A stretch of DNA of 64,000 nt from Squalus acanthias. Lineage: Eukaryota. Both the position numbers and the translations under genes were made by a program. Each line of letters starts with the position of its first letter. Position 1 is the stretch's first letter. Of the stretch, positions 1-64,000 are shown in pieces. The stretch spans positions 111,354,001 through 111,418,000 of the forward strand of contig CM059431.1 in the NCBI GenBank assembly GCA_030390025.1, given 5' to 3'. A model generated the notes under the pieces. The model was not told the origin of the DNA, searched no databases, and was given only the letters and a program-made list of their open reading frames with translations.

Positions 1-438
1 GAGTTTCAGAGCAAAGAAAATTGGTTACTGCATTTTTAAAACATATACAGATTTCTTTATCTTACAAGTTTTTAAATCCAACTATATGTCCAGTGCCACC
101 TCATTGGGAGAACCTCTCTCACCAATGACAGATCGCTTCTGTCATCTCACCTGCAGCTGCCATCTATTCCAGCATGTGGAGGGAGTCATTGGAGAGTCTG
201 GGTGCAAGAGTTCACCTTTGTGCAGTGATTGTCAGTGTTTTCAGCACCACAAACACTATGAAATTGTGCATGGTCCCTTTAAGGAAACCGGCAGATGACA
301 CATCATCAAATGACGTCATCAGACCCGCTTCCTGTTAATCGGCCATTAACAAGGTCAATCAAAGGAAAAATCACGTCTGTGGAGCGGAGGCAACTGGGAG
401 CGGGACGCATCCCGACACCGAACGCAAAATCGTGGCCG
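1..438. mobile_element. Partial non-autonomous DNA transposon (Harbinger-like MITE), same family as 59848-60710
   Basis: 1-438 aligns by eye to ~60220-60710: gagtttcagag..., tcattgggagaacctctctcacca, cctgcagctgccatct, aaaccggcagatgac, terminal atcg(t/c)ggcc. The left end lies outside the window. Confidence 0.55.
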
Positions 439-446
439 TTGGCATT

Positions 447-893
447 AAAGAAAGACTTGCATTTATATAGCACCTTTCACAACCTCAGGACATCCCAAAT
501 TACAGCCAATGAAGTACTTTTGGAGTGTAGTCACTGTTGTAATGTAGGAAACACAGCAACCAATTTGTGCACAGCAAGCTCCCACAAACAGCAAGGTGAT
601 ATTGACCAGATAATCTATTTTAGTGATGTTGATTGAAGAATAAATATTGGGCAGGACACCAGGGATAACTCCCCTGTTCTTCTTTGAAATAGTGCCACAG
701 GATCTTTTACGGCCACCTGAGAAGGCAGACGGGGCCTTGGAAAAGCGGCACCTTCGGAGTGTACGGCGCTCCCTCACCACTGCACTGGAGTGTCAGCCTA
801 GATTTTCAAGCTCAAGTCTCTGGAATGGATCTTGAACCCACAACCTCCTGACTCAGAAGGCAAGAGTGCTACCGACTGAGCCACTGTTGACAC
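447..893 (-). mobile_element. tRNA-derived Deu-domain SINE (SacSINE1-like)
   Basis: On the minus strand: tRNA-like head (gtggctcagtcggtagcac...gggttcaag) and tail ...aaaggtgctatataaatgcaagtctttcttt. Several homologous copies occur in the window. Confidence 0.8.
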
Positions 894-1231
894 CTTTACA
901 GGTTTGCATACAGGATTTCCATTCTAACTGGTTACATGGGCAATTTCAATGTTAAATGTTGACATGCACATGTAACCAACAATCAGGACAACAGAAATGT
1001 AGTCATAGAAGTGTGTGCAACACAAGATTTTTTATAGTATATGTAGATTTATTGGCAGTTACAATACGACAGCATATGTGGTGTCAGCATCAGTGTTGTT
1101 GTACTTTTCTGTTAATACTTCCCAGTATTTTTGTTGTGCAATAAGTTCCACAATGCCAAAACATACACGGAGCAGACCCTAATCAGAATCAGAAGTTGAG
1201 GGTCCCACATTACTTCTCCCTTGTTCTCCAA

Positions 1232-1501
1232 TCATTCCAGGCTGAAGACCTGGCTAACCCTTAACTCAGCCTTGGGCAATCCTTGCAGTTGATATTCTCC
1301 CACAGCTCTCCTGGCTGGTTGAATACATTTTTTCCCCACTTGGTGGGTTTCTTCACTCGTTCCAATTCTTTTCGTTATGTTTATAGCATTGTACTGCCTT
1401 TTAACCTGATCCCAAGCCTCCCTCTTGGGTTTACAGAGATTGGCGCCAGTTCCAAACACTAAGAAAGTCTTGGCCATATCAGCTGTCACAATCGATTCCA
1501 C
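1232..1501 (-). pseudogene. Possible degraded Myb/SANT-like (Harbinger-type) fragment
   Basis: The peptide KREAWDQVKRQYNAINITKR resembles the W-containing Myb/SANT trihelix motif. The signal is weak. Confidence 0.25.
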
Positions 1502-1637
1502 TTGACGTTCGATTATCTGGCCTTCGACACAGTCCTTACTTTCTGGCTGTTGTTACCGCATGTTGACTGACAAGAGGTCAAGCGGCTCCATTTCCTGCTT
1601 GTTTCGGAGATCAACTGTGATTTTTGCAATTGACTAC

Positions 1638-2363
1638 TCAGTGGATATGTTCACTTACAGCCAATAGTAAAACTATACCCATAATGGTATGATTTGATCG
1701 TCCGCAGTCCACGGGGACTGGGTATGCTTCTGAAGCTAGCCTGAGCTGGCACGGGCTTAATGCGTTCTGAAAAGGGTGGAGCGCCCGCAGGTGTTTGTTA
1801 CTTATCCAGGACGGGACCAAACCTTGTTTTAAATCCTCCAAATTACTGCGGCCCTCGCCCAGTAACCACGCCCTGTAAAGCACGCACACCTCATTCTGCG
1901 CAGCTTGATCGGATGCATTCCGATCTTCCCTAATCAGGGCATTTACCGTTCTCGCGTGTTTCTCTAGTTCAGCTATAATTTCCTTTAAATGGAGAGTCAT
2001 GGCTTGGTCCTCATGTAACCCAGACCCAACCACCTTATTTTCATCTGTGAGAATGTCTTTTAATTGCGTTTTTAAGCCATTAATCTGGGTCTGCAGCTCC
2101 ACGCTGTCTAGAGCGTTGACCACAGATGTACCTGTGTTGAAAGCAGTGAACACGTCGTTCACAACACCCCTTCTTTGCCTCCCCACCTGATCCAAAACTT
2201 CATGTGGTGCGGTGTACAAACTTGTTTTATCAATTTCCGCGAAATCGAATTCGTAAAATTGTCTGAACATCTTGGTCAACAGGACCTGATATAACTGTTC
2301 CGTCTTTTTGGGGCACCACTCTGGTAACCGCACCTCGGTGAGATTTAAAATCACCGAGGCCAC
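1638..2363 (-). CDS. env: env 3' part: class I fusion protein (F2/F1-like), truncated before the TM anchor
   Basis: Furin site RQRR at 2169-2180, then fusion-peptide-like GVVNDVFTAFNTGTSVVNAL, heptad repeat (VELQTQINGLKTQLKDIL), Cys residues and N-glycosylation sequons. Joined to the upstream ORF by a 1-nt frameshift at 2375-2378. Confidence 0.75.
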   Translation of the reverse strand: MASVILNLTEVRLPEWCPKKTEQLYQVLLTKMFRQFYEFDFAEIDKTSLYTAPHEVLDQVGRQRRGVVNDVFTAFNTGTSVVNALDSVELQTQINGLKTQLKDILTDENKVVGSGLHEDQAMTLHLKEIIAELEKHARTVNALIREDRNASDQAAQNEVCVLYRAWLLGEGRSNLEDLKQGLVPSWISNKHLRALHPFQNALSPCQLRLASEAYPVPVDCGRSNHTIMGIVLLLAVSEHIH

Positions 2364-3157
2364 CGCGTAATGTACCCCTGAAATAGTATCTGGTCTGTGG
2401 GGACCAGTACCAAACCATTCCCGGGTCCCTTACTGGTTTTAGGGCACCCTTCTTCTTTAGCTAGAACCACCGGAATCGTGGGCGGGGCTTTGCGTGGGCG
2501 CGTAATGAGTTCAGTGGCATTTACTGGGATCGGGGAGAATGGGGCTCCGCACCCCCTGGTGCTCGCATCCCACCTCATCCCCTGTCCGTTATCCTGCCAT
2601 TGATTAATGAAAAATATGGAGATGCCTTTGGGGCAAACGTACTTTGACCCCCACATACATACATAAATTCCCTCATCCGGTTCCCACCATTTGTCCCAAC
2701 AGACTCTCACTTGTCCGTTTGTCCCCGTAATTGTCCGATGGGTATTATTACCCAGTCGTTCCCACTCGACCGAAGAGTTCCTCATGTTTTTGCTCAGCTT
2801 TCGCAGCCACCACCATCGGCTCAATGGGACATTCCCATTACAAGTCAAACAAATCCGTTTGCCGACGGTGACGCTGATCCTGGGTGCGATGATCCTTACT
2901 TTGGGGCACAGTAAAGAAGTCTCTTGGTAGGCAAAACCCGATGTGCTGGAATACTCCGTTGAGTTCGTTCCCAGCCATCCTGGCCACCTTCCCTTGTGGA
3001 AATAGGTGGTGGTCTCCTCAGCCTCTCGTCTTCCGGTCCCATCCACCGCGATGGGGGCCGTGTCCCCGGAGCATCCAAACACCACGACATCCTTGGTGCG
3101 GCCTCGATAGGCCAATCCGCATCCGATTGCCGCGAGCAATACTAGAATTCGTTCCAT
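2351..3157 (-). CDS. env: env 5' part: signal peptide plus Ig-like domain
   Basis: ATG at 3157 starts MERILVLLAAIGCGLA (signal peptide-like). Ig signature VGKRICLTC...WWW...DEGIYVC. Sequons NST, NSS, NNT, NAT. Confidence 0.7.
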   Translation of the reverse strand: MERILVLLAAIGCGLAYRGRTKDVVVFGCSGDTAPIAVDGTGRREAEETTTYFHKGRWPGWLGTNSTEYSSTSGFAYQETSLLCPKVRIIAPRISVTVGKRICLTCNGNVPLSRWWWLRKLSKNMRNSSVEWERLGNNTHRTITGTNGQVRVCWDKWWEPDEGIYVCMWGSKYVCPKGISIFFINQWQDNGQGMRWDASTRGCGAPFSPIPVNATELITRPRKAPPTIPVVLAKEEGCPKTSKGPGNGLVLVPTDQILFQGYITRWPR

Positions 3158-3170
3158 CCTTCCTTGGTTC

Positions 3171-3190
3171 CTGTGATCAGATAGAATGAG
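3171..3190 (-). promoter_or_regulatory. Candidate env splice acceptor
   Basis: The minus strand reads ctcattctatctgatcacAG|gaaccaaggaaggATG, placing the acceptor 13 nt before the signal-peptide ATG. Confidence 0.5.
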
Positions 3191-3456
3191 GTAGCCAGCC
3201 TCGCAAGAGTCTCTGGCTTTTGTGAAGGGTGAGCGGGTCCCCTGACCTCGCCTCACATAAGCTTCAATGTTCGCTGGATAAACTTTAACTAATCCTATCT
3301 CTAAAACTCCCATCATTTTACTTCCTTAAACAAAATTAAACTACCGACTTAAACCGATTTAAAACTATAAACTTGTTCTTAACCTTAAACTATAAACTTC
3401 GAAACTTATCCTAAACTTATTACTGTACAGCGCCGCCCGTTCCCAGGGCGGCCCCT

Positions 3457-6400
3457 TTAAATTCTGAAAAGGCTGCCACGAGCTCTTCCCGACGGTGGGA
3501 GGGCATTGACCCCTCCCTTTGATCTGCCGCAGCTTGTTGCTGCTGCGCTGGGACTGGGCTCTCCCTGGGCTGCCTTAGCCTTGAGCCTACGCCTTGGGAC
3601 AGTCTGGGGACTTGACCATATCTTCCTGGGCTGGGGTATCCGACCTGACCTACGGAGAGTTACCGGGGGCAAGAACTCCAGGACCGACGGACCGGGTTCC
3701 GAGACTTCCACCGTGGCGACCTGTGGTCCCGCCACAGTCGCTGGCTCTGCCTCCCCTGGCTCCGCCTCCCTGAACTCGGGATCTGCAGCTTGTGGCACCG
3801 CCCTACTCGGCCCAGTAGGCGGCCCTTCACTCGCAGTCCCTACCTCCCTCGAGGGCAAGACGTTCAAGGCGGGCGGCTCGGGCTCTGAGGCTTCCATCGC
3901 CACGCCCTGTGGTCCCACCACAGCGGCTGGCTCCGCCTCCCCTGGCTCCTCCCCCCTGCGTTTGGGACCTGCAGCTTCGGCTTCCACCCTGTGTGGATCT
4001 CTATCTGCAGCCCCTGTCCCCCCTATACCTGAATCGGGGGCGACCCTTTCGTCCTCCGATTCCAGCTCTTCCTCGTCACTATCTTCACTATCCTCACTTT
4101 CACTGTCTTCGTCGAGCTCCTTGAACTCACCCTCATCTGACTCCCAACCCCACAAAAATGTCTCACAATTTTCCAGGATGTCCCCTTCCCTGATGCAAGC
4201 TGCTTTGCCTGCCTGTGTGCCCTGTGGCCTTACCTGGGGCTGCGAGTCCCCACTCGCAGGTTTTGCCCCTGTGGTTGGCCCTTGTGCACCTGGCTTGTAC
4301 AGTTTGCACTGGTTTACATGGAACCACTTAGTGCGCCGAGGTACCTTTACGGCGTATACCATGGGACTCGCCTTATCTACAATGTTGTAGGGTCCCATAT
4401 ACAGTGGTTCCAGACTCCCTACTCTGGCGTAGTTTCTGACCATGACCTGGTCTCCTACTTCCCACTCCCGCGTTTTGCGGGGTTCCAGCAACAGGCGATT
4501 GCCCTGATGCTGCCTTCCCATGTTCCCAGCCGCCTGCTCATAAACCTGCTTCAGGCGCTCCAAGAGGGTCTGGGCGAACTTGTCCCTGTTTATCTCTTGG
4601 AGCTGACCCTCAGTGAGCACCGGCGCTAGCACATGGGTGGGGGTTCGCATGATCCTCCCAGTGGTCACCTCGTGCGGGGAATACCCCGTACTTTTCGACT
4701 GACTGGCCCGGACCCCCATGAGGACTAAAGGCAGAACCTCCGCCCATTTTTGGGGCGAGTTCATAGTCTCTTTCCTCAATTTCTCCTTCAGGGTCCGGTT
4801 CATGCGTTCAACAATCCCGGATGACTGGGGATTGTGTGCTACGTGCCATTTCCCTTCAATGCCCAAAAGCATGAGGGTGTTCTGCATCACCTGGCCGGTG
4901 AAATGACTCCCTTGGTCTGACTCCACAAAACGGGAAAGTCCCCACCGCGAGAACACCTCCCGGACCAAGATTTTTGCAGTACCCAGTGCCGTAGCTGTTC
5001 TACAGGGGAAGGCTTCCACCCATTTGGAAAACACATCCACCAAGACGAGGCAGTATTTATAGCCTCCCTGGGTGGTGGGCAGGGGCCCTATATAGTCGAT
5101 CTGTATCGACTGCCATGGTCCCTCTACCCTCCTGACGTGCCCCATGGGCACTTTCCTTTTCTGGGGGTCTGGGTTGTTTGCAGCGCACACGAGACAGCTT
5201 GCACAGAACTCGCGGACCTGTTCCCTGAGCCCCGGCCACCATCCCGCTTGCTCTACCCGTTGCCAGGTAACCTCGGGCCCGGGGTGCCCTGCCCCTGGTC
5301 CCTCGTGAGCCAACTGGAGGAATTCCCTCCTGTGCTGCTGCGGCACAACCCACTGCTCCTCGCGGAACAGCATGCCTTCCTTAACTGAGAGGGTTGCCGT
5401 ACTGTACGGACCCTCTACCTGCTTCCCCTCAGCAAGGGTTTTGAGGACCGCTTTTAGGGCGGGATCCTGGTTCTGGACGGTCTTAAGGTCTAGGGGCAAT
5501 GCTACCCTGGTGTTCCCGGGATTCCCGTCCCTGCCTTGGATCGCTGCCATGGGTCTGGGCCCATAGGGGTCCCAGAAAATGCCGTTGCGGGCACCTTCCC
5601 TGGCTAGCGCATCCGCCTGCTGGTTGCCCTCCCCACGGGGCTCTGTGGAGGAGTGAGCCTTCACCTTATGGATGAAAATCTCCCCTTCCTCCCCTACTGC
5701 TGCTAGGATCTTTTCCAGCAAGGGCTTCACTGTTAAAGGTCGCCTGTCCGCGGAGGTGTATCCACGGCGGGACCAAATGGCCAGGTATTCCGTACACGAA
5801 TTGCATGTGAACATACTGTCCGAGCAAATCGTGTATGGGGTTGGGAAAATTTCTGGGTGGGTAACGACGTACACCACTGCAGATAGCTCAGCCTGCTGCG
5901 CGCTCATGGTGCTAAGGAGCTTGATCGCCAGGGCAAGGTTTGCCGCAGGGTCATAAACTCCACACCCTGTGAGTCGTTCGCCAGCAGATACTGTGCTGGA
6001 ACCATCAACATAAATCTCGCGCCCAGTGGGATGTATCCCGGCCCGCAAACCTATGTTGACTTCCCACACCCCTTCCACCGAACACTGGTGGGCTGTACCG
6101 GGGTATACCAAATTGGCCGCAAGCCTGGGCTCGCAAAGACCTTTAACTCTAAGATCCATCTGGGAAAGAAGAAGGGTCCAGCGCGCAATAAGCGCGCTGC
6201 TTACGGTCCCATCTTTAATCCTCCCATCTAGAAGCATCTTAGTTGGTGTGTGATGGGTGAGGAGAGTGATGGGAGAGAGTCCTGTGAAGATCGCTGATCT
6301 TTTCACAGCCCAATGCGTGGCTAAAAGGTGCCTTTCGCAATTGGAGAAACTTCTCTCCACATCCGTTAACACCCTGGACGAATAGACAACCGGCCTCAGC

Positions 6401-7956
6401 TTGCCGTGACGCTCTTGGAGCAGCACAGCGCTCAAGCTGTCCCCGCTGGCAGCTACCTCCAGGAAAAACTCCTTCCCCCCATCTAAAGCTGGCGCGGTCT
6501 GCAGATCCCTTTTTAACTTCTCGAAGGCTGCTTGGCAGCCCTCGTCCCAAGACCACTCCACTCCCTTATGGAGGAGTCGGAGCAGCGGCGCCGCTGTGGC
6601 CGCATAGTCTTCGATAAAATCCCTGCAGTAACCGGTCAGTCCCAAAAAAGACCTCACACCCCTTATGGTGTTGGGAATCAGTAACTCTTGCACCGACTCC
6701 CTCCTAGCCTTATCTATGGCTCTTTCCCCAGCGCGAATGGTCAGCCCCAGGAATTTTACTTCCTGCTGACCGATACGTGCTTTCTTAGGGTTTACTTTAA
6801 AACCCTTTCTCGCTAGCAGCTCCAATAACTCGGCCAGCAGTGGTCCATGCTCCTCCCTTGAATCCGTAAATAGGAGCAAATCATCCACGTACTGCACTAT
6901 CTGATTGGGCTGACTAAACTCCTTTAAACTTCCTGCCATACACTGATGGAAAATACTGGGGCTGTTGTGGAAACCCTGTGGCAGACAGTTCCATGTGTAC
7001 TGTTGTCCTTTGAAAGTAAAGGCAAACTTGTACTGGTCCTCTCGCCGCAGCGGGATGGACCAAAAACCATTCGAGATATCCAGCACCGTGAACGTGGTCG
7101 CGGACGCTGGGATACTCCCTATTAGGTCAGCGACTGCTGCTACCGTGGGCGCGCAGGCGGGAATGTTACTGTTAAGGACTCTGTAGTCCACCGTGGCCCT
7201 CCACGAATTATCCGGCTTCCTAACCGGCCATAATGGGGAGTTCACGTGTGTGGCTATCGGCCTCAACACGCCCTGCTGCACCAAGGAGGACATTGCTGTC
7301 TCCATATCGGGTTCTGCTTCTTTGGGGAAGTTATACTGCTTTTGGGGCCGGGTCATGGGGTCCCCATCTACGCTGACCTCAAACCCGGTAACCCTCCCAC
7401 AATCGTGCTTGTGGGTTGCAAACGCGTGCATATTATCTGACACGTACGTTTGCATGTCCGTTGGGACATCCGCGACCATAAGCCCGAGATCGTAGCCTCC
7501 GGATGGCTTCATGGTACACAGGGTCCCTGTTCCTTCCTCCCCCGGAATTACCACTACCTCGCCGTCTCCACCCTTAGCCCCCCAGAGGCAGTGATTCCTG
7601 AGGTCCACGAGGATCCCGTGCCCTGATAGGAGATCGGACCCGAGGATACCTCTCCCACCCCCCTCATGCCATTTCATCAGTATGCACTTCCACGTGATGT
7701 GGAGTGTTCCTAAACGAATGGATAGCGGAAGGGAGAACGCGCCAGCCTGTTCTTTTCCCGTGAACCCCGCTAATGTGAATGGGACCTTGGTAGATAGCGG
7801 TGAGTCAAAAGGGCTATCTGTATGAATCACGGTGCAAGAAGCTCCCGTGTCCAACAAATAACTACCCTTCTGTTGCTCTACCTCCATCTCTACCAGGGGT
7901 CGCTTCCACGCATCATAGCTGAGCGGACACAGGTAGACGGGCTGCGCGGGCTCTAG
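3457..7956 (-). CDS. pol: Pol polyprotein: aspartic protease, RT, degenerate RNase H tether, RNase H, integrase with GPY motif, acidic/Pro-rich tail
   Basis: Protease LLDTGAS and GILGSD. RT LPQGF and YVDD (6880-6891). RNase H IYVDGSS/AQQAEL/SDS/HKVKAH/GNQQADALA. Integrase HHCC, IDY/SDQG/VERMN and MGPY. The frame stays open from the gag stop at 7957 to 3457. Confidence 0.95.
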   Translation of the reverse strand, partial: LEPAQPVYLCPLSYDAWKRPLVEMEVEQQKGSYLLDTGASCTVIHTDSPFDSPLSTKVPFTLAGFTGKEQAGAFSLPLSIRLGTLHITWKCILMKWHEGGGRGILGSDLLSGHGILVDLRNHCLWGAKGGDGEVVVIPGEEGTGTLCTMKPSGGYDLGLMVADVPTDMQTYVSDNMHAFATHKHDCGRVTGFEVSVDGDPMTRPQKQYNFPKEAEPDMETAMSSLVQQGVLRPIATHVNSPLWPVRKPDNSWRATVDYRVLNSNIPACAPTVAAVADLIGSIPASATTFTVLDISNGFWSIPLRREDQYKFAFTFKGQQYTWNCLPQGFHNSPSIFHQCMAGSLKEFSQPNQIVQYVDDLLLFTDSREEHGPLLAELLELLARKGFKVNPKKARIGQQEVKFLGLTIRAGERAIDKARRESVQELLIPNTIRGVRSFLGLTGYCRDFIEDYAATAAPLLRLLHKGVEWSWDEGCQAAFEKLKRDLQTAPALDGGKEFFLEVAASGDSLSAVLLQERHGKLRPVVYSSRVLTDVERSFSNCERHLLATHWAVKRSAIFTGLSPITLLTHHTPTKMLLDGRIKDGTVSSALIARWTLLLSQMDLRVKGLCEPRLAANLVYPGTAHQCSVEGVWEVNIGLRAGIHPTGREIYVDGSSTVSAGERLTGCGVYDPAANLALAIKLLSTMSAQQAELSAVVYVVTHPEIFPTPYTICSDSMFTCNSCTEYLAIWSRRGYTSADRRPLTVKPLLEKILAAVGEEGEIFIHKVKAHSSTEPRGEGNQQADALAREGARNGIFWDPYGPRPMAAIQGRDGNPGNTRVALPLDLKTVQNQDPALKAVLKTLAEGKQVEGPYSTATLSVKEGMLFREEQWVVPQQHRREFLQLAHEGPGAGHPGPEVTWQRVEQAGWWPGLREQVREFCASCLVCAANNPDPQKRKVPMGHVRRVEGPWQSIQIDYIGPLPTTQGGYKYCLVLVDVFSKWVEAFPCRTATALGTAKILVREVFSRWGLSRFVESDQGSHFTGQVMQNTLMLLGIEGKWHVAHNPQSSGIVERMNRTLKEKLRKETMNSPQKWAEVLPLVLMGVRASQSKSTGYSPHEVTTGRIMRTPTHVLAPVLTEGQLQEINRDKFAQTLLERLKQVYEQAAGNMGRQHQGNRLLLEPRKTREWEVGDQVMVRNYARVGSLEPLYMGPYNIVDKASPMVYAVKVPRRTKWFHVNQCKLYKPGAQGPTTGAKPASGDSQPQVRPQGTQAGKAACIREGDILENCETFLWGWESDEGEFKELDEDSESEDSEDSDEEELESEDERVAPDSGIGGTGAADRDPHRVEAEAAGPKRRGEEPGEAEPAAVVGPQGVAMEASEPEPPALNVLPSREVGTASEGPPTGPSRAVPQAADPEFREAEPGEAEPATVAGPQVATVEVSEPGPSVLEFLPPVTLRRSGRIPQPRKIWSSPQTVPRRRLKAKAAQGEPSPSAAATSCGRSKGGVNALPPSGRARGSLFRI

Positions 7957-9723
7957 TCATTGGGTACTATTAGACGGGGCTGTGGCACCTGCGGGGCCGG
8001 TAGCAACCGCCACCTTTCCATGCGCACTCATGAGGTTACGCATGGCTCCCAACACTGTTTCGATCGCGTCGGGATGGATGGGTGCACTAGCTTCCCTATC
8101 AGAGACAGGCGCCTGGGCTCGGGCTGCGGGATTTTTATCCCTGGAATCCTTCCAAGGGTTCCTGCAGTTCTTGCGCCAGTGCCCTGTCTTCCCACACCCG
8201 TAACAAGCATTACTGGCCTGCGGGGCGCGGTTACCCTCCTGATGCCACTCCTTTTGAGCCGGGGCTGCGGGTCGTGCCTCATGCACCTTTCCCTTAAGGG
8301 GACGTGCTCCCATACTTCTGGTATTACGGTACCCCACCGTGAGTCGATTTAGGACCGACTCCTCTGTAGTGGCGGGGTCAGTGGGATCAAACCACGCTTT
8401 TGCCTGCTCCCTGACGGCTGGCAAACTGTTGGTTACTATACACCTGAGCCAATGAGTTAAACCGATGTCTGCCACATCGGCGCGCTCTGGCGCACCTGGG
8501 CAGCTACGCTGGTATACTGGCCACAGCCTGTCGGCGAAAACCTTCGGGGGTTCTCCCTCCATCTGCACTGTCTGTCCCAGTCTAACAAACGGACCTTCAT
8601 CGTCCGCTCCCAATACTTCTAGGACCTCATTTCTTAGTGCCCCATAGGTCTTAGTTCCCCTCTTGCTCTCGTCTGAGAGACACTGAAGGATCGAACTACC
8701 TAATGAGAATAACAGCATCTTTGCTGTTTCCCCATCGTCGCAGCCGTTAATGGCTGCGGTTTGCTCTATTTCCCTAAAATGTACGGAAGGGTCGTCTGAC
8801 TCGGCCAGCTTCGGTACGTGACTGATCATAATCCTCAGCTGGTGTGAGCTGTGAGGCAACACAAGCTGGTTGAGGAGATCCCCTTGTTCCCCACCGTCTC
8901 TGTTTGGGCCCCTTTTGATACCCGTGACCGGACACAACGGTCCCGGTTCCACTTCTACCTCGGTGGGCTCTTTCGTTACTTCTACCACTTTCTCCCTTAC
9001 CCAGGTTTCCGAATAGCTGGTTGGCGCGGAGGGCATAGTGGCTAATACTTCCTCTGCTTTGTTCGGTGGGGATTTCTGAAATTCCTCATCCACTAGCGGC
9101 TGGTGTGCTGACGGACTGATAAGGCACACCATGCCGTGCGCTTTGTTCACGGCCCTTTTAAGGTGCTCTATCTCCTTTTGGCAGACGCTGTGATCGGCCC
9201 CCTGAAATTTATCCTCGAGGGCCATCTTATATGCCGCCCTAACCCCCGTTAAGCTCTCTTCCTGGGCTTTTATTTGGGCAGCTTGGCGGGCACATCGTTC
9301 CTTTAATCTGCCCTCACTTAACTTTGCCTCAGTGACCTGGCACTCGAGGTAATCTATTTTTGCTTTATGGTGGCTGGTGACTACCTGGCGTTCTTGATGC
9401 AACGCATTTAAATTCGTGATGAGCAGCTGCCCCCCCGTGACCTTCTCGTCCATTTCCACCTCTAAACGCCTGATCTGAGCTGCTTGCGCTGTGATGACCT
9501 GGTCCGAAATTTGGACATGTCTTTTATAGCACATCAGCCAGACCGCTTTCTCCACTGTCTTTTTATGTTCCTTGCTATCTGTCCACCTCTCGGCTGCCTC
9601 TAGTGGACACTTATCCACCAGCAGGTCACTTATCCATTTCTTAGTCAAATTTACTTTTCCGAACACATAATCTGCTATTCTCTCTTCCATGACATTTCGC
9701 CCAATCATACCAAAGTCTAACAC
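7957..9723 (-). CDS. gag: Gag polyprotein with N-terminal coiled coil, capsid-like region and one CCHC zinc knuckle
   Basis: 588-codon ORF between the PBS and pol, with CYGCGKTGHWRKNC and the MHR-like QMEGEPPKVFADRL. The start codon is uncertain. Confidence 0.9.
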   Translation of the reverse strand: MLDFGMIGRNVMEERIADYVFGKVNLTKKWISDLLVDKCPLEAAERWTDSKEHKKTVEKAVWLMCYKRHVQISDQVITAQAAQIRRLEVEMDEKVTGGQLLITNLNALHQERQVVTSHHKAKIDYLECQVTEAKLSEGRLKERCARQAAQIKAQEESLTGVRAAYKMALEDKFQGADHSVCQKEIEHLKRAVNKAHGMVCLISPSAHQPLVDEEFQKSPPNKAEEVLATMPSAPTSYSETWVREKVVEVTKEPTEVEVEPGPLCPVTGIKRGPNRDGGEQGDLLNQLVLPHSSHQLRIMISHVPKLAESDDPSVHFREIEQTAAINGCDDGETAKMLLFSLGSSILQCLSDESKRGTKTYGALRNEVLEVLGADDEGPFVRLGQTVQMEGEPPKVFADRLWPVYQRSCPGAPERADVADIGLTHWLRCIVTNSLPAVREQAKAWFDPTDPATTEESVLNRLTVGYRNTRSMGARPLKGKVHEARPAAPAQKEWHQEGNRAPQASNACYGCGKTGHWRKNCRNPWKDSRDKNPAARAQAPVSDREASAPIHPDAIETVLGAMRNLMSAHGKVAVATGPAGATAPSNSTQ

Positions 9724-9743
9724 ATTACCCTCTCGCTGTCAGT

Positions 9744-9761
9744 GTCCTGCCGCGGTCGCCA
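9744..9761 (-). promoter_or_regulatory. Primer binding site, tRNA-Arg(TCG)-type
   Basis: TGGCGACCGCGGCAGGAC lies 5 nt inside the LTR end. It is complementary to the 3' end of a vertebrate tRNA-Arg(TCG) as I recall it (...GTCCTGCCGCGGTCG-CCA). Confidence 0.8.
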
Positions 9762-9766
9762 TTTTC

Positions 9767-11420
9767 TGTAAGGGTTTTGACTTGTGTGTGGCTCTGTGCT
9801 CAGCCTGGGTGCTAGTGCGAGGTTAGGCCTTGTTGCCTGTTCTGGTCTCCAGCCAGTCTGGGAGCACTAGACACCTGTGAGTGGTTCGACCCACTCGCCC
9901 TTACGGTTCTGACACTGGACTTAGATGCGAGAGCAATAATGGAGAGAAAACTCAGGTAGACCCGGTTGAATGGTACGAAATGGAAAATCTTTATTGCATA
10001 TTATTCAAGATTACGAAATACATGTCATAAGCACAGATTAATGACAGTACAATCTTACACGCAGTTATGTAACTAATTTTAGGGAAACGAGGAACGAACG
10101 ACACATCGTAAATGGGGGCACACATTACAGTTATCCTTAAAACTTAATCCCTCCCCTATCAATACCTGCTCTAAACTAGATTTGTAGGATCGAGACTCAT
10201 GCTCACCACTCGTGATAACTCGGAGAATTCCGAAAATTCTGCTCGGATGTTTTTACCGCAGTACCTGATCACCCACGTGTTGATCAGGGGTCTCTGTACC
10301 CCACTTGTTTACTCGTTTCTGCTCCGGCTAGCAGGCTGGACCGTCTGCTGTCATGAAGATCTGTGTTGTCCTCGGAGTTCCGACACTACTCAAAAAAAGA
10401 GTCTTCCTGTGCCCTCGCCCTGATGCGATAAAACTCGAAGAATAGTCTTCCGATGCCAGTTCTGTAAAGCTCAAAAGATAGTCTTCCTGGGCAAGGAAAG
10501 TGTCTATTCGACCTACAGGCGTGGTCGGGGCTTACTGACCGTGGCGATACGTATGGTCGTCTTCTTCTCTTCTCATCTCATCTCATCTCATCTCATCTCG
10601 GGCCTTTGGTCCCAACACCGTTTACCGACTTCTCGGGATGGTGTGCCCGTTTCAAGGCTTCACAGCCCAGTTCCACACAGATCTTCGCGGCAAGCCACGA
10701 GGCTGATCCTGGCGGATCAGAAAGTTCGATAGTCTTTAAGAGCTGCAAGAGGCAGAGGCACAATGCAAGCGGCAAGAGGCAGGAGAATAAGAGAGAGATG
10801 GACAGTTGTAGCTTACAGTTATAGTGCTGAAACTCTTCTTTTCCCGCCCAACCTTAATGTCTTTTCTTTTGTTAGGGTTTTGGCGCTCAAACTTCTTGTA
10901 TAGGGTGATCTCCGTTTTAATGGGTTTCGGGGATACTCGTAACTGTCTGAGTACCTGTTAATACTTTTCCCAATGTGTAACCGGTCGGTATTCTCCCTGG
11001 AGGGGTTTTGGGGCTTCCAAATGTTTTCTGTAACTACCCGCAAACGGCTCTCTCATCGTAGAGTCGTGGGGATTTTGCATATTAATGTCTTTGGATGGGT
11101 TCTTGATCGCTTGGTACAATAGCCCTTATTCGCACCTGGGAGACCGATTTCAGTATTTATGTGTATACTGCAAAATGTCTTGTGTATTATCTCAAATGTG
11201 CTGAGTCTTGATCGATCTCGCACAAATGTTTATTGGAACGCCATCTTGTCTGCTTATCGAAAGGTCTAGAATGTTCTGCCACGAGGCGTGGCGGCCATTT
11301 TACAGGCTGCTTGTGTCCACTTTGAAAACCTGACAGCATTCTGCTGAAATAAAGCTGTTTGAACGAAATTATGTGTTTTCTCCTTATTTATAAAATCGTG
11401 ATTATATTGCGAATTCTACA
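9767..11420 (-). repeat. 5' LTR (1654 bp)
   Basis: Starts TGTAG and ends CCCTTACA next to the PBS, with AATAAA at 9990-9995. Both ends match the TSD-bounded solo LTR at 32142-33795. Confidence 0.85.
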
Positions 11421-11514
11421 GTAATAAACACATATTTTAATATAGAAGACATGGGGTGTAGCAAATCTGCAACAATAAATGTGTGCCTCCTCCACTGTGT
11501 GTAATTTATGATGT

Positions 11515-11862
11515 TATTTTATTCAGTCACGGGATGTGGGTGGCATTTATTGCCCATCCCTAATTGCCCTTGAGAAGGTGGTGGTGAGCCGTCTTCTTGA
11601 ACCGCTGCAGTCCGTGTGGTGAAGGTACTCCCACAGTGCTGTTAGGGAGGGAGTTCCAGGATTTTGACCCAGCGACGATGAAGGATCGGCGACAAATTTC
11701 CAAGACAGGATGGTGTGTGACTTGGAGGGGAACTTGGAGGTGGTGGCGTTCCCATGCGCCTGCTGCTCTTGTCCTCCTTGGTGGAAGAGGTCACGGGTTC
11801 GGGAGGTGCTGTCAAAGAAGCCTTGGCGAGTTGCTGCGGTGCATCTTGTAGATGGTGCACAC
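11515..11862 (-). mobile_element. 3' fragment of a non-LTR retrotransposon (family A, clade unassigned)
   Basis: Shares aggacaagggcagcaggcgcatgggaacaccaccacctccaagttcccctccaagtcaca-type sequence with four other copies. A-rich tail. Confidence 0.7.
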
Positions 11863-12547
11863 TAATGTGGAAGATACTTTTTGTCCATTACTTACTTTAC
11901 AGCAGCTCCATGCAGTATATGTACAGTGCTGACGGAGGTAGAGTATATATTTCTGACTAAAAGATTTGGAAAGAGGTTTGTGACAGGTATACTTAGGAAC
12001 AGTGGAGTAAGTGTTTTTTGACTAGTTCTTGAAAGATAAATAATGTTTTCCTTACCTACTGTAGGCGGTTAAATAAGTAAAAACACTAAAATTGCATACA
12101 TACATCAATCTGTGCATGCAATATAGGAGAGGAGAGCAGCTTGGGACCATATGGTTGCATAATTCTTTTGCCAGTAGTGTGCTATAGGTATGCTTTCAAT
12201 TGCTTATCAGGCTTAGAAAGAATGCAAGGTCTCAGGGGCCCCAAATACCTAAATCCAAGGCCTGCACAGGGAGTAAAATCCAAACCAAAGCCGTATTCCT
12301 GAAAGCAAGTGTGGATAATTACTGGAAAAGAGGGAGGAATCTTTCTGAAACAGTAAGTAAACATATGGGCTGTGTTAATAAATATAAGTTATCCACGGTA
12401 GACACATCATTTGCAGAATTCAAAAGTTCATACTTTACATTGTTTTGGTGTTTTTATACAAAAAAGCACTTATTACCTTCAAAGCTCCAATACTGGCTTC
12501 CTGGCGTTGTGCTGTCAGTACCTTTTAACCGTGGGACAGGGGAGGGT

Positions 12548-13265
12548 TAGGGTTGCCAACTCTGGCTGGACTTATTCCTGGGTTTATCACATGACCTCCT
12601 GCCTCCAACTGTCCCGCCGCCACGCTCCTGCCATTGGTCGCCCAACAGGTCCATACTCGCCAAGGTTTCTTCGGCAGCACCTCCCAAACCCGCGACCTCT
12701 ACCACCTAGAAGGACAAGGGCAGCAGGCGCATGGGAACACCACCACCTCCAAGTTCCCCTCCAAGTCACACACCATCCTGACTTGGAAGTATATCGCCGA
12801 TCCTTCATCGTCGCTGGGTCAAAATCCTGGAACTCCCTCCCTAACAGCACTGTGGAAGCACCTTCACCACACGGACTGCAGCGGTTCAAGAAGGCGGCTC
12901 ACCACCTCCTTCTCAAGGGCAATTAAGGATGGGCAATAAATGCTGGCTTTGCCAGCAGCACCCACATCCCATGAACGAATAAAAAAAAATACTCACGGTG
13001 CACTGCCTTCCTACGGCAATTGGAAAGCAAATAGACTCTTCATTGCCCGATTAGATGATTCATGACTGCCAGTCAAACCGTCTTTTTTCCCACGTCCAAT
13101 ATTTTTATAACTACTAAACCAAAGTGTTCAAAGAACATTTTTTTAAAAACACAATTTTTTTATTGCCCCTATGATTTTTCTCCTGGGTTGCTCACGGCAG
13201 TGTCCTGGAGATTAATCTTTAATTCCTAGAGAGTCCAGGACAATCCTGGAGGGTTGGCAATTTTA
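12548..13265. mobile_element. hAT-like non-autonomous element interrupted by a LINE fragment
   Basis: Termini tagggttgccaac ... gttggcaatttta form an imperfect TIR. Confidence 0.5.
12650..12990 (+). mobile_element. 3' fragment of non-LTR family A
   Basis: Encodes SPRFLRQHLPNPRPLPPRRTRAAGAWEHHHLQ and ends gaataaaaaaaaa. Confidence 0.7.
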
Positions 13266-15339
13266 GGGAGGGTGGGGGTGCAGGACATACAAACAGCAAT
13301 TCCTGGCATGCTCTGTGAGTGGCCAGTCTTAAAAGAAATCCTGATGTATTAAGCGCCCATCCCCAGCTTCAATACATTCTGTCGGGCTAAGATGGGCGGG
13401 AGCCTTAAGTGAACGCTGGAGCCAAAGGATGAGGAGAAGGGCTTCCTGCGACTGATATGGACTGGCAGTCAATCATGTTGAACCAATTCAGTGGCAGAAA
13501 AAAAACCAGGCCAATGCCAATTCAGCAACTGCATCTTCAGTCAGGCACTCCAAACTGAGCTCCAGGATCCCAACTTAGGAGTCGGCCTCGGCAAAAAACA
13601 AATTCCAGCAACGCTGTGTAAAAGTAAGGATTTTACTATTTTGCTCTGAATTGTTTAATTCCTTATGTTATAAATGGATATATTTACATAAGCAAGATGA
13701 TGGCTCAAATCAAGTTCACAAAATTATGCAAGCAATTTGATAGGATTCTGCTACTTGCTCATTTCAGTGTTGGGAGCATTGAGAAAATAAAATTGAACAA
13801 TTTGATTACTGACATTTCTGCTGCTTACTCATTCCTCATTGATACTGACTGAATCAAACCGTTTTCAGACTTGTTCATGTTTGGTCAGTCAGATATTTCT
13901 TTTTATTTGCTCTTGGGATGTGGAGACATTGGCAAGGCCGCATTTATTGCCCTGAGGGAATGAAGAGTCAATTACATAGTGTGTGACTGGAGTCACGTGG
14001 AGACCAGACTGGGTAGAGATGGCAGATTCCTTTCCCTGAAGGACATTAGTGAACCATTTGAGTTTTTACAACAATCAACAAATCTCATGGTCACGTCTTT
14101 TGTTCTGGTGCTAGCCCATAAATTACCGGATTGTTTTGAATTCAGTTTCACAACTTGCGATGGTGGGATTGGAACTCACAACTTGTGGGTTGCTAGTTTA
14201 GATGTGTAGTAAGTAAGATATTTGATTGGTGGTTTAACAAATAATTCCTCATTTCAGTCGATCATTAATTTTTTCGCTACGGACTGATTTTGGTCTCTCT
14301 AGCGCCTCAAGTTGGGCGGCCAGTGCTCCTGCCAGAAACAGGTGGGGGCCTCATTAAGTGATAAAAACTGGGGTCCTATGAAGTCATTAGGACCCCATTG
14401 CCATTTTGATAAAGTACAGCATGGCACCTGCTGGGTGCTGGACTGACTCATTACACAGGAAGAAACGGCTAGAACTGCGACCCTTAAAGGTGTTCCTGGA
14501 AGCAGCTCTGGCGAGAAGAAAAATATATTTATCTGGCTCTTTTTGGGCACCTGTCTAAGCATAATTGCTCTCCCTGCTCCTTGAGTACAATCTTCAGATC
14601 TTTAATCTTCATCACCACCCCGCCTCCCCTACCGCAAACAGCCTAGCCCTCCTCTTTAATCTGTTCCTGCAGGCCCGTGCCCTGTGGCTGGCCTGCTGGA
14701 TTACCCGCGACCCCCCGACCCCCCACCACCGCCCACCCCCCAAAAAGTGGTGAGCTGCCTAACAGCACTCAGGATATGCGGGCAGCTCACCAGTTGAATA
14801 CAAACGAGGCCTGATCATCAAAATGATTCGGGCTTCTCGCTGGCGACAAGGGCCAGGCATTACGATGGCTCAGCCCACCACCCAATGTGCTCTAAAGATG
14901 CAACTTGGTGCCACAATGCCTGAAGTGTTAGACTTTCGTGATGCCATTCTTCTGAGGCCACACTTTCAGATGTGGCACCTTTGAAAGCCATGGCATAACC
15001 TGCTAGATGCAAGCCCTTTAATTATACAGATGAATTGGTATGCTCACCGCCGCTACACATTCAACCGTCCACATCCTTAAGTTTCTCGCTTTGGATACAC
15101 ACTTGTGTCCTACACAACAGACACAATTAAAAACGCAAGAAAATGCAAAATTTTCTTTTTCGTGTGGGAATATGTTCTTATCCTCCCACGGGTGTGTATA
15201 AATTGTAGATGTGAACTGTTGTGTGTATCCAACACACAAAGAGAAGGAAAAGCAAGGAAACAACTGAGGGATTCCACTGTAAGAGCTCATGTTACAATTG
15301 TGGGTTCTACAGTAGCGGTTTTCAGCACGTGGTTCATTG

Positions 15340-15779
15340 CTTTTTTTTATTAGTTTATGGGATCTGGGCGTCGCTCGCAAGGCCAGTTCCAGGATTTTGA
15401 CCCAGCGACGATGAAGGATCGGCGATATACTTCTAAGTCAGGATGGTGTGTGACTTGGAGGGGAACTTGGAGGTGGTGGTGTTCCCATGCGCCTGCTGCC
15501 CTTGTCCTTCTAGGTGGAAGCGGTCGCGGGTTTGGGAGGTGTTGCCGAAGAAACCTTGGCGAGTTGCTGCAGTGCATCTTGTAGATGGTACACACGGCAG
15601 CCACGGTGCGCCGGTGGTGGAGGGAGTGAATGTTTAAGGTGGTGGATGGGGTGCCAATCAAGCGGGCTGCTTTGTCCTGGATGGTGTCGAGCTTCTTGAG
15701 TGTTGTTGGAGCTGCACTCATCCAAGCAAGTGGAGAGTATTCCACCACACTCCTTACTTGTACCTTGTAGATGGTGGAT
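15340..15779 (-). mobile_element. 3' fragment of non-LTR family A (RT-ORF C-terminus)
   Basis: IYKVQVRSVVEYSPLAW...LDTIQDKAARLI is a typical post-RT region of a LINE ORF2. Confidence 0.75.
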
Positions 15780-16374
15780 TGAGCCATAGTGCTAGAATTA
15801 TATTGATCCCTAAATTCCTATGTTCAAATTCTCCTCATATCCATTTGCCAGCCAGTAATCAGTCACCTCTCCCTCTCTGGTTTTCGCCTAATTCAAACTC
15901 TACCTCTCTGGGTTACTCCCACTCTGTTCCCCTATCATAGTCCCAGTCTGTTCCCTATTGCATCCTCCCCACCCCGGCCTGTCCTTCCTCCCTGATGCTC
16001 TGATTTACCTTTGGGGAGCTGCTCACATGAACAATGGAGCCCATACACACGCAGTAAACTTCCGATGACCACAATAGCAGCACTATAAGATCAGTCTTCC
16101 TCCATGCAGGATGGGTAAATAAAGAAAAGGAGTTTTGACTGTTTAAAAATAGAAACTACAGCATGTGGCATTAAACAGGACACATGGTGAGGGCAGTGAA
16201 TTACAGAAAATAAACTGGTGATGTCATTAACTCACACTTACACTCATTATGCAGCTCTGAAATGGTGCAAACTATGCCATTGGTTTCTGTAGCTTCCTCT
16301 TCCCCAGCAGCATCCTCTACATTAGCAAACCGAGTGATTAAACCTCACTGTTGCTTAGAATAGGTGGAGAGTTC

Positions 16375-16710
16375 CCCTGATAGCTCAGCATAGTTGTACA
16401 GCAAAGAGGCTGAGCTACACAAACCAGGAAAGAATTACGGTTGATCCTCAGTCTTTGTTTGGTTATCTAATCTCAGTCAGAGCTTTACAATTAAGCCCTA
16501 GCGCTCTGAATGTGGCCAGGATTCCTGCTCATTATTGCTGGAATTGTGTGCGTGCACATCAGAGCAGATAGCTTGTCACCATTAATTGCAACACTCACAC
16601 ATAAGTAATGGCCACATCACAGAAAGAACTGGAGGGAGACCAGCGCCTGTGAAATGGTACCTCAGCAGCCAGTCACATCTTCAGGACAGGAGGGAGGGGA
16701 GAAGATTGGT
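16375..16710 (+). mobile_element. Degraded tRNA-like SINE
   Basis: A-box-like tagctcagc head followed by a degraded SINE-like body. Confidence 0.3.
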
Positions 16711-16739
16711 GAGGTTTTTTAAAAAATAAAGCGTACATG

Positions 16740-17132
16740 GAGACGGTTAAGGGGAGATTTAGTAGAGGCATTCAAAATTATGAAGGGTTTTGATAGAGTA
16801 GATAGGGAGAAGCTGTTTCCACTGGCAGGAAAGTCAGGAACCAGAGGACACAGATTTAAGATAATTGGCAATCAAGCCAGGGGGGAGATGAGGAGAATTT
16901 ATTTTACTCAGTGAGTTGTTATGATCTGGAATGCATTGCCTGAAAGGGTGGCGGGAGCAGATTCAATAGTAACTTGAAAAGGGAATTGGATAAATACTTG
17001 AAAAGGAATAATTTGCAGGGCTACGGGGAAAGAGCAGGGGGGAGTGGGACTAATTGGATCGCTCTTTCAAAGAGCCAGCACAGGCACAATGGGCCGAATG
17101 GGCTCCTTCTGTGCTGTATCATTCTATGATCC
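16740..17132 (+). mobile_element. CR1 LINE 3' fragment
   Basis: Encodes RLRGDLVEAFKIMKGFDRVDREKLFPL and has a CR1 3' UTR ending ttctatgat. Confidence 0.8.
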
Positions 17133-18487
17133 TATAATTTAAATTCACTGAAAAAAAGCACTGAAAACCTGCCAGATAAAATAGAATTAGAATAAAGCAA
17201 CAGTTGGACTGAGATGGTACACCCACACAGGATTTTGTACACAGCTGCTTTGGAAACAGAAGAATTATGAAAATTCAAGGATGGTTGTGTTTCCCAAGCA
17301 ACATTATGTTTATCTGATAGTCACAAGGACATAGCCCTGTTATTAGAAATGAAGGGTGGTTTGTAGTGACAGAGACACTGAGCAGCATTCCCATTTTTAG
17401 TCAAAGTTGCTAATCGAGCTCTCAAAACCAAAGGCTTAAAAAGAACTGTTGCATTTAGTTAAACCATGTTTTTATTATACATTTTACACTCAACAAGGGG
17501 TGGCAGTGATGAGTAATGGATCATGTCTCCACTTTGAACACTCATGCCGGGCTGACCCTCCTAGCCGCAGTGTTTCATCGGGGCGGTACTTCCGCCCAGG
17601 TCGCCATACACCACTGGAACCCCAACCCAGTTTCCAGGCAGCACATTGGCATTCCGGTAGGCCTCACCAGGGCCTGTGGCCTACATAAGAAGCTAAGTGG
17701 TGAGGTCCGGAATGGAGGGAGGGGAGGCTGTAACAAGGACCCTCCACTGGGGAACACACTGTTGTTCCCACTTCCCAGGCTCACTGCCTCTTTTTCCCCA
17801 TGGCAGCCTCGGAAAGCAGTGATAAGTGGGGCAGACATGAGGGAAATCAGTCCCAGTTCCCCACCCACTGCCATTTCCGTGCAGCAGGTGGAAAAAGAAG
17901 GTCTAGTGGCAGGCCTGAGGTGGTGGTGAGGCAGTATTTTCTGTCATTCTCCACAAGCCGCAAGTGTATGGAGTTAGGTCACAGATCTGCCATGATCTCA
18001 TTGAATGGCGGAACAGGCTCGAGGGGCTAAATGGCCAACTCCTGGTCCTATGTTCCCAAGTAAGCCACCCGATTTTGGGGAGGAGAGCCCCGGCCTTAGT
18101 ATAGGCATCAAATGCTACTCGTTCAAATATTTCATGACCAAAGCTCCTGTTCTCTACGTCAACAATGTGCCCAGATCCTAACCTCCAAGATGCATTATCT
18201 ATTACTATGGTGTAACATTTCCATTTCCCATCTCTGTACCAAACTGTGGGGAGTTTAGAAACTGGCCAAACACATTTAACATAGGACTGTTGTAGCTGGA
18301 AGGGGGAATTGAAAATTTTCATCCCATCAGTTTAATTGTTTCTGACACTAGTCTGCATACATGAAAGAGTGCTGTGCTGTATCCTGTTAAACCATCATTT
18401 GAAGGAAAACAAAACTGTGGGATTAAGAGACGGCTCTGGACTTATCAATGCTGTAAATGACCATTTCTCCCTACCTTTGTCATTAAG

Positions 18488-18882
18488 CTTGACAGATTAA
18501 GGGGTGATCTAATTGAGGTGTATAAGATGATTAAAGGAATTGAGAGGGTAGATAGAGGGAAACTATTTCCTCTTGTGGGGGGAGTCCAGAACAAGGGGGC
18601 ATAACCTTAAAATTAGAGCCAGGCCGTTCAGGGGTAATGTCAGAAAGCACTTCTTCACACAAAGGGTAGTGGAAATCTGGAACTCTCTCCCCCCAGAAAG
18701 CTGTTAAGGCTCGGTCAGTTGAAAATTTCAAAACTGAGATTGATAGATTTTTGTTAAGAAAGTGTATTAAGGGTTACGGAACCAAGGCGGGTAAATGGAG
18801 TTAAGATACAGATCAGCCATAATCTAATTGAATGGCGGAACAGGCTCGAGGGGATGAATGGCCTGCTCCTGTTCCTATGTTA
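18488..18882 (+). mobile_element. CR1 LINE 3' fragment
   Basis: Encodes RLRGDLIEVYKMIKG and has the 3' UTR gaatggcggaacaggctcgagggg...cctgttcctatgtt. Confidence 0.8.
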
Positions 18883-20332
18883 CTATCAGTGCAGATATTT
18901 AGTCAAAGCATGAATCTGTAGTTCAATAAGTAGTGCTGTCACTAGGCTTATTTAGTGTATTGCTATCAATAAGTTATGCGGGAAAAAATGACACTGAAGC
19001 TCAACGCTCTTTCATGTTGTGCAAAAAAAACTTCATTGCTAATGTGATGCTCTTAATTGATTGGCTTAAATTGCTTCCATCAGCAGTGACAACCGAACTT
19101 CGCCCTCGTGTTATACAGTCCAGAATTCTCGCTCCAGACACAATCCGTGTTTGGATGGATTGAATCTATAACTGAGCTCTGAGGAGTTTTTAACAGTTCA
19201 AGATAGCACGAAAATTTCACACACCCACCATTATATTTGACTGAAATCCTAGTGACAATAACACATAACTGTTTGTCAAATCTAACTGGAAAACAGAGGC
19301 GTAACACGACAGGTGAATGTTTTGGGGGAATTCGTCATCAAGCTATGCGTGAAATGGATTTTTATCCCTGAGCAGAATTAAATCAGTCGCATAAATCAGG
19401 TAGCGTCTTGAGCTGCGATTAGTCAGCTGTTGGAAACTGAGTAGGTGGATAACAGAGCGATGACATAGCTCATGTTGATGGATAGGTGGCTGTTTTATAA
19501 ATGAAAATGTGTCTTTATCTGATTATTGTAGGGTGAACAGTTAGCGGCAGCGGTGGTTTGGGTTCAGCTACAGCTCCTTGATTTGTTTGCTTGCACACTG
19601 CAAATTGGGATACGAATGCGATTCTGCCTTCGCCACAGTGGCTGCCCACATTTTCCACTGGTTGACCAACCTGGCAGAATCACTCGGAATTCGTTTAATA
19701 CGTGGGTGAATTGAACGTCATCATACTTTGTCAAATAGCTGCCGTGTTTTTGGCTTGGGATTGCGTGGCACCCCAATGGGAACATTTCACCGAAACCAGA
19801 AAGAGACGTTTGCATGTGGCCAACAATAGAGTTTTTTTTTAAAAAATCGGGGGTTATTTTGGTGAAAGGGTGAGCGCAGACACTCAATGGGTGCTGAGCT
19901 AATAAGACACGCCTGTTTGAAAGTCTGGTTTTAGCACGCAATTTTGGGGCTAATTGATCATTACCGTGATTTAAACGCGCCTGCAGATGCTAAAACCTGC
20001 ACGTTTAGTGCTCAAGTGCTGATTAGAAGCAGTTTTCGTGGCGCGATATATGTAGCTGAAGGTGTGGAGTGCGCTGGCTGGCGCACAGCGGCACGTTGCA
20101 GGATGGCTCAGGCACCGAGAGAGAGGGCGCCCAGGTTCTCCGACGCGCCGCTGGAGATCCGGGTGGAGGAGGTCCAGAGGAGGAGGGATGTCCTGTGCCC
20201 GCAGGGGAGAAGCAGGCCCCAGAGGCAGCTAATGCGGCGCATATGGGAGGAGATCGCCCAGGAAAAAAGAAAGACTTGCATTTATATAGCACCTTTCACG
20301 ACCACCGGATGTCTCAAAGTGCTTTACAGCCA

Positions 20333-22431
20333 ATGAATTTGTTCATCCCTGTTTGGCATAAAAATAAAACAAAAAAGGTGACTCAACCGTGGCTAACAAG
20401 GGAAATTAGGGATAGTATAAGATCCAAGGAGAGGACATATAAATTGGCCAGAAAAAGCAGCAAACCTGAGGATTGGGAGCAGTTTAGGATTCAGCAAAGG
20501 AGGACAAAGGGATTAATTAAGAGGGGGAAAATAGAATATGAGAGTAAACTTGCAGGGAACATAAAAACTGACTGTAAAAGCTTCTATAGATATGTGAAGA
20601 GAAAAAGATTGGTGAAGTCAAGTGTAGGTCCCTTGCAGTAAGAATCAGGGGAATTTATAATGGGGAACAAAGAAATGGCTGACGAATTAAATACATACTT
20701 TGGTTCTGTCTTCACAAAGGAGGACACAAATAAACTCCCAGAGATGTCAGGGAACATAGGGTCTAATGAAAGGGAGGAATTGAATGAAATCACTATTTGT
20801 AGGGAAATGGTGTTAGGGAAATTGACGGGATTGAAGGCCGATAAATCCCCAGGGCCTGATAATCTACATCCTAGGGTACTTAAGGAAGTGGCCCTAGAAA
20901 TAGTAGATGCATTGCTGGTCATCTTTCAAAATTCTATAGACTCTGGAACAGTTCCCATGGATTGGAGGGTAGCTAATGTAACCCCACTATTTAAAAAAGG
21001 TGGTAGAGAAAAAACAGGGGAATTATAGACCGGTAAGCCTGACATCGGTAGTGGGCAAAATGCTAGAGTCCATTATAAAAGATGTAATAGCAGAGCACTT
21101 GGAAAACAGTGACAGGATCGGACAAAGTCAACATGGATTTACAAAAGTGAAATCATGCCTGACTAATCTACTGGAATTTTTTGAGGATGTAACTGGTAGA
21201 ATAGATAAGGGAGAAACAGTGGATGTGGTGTATTTGGACTTTCAGAAGGCTTTCGATAAGGTCCCGCATAAGAGATTGGCGTGCAAAGTTAAAGCAGATG
21301 GGATTGGGGGTGAGGTACTGATTTGGATAGAGAACTGGTTGGCAGACAGGAAGCAAAAAGTTGGAATAAACGGGTCTTTTTCCGAGTGGCAGGCAGTGAC
21401 TAGTGGGGTACCACAGGGATCGGTGCTAGGACCCCAGCCATTCACAATATATATTAATGATCTAGACGAGGGAACTAGATGTAATATCTCTAAGTTTGCA
21501 GATGGCACAAAGCTGGGTGGGCGTGTGTGCTATGAGGAGGATGCAGAGAAACTCCAGTATGATTTGGACAGGTTGGGTGATTGGGCAGATGCATGGCAGA
21601 TGCAGTACAATGTGGATAAATGCGAGGTTATCCACTTTGGTGGCAAAAACAGGAAGACAGATTACTTTCTGAACGGCAATAGATTGGGAAAAGGGGAAGT
21701 GCAACGAGATCTGGGAGTCCTTGTGCACCAGTCGCTGAAGGTAAGCATGCAGGTGCAGCAGGCGGTTAAGAAGGCAAATGGTATGTTGGCCTTCATAGCG
21801 AGAGGATTCGAGTACAGGAGCAAGGATGTCTTGCTGCAGTTGTACAAGGCCTTGGTGAGACCACACCTTGAGTATTGTGTGCAGTTTTGGTCGCCTTATC
21901 TGAGGAAGGATGTTCTTGCCATGGAGGGAGTGCAGCGAAGATTTACCAGACTGATACCTGGGATGGCAGGAATGACGTATGAAGAGAGATTGGGTAGATT
22001 AGGCTTATATTCGCTAGAGTTTCGAAGAATGAGAGGGGATCTCATTGAAACTTATAAAATTCTAACAGGACTAGACAGACTAGATGCAGGAAGGCTGTTC
22101 CCGATGGCGGGGGAGTCCAGAACCAGGGGTCACAGTCTAAGGATAAGGGGTAAGCCATTTAGGACTGAGATGAGGAGGAATTTCTTCACCCAGAGAGTGG
22201 TGAACCTGTGGAATTCTCTACCACAGAAGGCAGTTGAGGCCAATTCATTAAATATATTCAAGAAGGAGATAGATATATTTCTTAAGGCTAAAGGGATCAA
22301 GGGATATGGGGAGAAAGCAGGGACAGGTTACTGAATTTGGATGATCAGTCATGATCTCATTAAATGGCGGAGCAAGCTCGAGGGGCCGAATGGCCTACTC
22401 CTGCTCCTATCTTCTATGCTTCTATGCTTCT
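20333..22431 (+). mobile_element. 5'-truncated CR1 LINE (RT region)
   Basis: ORF 21000-22334 has YLDFQKAFDKV, GVPQGSVLGP and KFADG (FADD altered). Tail ctatgcttctatgcttctat. Confidence 0.95.
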
Positions 22432-24467
22432 ATAAGTACTTTTTGAAGTGGAGTCACTGTTGTAATGTTGGAAACATGGCAGCCAATTTGCACACAGGAG
22501 GTGACAACCAGTAGTCCTGCCCACAGGACATGGCTCCATTTCAACAAGAAATCTAACGACTTGACACGAGTGGTCAAGGTAAGATCCCATCTCACAAACA
22601 CACTGCTCAATAACTGCACCACCACCAGCATCACAACCTCAACACACTGCATCCACCATCGACTATACACTGGCATTCACACACCCACATTACTGCATCC
22701 TTCACAGGTACTACTCACACCTCAGACTATTCTCACAGCTCTTCAACCAAGTGAGGCATCACACACATAAACGCACCTGTCAATACACTCATTCACAATC
22801 ACCACTCTTTCTCTTCCAGGACAAGGTAGCACATAACAGGCGGCAGCAGCACCTGACCGGGGAAGCACGACTTCATGAGATCACACCCCTTGAGGAGGCC
22901 GTGATCGGAAGGGGAGTGACAGGCGCCGTGGCTAGAGGCAGAGCAGGGGGCATATCACCTCGAGGTATGTGGCCACTCTCGCCTCCTCACAGATCCACAA
23001 CTATTCCTGATACCTAATCCCCAAACCTATCCTCACTCCCAAGCTCCTTATGGTTTTATCACACACATCCTCCTATACTGGCCACACACAGCGCACCCTA
23101 ACCCTGCTAGCTTTATCATTGCAGGCTCCCAGGAGCATGATCCAGCTTGCCCCCCACCTTCCCCACCCCCCCCAGAGAAATTGGAAGAGGAACAAGAGTC
23201 ACTTTGCACACACCCCCCCCGCCCCCCCGCCGGAGGAAGAGGAGGAGAGCTAGGAAGAAGGCACTGTGTCAATCGCTACCACTGTCGCAGGCACCGGCTC
23301 AAGACTGACACTACGTGTAATTTAAAGGCCAGGGTAGAACACAGATCATCACAATGGGACACACCGGGCACTAGTGGGCAGCAGCCATGCCGGGTGGAAG
23401 GGACACCACAGGTGCCACCTTGCTGGGGGACAAGGTCACATACTAGTTCTGCTGTAGAGGAGTCAGATGAGGACCTCTCAGGGCCAAGCTTCAGAAGAGG
23501 GCTTATGGGTCTGACAAACCAAATACTTGGTGCAATGGACAGCCTGCCTGAAAGCTTACAGGTGGTGGCTAGGAGGATGGAGAAGTCGCCTCCACCTTGG
23601 CCCATGGCTTGGCGCAGAGCCTGGAACCCATCCTCTCCAGCCTGGAGAGGCTGGTTAATTCCAGCCAGCAACCTGTGGAGCCTGACATCATGCAGCGTCT
23701 GATGACTGAGGTCGCAACTTCCACTGCAGTCATTGCATCTTCCATGGAACGGCGAAGTGCTGCAATGGAAGCTCAGGCAGCTGCCATGGTGGCTCTGGGC
23801 TCCTCGGTGGAAAGGGGTTTGCAGAGTTTCTCTGATGTCCAGAGATCTGTTCTTCATCAGATCACTGGGCGGGCTGAGCAGAGGCCCCGAGGTAATGGCG
23901 TGGGAATCATGGAGCAGGAACCTACTGGCCTCTCTCCAGATGCTATCATTGCTGCTCCCTCCCCTGGCACTCCACCATTGCCCTTGCAGTTGCCTGTCAG
24001 CCAGGCAGCCCAGGCTGAAGCACATGCTGAGATAATGCAGACTGAGGAGGGGCCATCACGGCCCACAGTCTTGCGAGGGCGTCGCAGGAGGACATCAGAA
24101 CTGCCCTCTTCAGATTCTCAGCAGCCATCCACCTCACCTGCAGCCGCCACTGGGGTTGCACTTCGTAGAAGCACCAGAGTAGACAAGAGCACTTGTAGAT
24201 AGCCACTAAGGGTAAGCACCAGGGTGAATAGTTTAATATTTGTTAGTTGTGTCATGTTTCCATTGTTTGCTTTTGCTGCAGATATGGTAATTGGGTAATG
24301 GTGGAATTGGTGGTCTTTTTTATTGTGGTTTTCATGGGGAAGGGGTTGAAAGGATTGAGGGTAGATGATGGACTTCCTGATGTATCCTCAGTTGTGGAAG
24401 GTAAGGCCTGTGGCAGCAGCGCTCCGGAATCTGATGGTGGAGGATGTCTCTCAAAAGCGGTCTTCAA

Positions 24468-25619
24468 TTAGATGGCGGCAAGTGTCCCTCCCAGGTGCGG
24501 GCCGTCTACCTGGAGCCCTCTGGTGCTCCCCTTGGTCCCCCTTCTCTTCCTCCTGCTCCTCCTCTTGTGGCTCGTGAGCTTGATCCTCTGGCACAATATG
24601 CTGGTGGTAACGCCTGGTCTCTCATGATCGCCAGATTTTGTAACATGCAGCAAGTCATCATGAATCCGGAGACCTTCGCAGCTGAGTACTGGAGGGAACC
24701 TCCTGACCGGTCAAGGCATCTAAACCTCTACTTGTGGACCCCAATGGTCTGCTCAATGAGATTCCTGGTGGCTCTCATTTTATGAGCGCTCAGCTGGTGT
24801 CTGGAGGTTTGTCAGTGGAGTTATGAACCATGGCATCAGAGGGTATTCCTTGTCACTTAGTAGCCAGCCATGCACATAGCATTGGGGCTCAAAGATCAGT
24901 GGGACGGATGACTGTCTCATTATAAATACATTGTGGCAGCCCCCTGGATAGCAGGCATTCACCTGCTTGATGCGCTGCCAGGTGGTCACACACGAGATGC
25001 ACATTGAGGGAATGGAATCCCTTCCTGTTCCTGACACCTCTGAGTTTAAATGAGGGGCTCACATGGCCACATGTGTACAGTCAATGGCTCACTGGACCAT
25101 GGGGAATCCCGCAATCCTGTCAAATCCTTGAGCTCTCTGCCTCTGGTCTTCTCTGGCAATACAGAATGATATATAGTCATTCCTCAGAGCACATAGAGCC
25201 ACAGAGACCTCCCTTATGCAGATGTGCACAGAGGATTGTGATATGTAACTGATATCACCTGTGGCAGCCTGGAAAGTTCCAGCAGCATAAAAATTAAGTG
25301 CTACTGTGACTTTGACTGCCACAGGCAATGCAGTCCTGGCTGTGCTGCGAGCTCTGAGTCTTCCTTCCACGAGGCCACAGATCTCTGGGATGACCTCCTT
25401 GGTAAAGCGGAGCCTCCTCATGCACTGGTCTTGGGTCATGTGAATGTAAGAGTAGTGCTCTCTGAAGACCCTGGGTGTGTAGGGCCTCCTGCTGAGAGCC
25501 CTCCTCGCCCTCCTGTCCCTCTCTCCTGCTGCAGCTGGTGCTGCTCTGCCTGGCCTCATCTCCTCCTCCCATTCCTCCTGCAGACTAAGGGGGACACCTA
25601 GCAAGATGCCCATAACCAA
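24468..25619 (-). pseudogene. Frameshifted Harbinger (HARBI1-like) transposase
   Basis: RRLRFTKE, LPVAVKVTVALNFYAAG, IAGFP, YPGGCHNVFI and WLLSDKEYPL are spread over several frames. Confidence 0.85.
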
Positions 25620-25845
25620 GCACTCCCTTTCTCCCGGTGACTCCTATAAGGTGGGGTAGCACAGCACTCACTCTTTTTAGGTGAAGTCCTGAGTGAATTT
25701 CCAGAAAAAATGTTGATAGAGTGTTGGGTCCCAGAAAGTCTCCCGATGTGTCTCAAAGGTCTTCTTCAAACGCAGTCTATCTCTAACAGCAAGTGAACAG
25801 TGAAAGCTGAGCATAGCGCAAAATCCTCACCAACGACTTCTTTTA

Positions 25846-26320
25846 TGTGCCAGCTGTGGCTCAGTGGGTAGCATTCTCGCCTCTGACTCAGAAGGTCATG
25901 GGTTCAAGTCCCACTCCAGAGACTTGACTACAAAAATCTAGGCTGACACCCCAGTGCAGTGCTGAGGGAGTGCTGCATTGTTGGAGGTGCCATCTTTCGA
26001 ATGAGACATTAAACCGTGGCCCCGTCTGCTCTCTCGGATGGCCGTAAAAGATCCCATGGCACTATTTCGAAGAAGAGCAGGGGGAGTTCTCCCCGGTGTC
26101 CGGGGCCAATGTTTATCCCTCAACCAACATAACAAAAACAGATCATCTGGTCATTATAACATTGCCGTTTGTTGGAGCTTGCTGTGCACAAATTGGCTGC
26201 ACCGTTTCCTACATTACAACAGTGACCACACTCCAAAAAGAACTTAATTGCCTGTAAAGCGCTTTGGGATGTCCGGTAGTCGTCAAAGGTGCGACAGAAT
26301 CGCAAGTCTTTCTTTCTTTA
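25846..26320 (+). mobile_element. Deu-domain SINE (SacSINE1-like)
   Basis: A and B boxes (gtggctcagtgggt, gggttcaagtcc), Deu core tctttcgaatgagacattaaaccg, and tctttctt tail. Confidence 0.85.
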
Positions 26321-26607
26321 CTCCTGTCAGCTGGTCACTTTTGGGAGAGGTTGTTAATTGAAGCGCTACCCACCAAAATGCCGTGCAGCCTCTTTAATGA
26401 GCGCTAGCAGGCAATTTAATTGTAAATCAGCCCTTTAACGATCCTCTGGGTGGCCGTTCCAAGCGCATGCTTCGACTCCTTTACCAAGATGGAGTCTTGC
26501 ACTAAATGCTGGTTAAACGGCGCTGCAGCTTAAGACCCCATCTTGGCCACCTCTGAGGCTCTTTAACATCTAAAGTATCTGGGGAAAATGCTCCTCAGTA
26601 ATGCGGA

Positions 26608-27129
26608 TTTTATTTTATTTGTTCATGGGATGTGGGCATCGCTGGCAAGGCCAGTATTTATTGCCAATCCCTAATTGGCCTTGAGAAGGAGGTGGTGAGC
26701 TGCCTTCTTGAACTGCTGAGTAGGGAGGGAGTTCCAGGATTTTGGAGGTGATTTTTGGAGGTTGACTTGGAGGTGATGGTCTTCCCATGCGCCTGCTGCC
26801 CTTGTCCTTCTAGGTGGTAGAGGTCGCAGGTTTGGGAGGTGCTGTCGAAGAAGCCTTGGCGAGTTGCTGCAGTGCATCTTGTAGATGGTACACACTGCAG
26901 CCACGGTGCGTCGGTGGTGGAGGGAGTGAATGTTTAAGGCGGTGGATGGGGTGCCAATCAAGTGGGCTGCTTTGTCCTGGATGGTGTCGAGCTTCTTGAG
27001 TGTTGATGGAGCTGCACTCATCCAGGCAAGTGGAGAGTATTCCATCACACTCCTGACTTGTGCCTTGTAGATGGTGGAAAGGCTTTGGGAGTCAAGAGGT
27101 GAGACACTCACCACAGAATACCCAGCCTC
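26608..27129 (-). mobile_element. 3' fragment of non-LTR family A
   Basis: Encodes STIYKAQVRSVMEYSPLAW. Confidence 0.75.
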
Positions 27130-27902
27130 TAAAGGATTTATCCATTAAGTACCGCAAACTTGTATACATCTTGAAACTAATCAGTGTGTTATGTTAGAAA
27201 AAACATATAAATAACATTTCACCCAAATGTGTTCCAACAGTGAAATATAAAAAGAAAACTCTATCGTTCTGACACTGCGATTTGGAGATGTGTATCTGTG
27301 ACCTAAGGTTTTTTATTAACTTACAGGAGACATCATAATCTATATTGTAATCTATATCTTGTCATTCATTATTGTGATGATCATCAGTCACTCTTTGGCA
27401 TCAGAAATGCTTACTGTTGCTCCTATTTTAACTTCAGGTTTTCTCAACAGTTAGTTTAATGCTCCTAAATGTCTGCAAAATGATATACAGAGCATATACA
27501 GAACAGCAAGTGTGGAAACAGGAATGGTGGCTGGGACTACTGGTTAGACACTCCTTAACTTAGACTGGGAGACAAAAGACAGTTACTGTAGTTGCTGGCT
27601 GGAATTAACTTGAACTGAAAACCTGATTATGAATTAAATGGAATACCAAATTCCCTTTATACCTTACATCATACAGGCATCATTTCCATTAAATCATATG
27701 TTCCGAACTGGCATTACAGCACTTTAAACAAATGTTTAAAATGACGCTCTCCTCCTCCTCTCCTCTCCCTTCGCTTCCAATTCACTCCATCTTCCCCTTC
27801 CCCCCTCCCCACTCCCGAACACATCCCCTCCTCTTCTCTGCTTGACATTTTTAATTTTGGCGTTAATCTATTTAAAACTTTGATCTAGGTTTATGCCTGG
27901 AC

Positions 27903-28524
27903 TTTTTTTTTATTATTCATTCATGGGATGTGGGCGTCGCTGGCAAGGCCAGCAACTATTGCCAATCCCTAGTTGCCCTTGAGAAGGTGGTGGTGAGCCG
28001 CCACCTTGAACCGCTGCAGTCCGTGTGGTGAAGGTACTCCCACAGTGCTGTTAGGGAGGGAGTTCCAGGATTTTGACCCAGCAACTATGAAGGAACATAG
28101 AAACATAGAAAAATAGGAGCAGGAGTAGGCCATTCGGCCCTTCGAGGCTGCTCCGCCATTCAATATGATCATGGCTGATCCTCTATCTCAATACCATATT
28201 CCCGCTCTCTCCCCATACCCCTTGACCCCTTTTGCATCTAGAAATCTATCTATCTCCTTCTGAAATATATTCAGTGACTTGGCCTCCACAGCCTTCTGTG
28301 GTAGAGAATTCCACAGGTTCACCACCCTCTGAGTGAAGAAATTTCTCCTCATCTCAGTCCTAAATGTTCTACCCCTACAGCGATATATTTCCAAGTCAGG
28401 ATGGTGTGTGACTTGGAGGGGAACTTGGAGGTGGTGGTGTTCCCATGCGCCTGCTGCCCTTGTCCTTCTAGGTGGTAGAGGTCACAGGTTTTGGAGGTGC
28501 TGTCGAAGGAGCCTTTGGCGAGTT
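27903..28524 (-). mobile_element. Non-LTR family A fragment interrupted by a CR1 3' fragment (~28094-28378)
   Basis: Family A sequence breaks at ...atgaagga and resumes cgatatatttcc. The insert encodes FRTEMRRNFFTQRVVNLWN and has a (catagaaa)n tail on the + strand. Confidence 0.75.
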
Positions 28525-28934
28525 TGGATTATAGCTACTGATAGGAATAATTTAACCCATCCGGCTAAAAGTAATCCAAATATAGTCAAAGCGCCATACC
28601 CTTAATTTCAAAAGCACTCTAAATTCTAGACATGCTTTTAGCACCCAAACTCTAATTTCACTGGTCTTCAACAGAACAAGGATGTTGATTTGATGTGAGC
28701 ATCATGTGCTCCCACCTGTGGAGAATTAGGACTTTTATTTTCATTTACGTGAAATCTACATTCACCAAGAAACAGAATGTGAATCATAAAGCAGAATTAA
28801 AGCAACTTAAAGACTAGGAGAGGGAGAAGGCAAGAAAAAAACAGAAAGAATTGCAACAGGAAACAAGACATCAAACAATTGGAAAACCTGGAAGCTACAG
28901 GAGATAAAGATGGAAACTTATTTGGAGATTAATA

Positions 28935-29394
28935 AGAACATAAGAAGGAGTAGGCCATACGGCCCCTCGAGCCTGCTCCACCATTCAATAAGATCATGGC
29001 TGATCTTCAACCTCAACGCCCCTTTCTCGCCCGATCTCCCTATCCCTTGATTCCCGTAGAGTCCAAAAATCAATCTCAGCCTTGAATATACTCAACGATT
29101 CAGCATCCACAGCCCTTTGTGGTAGAGAATTTCAAAGATTCACAACCCTCTGAGTGAAGAAATTCCTCCTCATCTCAGTCTTAAATGGCCGACCCCTTAT
29201 CCTGAGACTATGCCCCCTAGTTCTAGACTCTCCAGTCAGGGCAAACAACCTCTCAGCATCTACCCTGTCAATCCCCCTCAGAATCTTGTGTGTTTCAATG
29301 AGATCACCTCTCATTCTTCTAAACTCCAGAGAATATAGGCCCAATCTACTCAATCTTTCCTCATAGGACAACCCTCTCATCCCAGGAATCAATC
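28935..29394 (-). mobile_element. CR1 LINE 3' fragment
   Basis: Encodes IPGMRGLSYEERLSRLGLYSLEFRRMRGDLIE. Confidence 0.85.
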
Positions 29395-29804
29395 TAATAA
29401 TCGCAGAGTGGGTGAGTTGTTTACTTTTTTGCTAACAGTGCAAGGAAGTAAGTTTATTCTTGGCAAATTAGACCAATGACCTTTTAGAGAAATGTGTTGA
29501 ATATTAGAAAGAAATAACAACAAGGAACATAGGAGGAGGCAATTCCACCAAAGGGGTTCTAATGATATCAAAAGAATCTAATGATTACATTGCAGGGTGA
29601 AGTTTAATTAATTATTTGCATTCCCGGTTTGGAACTTCCTGCACTGGAGGCCCATATTGGGAATTTGGGCGTAGAGATTGAGTGGGCTCTGCCTGATTTG
29701 CTGCCCATGAATGGTGTGCTGACTAATAATAAAACATCAATATTTTAATGAAGGGAAATCTCCTGAAAGGCATTAACCTCTGAATTCCTGATATATACTA
29801 GTAA

Positions 29805-30281
29805 AAGGAAGAAAGACTTGCATTTATATAGTGCCTTTCACGACCACCAGATGTCCCAAAGTGCTTTACAGCCAATGAAGTATGTTTTGAAGTGTAGTCA
29901 CTGTTGTAATGTAGGAATCATGACAACCAATTTGCAACACAGCAGCACAGCAAGCTCCCACAAACAGCAATGTGATAATGACCAGATAATCTGTTTTAGT
30001 TATGTTGATTGAGGGATAAATATTGGCCAGGACACTGGGGATAACTCCCCTGCTCTTCTTCAAAATAGTGCCATGGGATCTTTTTACGTCCACCTGAGAA
30101 AGCAGACGGGGCCTCGGTTTTAACGTCTCATCCAAAAGAATGCTGACAGTGCAGCATTCCCTCACCACTGCACTGAGGTGTCAGCCTGTGATTTTCATGC
30201 TCAAGTCTCTGGAGCGGGACTTGAACCCACAACCTTCTGACTCAGAGGTGAAGGTACTACCAACTGAGCCACGGCTGACAC
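29805..30281 (-). mobile_element. Deu-domain SINE (SacSINE1-like)
   Basis: Full-length reverse copy homologous to 25846-26320 and 49318-49781. Confidence 0.85.
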
Positions 30282-30462
30282 TCTTAGTGGGCTAAGCTTT
30301 GCACTGGGAATGCAAATTTGTAAAAATCTACCCTAATATACACTTAACAGTCTTGAAATGTTGTCTTCCGCTTTCTTTAGCAGTGTTCACAACATGTAAC
30401 ATAGTAAATAAAGTGATAAAGCTGATTGTTACACAGGAAATGAAGATAGGCTGCATCAAGTA

Positions 30463-30577
30463 AGAAAGAAATAATTTGGATTTATATAGCGCCTTTCACA
30501 ACCTCAAGATGTCCCAAAGCACTTGACAGTCAATGAAGTACTTTTGAAGCATAGTCACAGTTGTAATGTAGGAAACT
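30463..30577 (-). mobile_element. SINE 3' tail fragment
   Basis: The + strand reads atttatatagcgcctttcacaacctcaagatgtcccaaagc, as in the other SINE tails. Confidence 0.6.
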
Positions 30578-30631
30578 AAGTGCCATAGTATTAGTGGATT
30601 ATCAATAAACTATTCAGCATATGCTATATAT

Positions 30632-30775
30632 TTATTTCCAGTTCTGATGAAAGGTCATCGACCTTGAAACGTTAACTCGTTTCTCTCTCCACTGATGCTG
30701 CCTGACCTGCTGAGTATTTCCAGCATTTTCTGTTTTTATTTCAGATTTCCAGCATCCGCAGCATTTTGCTTTTAT
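30632..30775 (+). mobile_element. Penelope-like element fragment with a minimal hammerhead motif
   Basis: ctgatgaaaggtcatcgaccttgaaacgttaact followed by tgctgcctgacctgctgagtatttccagcatttt. Confidence 0.65.
30640..30677 (+). ncRNA. Minimal type I hammerhead ribozyme motif
   Basis: AGTT-CTGATGA-AAGGTC(atc)GACCTT-GAAAC-GTT-AACT: the core, stems I and II, and a palindromic stem III. Confidence 0.6.
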
Positions 30776-31133
30776 ATATGTATAGCAGTTGTTTTCTATT
30801 TTGTTTCTTTCTCTCTCACCACCCCCCACCTGCCCCCCACCCACCCCCCTGCAGATGTCACCGCTGACGCTGTCAATACCTCACCTTGGTCAGTCAATCA
30901 TGAGACTTTCTTGGTGCAGGAAAAGATCAGCCTGTCCACCAGGTTTCCCTCTGCCTCTTGTTGACAACTCTGGCAGGACTGAAAATAAATCACCACTTCA
31001 TAGGAAGCTGAAGTGCAAATGTTAGTCAAGACAGAGATTTAAACTGATTTCCTCAACTGAGAATCCAAATCTTTTGGATTTAGTTACTTGGCCTTCTAGA
31101 AATTCTGCTTTATTGAGGGTAACCAAACTAAAT

Positions 31134-31346
31134 AAGCCATGATGTGGAGATGCCGGTGTTGGACTGGGGTGGACAAATGTGAGAAGTCGCACAACACCAG
31201 GTTATAGTCCAACAGTTTTATTTGAAATCACAAACTTTCGGAGCGCTGCTCCTTCGTCAGGTCACCTGACGAAGGAGCAGCGCTCCGAAAGCTTGTGATT
31301 TCAAATAAAACTGTTGGACTATAACCTGGTGTTGTGCGACTTCTCA
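31134..31346. mobile_element. Penelope-like insertion with an 83-bp inverted repeat
   Basis: Arms 31180-31262 and 31264-31346 differ at one position. Flanking direct repeat caaactaaat at 31124-31133 and 31345-31354. Confidence 0.75.
31262..31298 (+). ncRNA. Minimal type I hammerhead ribozyme motif
   Basis: TCAC-CTGACGA-a-GGAGC(agc)GCTCC-GAAAG-CTT-GTGA. Confidence 0.6.
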
Positions 31347-32141
31347 AACTAAATGAGGAGCAACACTTCCTTGTTATTCAGACTACTAATAAAGTCGGAA
31401 ACACAGAAGGGTAGAATTTGCTCTTATTTCTGCTCAGAATCCAGCGTAATCGGCCAAACCAGGGTAAAAGATCGGGGAATCTAAAATGTAAGTGAGTTAT
31501 GCCTTAAAACAACTTAGGCTCATGTTTTGCTTAATCTTTTACGTTGGTTCAAGATTTAATTTCTCCGAATCAGGCCTCACCCACAAAACTGGCCATGCCC
31601 CCAGGTCATCTTTCTTTCTTTCCCCTCCGTAACCTGCACCAGCTCTTGCAGGGTCTCTGGCAAATCATCCAGAAAATGCTGGCTGCCAGTTATCACCACA
31701 CCCTATTGACTTCAATGTAACAGAATATGGGGTGGGGCATCTAGCAGGCATCCCATGCAACCCCACCCATTTTGCGTTATTGACAAAGACGTTTTTCTAC
31801 CCCCTTGTACTGTCCATGCACAGATTGTTGAGATTAGGGGGAAGGTTCAGCATCCCTCAGGGATATGGAACTGTTTTGTGATCATGTGATTTTTGTTGAC
31901 ATAGCGTGAGTTCTGTATTGTGTTCCACTTTTTCATCATTGTCATCTGTGATTTTGAGCCCGTTTCCTGCAATCCTGTGGCTTTTGGTGCTTGATAGACT
32001 ATCTTCGAAATATTAGTCCCTGCAAGTATTTGTCTTTTTGTAGTTGGCAAAATTGATTTTATGTCAAAAAGAAAGACCCTCGGTATTTAAGGAATCTTTG
32101 ATTTAAATAAACAGTTCCCCTTCTGTGCAATATGGTTGCCT

Positions 32142-33795
32142 TGTAAAGTTTCGCAATTATCGCGATTCAAAATAACAAGAGAGAAGCAGATTCGTTCGAT
32201 CAGTTTATTTAAACGAAATGCTGTCATGATTATAAAGGACACAGAAGCCTGTAAAATGGCTGCCGCGCATCGTGGCAGAAGCTTCCAGAAATACAGTGGG
32301 CAGACAAGATGGCGTCGAATAAACATTCGATATAAAATTGGATCATACTCGGTAAACATTGATAAAGACAGGATGCAACCTGTTTGCATTTGAAACAATA
32401 GCAAAGATATAAGTGCTGGAATCGTTTTCCATGCACAAGTAAGGACCATTGTACTGGGCAATCGAAGGCCCATCCAGACACAGCAATACACATATACCCC
32501 CACGGCTCTACAATGAGAGAGCCATTCACGGGTGATTAAGTCAGTATTCGAGGAGGCCCCAAAACCAGTCAGGGAGACTCCTAGCCGGTTCGACAATGGG
32601 GAAAACATTAACGGATAGTTGGCCAGTTTCAGGTGCTACCGAAACCCGTTAAAGGAAAGAATCGCCCCATGCTGGGAGTTTTGTGCGCCAATATTTCACA
32701 AAGGACAAACATTAAGATTTGAGCGGGAGATAAGGGAACACAGCACTATAACTATAGTGAACAAACGTCCATCGGTCTCTTGACTCGGGCTGAACTCTTG
32801 ATTCGACTCTTATTCTCCGGGCTCTTGACTCTCTTATCTTGCTGATGACTGCTGAAGCTCTTCCTTAGGGCTGGACATTGTTGACTCTTGACTTTTAGCC
32901 GTACTGGTCGGTTATTCGAATGTTGGGTGGAGCTCAAACGGAACGAGCCGCCTCGACAAGGGCAAGTGACCGGGTGCACCATCCTGAGGGTCGGTAAACG
33001 GTGTCTGGACCCGAAGGCCCGAAGAGACAAGACGAAACGAGACGAGAAGAAGAAGAATCCACGTGCCGCCACGGTCAGTAAACCCCGACCGCGCCCGAAA
33101 ATATAATAAAAGACTCTTCATTGAAATCTACCGACAACCGGTGTCGGTACAGGAAGACTCTTCTTTGAATTTTACAAACGTTCCGAGTTCTACCGAGTTC
33201 TTCATGACAAAAGACGGTCTGGCCTGCTTGTCGCAGCAGCGAAGATAAACAAGTGGGGTACAGAGACCCCTCCAAACACGTGACAGTCAGGCGCTGCAGC
33301 GAACGAGCCGAGCGCCTCACTTTAAAATTCTCCGAAGTATCACGAGTGGTGAGCATGTTTCCCGATCCTACAAATCTAGATGTAGTGTAGGTATTGATAA
33401 GGGAGGGTGGTTTTATTAAGGATAAAGTATAATGTGTTCCCCTTTTTACGATGTGCCGTGCGTTCTTCATTTCCATAGACCAAGCTTTATGAATGTATGT
33501 ATACTTGTACTCTCGTTAATTTGCGCCTATGACATGTACTTCATGATTTTGGACGCTATGCAATAAAGATTTCCATTTCGTACTATTCAACCGGGTCTAT
33601 CTGAGTTTTCTCTGCATTACTGCTTCTGCACCTAAGTCCAGTGTTAGAACCGTAAGGGTGAGTGGGTCGAACCACTCACAGGTGCTTATTGCAATAAGGC
33701 TGGCCGGAGACCAGAGCAAGCAATAGTATTAGGCAACGAAGGCCTAACCTCGTACCAGCACCGTCTGTGATACAAGCACAACAAAAACCCTTACA
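32142..33795 (+). mobile_element. Solo LTR related to the provirus LTR
   Basis: TGTAA...TTACA termini, 4-bp TSD GCCT (32138-32141 and 33796-33799), and colinear homology with the reverse complement of 9767-11420. Confidence 0.9.
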
Positions 33796-35513
33796 GCCTT
33801 TACGCTCAGTCTTTACTTCCATTTTGCAGTCTTTACTTACACCAGTACTTGATGTGTGATGATTGCTGCTGGCGCTAAATCATGTCTCAGAAATTACTGT
33901 GTTCCCACCTGGGAGTTAAAGGAATTTTTGCAGTGATACCGGTCTGAAGTGCTTTAACCGTCACACTTTGGAAAATCACGGACTACAGCTTATTGTGAAA
34001 AATGGTTCCTCCTTATCAACATTAGGCTAAAATCAACAGGTTGCTTATTGTTTTACTTTAAAGATGCAGTAAGCCTTTTATAGCTATGAACATGCTGGCT
34101 TTAATAACTGACAAAAATATGCTGCGTAGATCATTTGCCATCTGTAGGGATAAGTGATCTGCCAATTTTGCTCAGGTGCTGGAGAAATCGCAATGTAGAG
34201 GATATTTCATTTCAGCGAGTCATATCATTTTTGAGAATGATTGAATATATTTCAGATGCTTTGGTTTAACAATTTTGACCAATTTCTAAATTGAAGACCT
34301 AAGAAAATGAAAATGGTAACTTCAACAGTATTTCAGTTTTGATGGGTTTATCTAATACAGTCTGACAGTGTCATAGTGGAACATTAATGGAAGCCTAGCC
34401 TGACTGAACCAATTGACTACCTGCTTCACACAGACTCAGCTTCCTGACTACGATAAATGAAGTTTATCCTACCTCAGCCTTTGCAGACTGCATACATCCC
34501 CACTTCATAAACAGAAGAGGAGTGCTTGCCAGTCTGCAGCTAGAGCTGCCAAAGTAGGGACTGATACTGAAAACCAGCTGGTGCAGCACAGTCATTTCCA
34601 ACTTTTAAAATTCCCCCAATGGCTCGTGTGAAGCTATTGCAACTGTGACATACGTTCAGTTAGAGACTTGTGGAGAGCTCAAGTGGACGACAGAGCATTC
34701 CCTCCGTTTTTATTTTAAGACTAGGTCCAATTCACGTTATCTCCCAAATCCTCACACCCAAGGAAAATCGTAAACTTGCGTGGAAATTGCTTACGGTTAC
34801 TTTAACCCACAAGAGGCGATGGAAGGCTGCAAAGTGAAAACCTGTCGACGGGCATATCACACATTACAAATATAGTGGGCCTCGCTGTAATTGCCCTTCT
34901 AAATGAAATGAAGTCCACCTCACTTGATATCTGCCAGAAAGCCTATTCATCAGGCATTAGGAATCCACTGGTGAAATAACAGAATGCCTTGTGGAGAAGT
35001 GATGAACTCGACTTTCTCCTGTAAATGTAACCATGAAAACCGTGCGCTATAGAAAGTGTCCTGTGATTCAGGGAGCTAACAGGGTGAGGCAGAAAAGAAA
35101 AGAAGCATTTTATAGGATTGTGTGCCCCCCTTCCCCAGGGAATAAGAGAAACCTCCCATATCCCATAATATACAGTGCTATAAAGACATCGGTAGATATT
35201 GTGAGACTCCACTGCTGATATGGAGTCTCAGGAGGTAGAATCAGGTCTACAAATATTAATATTACAATAATAAAGCGACTCAACAGTCACTAATAGCTTT
35301 ATTGCTGTGATATTGGCATTCTATTACTAAAATAGACCTCGCGACAACTTTAAAAATGTTAATCTTTGCTTCGTCTCCCACTGTCTTCCATTGCCCATTC
35401 TCTCGTGTTCCCCGTTGCCTTTTAAAAAAAAATTACTTCTCTTTTTTCAAATCAGCATAACGTATTCTAATAACTCTATTATGTTATTTCTCGAAAATAG
35501 TTGAAACATCATA

Positions 35514-36090
35514 GGGGGGAGTGTTAACCCCCTCTGCCCGATGGAAACTGGGCGAAACGGGAGTTAAAATCAAAGTGGTGGACTTACTGCTCTTTTCACC
35601 CCCCCCCCCCCCCCGCGACAATTTTGACGCCTCTGTTTACTTGGGTGGTTGAAGCTCCCGCCTGACTCAGCCAGGGCCCGCATCAATAAATGTAAATTGA
35701 GGTCCTGTGATGACGTTAGGACCCCAGTACAGTTTTAGCTGCCTATTGGGTGGCAGTCAAACCAGGTGGACATTCAGCGGAGGCCCTGTCAGGCAAGTTT
35801 AAAACATTATTGTAGGAGCCAGGAGGAGCAGGAGTGCTCCTCTGAGACCTACAAAGAAATTCTCACCCTTCCGCCCCGCAAATCCCTCCTTCCCCCCCCC
35901 GGCGACATACCTCTGGGCTGCCCAATTGGGCCAGGCCGCAATCGGGCGAACTGCCTCTGGGTGCCAGTTTCGGGCAGGCAGGTGGCTGGCGAAATTCAAA
36001 TGAGACTTGGCCGATAAAATGGACTGGGCCTCCCACTGCGACTCCTGGGCTGGTCCCGTCAGTTTTCTGCCCTGGAGTTAAGATTCTCCC
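35514..36090. mobile_element. Probable Harbinger-like MITE
   Basis: GC-rich island with imperfect inverted ends: gggagtgttaac ... gttaagattctccc. Confidence 0.4.
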
Positions 36091-38120
36091 TTTGCTTGTG
36101 CTGCTTCTTTTTCCTCAGATTTTCAGGTCCTACCATCCAGAATAGAAGTGGGGCCCTCACATGCAAAACATTCGGCTTCTGCCAGGATAACAAGCTGCGC
36201 CAAAGGTTATTTTTACAGCTGGCCGAGAGTCAAAGGTGAAAGGTTAAGACGTTAACGCCATAGACATAAATCAATGGTCGAAAAACCAGGCGCAGCAAGC
36301 ACCTGAACTTCCAATTAGCACTTCTGGAGGCTAAGGCTCCCCATCGACAGTGCAAATCTGGACAATGACCCTTTATATACTGAGGTTAATCACCCTAATA
36401 CTACAACACTGAGAGTTCAACAATTTTAACATTACAGAGGAAATCTGAAATATGCCATAACTGGTTCAAAATTAAAAGCTGTTTTATCCTATCAATTCAC
36501 ATTATAAAACCTTTTATATTTTATATTAATAGAGGCTTTTTTTTGGATTGGGTGAAAATTTCCCCTCATTCGGTATGCATGAGGATTCAGAATATCACAT
36601 CTCACAGCTGGTTCAATGGGCTGGGAAAATAACGTCGCAAGTTTTTTGTGTACACGGCTGTACATTCAGTTGCGGCTGGAGCCACACTTACTTCGGCACC
36701 GATTATTCCAGAAAAAAAATAGAATCTCTTTCTTATGTAAAATTCTTTTCAGGGGTCGTGTAGGGAGATGCACCAAACAACAACTCTGTCCCTTCGCTTG
36801 CTCATGTGTGGAGAGCGTGTTGGCTGGCTGCTAATGCCTCAGTCATGACCGGCAGGGGTGGATTTCAGGCCTAGATGGCAATAGGCAATTAAACCCTTTC
36901 CACTGAAAGGGACCATCCACATTGCAGTTTCAGCACGGTCCACACAAAACAGGAAGGGCCTTTGGTAAGTAAACCATCTAACATAAGACCAGCCTACAAC
37001 CAGATTAAGAATTAAACGCGTTCCTCAACCAAACTGTAATTAAAAAATTCTTTTAAATCGCACTATGATCCGAGCCAAAGTAAAGTATGGGGTGTAACAT
37101 AATCAGCCCAGTGGCTTGGCAGTTACAGCACATTCTATAAATCCAGCTGGCTGGATTTCCCTCCATATAGCTGCATTAATTATCAATGACATTTTTAAGA
37201 GGGGCGAAGTAATAGAACTTTTTTTAATATTTAAGTAATCATGACCACCATTGTTTAATATATTGTTCGTTAACAATATTTCAAAGCTTTCGTAGCTCCA
37301 AGGTAATGTTCTATTATTTTTTTCCCCCTGCCATCAATTGAACAAAAGACATTTTTCATGGTCGGCTATTTTTTTTTTAAATGTTTCGATGCGGTGACTA
37401 CTCCCTTCCAACTACTTTAGTCCGAAAGCATAAATTCACAAAACAAAATCTTGCAATGCTGCAAAAATAATGTTATTTTCCATCTGGTCACAGCTAGTGC
37501 TACAGTCAAAATGGCAAAACAGCATTGCTCTCTTTTCAAAAATTCTACATTTTTCCATCTGCTTCCTTGTCCTGCTACATGTGAATCACTGGGGCACAGA
37601 CAGATAGATGGCAATCCACCCAGATCCTGATCTTTGCCGAATGCTACACATTTTTCCTGTGCTTCCTGCCAGCATTATTCAAATGCCCCTGACCCTAGGA
37701 TTTAGGACAAGGGCAGGCTCACATTCATCGGGCGGATAGAAGTTCTGCCCAGTCACAAATCCACCCCCAGAAGTCCTCCCCCAGAATTTCAGTCCCAGAT
37801 AAACCAGAGAGAGAATCCACGGATGTTTAGCATTAAACAATAATATAAACATTAATATTCAGGGCACCTTGAGTCTGAGCCAGTTAACATTGCAGTTTAG
37901 CGCAACAGATGCAACTGTTGACTTTTCTATCTTCTGAGAAGGGATAGTTAAACCTGTAAATATACAGTGTCATTGCTTCTATTCATTTATCCATGTATTG
38001 TTTAATAAATCTGTTTGTCAATTTATAGCCTAAGCCAAAATCTGGTGAATATTTCTTCTACTGCCTTCTGAAGTCAAAAAAGTTAATGTCAGGGCATATG
38101 ATATAACCAGTCAGCTAAAA

Positions 38121-38626
38121 CAGTCATTCTCAAATTTTTGGGTTGCAGGACCACTTTTGAAATGGATTAGTAATCACAGACCCACCCCATCTAAATTCTA
38201 ATACTATATAAAACTCATAATATGAAAGCGCTGCATGTAAAGAGTGTTCTTACAATGCTTTTAAGAGAACAAGTATTTACTGACAGATATCAGTGAGATG
38301 GGTGTGCCCCAGTATCATCGATCAACTTTTAGGCGCCCACCACTAGCCTTGGTAACTGCGGGTCTACTCGGCCATCTTCGTGCCGCTCTCAGCGCTCCTC
38401 CATGCGCGCTCCCCTCCTCGGTGAGACAGCCAGCCCACTCTGCTCTGGACGTGTATCAGCCGCACTCCACCCCCGCCTTTCGGCTCGCACCAAGCCTGCC
38501 TCCGGCCGCCGCTTATTCACCTACTCTTGACCATGGCGCCCCGCCGTAAGGCCGGCCCTGCTCGGTACTCACAATATTTTGCGGACCCCCTGGAAAGTCT
38601 CTACGACCCCGGTTTGAGAACCACTA
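38121..38626. mobile_element. hAT (Charlie-like) non-autonomous transposon
   Basis: TIR-like cagtcattctcaaa / tttgagaaccacta with an exact 8-bp TSD agctaaaa (38113-38120 and 38627-38634). Confidence 0.8.
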
Positions 38627-39351
38627 AGCTAAAATACAGTAAGGAGGTCTTTCTGTTCAGTCCCTGGGCACGACAAATTACCTTGATATAGGAAAGTGTA
38701 ACAGCACACTTCAGGCCCTAGAGCACAGGGTTGGTCTGTGAGAGTGATCTGAGAAACTGAACCCAAGAAAATTACTTCAAGTAAAAATCCCAAAACATAC
38801 CAAGGCCTTTCAGCAGCTCTCGTTCCAAGTCACAACGTTTCCTCATTGACCTTATGCTGAACACCTGCCTTCAATGTCGTGGAATGACCTTGCCTTGTGT
38901 CAGCCACCTTGAGGTTCTCAATGTTCAAGTCCAATGCCACATACCAGACTTACTCATCACTAACTGTTTAATCAAGGTCCTCATGTGACGGGGCCTTGGC
39001 AAAATAAGGCTGAATCCCCCTCAGTGACAGATTAGTGTAAACCAGCGGTTTCCCTTCTTTCAGCCACTTTTCCTTTCTGCCACAAATCCATTTCACAGCT
39101 TGGCCTTGGATCTCGGAAGAGGAAGCCTTTCTGTTGCATGCCTAGAGGTTCTAAACCATGGATGAGAATTGTTTGGGCACATATCTTATACACCACTATC
39201 TTAACTGGCATTGAGGTTTTATTGTTGATGAAGAAAGGCAAGAAAGACCAAAGTGTGCTTCGGCCTTTCTCATAGCAGTGTCTCCAGGCTAGAGTTGGCA
39301 TTCGTCAGGAGCCAATATGACACAAAAATGGAAACTGATGTCCCTTCAATC

Positions 39352-39472
39352 GTAGAATCATAGAATCTTACAGCACAGCAGGAGGCCATTCGGCCCATCG
39401 TGCCTGTGCCAGCTCTTTGAAAGAGCTATCCAATTAGTCCCACTCCCCCCTGCTCTTTCCCCATAGCCCTGC
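39352..39472 (-). mobile_element. CR1 3' UTR fragment
   Basis: tagaatcatagaatc tail with 3' UTR homologous to ~17020-17130. Confidence 0.7.
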
Positions 39473-39949
39473 AATCAATACTTTCAAAATCCCCACTTGG
39501 ACCATGCAAAGCCTTAATACTGCACTTGGCAGCACCCACTATCATATCTCACTGGTTAGCTCGTTAATTAAGATGGGTGGGCACAGCGCACACGATGATA
39601 CATTTTGCAACCTCACACTCCCAGCATGCACCAATTCTTGAAGGAAATGGTTTGAAGTATCTCACGGCCCGGATACCAACTCATGTTCCCTTTAATTGAA
39701 CCTTCCCTGCTGAGAGTGTGGGAACACTGAACTTATGCTCACATCTCCAGGTGAGTCCACCAACAACACAATGACTCCGATATTCCTCTGGGTAGTACAC
39801 TCGGGCTGAACTGGCTTTTAGCGCACCAGTAGTGTACCACTTCTTTGAAGCACCTGAAGTTGGTGTCAGGTCTAATTTATATACAGTAGATGAGTAACCG
39901 GCATGTCTTGCACCCGTTTCTGTATTTTTCCACGCCTTACTCACCCTGG

Positions 39950-42060
39950 ATAAGCTCTCGCTGGTTATCATGGTGGCCATTTTGGCATCATTGCTTTGGC
40001 CGGAGGAACGGTTAGAGGAAGAGGAGCAGCAGCTGCACCAACACTCAAGAGGAAAGAGCTCTGGGATTTGTAGCAGTGGCTGACTTCACTCATGTCCAGC
40101 GAGTTATAGACTGCACTCATGTAGCTATCAAGGCACCAGAAGACATGAACGATGCCTTGAAAGCTCAAACCACTGCCATCCAGACTCTCGGCTCCACCTT
40201 GGAGAGAATGGTGGACTAAATAGATAAGGCTTTCAAGGCAATGTTCATGCTCTGCTGTCTGCTCTCCTGCAGATCGGTAAGATGGGAGTGGCAGAGGCAC
40301 AAAGGGAGTGGCATGCATTGCCCTCTTTCAGGACCTCAGCACATCTGTTCCCTCCCAGGGTGCCACTCTCTGTGCTGGTGCTTGGGCGGGATGGAGTGTA
40401 TGATGGTGCTTCCTCAGAAGGATTTCCCTCCTCCGAGGTATCTTGTTCTGGAGGCTCTTGCTTCTGAGAAGGACTGAAAGGAAAGAGAAATGCGACAAGA
40501 GTTAGCCTAGCACTGATGGGCTGGACAGTAGATGATGACAGGCTTCACAATGCAGCTTGATGTAGTCAAGCTGGTTGAATGTACATTTTTCTGAGGTACA
40601 TGAAGGGGTACAAGTAATAGTCGAACAAACTGTTCAGATAAGACCTCAGCCTCAAAATCTCCAATTAGGACAGCTCTCGAGGGGGCCACTGATCCCGGGA
40701 ACTTGCTGCTTCAGCTCGGAGAGGATCGATGATGCTGGGTGTCACTTGTTCGAATCTTACTCCTCTCTCTTGTGTCGTGCGCCATTTTGTCCGGCAGGAA
40801 GAGAGAGTGAGAGCTAGTGAGTGGTTACTGAAATGTAGAGTGCTCATGTGTGGGGCTTCTGCTTGTTGTGTACATGCTGAGCAGGAGAAGCTGCAACATG
40901 CAAGCAGGATGGGGAGGTGTCGAATAGAAAGCAAGTGGCTGGACTGTGAAGTGAGGAGGTAGTCATCAGAGGAGTTCCTTTGTTCTGCAATTGCTACCAT
41001 GTGAGAACAGAAGGCTGTTGATGGCTGCTGTGAAGGCAACAAGCGAGAGGTGAGACTGTGTTTGTAATGAGAATGAGAGGTGGCATAGTGTGCCCATTTG
41101 ATGGGGGCGTAGGGGGAAAGGATGTGATGCAGGAGACTGGATAATTCAGAGTGCTGGGGGAAGGGTGGGGAATGTCTGTTGTCAGGTTTTACTGAGAGAG
41201 ATGGAGAAATTAAGAGCTATACTCACCCTTGCTGCTCTTGACAGCTCAGTGAAATCCTTCTTCTTCTTCTTCTTAGGCAGTCCCTCGGAACCGAGGATGA
41301 CTTGCTTCCACATTAAAAATGAGTTCGCAGGTGACTGATGAGTCCAATGCGGGACCTACAGTCTCTGTCACAGGTGGGGCAGACGGTGGTTGAAGGGGCG
41401 GGTGGGTGGGGTGCTTGGGTTGACGTGCGCTCCTTGCGCTGCTTGCACTTGGCTTCCGCTTGCTCCCGGCGAAGAGACTCGAGGTGTTCGGCGCCTTCCC
41501 GGATGCTTCTCCTCCACTTTGTGCGATCTTGGGCCAGGGATTCCCAGGTGTCGGTGGGGATGTTGCACTTTTTCAAGGAGGCTTTGAGGGTGTCCCTGAA
41601 GCGTTTCCTCTGCCCACCTGGGGCTCTCTTGCCATGTCGGAGCTCCGAGTGAAATATTTCCTACACTGAAGCCAAGTCCTGGGGGTGATAATTCTGGAGC
41701 TGATGATCTCAGCCACCTCTCTCCAGGCCTGGTGAAGGGCCATTTTTGGAATCTGCCTGTCATTGGTAAGAAAGAAAAATGTCTTCCTCACTCTCACCTA
41801 TTTGACCAGGACCTCCAGGGACACTTCAGAAAACCAGGAGCACTTGCTTGCTTGCGACTTATGTCTGCAGAAAATCTTCTTGCCACAATCTCACAGAGCA
41901 ATCTGCCAGAAGGGAATGCAGCCTCCCTTTAAGAGGTGCACTCCCGCCTTAAATAGGCCTAAGGAGGCCCCTCGGAAATTACGCGCTGAAAATGGGCGGG
42001 CTTCCCGTTCCCGACACGACCGGGTGGGAAACCCGCCAGTCAAATTTTTATGAGACCCAG
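39950..42060 (-). mobile_element. Degraded Harbinger Myb/SANT gene remnant
   Basis: AWREVAEIISSRIITPRTWLQCRKYF (~41650-41740) continues beyond the RTE insert. An exon-2-like DKMAHDTRER lies at ~40765-40795. Boundaries are approximate. Confidence 0.6.
41258..41647 (-). mobile_element. RTE-clade LINE 3' fragment
   Basis: GGQRKRFRDTLKASL...CPTCDRDCRSRIGLISHLRTH (C2H2), a (GAA)n tail, and the flanking repeat agtgaaat. Confidence 0.85.
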
Positions 42061-42440
42061 GGGTTAAAATACTCCGAGCCTGAAATTTAGGACAGCAAGT
42101 GCATTTGTACATTCGCCCCCCCACCCCCAGCCCCCCACTCCCATCTCCCCATCCACCGAAACCCATACCGGGGTAAAATCAACCCCACAGTTTCAGGATG
42201 TAAAATATTGGGGACAATTTTAGCATAACCCGCCCATCTGAAAGCTGACGAGATCGGGTGCAATGCTGGTTTTACACACCGCCCGTTTTTACTCTCCGTT
42301 GAAGTCATTGGGCAGGAAGTACAACCGGCATTCCACCCAACCCCGTGGGTTTCCCGCGAGTTAGGATAAAATGACCCCCATTGATACCAGATTTAGCGAT
42401 GTGCAGCTTTTGCAACAAATAGTTTTCCGGACATTAACAT

Positions 42441-42911
42441 AAGAAAAAGAAAGACTTGCATTTGTATAGCGCCTTTCACAACCTCAGGACGTCCCAAAGC
42501 GCTTTACAGCCAATGAAGTACTTTTGAGTGGAGTCACTGTTGTAATGTAGGAAACACGGCAGCCAATTTGCTCACAGCAAGCTCCCACAAACAGCAATGT
42601 GATAATGACCAGATAATCTGTTTTTGTTATGTTGATTGAGGGATAAATATTGGCCAGGACACCAGGGATAACTCCCCTGCTCTTCTTCAAAATAGTGTCA
42701 TGGGATCTTTTACGTCCACCTGAGAGAGCAGACAGGGCCTGGGTTTAACGTCTCATCCGAAAGACAGCTAGGCTGACACTCCAGTGCAGCACTCCCTCAG
42801 CACTGCATTGGAGTGTCAGCCTAGCTTTTTGTGCTCAAGTCTCTGGAGTGGGACTTGAACCCACAGCCTTCTGACCTCAGAGGCGAGGGTGCTACCAACT
42901 GAGCCACAGCT
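42441..42911 (-). mobile_element. Deu-domain SINE (SacSINE1-like)
   Basis: Full-length reverse copy. Confidence 0.85.
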
Positions 42912-43125
42912 TATGCACATACGATTGTACTACGTGCAATACTCCCTTGACAAGGAGGAGACCATTGTTGCGGCCTCTGAATGGTTTCTGTCCAGCAGGT
43001 TATTGGCACCTGATGGCAGTGAAGTGGCGAAACCCTCCGTTGCATCTAGCCGGTCCTCCCTGGTCAGGCTAATGACCTCTCCACAACAAAAGGGTCTTCA
43101 TTATGAAAACAACCCACAGCACGAT

Positions 43126-43567
43126 CTGGTTTTGGTCTCCTTATTTAAGGAAGGATATACTTACATTGGAGGCAGTTCAGAGACGATTCACACGGTTGAT
43201 TCCTGAGATGAGGGGGTTGACTTATGAAGAAAGGTTGAGCAGGCTGGGCCTATACTCATTGGAATTTAGAAGAATGAGAGGTGATCTTATTAAAACATAT
43301 AAGATACTGAGGGGGCTCAACAAGGTAGATGCAGAGAGGATGTTTCCCCTCGTGGGGAAATCTAGAACTCGGGGGCACAGTTTCAGAATAAAGGGTCGCC
43401 CTTTTAGAACTGATATGAGGAGGAATTTCTTCTCTCAGAGGGTCGTAAACCTGTGGAATTCTCTGCCCCAGAGAGCCGTGGAGGCTGGGTCATTAAATAC
43501 ATTTAAGGTGGAGATAGACAGATTTTTACAAGATAAGGGAGTGAAGGGTTATGGGGAGCGGGCAGGG
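43126..43567 (+). mobile_element. Older CR1 3' fragment; it continues at 47936-48036 after the inserted full-length CR1
   Basis: Encodes FWSPYLRKDILTLEAVQRRFTRL...KGYGERAG. The 3' UTR resumes aagtgg...agatcagccatgatc at ~47940. Confidence 0.85.
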
Positions 43568-43904
43568 TAGGCCCACAGAGGTGGCGGACCTGGGTGGAGC
43601 GGCTGCGGCGAGGCGGCGGCTGTAAAAGAGGCGGCGGCGACCAGGTAGGCTTACCAATTGAAGCCCCGAGAGCGAGAGAGAGAGAAGTAAAAAATAATCA
43701 AAGTGTGACGTCACCAGAAAGCAAGTAAGTGATTGGTTGGTGAGTATTTCTCTTTTTATCCTTTCTTCCATACTTAAATTCTGTGGTTTATAGTTTCTAG
43801 AGTCTCTGTGGTGTAGCAAGGGCCCTTGAGTATATCATTTAATTGAAGTGAAATTGGTGGGATTCAATTAGTTTAATTTTAATTAATTAATTAAAGGGTA
43901 AGTC

Positions 43905-44855
43905 ATGGCAGGAGAGCTCAGCGCCGTGATATGCTCCTCTTGCTATATGTGGGAAATCAGGGACGCTTCCTGTATCCCTGACGACCATGTGTGTGGGAAA
44001 TGTATCCAGCTGCAGCTACTGACGGACCGCATTGCGGCGCTGGAGCTGCGGATGGATGCATATTGGAGCATTCGCGACACTGAGAATGTTGTGGATAACA
44101 CGTTTAGCGAGTTGGTCACACCGCGGGTAAAGGGTGTACAGGCAGGAAGTGAATGGGTGTCCACCAGGCAGAGTAAGAGGTGCAGGCAGGTAGTGCAGGG
44201 GTCCCCTGTGGCCATCCCCCTCTCAAACAGATATACCACTTTGGATGCTGTTGGGGGGGATGACTTATCAGGGGAAGGCGGCAGCAGCCAACTTCCTGGC
44301 ACCATGGGTGGCTCTGCTGCACAGGCTGGGAGGAAAAAGTGTGGAAGAGCTATAGTGATAGGGGATTCAATTGTAAGGGGAATAGATAAGCGTTTCTGCG
44401 GCCGCAAACGAGACTCCAGGATGGTGTGTTGCCTCCCTGGTGCAAGGGTCAAGGACGTCTCAGAGCGGCTACAGAACATTTTGGAGGGGGAGGGCGAACA
44501 GCCAGTTGTCGTGGTGCACATAGGCATCAACGATATAGGTAAAAAACAGGATGAGGTCCTAAAAGCAGAATATAGGGGGTTAGGAGGTAAATTAGAAAAG
44601 AGGACCTCAAAGGTAGTAATCTCAGGATTGCTACCAGTGCCACGTGCTAGTCAGAGTAGAAATAGGAGGATATTTCAAATGAATACGTGGCTAGAGGAAT
44701 GGTGCAAGGGGGAGGGATTCAAATTCCTTGGACATTGGAACCGGTTCTGGGGGAGGTGGGACCAGTACAAACGGGACGGTCTGCACCTGGGCAGGGCCGG
44801 GACCGATGTCCTAGGGGGAGTGTTTGCTAGTGCTGTTGGGGAGGGTTTAAACTAA
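43905..44855 (+). CDS. CR1 ORF1p: zinc finger/leucine zipper plus SGNH esterase
   Basis: CSSC...CGKC, leucine heptad, IVIGDS, HIGINDI and DGLHL in an intact 316-aa ORF. Confidence 0.9.
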   Translation: MAGELSAVICSSCYMWEIRDASCIPDDHVCGKCIQLQLLTDRIAALELRMDAYWSIRDTENVVDNTFSELVTPRVKGVQAGSEWVSTRQSKRCRQVVQGSPVAIPLSNRYTTLDAVGGDDLSGEGGSSQLPGTMGGSAAQAGRKKCGRAIVIGDSIVRGIDKRFCGRKRDSRMVCCLPGARVKDVSERLQNILEGEGEQPVVVVHIGINDIGKKQDEVLKAEYRGLGGKLEKRTSKVVISGLLPVPRASQSRNRRIFQMNTWLEEWCKGEGFKFLGHWNRFWGRWDQYKRDGLHLGRAGTDVLGGVFASAVGEGLN

Positions 44856-45039
44856 AGTGGCAGGGGGTTGGGAACCTGAGCAGGGAGACAGAGGAAAGGG
44901 AAACAAGGATAAAAGCTAAAGACAGGAAGGAGAAAAACAAAAGTAGAAGGCAAAGAACTCAACGGTTTAAATCAAACATGGTCACAGTAAATAATAATTC
45001 ATATAGGTCTGAGAGTGTTAAAAAAACAAGCCTGAAGGC

Positions 45040-47838
45040 TTGTGTCTTAATGCAAGGAGCATTCGGAACAAGGTGGATGAATTAGCTGCGCAAATAGAGG
45101 TAAATGAATACGATTTGATTGGGATTACAGAAACATGGCTCCAGGGTGGCCAAGGCTGGGAACTCAACATCCAGGGTTATTCAATATTTAGGAAAGATAG
45201 GCAAAAAAGAAAGGGAGGTGGGGTAGCATTGCTGGTTAAAGAGGGGATTAACACAATTGAAAGGAAGGATATTAGCTCTGATGATGCGGAATCTGTATGG
45301 GTAGAACTGAGAAATAACAAGGGGCAGAAAACATTAGTGGGAGTGGTATATAGACCTCCAAACAGTAATACGGAGGTTGGGGACGGCATTTAAAGGGAAA
45401 TTAGAGAAGCATGCAGTAAGGGCACAGCAGTCATCATGGGGGACTTTAATTTACATATAGATTGGGCTAACCAAATTAGTAAAAATACTGTGGAGGAGGA
45501 ATTCCTAGAATGTTTACGAGATGGCTTTCTGGAACAATATGTCGAGGAACCAACCAGAGATCAGGCCATCTTAGACTGGATATTATGTAACGAGAAAGGA
45601 TTAATTAGCAATCTTGTTGCACGAGGCCCCTTGGGTCAGAGTGATCATAATATGATAGAATTCTTCATTAGGATGGAGAGTGAAGTAGTTGAATCAGAGA
45701 CAAGGGTCCTGAATTTAAATAAAGGAAACTACGATGGTATGAGGCGCGAATTGGGTAGGATTGATTGGGGAATGTCACTCAAGGGATTGACGGTGGATAG
45801 GCAATGGCAAACATTCAAAGACTGCATGGATGAACTACAGAATTTGTTCATCCCAGTGTGACATAAGAATAAAACAAAAAGGGTGATTCAACCGTGGCTA
45901 ACAAGGGAAATTAGGGATAGCATAAGATCCAAGGAGAGGGCATATAAATTGGCCAGAAAAAGCGGTAGTCCTGCGGATTGGGAGCAGTTTAGGATTCAAC
46001 AAAGGAGGACAAAGGGATTAATTAAGAAGGGGAAAATAGAATATGAGAGTATGCTTGCTGGGAACATAAACACTGACTGTAAGAGCTTTTATAGATATGT
46101 GAAGAGAAAAAGATTAGTGAAATCAAGTGTAGGTCCCTTGAAGTCAGAAGCGGGGGAAGTTATAATGGGGAACAAAGAAATGGCAGACCAATTAAATGCA
46201 TATTTTGGTTCTGTCTTCACAAAGAAGGACACAAATAACCTCCCAGAGATGTTGGAGAACATACGGTCTGATGAAAGGGAGGAACTGAAAGAAATCAGTA
46301 TTTGCAGGGAAATGGTGTTAGGGAAATTGACGGGATTGAAGGCTGATAAATCCCCAGGGCCTGATAATCTACATCCTAGGGTACTTAAGAAAGTGGCCCT
46401 AGAAATAGTAGATGCATTGCTGATCATCTTCCAACATTCGATGGAATCTGGAACTGCACCCATGGATTGGAGGGTAGCTAATGTTACCCCACTATTCAAA
46501 AAGGGTGGTAGAGAGAAAGCGGGGAATTACAGACTGGTAAGCCTGACATCGGTATTGGGGAAAATGCTAGAGTCCATTATAAAGGATGTAATAGCTGAGC
46601 ACTTGAAAAGCAGTGACAGGATCGGACAAAGTCAACATGGATTTACAAAAGGTAAATCGTGCTTGACTAATCTACTGTAATTTTTTGAGGATGTAACTGG
46701 GAAAATAGATAAGGGAGAACCAGTAGATGTGGTGTATTTGGACTTTCAAAAGGCTTTCGATAAGGTCCCGCATAAGAGATTAGCGTGTAAAGTTAAGGCA
46801 CATGGGATTGGGGGCAAGGTATTGACTTGGATAGAGAACTGGTTGGTGGACAGAAAGCAGAGAGTAGGAATTAATGGGTCTTTTTCCGAGTGGCAAGCAG
46901 TGACTAGTGGGGTACCGCAGGGATCGGTCCTTGGACCCCAGCTATTCACAATATACATTAATGATCTAGATAAGGGAACTAAATGTAATATCTCCAAGTT
47001 TGCAGATGACACAAAGCTGGGTGGGAGTGTGTGCTGCGAGGAGGATACCGAGAAACTTCAGGATGATTTGGACAGGTTGGGTGAGTGGGCAGAAGCGTGG
47101 CAGATGCAATATAACGTGGATAAGTGCGAGGTTATCCACTTTGGTGTCAAAAACAGAAAGGCAGACTATTATCTGAATGGCAATAGATTGGGAGAAGGGG
47201 AAGTGCAACGAAACCTGGGTGTCCTTGTGCACCAGTCGCTGAAAGTAAGCATGCAGGTGCAGCAGACGGTGAAGAAGGCAAATGGTATGTTGGCCTTCAT
47301 AGCGAAAGGGTTTGAGTATAGGAACAGGGATGTCCTGCTGCAGTTGTACAGGGCCTTGGTGAGACCACACCTTGAGTACTGTGTGCAGTTTTGGTCGCCT
47401 TATCTGAGGAAGGATGTTCTTGCCATGGAAGGAGTTCAGCGAAGATTCACAAGGCTGATACCTGGGATGGCAGGAATGACATATGAGGAGAGATTGGGTC
47501 GATTGGGCTTATACTCGCTGGAGTATAGAAGAATGAGAGGGGATCTCATCGAAACATATAAAATTCTGACAGGTCTGGACAAACTAGATGCAGGAAGAAT
47601 GTTCCCGATGGTCGGAGAGTCCAGAACCAGGGGTCATAATCTAAGGATAACGGGTAAGCCATTTAGGACAGAAATGAGGAAGAATTTCTTCACCCAGAGA
47701 GTGGTGAACCTGTGGAATTCTCTACCACAGAAGGTAGTTGAGGCCAAGTCATTAAATATATGCAAGAATGAGTTAGATATATTTCTTAAAGCTAAAGGTA
47801 TCAAGGGATATGGGGAGAAGGCAGGTACAGGGTACTGA
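45040..47838 (+). pseudogene. CR1 ORF2 (APE endonuclease plus RT) with premature stops
   Basis: NARSI, GITETW, MGDFN, SDHN, YLDFQKAFD, PQGSVLGP and FADD. Stops at ~45393, 45861 and 46680. Confidence 0.9.
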
Positions 47839-49317
47839 GTTTGGATGATCAGCCATGATCTCATCGAATGGCGGAGCAGGCTCGAGGGGCCGAATGGCCT
47901 ACTCCTGCTCCTATCTTCTATGTTTCTATGTTTCTAGGGAAGTGGCTTTGAGACCAAGATCAGCCATGATCTTATTGAATGGCGGAGCAGGCTCGTGGGG
48001 CCAAGTGGCCTACTCCTGCTCCTATTTCTTATGTTCTGCTGGATGTAAAAGCAGTGGGAGAAATGGGTCGCTTCATGTGCCGCCAGGCACGGAAGAGAAG
48101 AAGAAGAGAAGATGTGTGCTACAGAAACATTTATTCGGTTCAAGTTGTCTTACACAGCTATGTGTAGAATGGATCTGCCGAGCTGGCCTAGTTATGTACA
48201 TTGCAGAGAGTGCTTCCGACATAGCATATGGTCTGGCTTTACTGATTAATAATCTCCTTGTCGGCTTTTGATTTATCCGATTGTATCCAGCACTCCATCT
48301 GAACTTGGTAACAGAACAGAGCAAGAGTCAAGCCAGAGGCAAATTTGCCTTTGTTAAAGTAGCATCAGTGTTAATAATGATTAGAAATTTCTGTCCAGTT
48401 TATCTTATTAAGATTAATCAATTGCTGTGCATGACTCTGAACTAAGTGCTTCTGCCTCTGGTGGGCACTAATCTGATTGAATAAAAACACATGCAATTTG
48501 AGAAAATGCTCATTGAATATTAAAAGACTCAGAAGTGAAAATGCTCTTTTTTATTTTGCATTCTAAAACAACTCCAGAGGAGCTCAGTATAGAAGTCTTT
48601 ATCTGAACTGCTAACACTGAATCATTAATTCCGGGGGCTGAGCCCTTAAGAATACCTAGTGTATTGGAATGCCAATTCACATATATGCCGCCCATCAGCA
48701 TTTTATGCTGATTTTAGCATTTTGAGGCCCAGCCAATATAAGCACAGGTAGGCCCCTCTTCACTGAGATATTTTCTCCTCCCGAATCTGACGACTAAAGC
48801 ACCCGAACAGGTCCAGGTCTGCTCTCAGTGGAGTGCCGCTCCCAGCGCTAATGGCCAGGACTGCGAGCTCTGCATACTTTTGTCAGGAACTCTCATGACA
48901 TTAATGAGCATGGCACTAATTTTAGGCAGGAGTAGGCAGGGTGAAATGGATGACAACTGAAAGGGAGATGAGAGAATGAAGTAGTGAAAGGGAAGGAGGA
49001 GAATAGATGTCAGTGAAAAGGGAGGGGAGAACGGATGGTAGTTAAAGCACAAAGACTGCAATGGTTCAAAGAGATGACCCACCATCTCCTTCTTGACGGA
49101 ACTAGGGATGGTCATAAAGGTGGGGGGTAATTTTAACCTACCCGGCCCAGTGAGAAACTGATAAGAACAGATCGGCCGCCCGTTTTACATGCTGCAGGTT
49201 TTACTTTCCTTTGACTACAATGGATTTATTTCCACCAGTACGAGTTGTCATCGGATAACTCCCCTCAGTGGCCATTCAACATGCGTGAGGCTGGACAGTG
49301 AGCATTGCCAGCTTATT

Positions 49318-49781
49318 GTCAGCTGTGGCTCAGTGGGTAGCACACTTGCCTCTGAGTCAGAAGGTTGTGGGTTCATAGTCCCACTCCAGGGACTTGAGCA
49401 CATAAAGTCTAGGCTGACACTCCAGTGCAGTGCTGAGGGAGTGCTGCACTGTCGGAGGTGCCGTCTTTCGAATGAGACGTTAAACCGAGATTCTGTCTTC
49501 TCTCAGGTGGATGTAAAAGTGGCACTGTTTGAAGAAAAGCAGGGGGAGTTATCCCTAGTGTCCTGGCCAATATTTATCCCTCAACCAACATAACAAAAAC
49601 AGATTATCTGGTCATTATCACATTGCTGTTTGTGGGATCTTGCTGTGCGCAAATTGGCTGCCGCGTTTCCCACATTACAACAGCGACTACACGTCAAAAA
49701 GTACTTCATTGGCTGTAAAGCACTTTGAGACGTTCAGTGGTCGTGAAAGGCGCTATATAAATACAAGTCTTTCTTTCTTTC
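49318..49781 (+). mobile_element. Deu-domain SINE (SacSINE1-like)
   Basis: Head gtcagctgtggctcagtgggtagc, core gtctttcgaatgagacgttaaaccgag, tail gtgaaaggcgctatataaatacaagtctttcttt. Confidence 0.85.
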
Positions 49782-50119
49782 TATTAACCATGGGGTATAT
49801 CACATCCCATTGGCCTCAGCCCACATTCATATACACACATGTTCCACAGAAGATTTAAAGGGCAGAAGAAATGAATGGCTTTAAGTGAATTTCTGTATTG
49901 CTTTTGTCTTGGGGTTTTATCCTGCTGCCACTTAGGCTTTCAGGAGCCTTTGTAGCAATTATTCCACGGCTTATTTGTTTTTGTTTTGCACAGCTCCATT
50001 AATACAACATTGGGTTTTCTCATGGGGAATATCCTTATCCCAAGAATATGAAGAGATATGATAATAAATTAATTTGTTTATTTATTATCGTACAAGACAT
50101 TTTGGGTTCACCTTACAAC

Positions 50120-51193
50120 AAAGTTGGGAGTACAGATACACAAATCACTAAAAGTAGCAACACACGTTAATAAAGCCATAAAAAAGCAAACAAAGCACTG
50201 GGGATCATTTCCAGAGGGATAGAATTGAAAAGCAGAGAAGTTATGTTAAGCTTGTATCGAACCTTGGTTAGACCACACTTGGAGCACTGTGAACAGTTCA
50301 GGTCTCCATATTATAAAAGGGATATACAGGAAACTCTTTATTAACTGGCACCGACGGGACCGGCGTGGTGCCGGTTAATCAAAAAGTCCGGATAACAGAG
50401 AGTTATATCTCCCAACGTACGAGAGCCCCGTACACATTGACATGCGCCTGCATTCGGAGCTCCATCTCCCGGGGACCGCCAGCTGACCATCTGTCGTGTC
50501 CACTGCCTACCCGGGCTGCACATTCCCCTCCCAATCTACACGCTCCGATACAAGGCAAACGCCTCGGGGTTTTTTTTTAAGTTAATTTTAAACGAGAGAT
50601 GAAGGAAAACCCCGGTTACCTACTCAAGAATTTTGCCGGTTAAGAGAGATTTCCGGATATTTGGGTGCCGGTTAATAAAGAGTTTCCTGTAGAAGCACTG
50701 GAGAAGGTGCAAAAAAGATTTACTTGAATGACACCAGAACTGAGAGGTTATACCTATCAGGAAAGATTGAACAGGCTGGGGCTCTTTTCTCTCGAAAAGA
50801 AAAGACCGAGAGGTGACCTGAGAGAGGTCTTTAAGATTATGAAAGAGGTTTAATAGGGTAGATGTAGAGAAGATGTTTCTACTTGCGGGCGAGACCAGAA
50901 CTAGGGGCCATAAATATAAGGTAGCCACTAATAAATCCAATAGGGAATTCAGGAGAACCTTCTTTACCCAGAGAGTGGTTAGAATGTGGAACTCGCTACC
51001 ACAAGAAGTAGTTGAGGCGAATAGCATTGAAGCATTTAAGGGAAAGCTAGATAAACACGAGGGAAAAAGCAATAGAAGGATATGTTGATGGGTTTAGATG
51101 AAGAAGGATGGGAGGAGGCTCGTGTGGAGCATAAACACCAGCATGGACGTGTTGGGCCGAATGACTAGTTCCTGTTCAGTAATTACTTTGTAA
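50120..51193 (+). mobile_element. CR1 3' fragment interrupted by a MITE
   Basis: LYRTLVRPHLEHC before the MITE and ETRTRGHKYK...FFTQRVVRMWNSLP after it. Confidence 0.8.
50327..50689. mobile_element. Tc1/mariner-type MITE
   Basis: 26-bp TIR CAGGAAACTCTTTATTAACYGGCACC with a TA duplication on both sides. Confidence 0.9.
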
Positions 51194-51390
51194 TACAGGA
51201 ATCCCGCCCCAACCGCGGTTTTGCCATACGCGGATTTCACGTATACACGGTTTCATCTCTGCGGCAATTTTTGCCAACCGCGGCAGTGAATTTTGCGTAT
51301 ACGCGGTTTGCCAAACACGAGACTGCCTTCATCCGCGCCGCTCTTTTCAGCATAATAACAACCACGTGTGTGAACGTTTAGCCATTAATC

Positions 51391-53953
51391 ATGGCCCCTA
51401 AGCGTAACCTCAGTGATAAAGGCGAATCAATAGCAAAAAGGGCAAGGAATATACTAACCTTAGATAGGAAATTAGATGTCGTTAATAGACTTGCCCGTGG
51501 CAGAAAGTACAGCGTCAGTTGGACGACTAATGGGGGTTAACAAGTCCACCATTAGAACCATTAAAAAAAGTGAGGTGTCGATAAGGGCTAGTATTGCAGG
51601 TGGCTCTTCGAAAAGTGCTAAAGTGTCGTTTATGCCACGGGACCATAAGCTTGAAAAAATGGAGAAGGCACTTAATATCTGGTTGGAAGACCAGAACCAG
51701 AAACAAGCGAATGTTAGTTCCGCATGGGTACATAAGAAGACCCTTAGGGGGAAAAATTAGGTCGCGCCCCATTTGGGGCGCAAATATCGTCTGGACGCAA
51801 ATATTAGCGCCTGGCGCTAATTATCGGCACTGACTGGAAACTTCACTTTTACCGCCCCGGGAGGTGAGTGGAGCGCTAAATCAGGCGCTGCACACCTGTC
51901 TTAAGGCGCAAAGGCCAAGGAGTGAGGCGCTACCTCAGAGCGCTGGCGAAGCTCATGTAATGTCAGTCAGCAATGGAACACACACACAATGGCACGGGCC
52001 AGTTCTTAAAGGGGATGGTTAATCTTGCTTTCCATCCACATCCTGTTCATTGCAGCCTTGAATCTCGGCCTGGAGAGACTTGCACATCAAATGTGCTGGA
52101 AAGAACAATGGAGAGTACCAGGCAAAGAGCTCAGAGTGCAGCTCCCACAGTCTCTGCTAAATCGATACAAGGAATGGCAAATCAAAATGAACCTGCAAAG
52201 TGCTGCTCAGTACCCAAAACTCCTTCACACAACGTTGAATCTCTCCAGAAGTCTCTCCCTCTCTCTCTCAGAATGCGTAGTTCAAAAATGCCACCAACAA
52301 TAAAAGACAGGAAGAGGCCCCCTTTAAATAGCGCCCCCCCCAGCCCCACAGCGATTGATAGCGTTCCAGTCTTCTGGTCGTTGGATGCGCCAGGTGGTAA
52401 GGCAGGGGGCGCCACTCAATTTCCGCTCCGGGGCGCCACAAGGACGTTGCACCATGGAATGACATCACAATCTGCGCGCGCAGGTGGTCGCAGCGGTAAG
52501 TTTAGCGCCGCCGCACAATCTCTAGTTAAGTTCCCGAGCGGCGCAAACATCGCTGCGCCCGGGCGTTAGCGGCTTTGCGCCCCATTAGCGCCCTCTTAAG
52601 GCGCTAACGGGAGGCGCAACCAACTGAATTTTGACCCCTTAGTATCTTACTTTGGCTGCTGGGGAAAATGTAAATGACATAAAGTTTCAAGCGAGTAAGG
52701 GCTGGTTGGAAAATTTTAAGAAGAGGTTCGCCTTGACTCACCTCAAGGTTGTAGGGGAATCGGCCTCAGCCGATCACGAGGCCGCTGCCAAGTTCCCGGA
52801 GGAGCTGAAGAAGTTGATCGCCGAGAAGGGTTACCTGCCGGAGCAGGTATTTAATGCGGATCAGACTGGTCTCTTCTGGAAGCGATGCCTTCCCAAACTT
52901 TCATCACGAAGGCTGAGAAGCATGCTTCGGGATTCAAGGTGGCTAAGGATAGGGTGACCCTTCTCCTTTGTGCTAACGCCGAGGGGGACTGTTTAGTGAA
53001 GCCGATGCTGCTCTACCGCTCTCTTAATCCCCGCGCTCTGAAGGGCAAAAACAAAAATTATCTACCTGTCTTTTGGCGCTCTAACTGCAAGGCATGGGTT
53101 ACTGCTGCAGTCTTCATGGACTGGTTTCATAACTGTTTGGTGCATGACGTGGAGCGGTACCTTGCGAGAGAAAATCTGGCCTTCAAGGTCCTACTCATCC
53201 TCGGCAATGTCCCTGGCCACCCGCCAGCACTCCAATTCGCCCACCCTAATATCGAAGTCGTCTTCCTGCCTCCCAACACGACATCACTCCTTCAACCCAT
53301 GGACCAAGGTGTGATAGCCACCTTCAAGGCATACTACATACGACGCAGCTTTGACCGCATGATGGAGACTATGGAGGATGACGCAACACTGACGGTGAAA
53401 ACTTGTTGGAAGGATTACACCATCGCTGACTGCATTACCAACATAAAAGAATCGATGGATGAACTGAAGAGGATGACAATCAACGCCTGCTGGGGTAAAC
53501 TTTGGAAGGAGGCAGTGAATGACTCCCGAGGCTTCCCTACAGTTGACGATGAAGTTGATCGCATTGTGAAGGTTGCGCGACGTTTGGGAGGCGAGGGGCT
53601 GGCCGACAGAGCCTGATGACGTCGAGGAGCTCCTTGATTTGCACGGCGAGGAGTTGACGGAGGAGGACCTTGATGAGCTGATACAGCATTCTAGTGAGGC
53701 AGAGGACGAGGACGAGGAAGAGGATATGGTGGAGAAGTCGAAGATGACAAGTGCCAAACTTAGCAAGGCAATGCTCCTTGCTACTAATCTCTCGGACCTC
53801 TTTATGGAGATTGACCCATTCTTGCAGCGTAGTTTAAAATTCAAGCGAGGTTTGGAGGATTTAATGAGACCAGACAAGCAGGTCCAGAAAGATATTCAGA
53901 GAAAAATGAGTCAACCATCCATCGCAGAATCCTTTAAGAAACCGCCCAGTTGA
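51391..53953 (+). pseudogene. Tigger transposase (CENP-B HTH plus DDE), frameshifted and interrupted
   Basis: MAPKR..., FQASKGWLENFKKR, VFNADQTGLFWK, KDRVTLLLCANA, LILGN (D altered) and LLQPMDQGVI. Confidence 0.9.
51747..52638. mobile_element. Non-autonomous Harbinger (892 bp)
   Basis: Termini gggggaaaaatt / aattttgacccc with TTA TSD. Both ends are nearly identical to those of 54100-58237. Confidence 0.9.
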
Positions 53954-53979
53954 TCTTTTTTATTGTGTTACAGTATTTG

Positions 53980-54099
53980 AACATTTATTGTTTTTGTTAC
54001 GTTATTGTGTATTTTATTTGTGTTTAATAAAAGAACAAGCAACATTTATTGTTTTTGTTACATTATTGTGTATTTTATTTGTGTTTAATAAAAGAACAA
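53980..54099 (+). repeat. ~61-bp tandem duplication in the Tigger 3' region
   Basis: aacatttattgtttttgttac...aataaaagaacaa(gc) occurs twice. Confidence 0.85.
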
Positions 54100-54458
54100 G
54101 GGGTAAAAATTAGGTCGCGCCCCATTTGGGGCGCAAATATCGTCTGGACGCAAATATTAGCGCCTGGCGCTAATTATCGGCACTGACTGGAAACTTCACT
54201 TTTACCGCCCCGGGAGGTGAGTGGAGCGCTAAATCAGGCGCTGCACACCTGTCTTAAGGCGCAAAGGCCAAGGAGTGAGGCGCTAACTCAGTGCGCGAGC
54301 GCAGCGCAGCTGCTGCCAGTTAGCGAGGGAACACAGACAGACTGGCGCCGGACACTTCTTAAAGCGGGGGGGGCCAACTTGCTCCCCAGCCACACCCTGC
54401 TCATTGCAGCCTTGAATCTCGGCCTGGAGAGACCTGTGAATTCATTTTGCTGCCAAGG

Positions 54459-56280
54459 ATGGAGAGGGTGAGAGAACGCGCTCAGCGCTTCACCGAGCGG
54501 GCCTTGGATGCTCTGGTTGGCGCGGTGGAGCGCAGAAGATGTATGCTCTTCCCTGAGAGTGGCAGGAGGCCTTTGCCACGCGAGTTCAGAAGAGTGTGGA
54601 GGGAGGTGGCTCAGAGCGTCTCCTCCAGGAGCATGGTGCCCAGGACCCATACTCAATGCCGCAAAAAGTTCAACGACCTCACTCGGGTCGTCAGGGTGAG
54701 TGGCTTTTTCTCAATACCTCTCCATCCCTCCATCTCAACCTCACTCTATGGCCAGAGGGTCTTAAAACCCCAATGCACAACACTCATCCAACACCTATGG
54801 CCCTTTCATGAAACACACACACACATTCCACACTTTGCATACAGTAAGGGCTATTCACCTATGGGAGGCACATCAGGCAAGACCATGGCTGCATACAGTA
54901 AGGGCTATTCACCTATGGGAGGCACATCAGGCAAGACCATGGCTGTATATTTACTCAGATGCTGTCCTTTTTCTTACAGGCCAAGTGGCGCATAATCGGA
55001 GACAGCAGCAACGGACAGGTGGAGGGCGGCCTCAGCTGCAACCCCTCAGCGATCTTGAGGAGCGCGTCCACAGGATTGTGGCAAGCCGGGTGATCGGTCC
55101 CGTCGCCACTGGAGACGCCGACCCCGTTCTGGACAGCAATGGTAAGGTCATCACCTTTTTGTCCTCTGTCCTTCCACTTGTCCCTCACAACACCAGCCTT
55201 TGACACTTTCAATCCAACTTGCTAACTCGCTGCACTTATTCCTCCCTTACTGCCACCCTGTCCTCACGCTAAAGCCACTCTTGTACCTCCCTGCTTTCAG
55301 ATGGTGATTCACCAGCTGAGGAGACGGGCCCTGAAGCTGCCACTGGGAGTGATGCTGCAGCTGAGGAGGAAGAGGAAGCCGGAGCATCAGTGCCACCCTC
55401 TCCCGAGGAAGCCCATGCCCACACTGGGAACACGCCTTCCCTGGAGGGGAGCAGGGGGGAAGGGTCTGATGAGGGTGAAGCTCCAGGACCCAGCAGGCTG
55501 CAGCAACGCCATGGGGGGGGTAGGGAAGAACGGGGGCCTTCTCCCCAGAGGGAGAGTATGCCAGACACTCCTACTGCAATGGACGCAGAGGAGGAGCGGC
55601 TGATCGCAGAAATGAACACCCAGGCGGTGGGCATGCACACTGAGCTCATGGGTGCAGTGGGAAGGGTGCCCGAATGCATTGAGTCACTGGCAAGGAGTGT
55701 GGAGCACTTCGCTGTAGCACAGGCGGATGCCACACTAACGCTTAGTGCTGCAATTCACTCACTGGCTGCCGTGATCCCATCTCTGACTGCTCTCATACAG
55801 ACTCAGATTGAGGCCACGCGAGCACAGACTGCTGCCAACCTCGATGGTTCGTGCACATGTCCCCGGGGCTGTCACCGCGCCGCAGCAGGCCAGCAATCTG
55901 TTCTCCGGCAGAATGCTCCGGATGCTGAAGTGCTGCCCCGTGGGAGTGCCAGTGTGTCGGGCGAGCAGGGAGTTGCTGTCCTCTCTCACGATGACAGCAT
56001 TCCTGCTGCCAACACTGTCACTTCTCCACTGCACTTGCCACCGCCTGTAGGACAGACTGCTGCCGCCCATGCAGAGTTGGTGCAGTCTGCAGCCGGGCCC
56101 TCCAGGCCCAGAACTGGTCGAGGCCGTCCTTCAGGGGCATCTGCAGTGTCAGGGTCTGACGAGCAGCAGCCTTCCACCAGCCTTGCTGCAGCCACTGAGG
56201 TCCCATTACGGAGGAGCAGTAGGGTTAGAAGGGGGGAAGTGCGCAAGGGAAGGAGATCACCCTCGAAGGGCAAAAAGTAG
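54459..56280 (+). CDS. Harbinger Myb/SANT DNA-binding protein; exons 54459-54695, 54980-55141, 55301-56280; 1-nt deletion at the start of exon 2
   Basis: MERVRERAQRFTERALDALV...WREVA...QCRKKFNDL with GT-AG introns. The exon 2/3 phase is consistent. Confidence 0.75.
54836..54943 (+). repeat. Perfect 54-bp tandem duplication in Myb intron 1
   Basis: tgcatacagtaagggctattcacctatgggaggcacatcaggcaagaccatggc occurs twice. Confidence 0.95.
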
Positions 56281-56574
56281 GAGGTGTGACAAAATGCTGG
56301 TCATTTTTTTATTAAAGGTCGAGGTTCATGGTCCAACTTTTGTTTAGTGTTTTGGACATTATCTCCAGGTTGTGAGAACCAGTTATGTTATTGACTGTTT
56401 TTTTGTGTTTATTTCTATGAGTTTGTCATGAGGAATTGACACACACAGAGTTTGTAAAATAAATAAGTTTCTGTATTCAAAATATACACGGTTGGTGGTT
56501 GGAATTATTGGTGCCTTGGCCGGCTTAGGGGTTGCGTGCTGGGTTCATTAATGTTGTTAGCAATGGCAGGGGCC

Positions 56575-57654
56575 CTAGAAGCGGCTTGCTATTAGCCGTT
56601 GACGGACGGCCCTTGCAGTTTGACCATTGTGGGCTGCCCTCCCGCCTTGGTGCTGCTGATGATCATCGTCCTTGTCCTCTTCCTCCTCCTCCTCTGGTGG
56701 TGCTCCAAGGCCTGGTGGCATTGGCTGGGTCCTGAGGATTGCCATGTTATGCAACATGCAGCACACGACTACGAAGTTCGATACTCGCTCAGGCGAGTAC
56801 TGCAGGGCTCCTCCGGAATGGTCCAGACAGCGGAACCGTTGCTTCAGCACGCCGATTGTGCGCTCAATAATGTTCCTGGTAGCTTGATGGCTCTCATTGT
56901 ACCGCAGCTCAGCAGGGGTGTTGGGCGTACGGAGCGGTGTCATCAGCCAGGTGCTCAATGCATACCCCTTGTCCCCGAGAAGCCAACCAACTGGCTGATG
57001 CGGTGCCTCGAAAAGTTCTGCCACAGTAGTCTGGCGCAGGATAAAAGCATCGTGGCAGCTGCCAGGATACTGGGCATTGACAGCGAGTATCAGCTGTCTG
57101 TGGTCACAGACCAACTGGACATTCAAGGAATGGAACCCCTTTCTGTTCCTGAATTCCTCGGCATTCTCATGCGGAGCACGCAAAGCCACATGCGTGCAGT
57201 CAATGGCGCCCTGCACCATGGGGAAGCCCGCTACCCTCGCAAAGCCCAGAGCGCGGTCACGCTGCTTGTCTGGGGTCATGGGGAAAGAGATGAACTCTCG
57301 TCTCCTTTTGAAGAGGGCATTTGTGACCTGCCGGATGCAGCAATGCACCGCGAACTGGGAGATATTGGCAAGGTCCCCAGCAGCAGCTTGAAATGAGCCA
57401 GTAGCGTAAAAGTTCAAAGCCACTGTGACCTTCACTGCCACCGACAGAGACGTCCTGGACCTCAGTTGAGGCTGCAGATCTGGCTGCAGCAGGTGGCAGA
57501 GCTCAGTGACCACCTCCTTGCTGAATCGCAGCCTTCGCAAACACAGCTCCTCGGACATATGGATGTAGGAGAGCTGTTCACGATATACCCTGGGAGGGTA
57601 AGCTCTCCTGTACATACGCCTGATCGCCCTCCTCCGTCTGGCCATCATTGCCAC
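56575..57654 (-). CDS. Harbinger DDE transposase (HARBI1-like)
   Basis: GAIDCTH, YPGSCHDA, LLGDKGY and IIERTIGVLKQRF. The probable original start MGAALIGG at 57724 is out of frame. Confidence 0.95.
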   Translation of the reverse strand: MAMMARRRRAIRRMYRRAYPPRVYREQLSYIHMSEELCLRRLRFSKEVVTELCHLLQPDLQPQLRSRTSLSVAVKVTVALNFYATGSFQAAAGDLANISQFAVHCCIRQVTNALFKRRREFISFPMTPDKQRDRALGFARVAGFPMVQGAIDCTHVALRAPHENAEEFRNRKGFHSLNVQLVCDHRQLILAVNAQYPGSCHDAFILRQTTVAELFEAPHQPVGWLLGDKGYALSTWLMTPLRTPNTPAELRYNESHQATRNIIERTIGVLKQRFRCLDHSGGALQYSPERVSNFVVVCCMLHNMAILRTQPMPPGLGAPPEEEEEEDKDDDHQQHQGGRAAHNGQTARAVRQRLIASRF

Positions 57655-59326
57655 TCTCTCTGCGTCTCTGTATCCTCCGATTCAGCTGGAGCAGAACGAC
57701 GCCCCCAATCAGTGCAGCCCCCATATTCTCTTTGCAAGCAAAGTAATGAAGGACAGCAACTAAAGTACCAGCGAAGTTAGGATCAATAGGCAAAACTACC
57801 TCACAAAGCGTTGAGTCAATGTAGAAGTCTCTCTTTCTCTCTCTCCGAATCTCTCTCTCTCTCTCAGAACGAGTGGTGCAAAAATGTCGACCACAGAAAA
57901 AGACAGGAAGAGGCCCCCTTTAAATAGCGCCCCCCCCCCAGCCCCACAGCGATTGATAGCGTTCCAGTCTTCCGGTCGTTGGAAGCGCCAGGCGGTAAGG
58001 CAGGGGGCGCCACTCAATTTCCACTCCGGGGCGCCACAAGGGCGTTGCACCATGGAATGACGTCACAATCTGCGCGCGCAGGTGGTCGCAGCGGTAAGTT
58101 TTAGCGCCGCCGCACAATCTCTAGTTAAGTTCCCGAGCGGCGCAAACATCGCTGCGCCCGGGCGTTAGCGGCTTTGCGCCCCATTAGCGCCCTCTTAAGG
58201 CGCTAACGGGAGGCGCAACCAACTGAATTTTTACCCCCAAGCAACTTACACAGGCTCTGAAGAGATTAAATGCGGCCGCGTTCCCCCTAACCCCATTTTT
58301 CCCATAGGGTCTTGTATTTGCCAACCGCGGTTTTACCAACCATGGGGGGTTTCGGGGACGTATCCCCCGCGGTTGGGGAGGGATTGCTGTACTTTGTAAG
58401 TTGAATTTACTGAAATAGAAACAGAAAATGCTGGTAATATGTAGCAGGTCAGTCATCATCTGTAAAGACAGGTTCAGACATTGCGGGTTTGTACATCATA
58501 TTCACTAGCAATTTGCAAATAATCATCAACAACAACTTACCTTTATACAGCACTCCATGGGCACCAACTACTGGGGCCTAGCATGAGGGGGCACAGCCTG
58601 CAATTTTCCAGTATGCCACTCCACTGTGTGTGAGGCTCCCACCAGTGGCACAAGGTCACAGAAAAGTTACTCTACTGCGAACAAAGCATTTTACAGGGCC
58701 ATGGATTGCGAATAAATACCAATTAGAGAGGTTAAGAGAAGGTAAAAGTACAAAGAGGAGAGTCCTAAGGTTTATGTAAAGCAGGGAGGAAGGTGGCAAG
58801 GCAGAGTTCCAGAGGGAGGGATAAGGTAGCTGAAGGAGTCGCTACTGATGGTGGAGTGGAGGGGAGCAGGGAACAAGAAGTAAGCAGTGTTAGAGGATCC
58901 TACAGTTCCTCTGTGTCAATCATCATTGCTTCAACAAATAATGCAGTGACGAACAAACACATTTTATTTCAATGCAATATTAGTAAATATCAAATCACAC
59001 CAATTATAACATACTAGCTCTGAAAAACACAATAAATGAAAATCAAAGAATAATCTATAAACTACAGTAGTTATACAATATAGTATTTCCAATCCCAAAT
59101 ATAACAATAAAAATGCATCATTTATATCAGGTGAGACTAGGCTGATGATATAGTAACATAATATTATTTTAGGCAGGAGGTGACCATTCGGCCATCTAAC
59201 CTATCCTTCCAAACCACCTGATCACTTTCCTTCTTAGAAATTTGGACCAATTAGCCTTGTATTTGTAGCCAACTTCTTTTTCTGGCTCTCATGTTAGCTG
59301 ATACTGTTAATGGTTCTCTCTCCTCA

Positions 59327-61640
59327 GGTACTGTCCCCCTCTCCTTCAAATCTGCCATCATCAGCCCTCTCCTCAAAAAAACAACCCTTGTCCCCCTCCG
59401 TCAATGCAAACTACCACCCCATCTCCAACCTCCCTTTCCTTTCCAAAGTCCTTGAACGTGTTGTCGCCTCCCAAATCCGTGCCCATCTTTCCCGGAAGTC
59501 CATGTTTGAATCACTCCAATCCGGTTTCCGCCCTTGCCACAGTACCGAAATGGCTCTTATCAAAGTCACAAATGACTGTGACAAAGGTAAATGATCCTTC
59601 CTTGTCCTTCTCGACCTGTCTGCAGCCTTTGACACGGTTGACCACTCCATCCTCCTCCAATGCCTCTCCACTGTCGTCCAGTTGAGTGGGACTGCACTCG
59701 CCTGGTTCCATTCTTATCTATCTAATCGTAGGCAGAGAATCTTCCCACTCCCGCATCGTTACCTCTGGTGTCCCCCAAGGATCTATCCTTGACCCCCCTC
59801 CTATTTCTCATCTACATGCTGCCCCTCGGCGACATCATCCGAAAACCTGGGGGGCGATTTTGCCAGCACTCAGGGGTCGGGTTTGGAGGCGGGTCTGCTG
59901 GCAAAATCAAAAAGATTGGCAGCGGGTCCCGAACCCGCTTCCAACCCGCCTCTAATCAATTTTCCCGGGAGTCGGGTCCCCGATTTGCGCAGGGACCCGA
60001 CTCCTAGCAGCGGGAAGAGGATTATAGCCACTTAACTGCTTGTTAACAGGCAGTTAATAGGCAGTAAAGAGGCTTTTTCCAATTTTGCCAGGTCAACGGC
60101 GGGCTTCCCGAGATCCGGACACCACGCCAGGTAAGTGTGGAGTGTTGTGAGTCTACGGTAATGTTTCTTCATTGATGACAGCTGCAGAAGTGGTGTGAAG
60201 GATCCAATGGTACACTGGTGAGTTTCAGAGGTAAGAAAATGCTGGGAAAATCATTTTTAATGTATTTAGACTTTTCTGTGGTTAATAAGGTTTGACGTGT
60301 TTGTGTAATCCCAGCTCATTGGGAGAACCTCTCTCACCAGTGACAGATCGCTTCTGTAACCTCACCTGCAGCTGCCATCTGTTTTATCCTAAAGAGAGAG
60401 ACTCTGGAGCGCCTGGGTGCAAGGGTTCACCTTTGTACAGTGATTGCCAGTGTTTGCAGCACCTCAATGCTGTCAAACACTGAAAAATCATCTGTCAAAC
60501 AAAAATGAATGTGTCCCCTTTAAGAAAACCGGCAGATGACGCATCATCAACCGATGTCATCTTAATTGGCCGAAAAGCCCGCCGGGCGGGCTTAACAAGG
60601 CCAATTGACGCAAAATAGCGTCTGTGCGTCGGGCGTCGTTGGGGGCGGGATCGGAACCCGCAAGTCAGCTGACCCGTTCCCAACTCGCCTCTTTAGGTAA
60701 GATCGCGGCCATAGTGTCAGTTTCCACAAGTACACTGACAACACTCAGCTCTACCTCACCACCACTTCTCTCGACCCCACCACTGTCTCTAAATTGTCAG
60801 ACTGCTTGTCCAACATCCAGTAATGGATGAGCAGAAATTTCCTCCAACTAAATATTGGGAAGATCGAAGCCATTGTCTTCAGTCCCCGCCACAAACTCCG
60901 TTCTCTAGCCACTGACTCCATCCATCTCCCTAGCATCTGTCTGAGGCTGAACCAGACTGTTCTCAACCTTGATGTCATATTTGACCCTGAAGTGAGCTTC
61001 TGACCACATATCCGTGCCATAACTAAGACCACCTATTTCCACCTCCGTAACATTGCCCGTCTCCGCCCCTGCCTCAGCTCATCTGCCACTGAAACCCTCA
61101 TCCATGTCTTTGTCACCTCTAGACTCGACTATTCCAACGCACTCCTGGCTGGCCTCCCACATTCTACCCAACATAAACTTGAGGTCATCCTAGCCCTATT
61201 CACCCATCACCCCTGTGCTCGCTGACCTACATTGGCTCCCAGTTAAGCAAAACCTCAATTTTAAAATTCTCAACCTTGTTTTCAAATCCCTCCATGGCCT
61301 TGCCCCTCCCTATCTCTGTAATCTCCTCCAGCCCCACAACACCCCCGAGATATCTGCGCTCCTCTAATTCTGCCCCCTTGAGCATCCCTGATTATAATCA
61401 CTCAATAATATAATCATTGGCGGCCGTGCCTTCAGCTGCCTAGGCTTTAAGCTCTGAAATTCCCTCCCTAAACCTCTCCGTCTCTCTACCTCTCTTTAAG
61501 ATGCTCCTTAAAACCTACCTCTTTGACCAAGTTGTTGCCCTAATTCTCCTTATGTGACTCGGTGTCAATTTTTGTTTTATAACACTCCTGTTGGGACGCT
61601 TTTTCTACGTTAAAGACTCTATATAAATACAAGTTGTTTT
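59327..61640 (+). mobile_element. Degraded L2 LINE interrupted by a MITE
   Basis: [47 protein letters not shown], and an L2-like 3' end ctatataaatacaagttg. Confidence 0.85.
59848..60710. mobile_element. Harbinger-like MITE inserted in L2
   Basis: The L2 sequence breaks at gacatcatccgaaaac and resumes atagtgtcagtttcc. Ends ggggcgatttt / aagatcgcggcc. A homologue lies at 1-438. Confidence 0.6.
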
Positions 61641-61684
61641 TGCATTGCTTTTCCTAATAGGATAATAGGAATTTATCCAGTCAT

Positions 61685-62215
61685 CTTTGAAATATTCCAT
61701 GACTTTTGGTTCCACCACAACCCCATCCACACCCTGGTAATCTATTCTGCAATTCTATCTCCCTCTTACTAAAATATAACATTGCCTACATTTCCTTTAT
61801 TCTTTTGACTCCCTTAATTTTAAACAGTATTCCCTAGTCCTCGAATCCTGTGCCTGAGAGAAGAACACTCAGATTTAAATTTTCCATACCCGTGAACATC
61901 TTAAATAACTTTATCAAGTTCATCCTGATCCTCCTCTTCTCCAGAGAGTAATGTCCCAGCGTAAACAATCCTTCCCCATAATGCAACCCTGTAAATTTAG
62001 GAATCAGCCTTGTGGCCATCCCTTTACTCCCTCCAATAATTGTAAATATTCCTGTAGTAATGGGATCAGAACTCCAGAACAATACTCCAGAAGCAGCCAT
62101 ACCAAAATCAGATATAATTTCAACATCACCTCCCCAACTTATAAATTTCACCCTTAGCTATCCAGCCAACATTATTTGCTTTCTTCACCTCCTACAAGCT
62201 CTGGACGAACAATTT
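61685..62215 (-). mobile_element. Old degraded CR1 fragment
   Basis: Encodes RLIPKFTGLHYGEGLFTLGHYSLEKRRIRMNLIKLFK. Confidence 0.55.
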
Positions 62216-62228
62216 TAACCGTCTCTTC

Positions 62229-63403
62229 CATAGAAACATAGAAACATAGAAGATAGGAGCAGGAGTAGGCCATTCGGCCCCTCGAGCCTGCTCCGCCATT
62301 CGATGAGATCATGGCTGATCATCCAAACTCAGTACCCTGTACCTGCCTTCGCCCCATATCCCTTGATACCTTTAGCTTTAAGAAATATATCTAACTCATT
62401 CTTGAATATATTTAATGACTTGGCCTCAACTACCTTCTGTGGTAGAGAATTCCACAGGTTCACCACTCTCTGGGTGAAGAAATTCTTCCTCATTTCTGTC
62501 CTAAATGGCTTACCCGTTATCCTTAGATTATGACCCCTGGTTCTGGACTCTCCGACCATCGGGAACATTCTTCCTGCATCTAGTTTGTCCAGACCTGTCA
62601 GAATTTTATATGTTTCGATGAGATCCCCTCTCATTCTTCTATACTCCAGCGAGTATAAGCCCAATCGACCCAATCTCTCCTCATATGTCATTCCTGTCAT
62701 CCCAGGTATCAGCCTTGTGAATCTTCGCTGAACTCCTTCCATGGCAAGAACATCCTTCCTCAGATAAGGCGACCAAAACTGCACACAGTACTCAAGGTGT
62801 GGTCTCACCAAGGCCCTGTACAACTGCAGCAGGACATCCCTGTTCCTATACTCAAACCCTTTCGCTATGAAGGCCAACATACCATTTGCCTTCTTCACCG
62901 CCTGCTGCACCTGCATGCTTACCTTCAGCGACTGGTGCACAAGGACACCCAGGTCTCGTTGCACTTCCCCTTCTCCCAATCTATTGCCATTCAGATAATA
63001 GTCTGCCTTTCTGTTTTTGACACCAAAGTGGATAACCTCGTATTTATCCACGTTATATTGCATCTGCCACGCTTCTGCCCACTCACCCAACCTGTCCAAA
63101 TCATCCTGGAGTTTCTCAGTATCCTCCTCGCAGCACACATGCCCACCCAGCTTTGTGTCATCTGCAAACTTGGAGATATTACATTTAGTTCCCTTATCTA
63201 GATCATTAATGTGTATTGTGAATAGCTGGGGTCCAAGGACCGATCCCTGCGGTACCCCACTAGTCACTGCTTGCCACTCGGAAAAAGACCCATTAATTCC
63301 TACTCTCTGCTTTCTGTCCGCCCACCAGTTCTCTATCCAAGTCAATACCTTGCCCCCAATCCCATGTGCCTTAACTTTACATTCTAATCTCTTATGTGGG
63401 ACC
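62229..63403 (-). mobile_element. Young 5'-truncated CR1, nearly identical to 46767-47935
   Basis: The 338-aa ORF is almost the same as ORF 46729-47838. (catagaaa)n tail on the + strand. Confidence 0.95.
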
Positions 63404-63439
63404 CTGCCTTGTCACGTCTCTGCATGTGAACATTTAAAA

Positions 63440-63668
63440 ATTTGCAGGGCTATGGGGAAAGGGCGTGGGAGTGGGACTAATTGGAGAGATCTTTCACAGA
63501 GCTGACACAGACACGATGGGCCAAATGGCCTCCTTTTGTGCTGTATAATTCTATGATTCTATAACTTAAATTCATTGAAAAAAAGCACTGAAAACCTGCT
63601 AGATAAAATAGAATTAGAGTAAAGCAACAGTTGGACTGAGATAGTACGTTCTATGATTCTATGATTCT
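63440..63668 (+). mobile_element. CR1 3' UTR with an 88-bp captured segment between tail repeats
   Basis: CR1 tail ttctatgattc, then 63560-63647, then ttctatgattctatgattc. Confidence 0.7.
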
Positions 63669-64000
63669 CGTTTCTTCGACCCAACCTCATGTACCAGAAG
63701 TCCGAGTATTTTCTCATGAACTTTATTTGAGTCCATTTAAAATCTGTTGTGAAAGAAATGTTAGAAACAGGCAAAAGTTTGGCAGATTATTGGTTTGTAA
63801 CCTCATTGTACTGTTCAGATCCTAAATGGCGAGAAATCCTGGGGTAAATAATCCCGACCTGGTGTCTAGACTGCGGGACTGATGTGCTGTGAGCGTTGTG
63901 CCTGCCCAAATTGGGAATGGCTGATCCCACTGAATCTTCTGAAGTCAGCACTAATTATATATTCAGTGTGAACTTCTTGTCCAGATTGGACCTCCCACCG

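Follow-up and report, generated by a model that had tools for sequence, protein, structure and literature searches.

What kind of retrovirus gave rise to the provirus at the left end of a 64,000-nucleotide stretch of Squalus acanthias DNA (hereafter the window), and does it stand, as a preliminary description of this DNA had it, between Ty3/Gypsy elements and classical retroviruses? Our analysis indicates that the element is probably one copy, truncated at its 3' end, of a cartilaginous-fish endogenous retrovirus (ERV) that is young and high in copy number. Within canonical Retroviridae, this ERV would belong to the basal grade described as class III or SnRV-like, after the snakehead retrovirus (SnRV).

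Organization of the provirus

The provirus lies on the minus strand of the window, with the following features:

11421..11424, minus strand: host 4-mer preceding the 5' LTR (TTAC), the expected target-site duplication (TSD), as the family makes 4-bp TSDs
9767..11420, minus strand: 5' LTR, 1,654 bp, TG...CA, ends set by the 3' LTRs and TSDs of other copies
9744..9761, minus strand: primer-binding site (PBS) for tRNA-Arg(TCG), 5 nt past the LTR, complementary to the 3' end of a host tRNA-Arg(TCG)
7957..9738, minus strand: gag frame, 593 codons (ORF list and Pfam)
7953..7959, minus strand: gag stop in a TGA-CTAG readthrough-type context (sequence)
3457..7956, minus strand: pol frame, 1,499 codons (ORF list, Pfam and motifs)
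near 7850, minus strand: protease (PR) DTG, within the pol frame
7338-6547, minus strand: reverse transcriptase (RT), within the pol frame
about 6486-6160, minus strand: tether (first, tether-type RNase H), within pol (Pfam)
6018-5590, minus strand: second RNase H (RH), within pol (Pfam)
5346-4297, minus strand: integrase (IN), within pol (Pfam zinc finger, core and SH3-type end)
2351..3325, minus strand: env 5' frame, with a signal-peptide-like hydrophobic stretch after the ATG at 3157, ending at a frameshift near 2380
2603..2917, minus strand: weak Ig-like domain in the N-terminal part of env (Pfam Ig_3, below cut-off)
1667..2429, minus strand: env 3' frame, with an F2-like strand, furin site RQRR (2180-2169) and fusion-peptide and heptad region, truncated at 1667
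1667..1670, minus strand: truncation junction, the last four proviral bases being the expected TSD 4-mer

These parts follow the canonical layout, LTR-PBS-gag-pro-pol-env-PPT-LTR with PR-RT-tether-RH-IN order, which is visible in complete form in other copies. The PBS pairs with the last 15 nt of a host tRNA-Arg(TCG) gene plus CCA and is identical in 17 of 20 sampled copies, and all 40 LTR matches scored in the genome are 93-100% identical. The gag frame, whose earliest ATGs are at 9708 and 9690, has a long, coiled-coil-like N-terminal part and a single CCHC knuckle near 8205 (Pfam), and adjoins pol in one frame with one stop between, which bears out the ~6.3 kb gag-pol frame interrupted only by the gag stop that had been described earlier. 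Also as described, the catalytic motifs of PR, RT, RNase H and IN are all present (DTG, YVDD, RNase H D-E-D-D, HHCC and D-D-E), Pfam finds the PR and RT domains as well, and the sequence is CpG-rich (observed/expected 0.69 in the interior and 0.81 in the LTR, versus 0.41-0.48 in the flanks). Past IN, pol continues for about 270 codons as an acidic/proline-rich tail; it is open, yet carries two small in-frame deletions relative to the family, near 5700 and 6480.

The 3' end is less complete than first reported: the PBS and one 5' LTR stand, but env is frameshifted and cut at 1667, and a search for a second LTR at the left end of the provirus found none, so that the LTR at 11420-9767 is the only one. 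The two env frames (3325-2351 and 2429-1638) are separated by the frameshift near 2380, and likeness to other family copies ends at 1667. Relative to the full element of ~12.7 kb, this copy is short by ~1.3 kb of env/PPT and by the 3' LTR. The exact junction anchor occurs in 2 of 20 copies, both of which have the 4-mer and diverge afterwards. We suggest that this copy lost the 3' part of env and its 3' LTR in a deletion, probably one sealed where 4 bp match the element's own target duplication; the truncated copy cannot replicate autonomously.

In the expression model that we propose, the LTR would drive genomic RNA, tRNA-Arg(TCG) would prime reverse transcription at the PBS seen here, Gag would be made from a start shortly past the PBS, and Gag-Pol would be made through occasional readthrough of UGA-CUAG/A. 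We infer this suppression of the in-frame stop from its sequence context: the stop-readthrough motif is described in PMC13517186, and TGA-CTA-G/A is found at 94 of the 100 junctions listed among 333 genomic matches (counted by eye). A UGA-CUAG gag-pol junction is not among the retroviral contexts in the passages of PMC13517186 consulted. No stable RNA structure was found 3' of the gag stop (z=+1.27).

Envelope

The env of this provirus appears to resemble F-type fusogens. Our model takes Env to be a class Ib (F-type) fusogen cut at RQRR, with motifs that are seen here and a fold that is putative. The top ESM Atlas clusters for env are Baculo_F / Fusion_gly at 0.94-0.95, and SnRV Env reaches the same cluster types at 0.90-0.92. 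End-to-end alignment gives z scores of 5.5 to SnRV Env and 5.6 to the Env of walleye dermal sarcoma virus (WDSV), compared with 0.3-4.2 to 17 foamy Envs and -1.9 to 0.9 to 14 other Envs. A gamma-type Env was rejected: TLV_coat (Pfam), which matched three gamma-type controls, has no match in env, and the CX6CC and ISD motifs are absent from it. All named env relatives come from one skate and two sharks, in line with a cartilaginous-fish host.

BLASTP of env against SnRV Env gives E=0.11, SnRV Env has one match in the host genome (E=0.96), Mononegavirales F (PF00523), to which loki Env is related, has no Pfam match in env, and neither profile HMMs of the shark Env set and of the 17 foamy Envs nor hhalign gave a significant cross-match to SnRV, WDSV and foamy Env. 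AlphaFold2 models of the Env C-terminal part are poor (mean pLDDT 35.5 alone, 35.8 with a 12-row alignment), and searches with such models are evidence neither way: Foldseek found nothing in BFVD at E<=0.001, and the matches from VIA-align were all coiled coils under Z 8. In the N-terminal part, Pfam Ig_3 scores below cut-off both in this env (E=0.011) and in its homolog P0310 (E=0.0027), and the 60 listed PDB matches of the Ig-like region all belong to antibody chains, JAM or Robo1 (lowest E=0.083); this module would probably serve in attachment. Between the env end and the 3' LTR no ORF of at least 80 codons recurs, env-overlapping frames aside.

Placement of the reverse transcriptase

We placed the RT in a tree of 45 rows (LG+C20 PMSF) whose canonical clade holds foamy, SnRV, epsilon, gamma, delta and lenti references; our trees are without Odin, ERV-L, alpharetrovirus and betaretrovirus rows. 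The provirus RT falls inside a 34-row canonical Retroviridae clade (100/99), and the loki-type rows, labelled by a motif common to a published supplement and not as named sequences, stand apart (100/98). An AU test rejects the union of the provirus RT with these motif-labelled loki-type RTs (p=0.0012). The lokiretrovirus-like, intermediate lineage of the preliminary description is not supported by the RT, and its impression is explained by the loki resemblance of integrase, tether and F-like env. The RT motif PQGFHNSP is that of canonical retroviruses, whereas published loki RTs have PFGY-N-S--EF, and among PDB sequences RT-RNase H matches foamy and MLV enzymes best (206-225 bits).

Nor does the RT group with ordinary Gypsy clades or a known genus, the outcomes that the preliminary description held against its own reading; it lies in an unclassified basal grade with SnRV. 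Its position outside the starred gamma/epsilon/delta/lenti clade (98/93) rejects class I (gamma-/epsilonretrovirus), its position outside the foamy clade and the lack of a Foamy_virus_ENV match reject Spumaretrovirinae, and its position outside the Gypsy clades, with two RNase H domains in place of a single one, rejects Ty3/Gypsy (Metaviridae). RT identity to the provirus is 45-55% for frog and coelacanth ERVs, 43% for SnRV, 40-44% for turtle and fish groups, 36% for WDSV, 33-39% for loki-type elements, 33-35% for foamy viruses and 24-33% for Gypsy.

The shark, frog and coelacanth elements might instead form their own unnamed major lineage, no nearer SnRV than foamy viruses or orthoretroviruses, a possibility that we take seriously while thinking it rather doubtful. 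They make up a nine-row group that a branch at 76/75 separates from the other rows, SnRV being unplaced; only a 90-row tree that lacks support values shows SnRV as sister to the provirus group, and the 45-row trees do not. RT identity to SnRV is barely above that to the turtle and fish groups, and the TGA stop and IN type are unlike those of SnRV. Yet a union with SnRV is not rejected (AU p=0.238), the Arg-type primer reading, gag stop arrangement and Env layout are common to SnRV, and an SnRV-containing divergent clade is already known in coelacanth, amphibians and elephant shark (PMC4977317; PMC4422223). We retain the SnRV-like grade of canonical Retroviridae as the preferred placement.

Integrase, tether and RNase H

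Domain scores conflict within pol: RT scores higher with SnRV (221 bits) than with loki (190), whereas IN and tether score higher with loki-type proteins (202-208 and 62-66 bits) than with SnRV (121 and 29). A mosaic, in which recombination brought the IN and/or env of a lokiretrovirus into an element with a canonical basal RT, would account for this conflict, and RH and IN domain replacement has been described for retroviruses (PMC7947760). In our IN tree, which is without NYNRIN itself, loki groups with the relatives from frogs and coelacanth at 85/87. We nonetheless judge a mosaic unlikely: that grouping is not starred and excludes the provirus, which neither the IN nor the RNase H tree places; the SnRV IN score is depressed by a long branch; slow-evolving lineages retaining ancestral states would score alike; and the Env likeness reaches SnRV and WDSV, so that no loki donor is needed.

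That the provirus is a lokiretrovirus in the strict sense, which would make it the first from cartilaginous fishes, is very improbable, even though its F-like Env and its IN and tether scores point that way, its closest database matches are named 'NYNRIN-like', and loki IN is reported to be closest to CGIN1/NYNRIN (PMC7947760). Its dual RNase H (tether and RH, by Pfam) also fits, but is common to all retroviruses and not diagnostic. Besides the RT tree, AU test and RT motif, the RNase H tree may speak against this reading, with a starred loki and foamy (group I) clade (96/88) that does not include the long-branched provirus, and so does a long PR-RT insert in loki-type Pol rows P0007 and P0009 that is missing from the provirus Pol.

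Family size and age

The exact gag-pol junction has 333 matches in the genome and none in a control, so the copy count that the preliminary description called for shows a high-copy family. For LTR dating we sampled 20 copies, kept 12 complete pairs and omitted eight: in three the 5' LTR was incomplete as fetched (0.0032-0.0065) and in one both LTRs were partial (0.020), two looked like local duplications (0.0012 and 0.0074), one was interrupted (0.0066) and one pair was discordant (0.096). LTR-LTR K2P distances in the 12 complete pairs are 0.0017-0.0061, and 10 of the 12 have perfect 4-bp TSDs, with nine different 4-mers, on different contigs. The family has thus spread recently through new integrations, in agreement with the young, endogenised element proposed earlier; IN makes the 4-bp duplications seen here. 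Relatives with open frames, which had been anticipated, are found in the family (as read from search tallies). Contigs from four public runs, each labelled with a different organism, also contain the family at repeat-like depth, and the unique left flank is in none of them.

Segmental duplication or assembly artefact in place of recent integration is exceedingly improbable as the source of these near-identical copies, given ten complete copies each with its own perfect 4-bp TSD on different contigs and the presence of the family in the four public runs, although 2 of the 20 sampled copies have identical flanks at the downstream LTR and the 5' LTR, a sign of local duplication. Hundreds of young copies provide material on recent germ-line invasion in a slow-evolving host.

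Implications for the origin of retroviral envelopes

For lokiretroviruses and canonical retroviruses, Wang and Han (PMC9040795) prefer independent Env gains. An apparently F-like Env paired with a basal RT of canonical type favours instead one ancestral F-type Env that was replaced later in most genera; this F-like Env is apparently common to the provirus, SnRV and WDSV, and fits the solved foamy Env (PMC11468914). In the accessible portions of the literature searched, which was limited to non-subscription papers, we found no description of SnRV or WDSV Env as F-like. We tentatively propose that the F-type (class Ib) Env may be the ancestral retroviral envelope, held by lokiretroviruses, foamy viruses, SnRV, walleye epsilonretroviruses and the shark lineage; that gamma- and beta-type Envs may be later replacements; and that the slowly diverging shark-frog-coelacanth lineage may combine a canonical RT with IN, tether and Env in their ancestral state, in a family that may still be invading its host germ line.

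Comparison with known systems

Odin retrotransposons, whose RT is sister to that of lokiretroviruses, are without env, which the provirus has. XtERV-S (PMC8278194) shares with the provirus a class III pol and a TGA between gag and pol, but has YIDD, a dUTPase and a gamma-type env, none of which occurs here. WDSV (Epsilonretrovirus) has an in-frame gag stop and a non-gamma Env that aligns end to end, but its RT lies inside the orthoretrovirus clade that excludes the provirus. The Env of foamy viruses is of the paramyxo/pneumovirus F-like subclass Ib (PMC11468914), and all foamy Envs are weakly positive in our alignment; their RT forms a separate clade, and unlike them the provirus has a gag with a CCHC knuckle and a pol predicted to be read through from gag.

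Lokiretroviruses (PMC7947760), whose RT forms a clade sister to canonical retroviruses, share with the provirus the dual RNase H, apparently an F-like Env with RXKR-type cleavage whose motif order, by eye, matches that of the provirus, and, by score, a related IN. They differ in RT clade, RT motif and apparently RNase H clade and in having an smc gene, of which none was seen in the provirus, whose Env has ~230 extra N-terminal residues with the Ig-like domain. Of 6 chondrichthyan genomes studied by Wang and Han, none had loki elements (PMC7947760).

SnRV shares the basal canonical RT, a pol that continues the gag frame past one stop, and a large non-gamma Env whose N-terminal part has an Ig-like signal and whose C-terminal half is F-like. 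Its stop context is TAG-GGC, not TGA-CTAG, its IN and tether are further from the provirus than those of loki-type proteins, and the provirus family lacks a recurring extra ORF of 80+ codons between the env end and 3' LTR, env-overlapping frames aside. In BLASTP, gag matches that of SnRV in the zinc knuckle only (E=0.005), which drives the gag similarity signal. Nearest to the provirus in RT, tether, RNase H and IN are the frog and coelacanth ERV Pols (P0002-P0006, P0131, P0148, P0151), annotated 'NYNRIN-like' or 'Gypsy integrase-like' and compared by Pol alone. SnRV-like ERVs are already known in cartilaginous fish, from the elephant shark (CmiERV lineage I; PMC4422223; PMC4977317); by published description, CmiERV has LTR distances of 0.024-0.033 against 0.002-0.006 here, and the provirus family is far younger.

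A canonical RT in a provirus with a lokiretrovirus-like integrase

The provirus at 1667..11420 (minus strand) of the window combines an RT that is canonical by sequence with a lokiretrovirus-like integrase (IN) and a probably F-like Env. This combination is new, as are the family of close copies to which the provirus belongs, the family's size and youth, and its UGA-CUAG junction. The family is not described in the accessible parts of PMC10435555, PMC11521997, PMC12583693, PMC12440569, PMC8278194 and PMC9447858, nor in those of two anamniote/anuran preprints and an errantivirus preprint.

The closest Pol matches are frog ‘NYNRIN-like’ proteins (43-45% over RT-RNase H), along with coelacanth proteins; named env relatives come from Rhinoraja at 76% identity, from Pristiophorus at 54-74% and from Scyliorhinus at 64%, which points to a cartilaginous fish as the host. 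The window RT motif, PQGFHNSP, resembles by eye that of the published snakehead retrovirus (SnRV) RT. Lokiretroviral RTs in the accessible part of the PMC7947760 supplement bear the motif PFGY-N-S--EF, and the eight proteins that we use as lokiretroviral rows were labelled by sharing it, not by name. Our SnRV reference comprises protein P0130 and record L041, both matching the published RT; P0177 carries the name walleye epidermal hyperplasia virus 1; and the references for the foamy, gamma, delta and lenti groups, taken from IMG/VR, were labelled by motif, length and tree position, with L084 and L048 labelled additionally by Pfam.

In a mixture-model RT tree of 45 rows, picked from 90 and in turn from 262, the window falls inside canonical Retroviridae (100/99) and the lokiretroviral rows are separate (100/98). 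A gamma/epsilon/delta/lenti clade (98/93) excludes the window, and the base of canonical Retroviridae has no supported branching order. Forcing the nine-row group of the window RT and its nearest frog and coelacanth relatives together with SnRV is not rejected (p=0.238), and the provirus likely belongs to the SnRV-like clade. A simple SnRV filing is nonetheless countered by IN, which scores 202-208 bits to lokiretrovirus-type proteins versus 121 to SnRV, and by the first, tether-type RNase H (62-66 versus 29 bits); neither the IN nor the RNase H tree placed the window. The preliminary description had proposed a lokiretrovirus-like lineage, but the RT lies outside that clade and forced union with it is rejected (p=0.0012). 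By its RT, the provirus is not a member of Gypsy, the foamy viruses or a class I genus either.

Published work (accessible parts of PMC4977317 and PMC4422223) already describes a divergent clade that contains SnRV and occurs in coelacanth, amphibians and elephant shark, and lokiretroviral elements were reported in 0 of 6 chondrichthyan genomes in the accessible part of PMC7947760. Other basal retroviral RT lineages in our data are P0172 (horn shark) and the P0265/P0266, P0127/P0142 group (cuckoo and turtles).

Organization of the window provirus

Features of the window provirus
11420-9767, minus strand: 5' LTR, ends set by the 3' LTRs and the target duplications that other copies carry
Five bases past the LTR, minus strand: 18-nt primer binding site (PBS) matching host tRNA-Arg(TCG)
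9738-7957, minus strand: gag frame, 593 codons
7956-3457, minus strand: pol frame, 1,499 codons

A single stop separates gag from the directly adjoining pol frame. Pfam matches cover protease, RT, tether-type and second RNase H, integrase zinc finger, integrase core, an SH3-type end and one CCHC knuckle; the pol catalytic motifs are present, and CpG observed/expected is 0.69 within the provirus versus 0.41-0.48 outside. The open gag-pol, enzymatic domains and motifs, PBS and CpG richness reported in the preliminary description are borne out. Its LTR and env stand only in part: one LTR and an env are present, but a frameshift near 2380 divides the env frame in two and the copy ends at 1667 without a 3' LTR. 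The four host bases preceding the 5' LTR equal the final four proviral bases at 1667, and this match suggests that a deletion joined env to the target duplication of this very copy.

The LTR-PBS spacer (9762-9766, minus strand) is five bases in 20 of 20 sampled copies, and the leader between PBS and the earliest gag ATGs is very short (36-54 nt; 9690-9743, minus strand). The pol tail past integrase (about 270 codons; 3460-4284, minus strand) is acidic and proline-rich, contains internal repeats and ends in a basic stretch. It is open in most of the family, where pol frames are near 1,500 codons long, and a frame of 309 codons runs antisense to it at 3461-4390. Genome-wide, the end of the primer tRNA has 431 matches, and long tandem arrays of 1,623-bp period (L043-L045, G000:C26) carry tRNA-Arg(TCG) and tRNA-Ser(GCT), so the gene for the primer tRNA is strongly amplified. 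Elsewhere in the window are transposase and Myb/SANT-like frames (54363-57681, 22920-25643, 1232-1552; one transposase frame of 368 codons), which we take to be Harbinger-like, and presumably CR1-type LINE copies (20060-22334, 43902-47838, 62329-63411), of which two are inverted relative to each other and 98% alike.

A young family with open frames in many copies

In the 3.7-Gb assembly containing the window, a 23-nt pattern spanning the gag stop has 333 matches, which sets a minimum for the number of internal copies; the reversed control has 0. The full element is about 12.7 kb. Twenty copies were sampled by closeness to the window, a sample biased toward young copies; eight were left out of the LTR dating set, and the 12 complete pairs show K2P distances of 0.0017-0.0061 (median 0.0033), with perfect 4-bp target duplications in 10. 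Rates borrowed from Han (accessible part of PMC4422223) give this young-biased sample an age of 4-14 million years (shark rate) or 0.4-1.4 million years (mammalian rate). In 11 of the 20, env keeps an unbroken frame of 780-862 codons, and among best-scoring genome matches, biased to intact copies, internal stops are lacking in 54 of 58 env, 33 of 38 pol and 63 of 76 gag. The earlier interpretation survives as to youth and relatives with open frames, but not as to lokiretroviral placement. An older solitary LTR at 32191-33762 (plus strand), in three pieces and 68-76% identical to the family LTR, represents by sequence resemblance a previous wave of this lineage.

A probably F-like envelope

For Env we used P0121, a natural env frame from another family copy. 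It begins with a hydrophobic stretch, carries ten N-glycosylation sites and has its furin site (RQRR) at 324, with a transmembrane helix near 730; CX6CC and ISD are both absent. Pfam TLV_coat matches three gamma-type controls but not P0121, nor the Envs of SnRV (L041:6131-9535) and WDSV (the walleye dermal sarcoma virus; L049:5962-9648), which have no Pfam envelope match at all. In the ESM Atlas, P0121 residues 240-780 lie nearest Baculo_F, Gypsy env and Fusion_gly clusters at 0.94-0.95 (200-211 of 256 features) and the corresponding SnRV part lies near like clusters at 0.90-0.92, scores from protein parts that the tool's calibration does not cover. Shuffled end-to-end alignment (60 shuffles each) gives z of 5.5 to SnRV and 5.6 to WDSV; against 17 foamy Envs z is 0.3-4.2, and against 14 others it is -1.9 to 0.9. 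The P0121, SnRV and WDSV Envs align end to end mutually (z 4.9-5.6). Motif order agrees by eye with published lokiretroviral Envs. Since profile tests gave no significant match and two AlphaFold models were both poor, we regard an F-type fold as no firmer than likely. The Envs of SnRV and WDSV likewise seem to be F-like, and this would speak for one ancestral Env rather than for the independent gains that the accessible part of PMC9040795 prefers.

The N-terminal part of Env gives a weak Ig signal (Pfam Ig_3, E=0.011 and 0.0027), and 60 of 60 listed PDB matches are Ig-superfamily, all at E>=0.083; SnRV Env gives a V-set hint (E=0.096). Because foamy Env is by structure an F-like fusogen of class Ib whose receptor-binding parts are modular (accessible part of PMC11468914), the Ig module can reasonably be viewed as a putative attachment domain. 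In sawshark annotation, P0270 and P0271 join pieces of this lineage's env to gene models of Niban-like and zinc-finger type, by misannotation or exonisation.

Probable readthrough at the gag stop

The window gag stop is TGA followed by CTAG. Among 100 junctions listed out of 333, TGA is kept in 98, and 94 read TGA-CTA-G (71) or TGA-CTA-A (23), counted by eye. According to the accessible part of PMC13517186, UGACUA is the alphavirus type II readthrough context and in human genes UGACUAG gives basal readthrough; for retroviruses, the stop contexts given there are UAGGGA, UAGGAU, UAGGGC, UGAAGA, UGACGA and UGAAGU. RNA structure prediction found no structure downstream of the stop, and it is from the stop context that we infer readthrough as the probable route to Gag-Pol. 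The window family would in this respect work like SnRV and other readthrough retroviruses.
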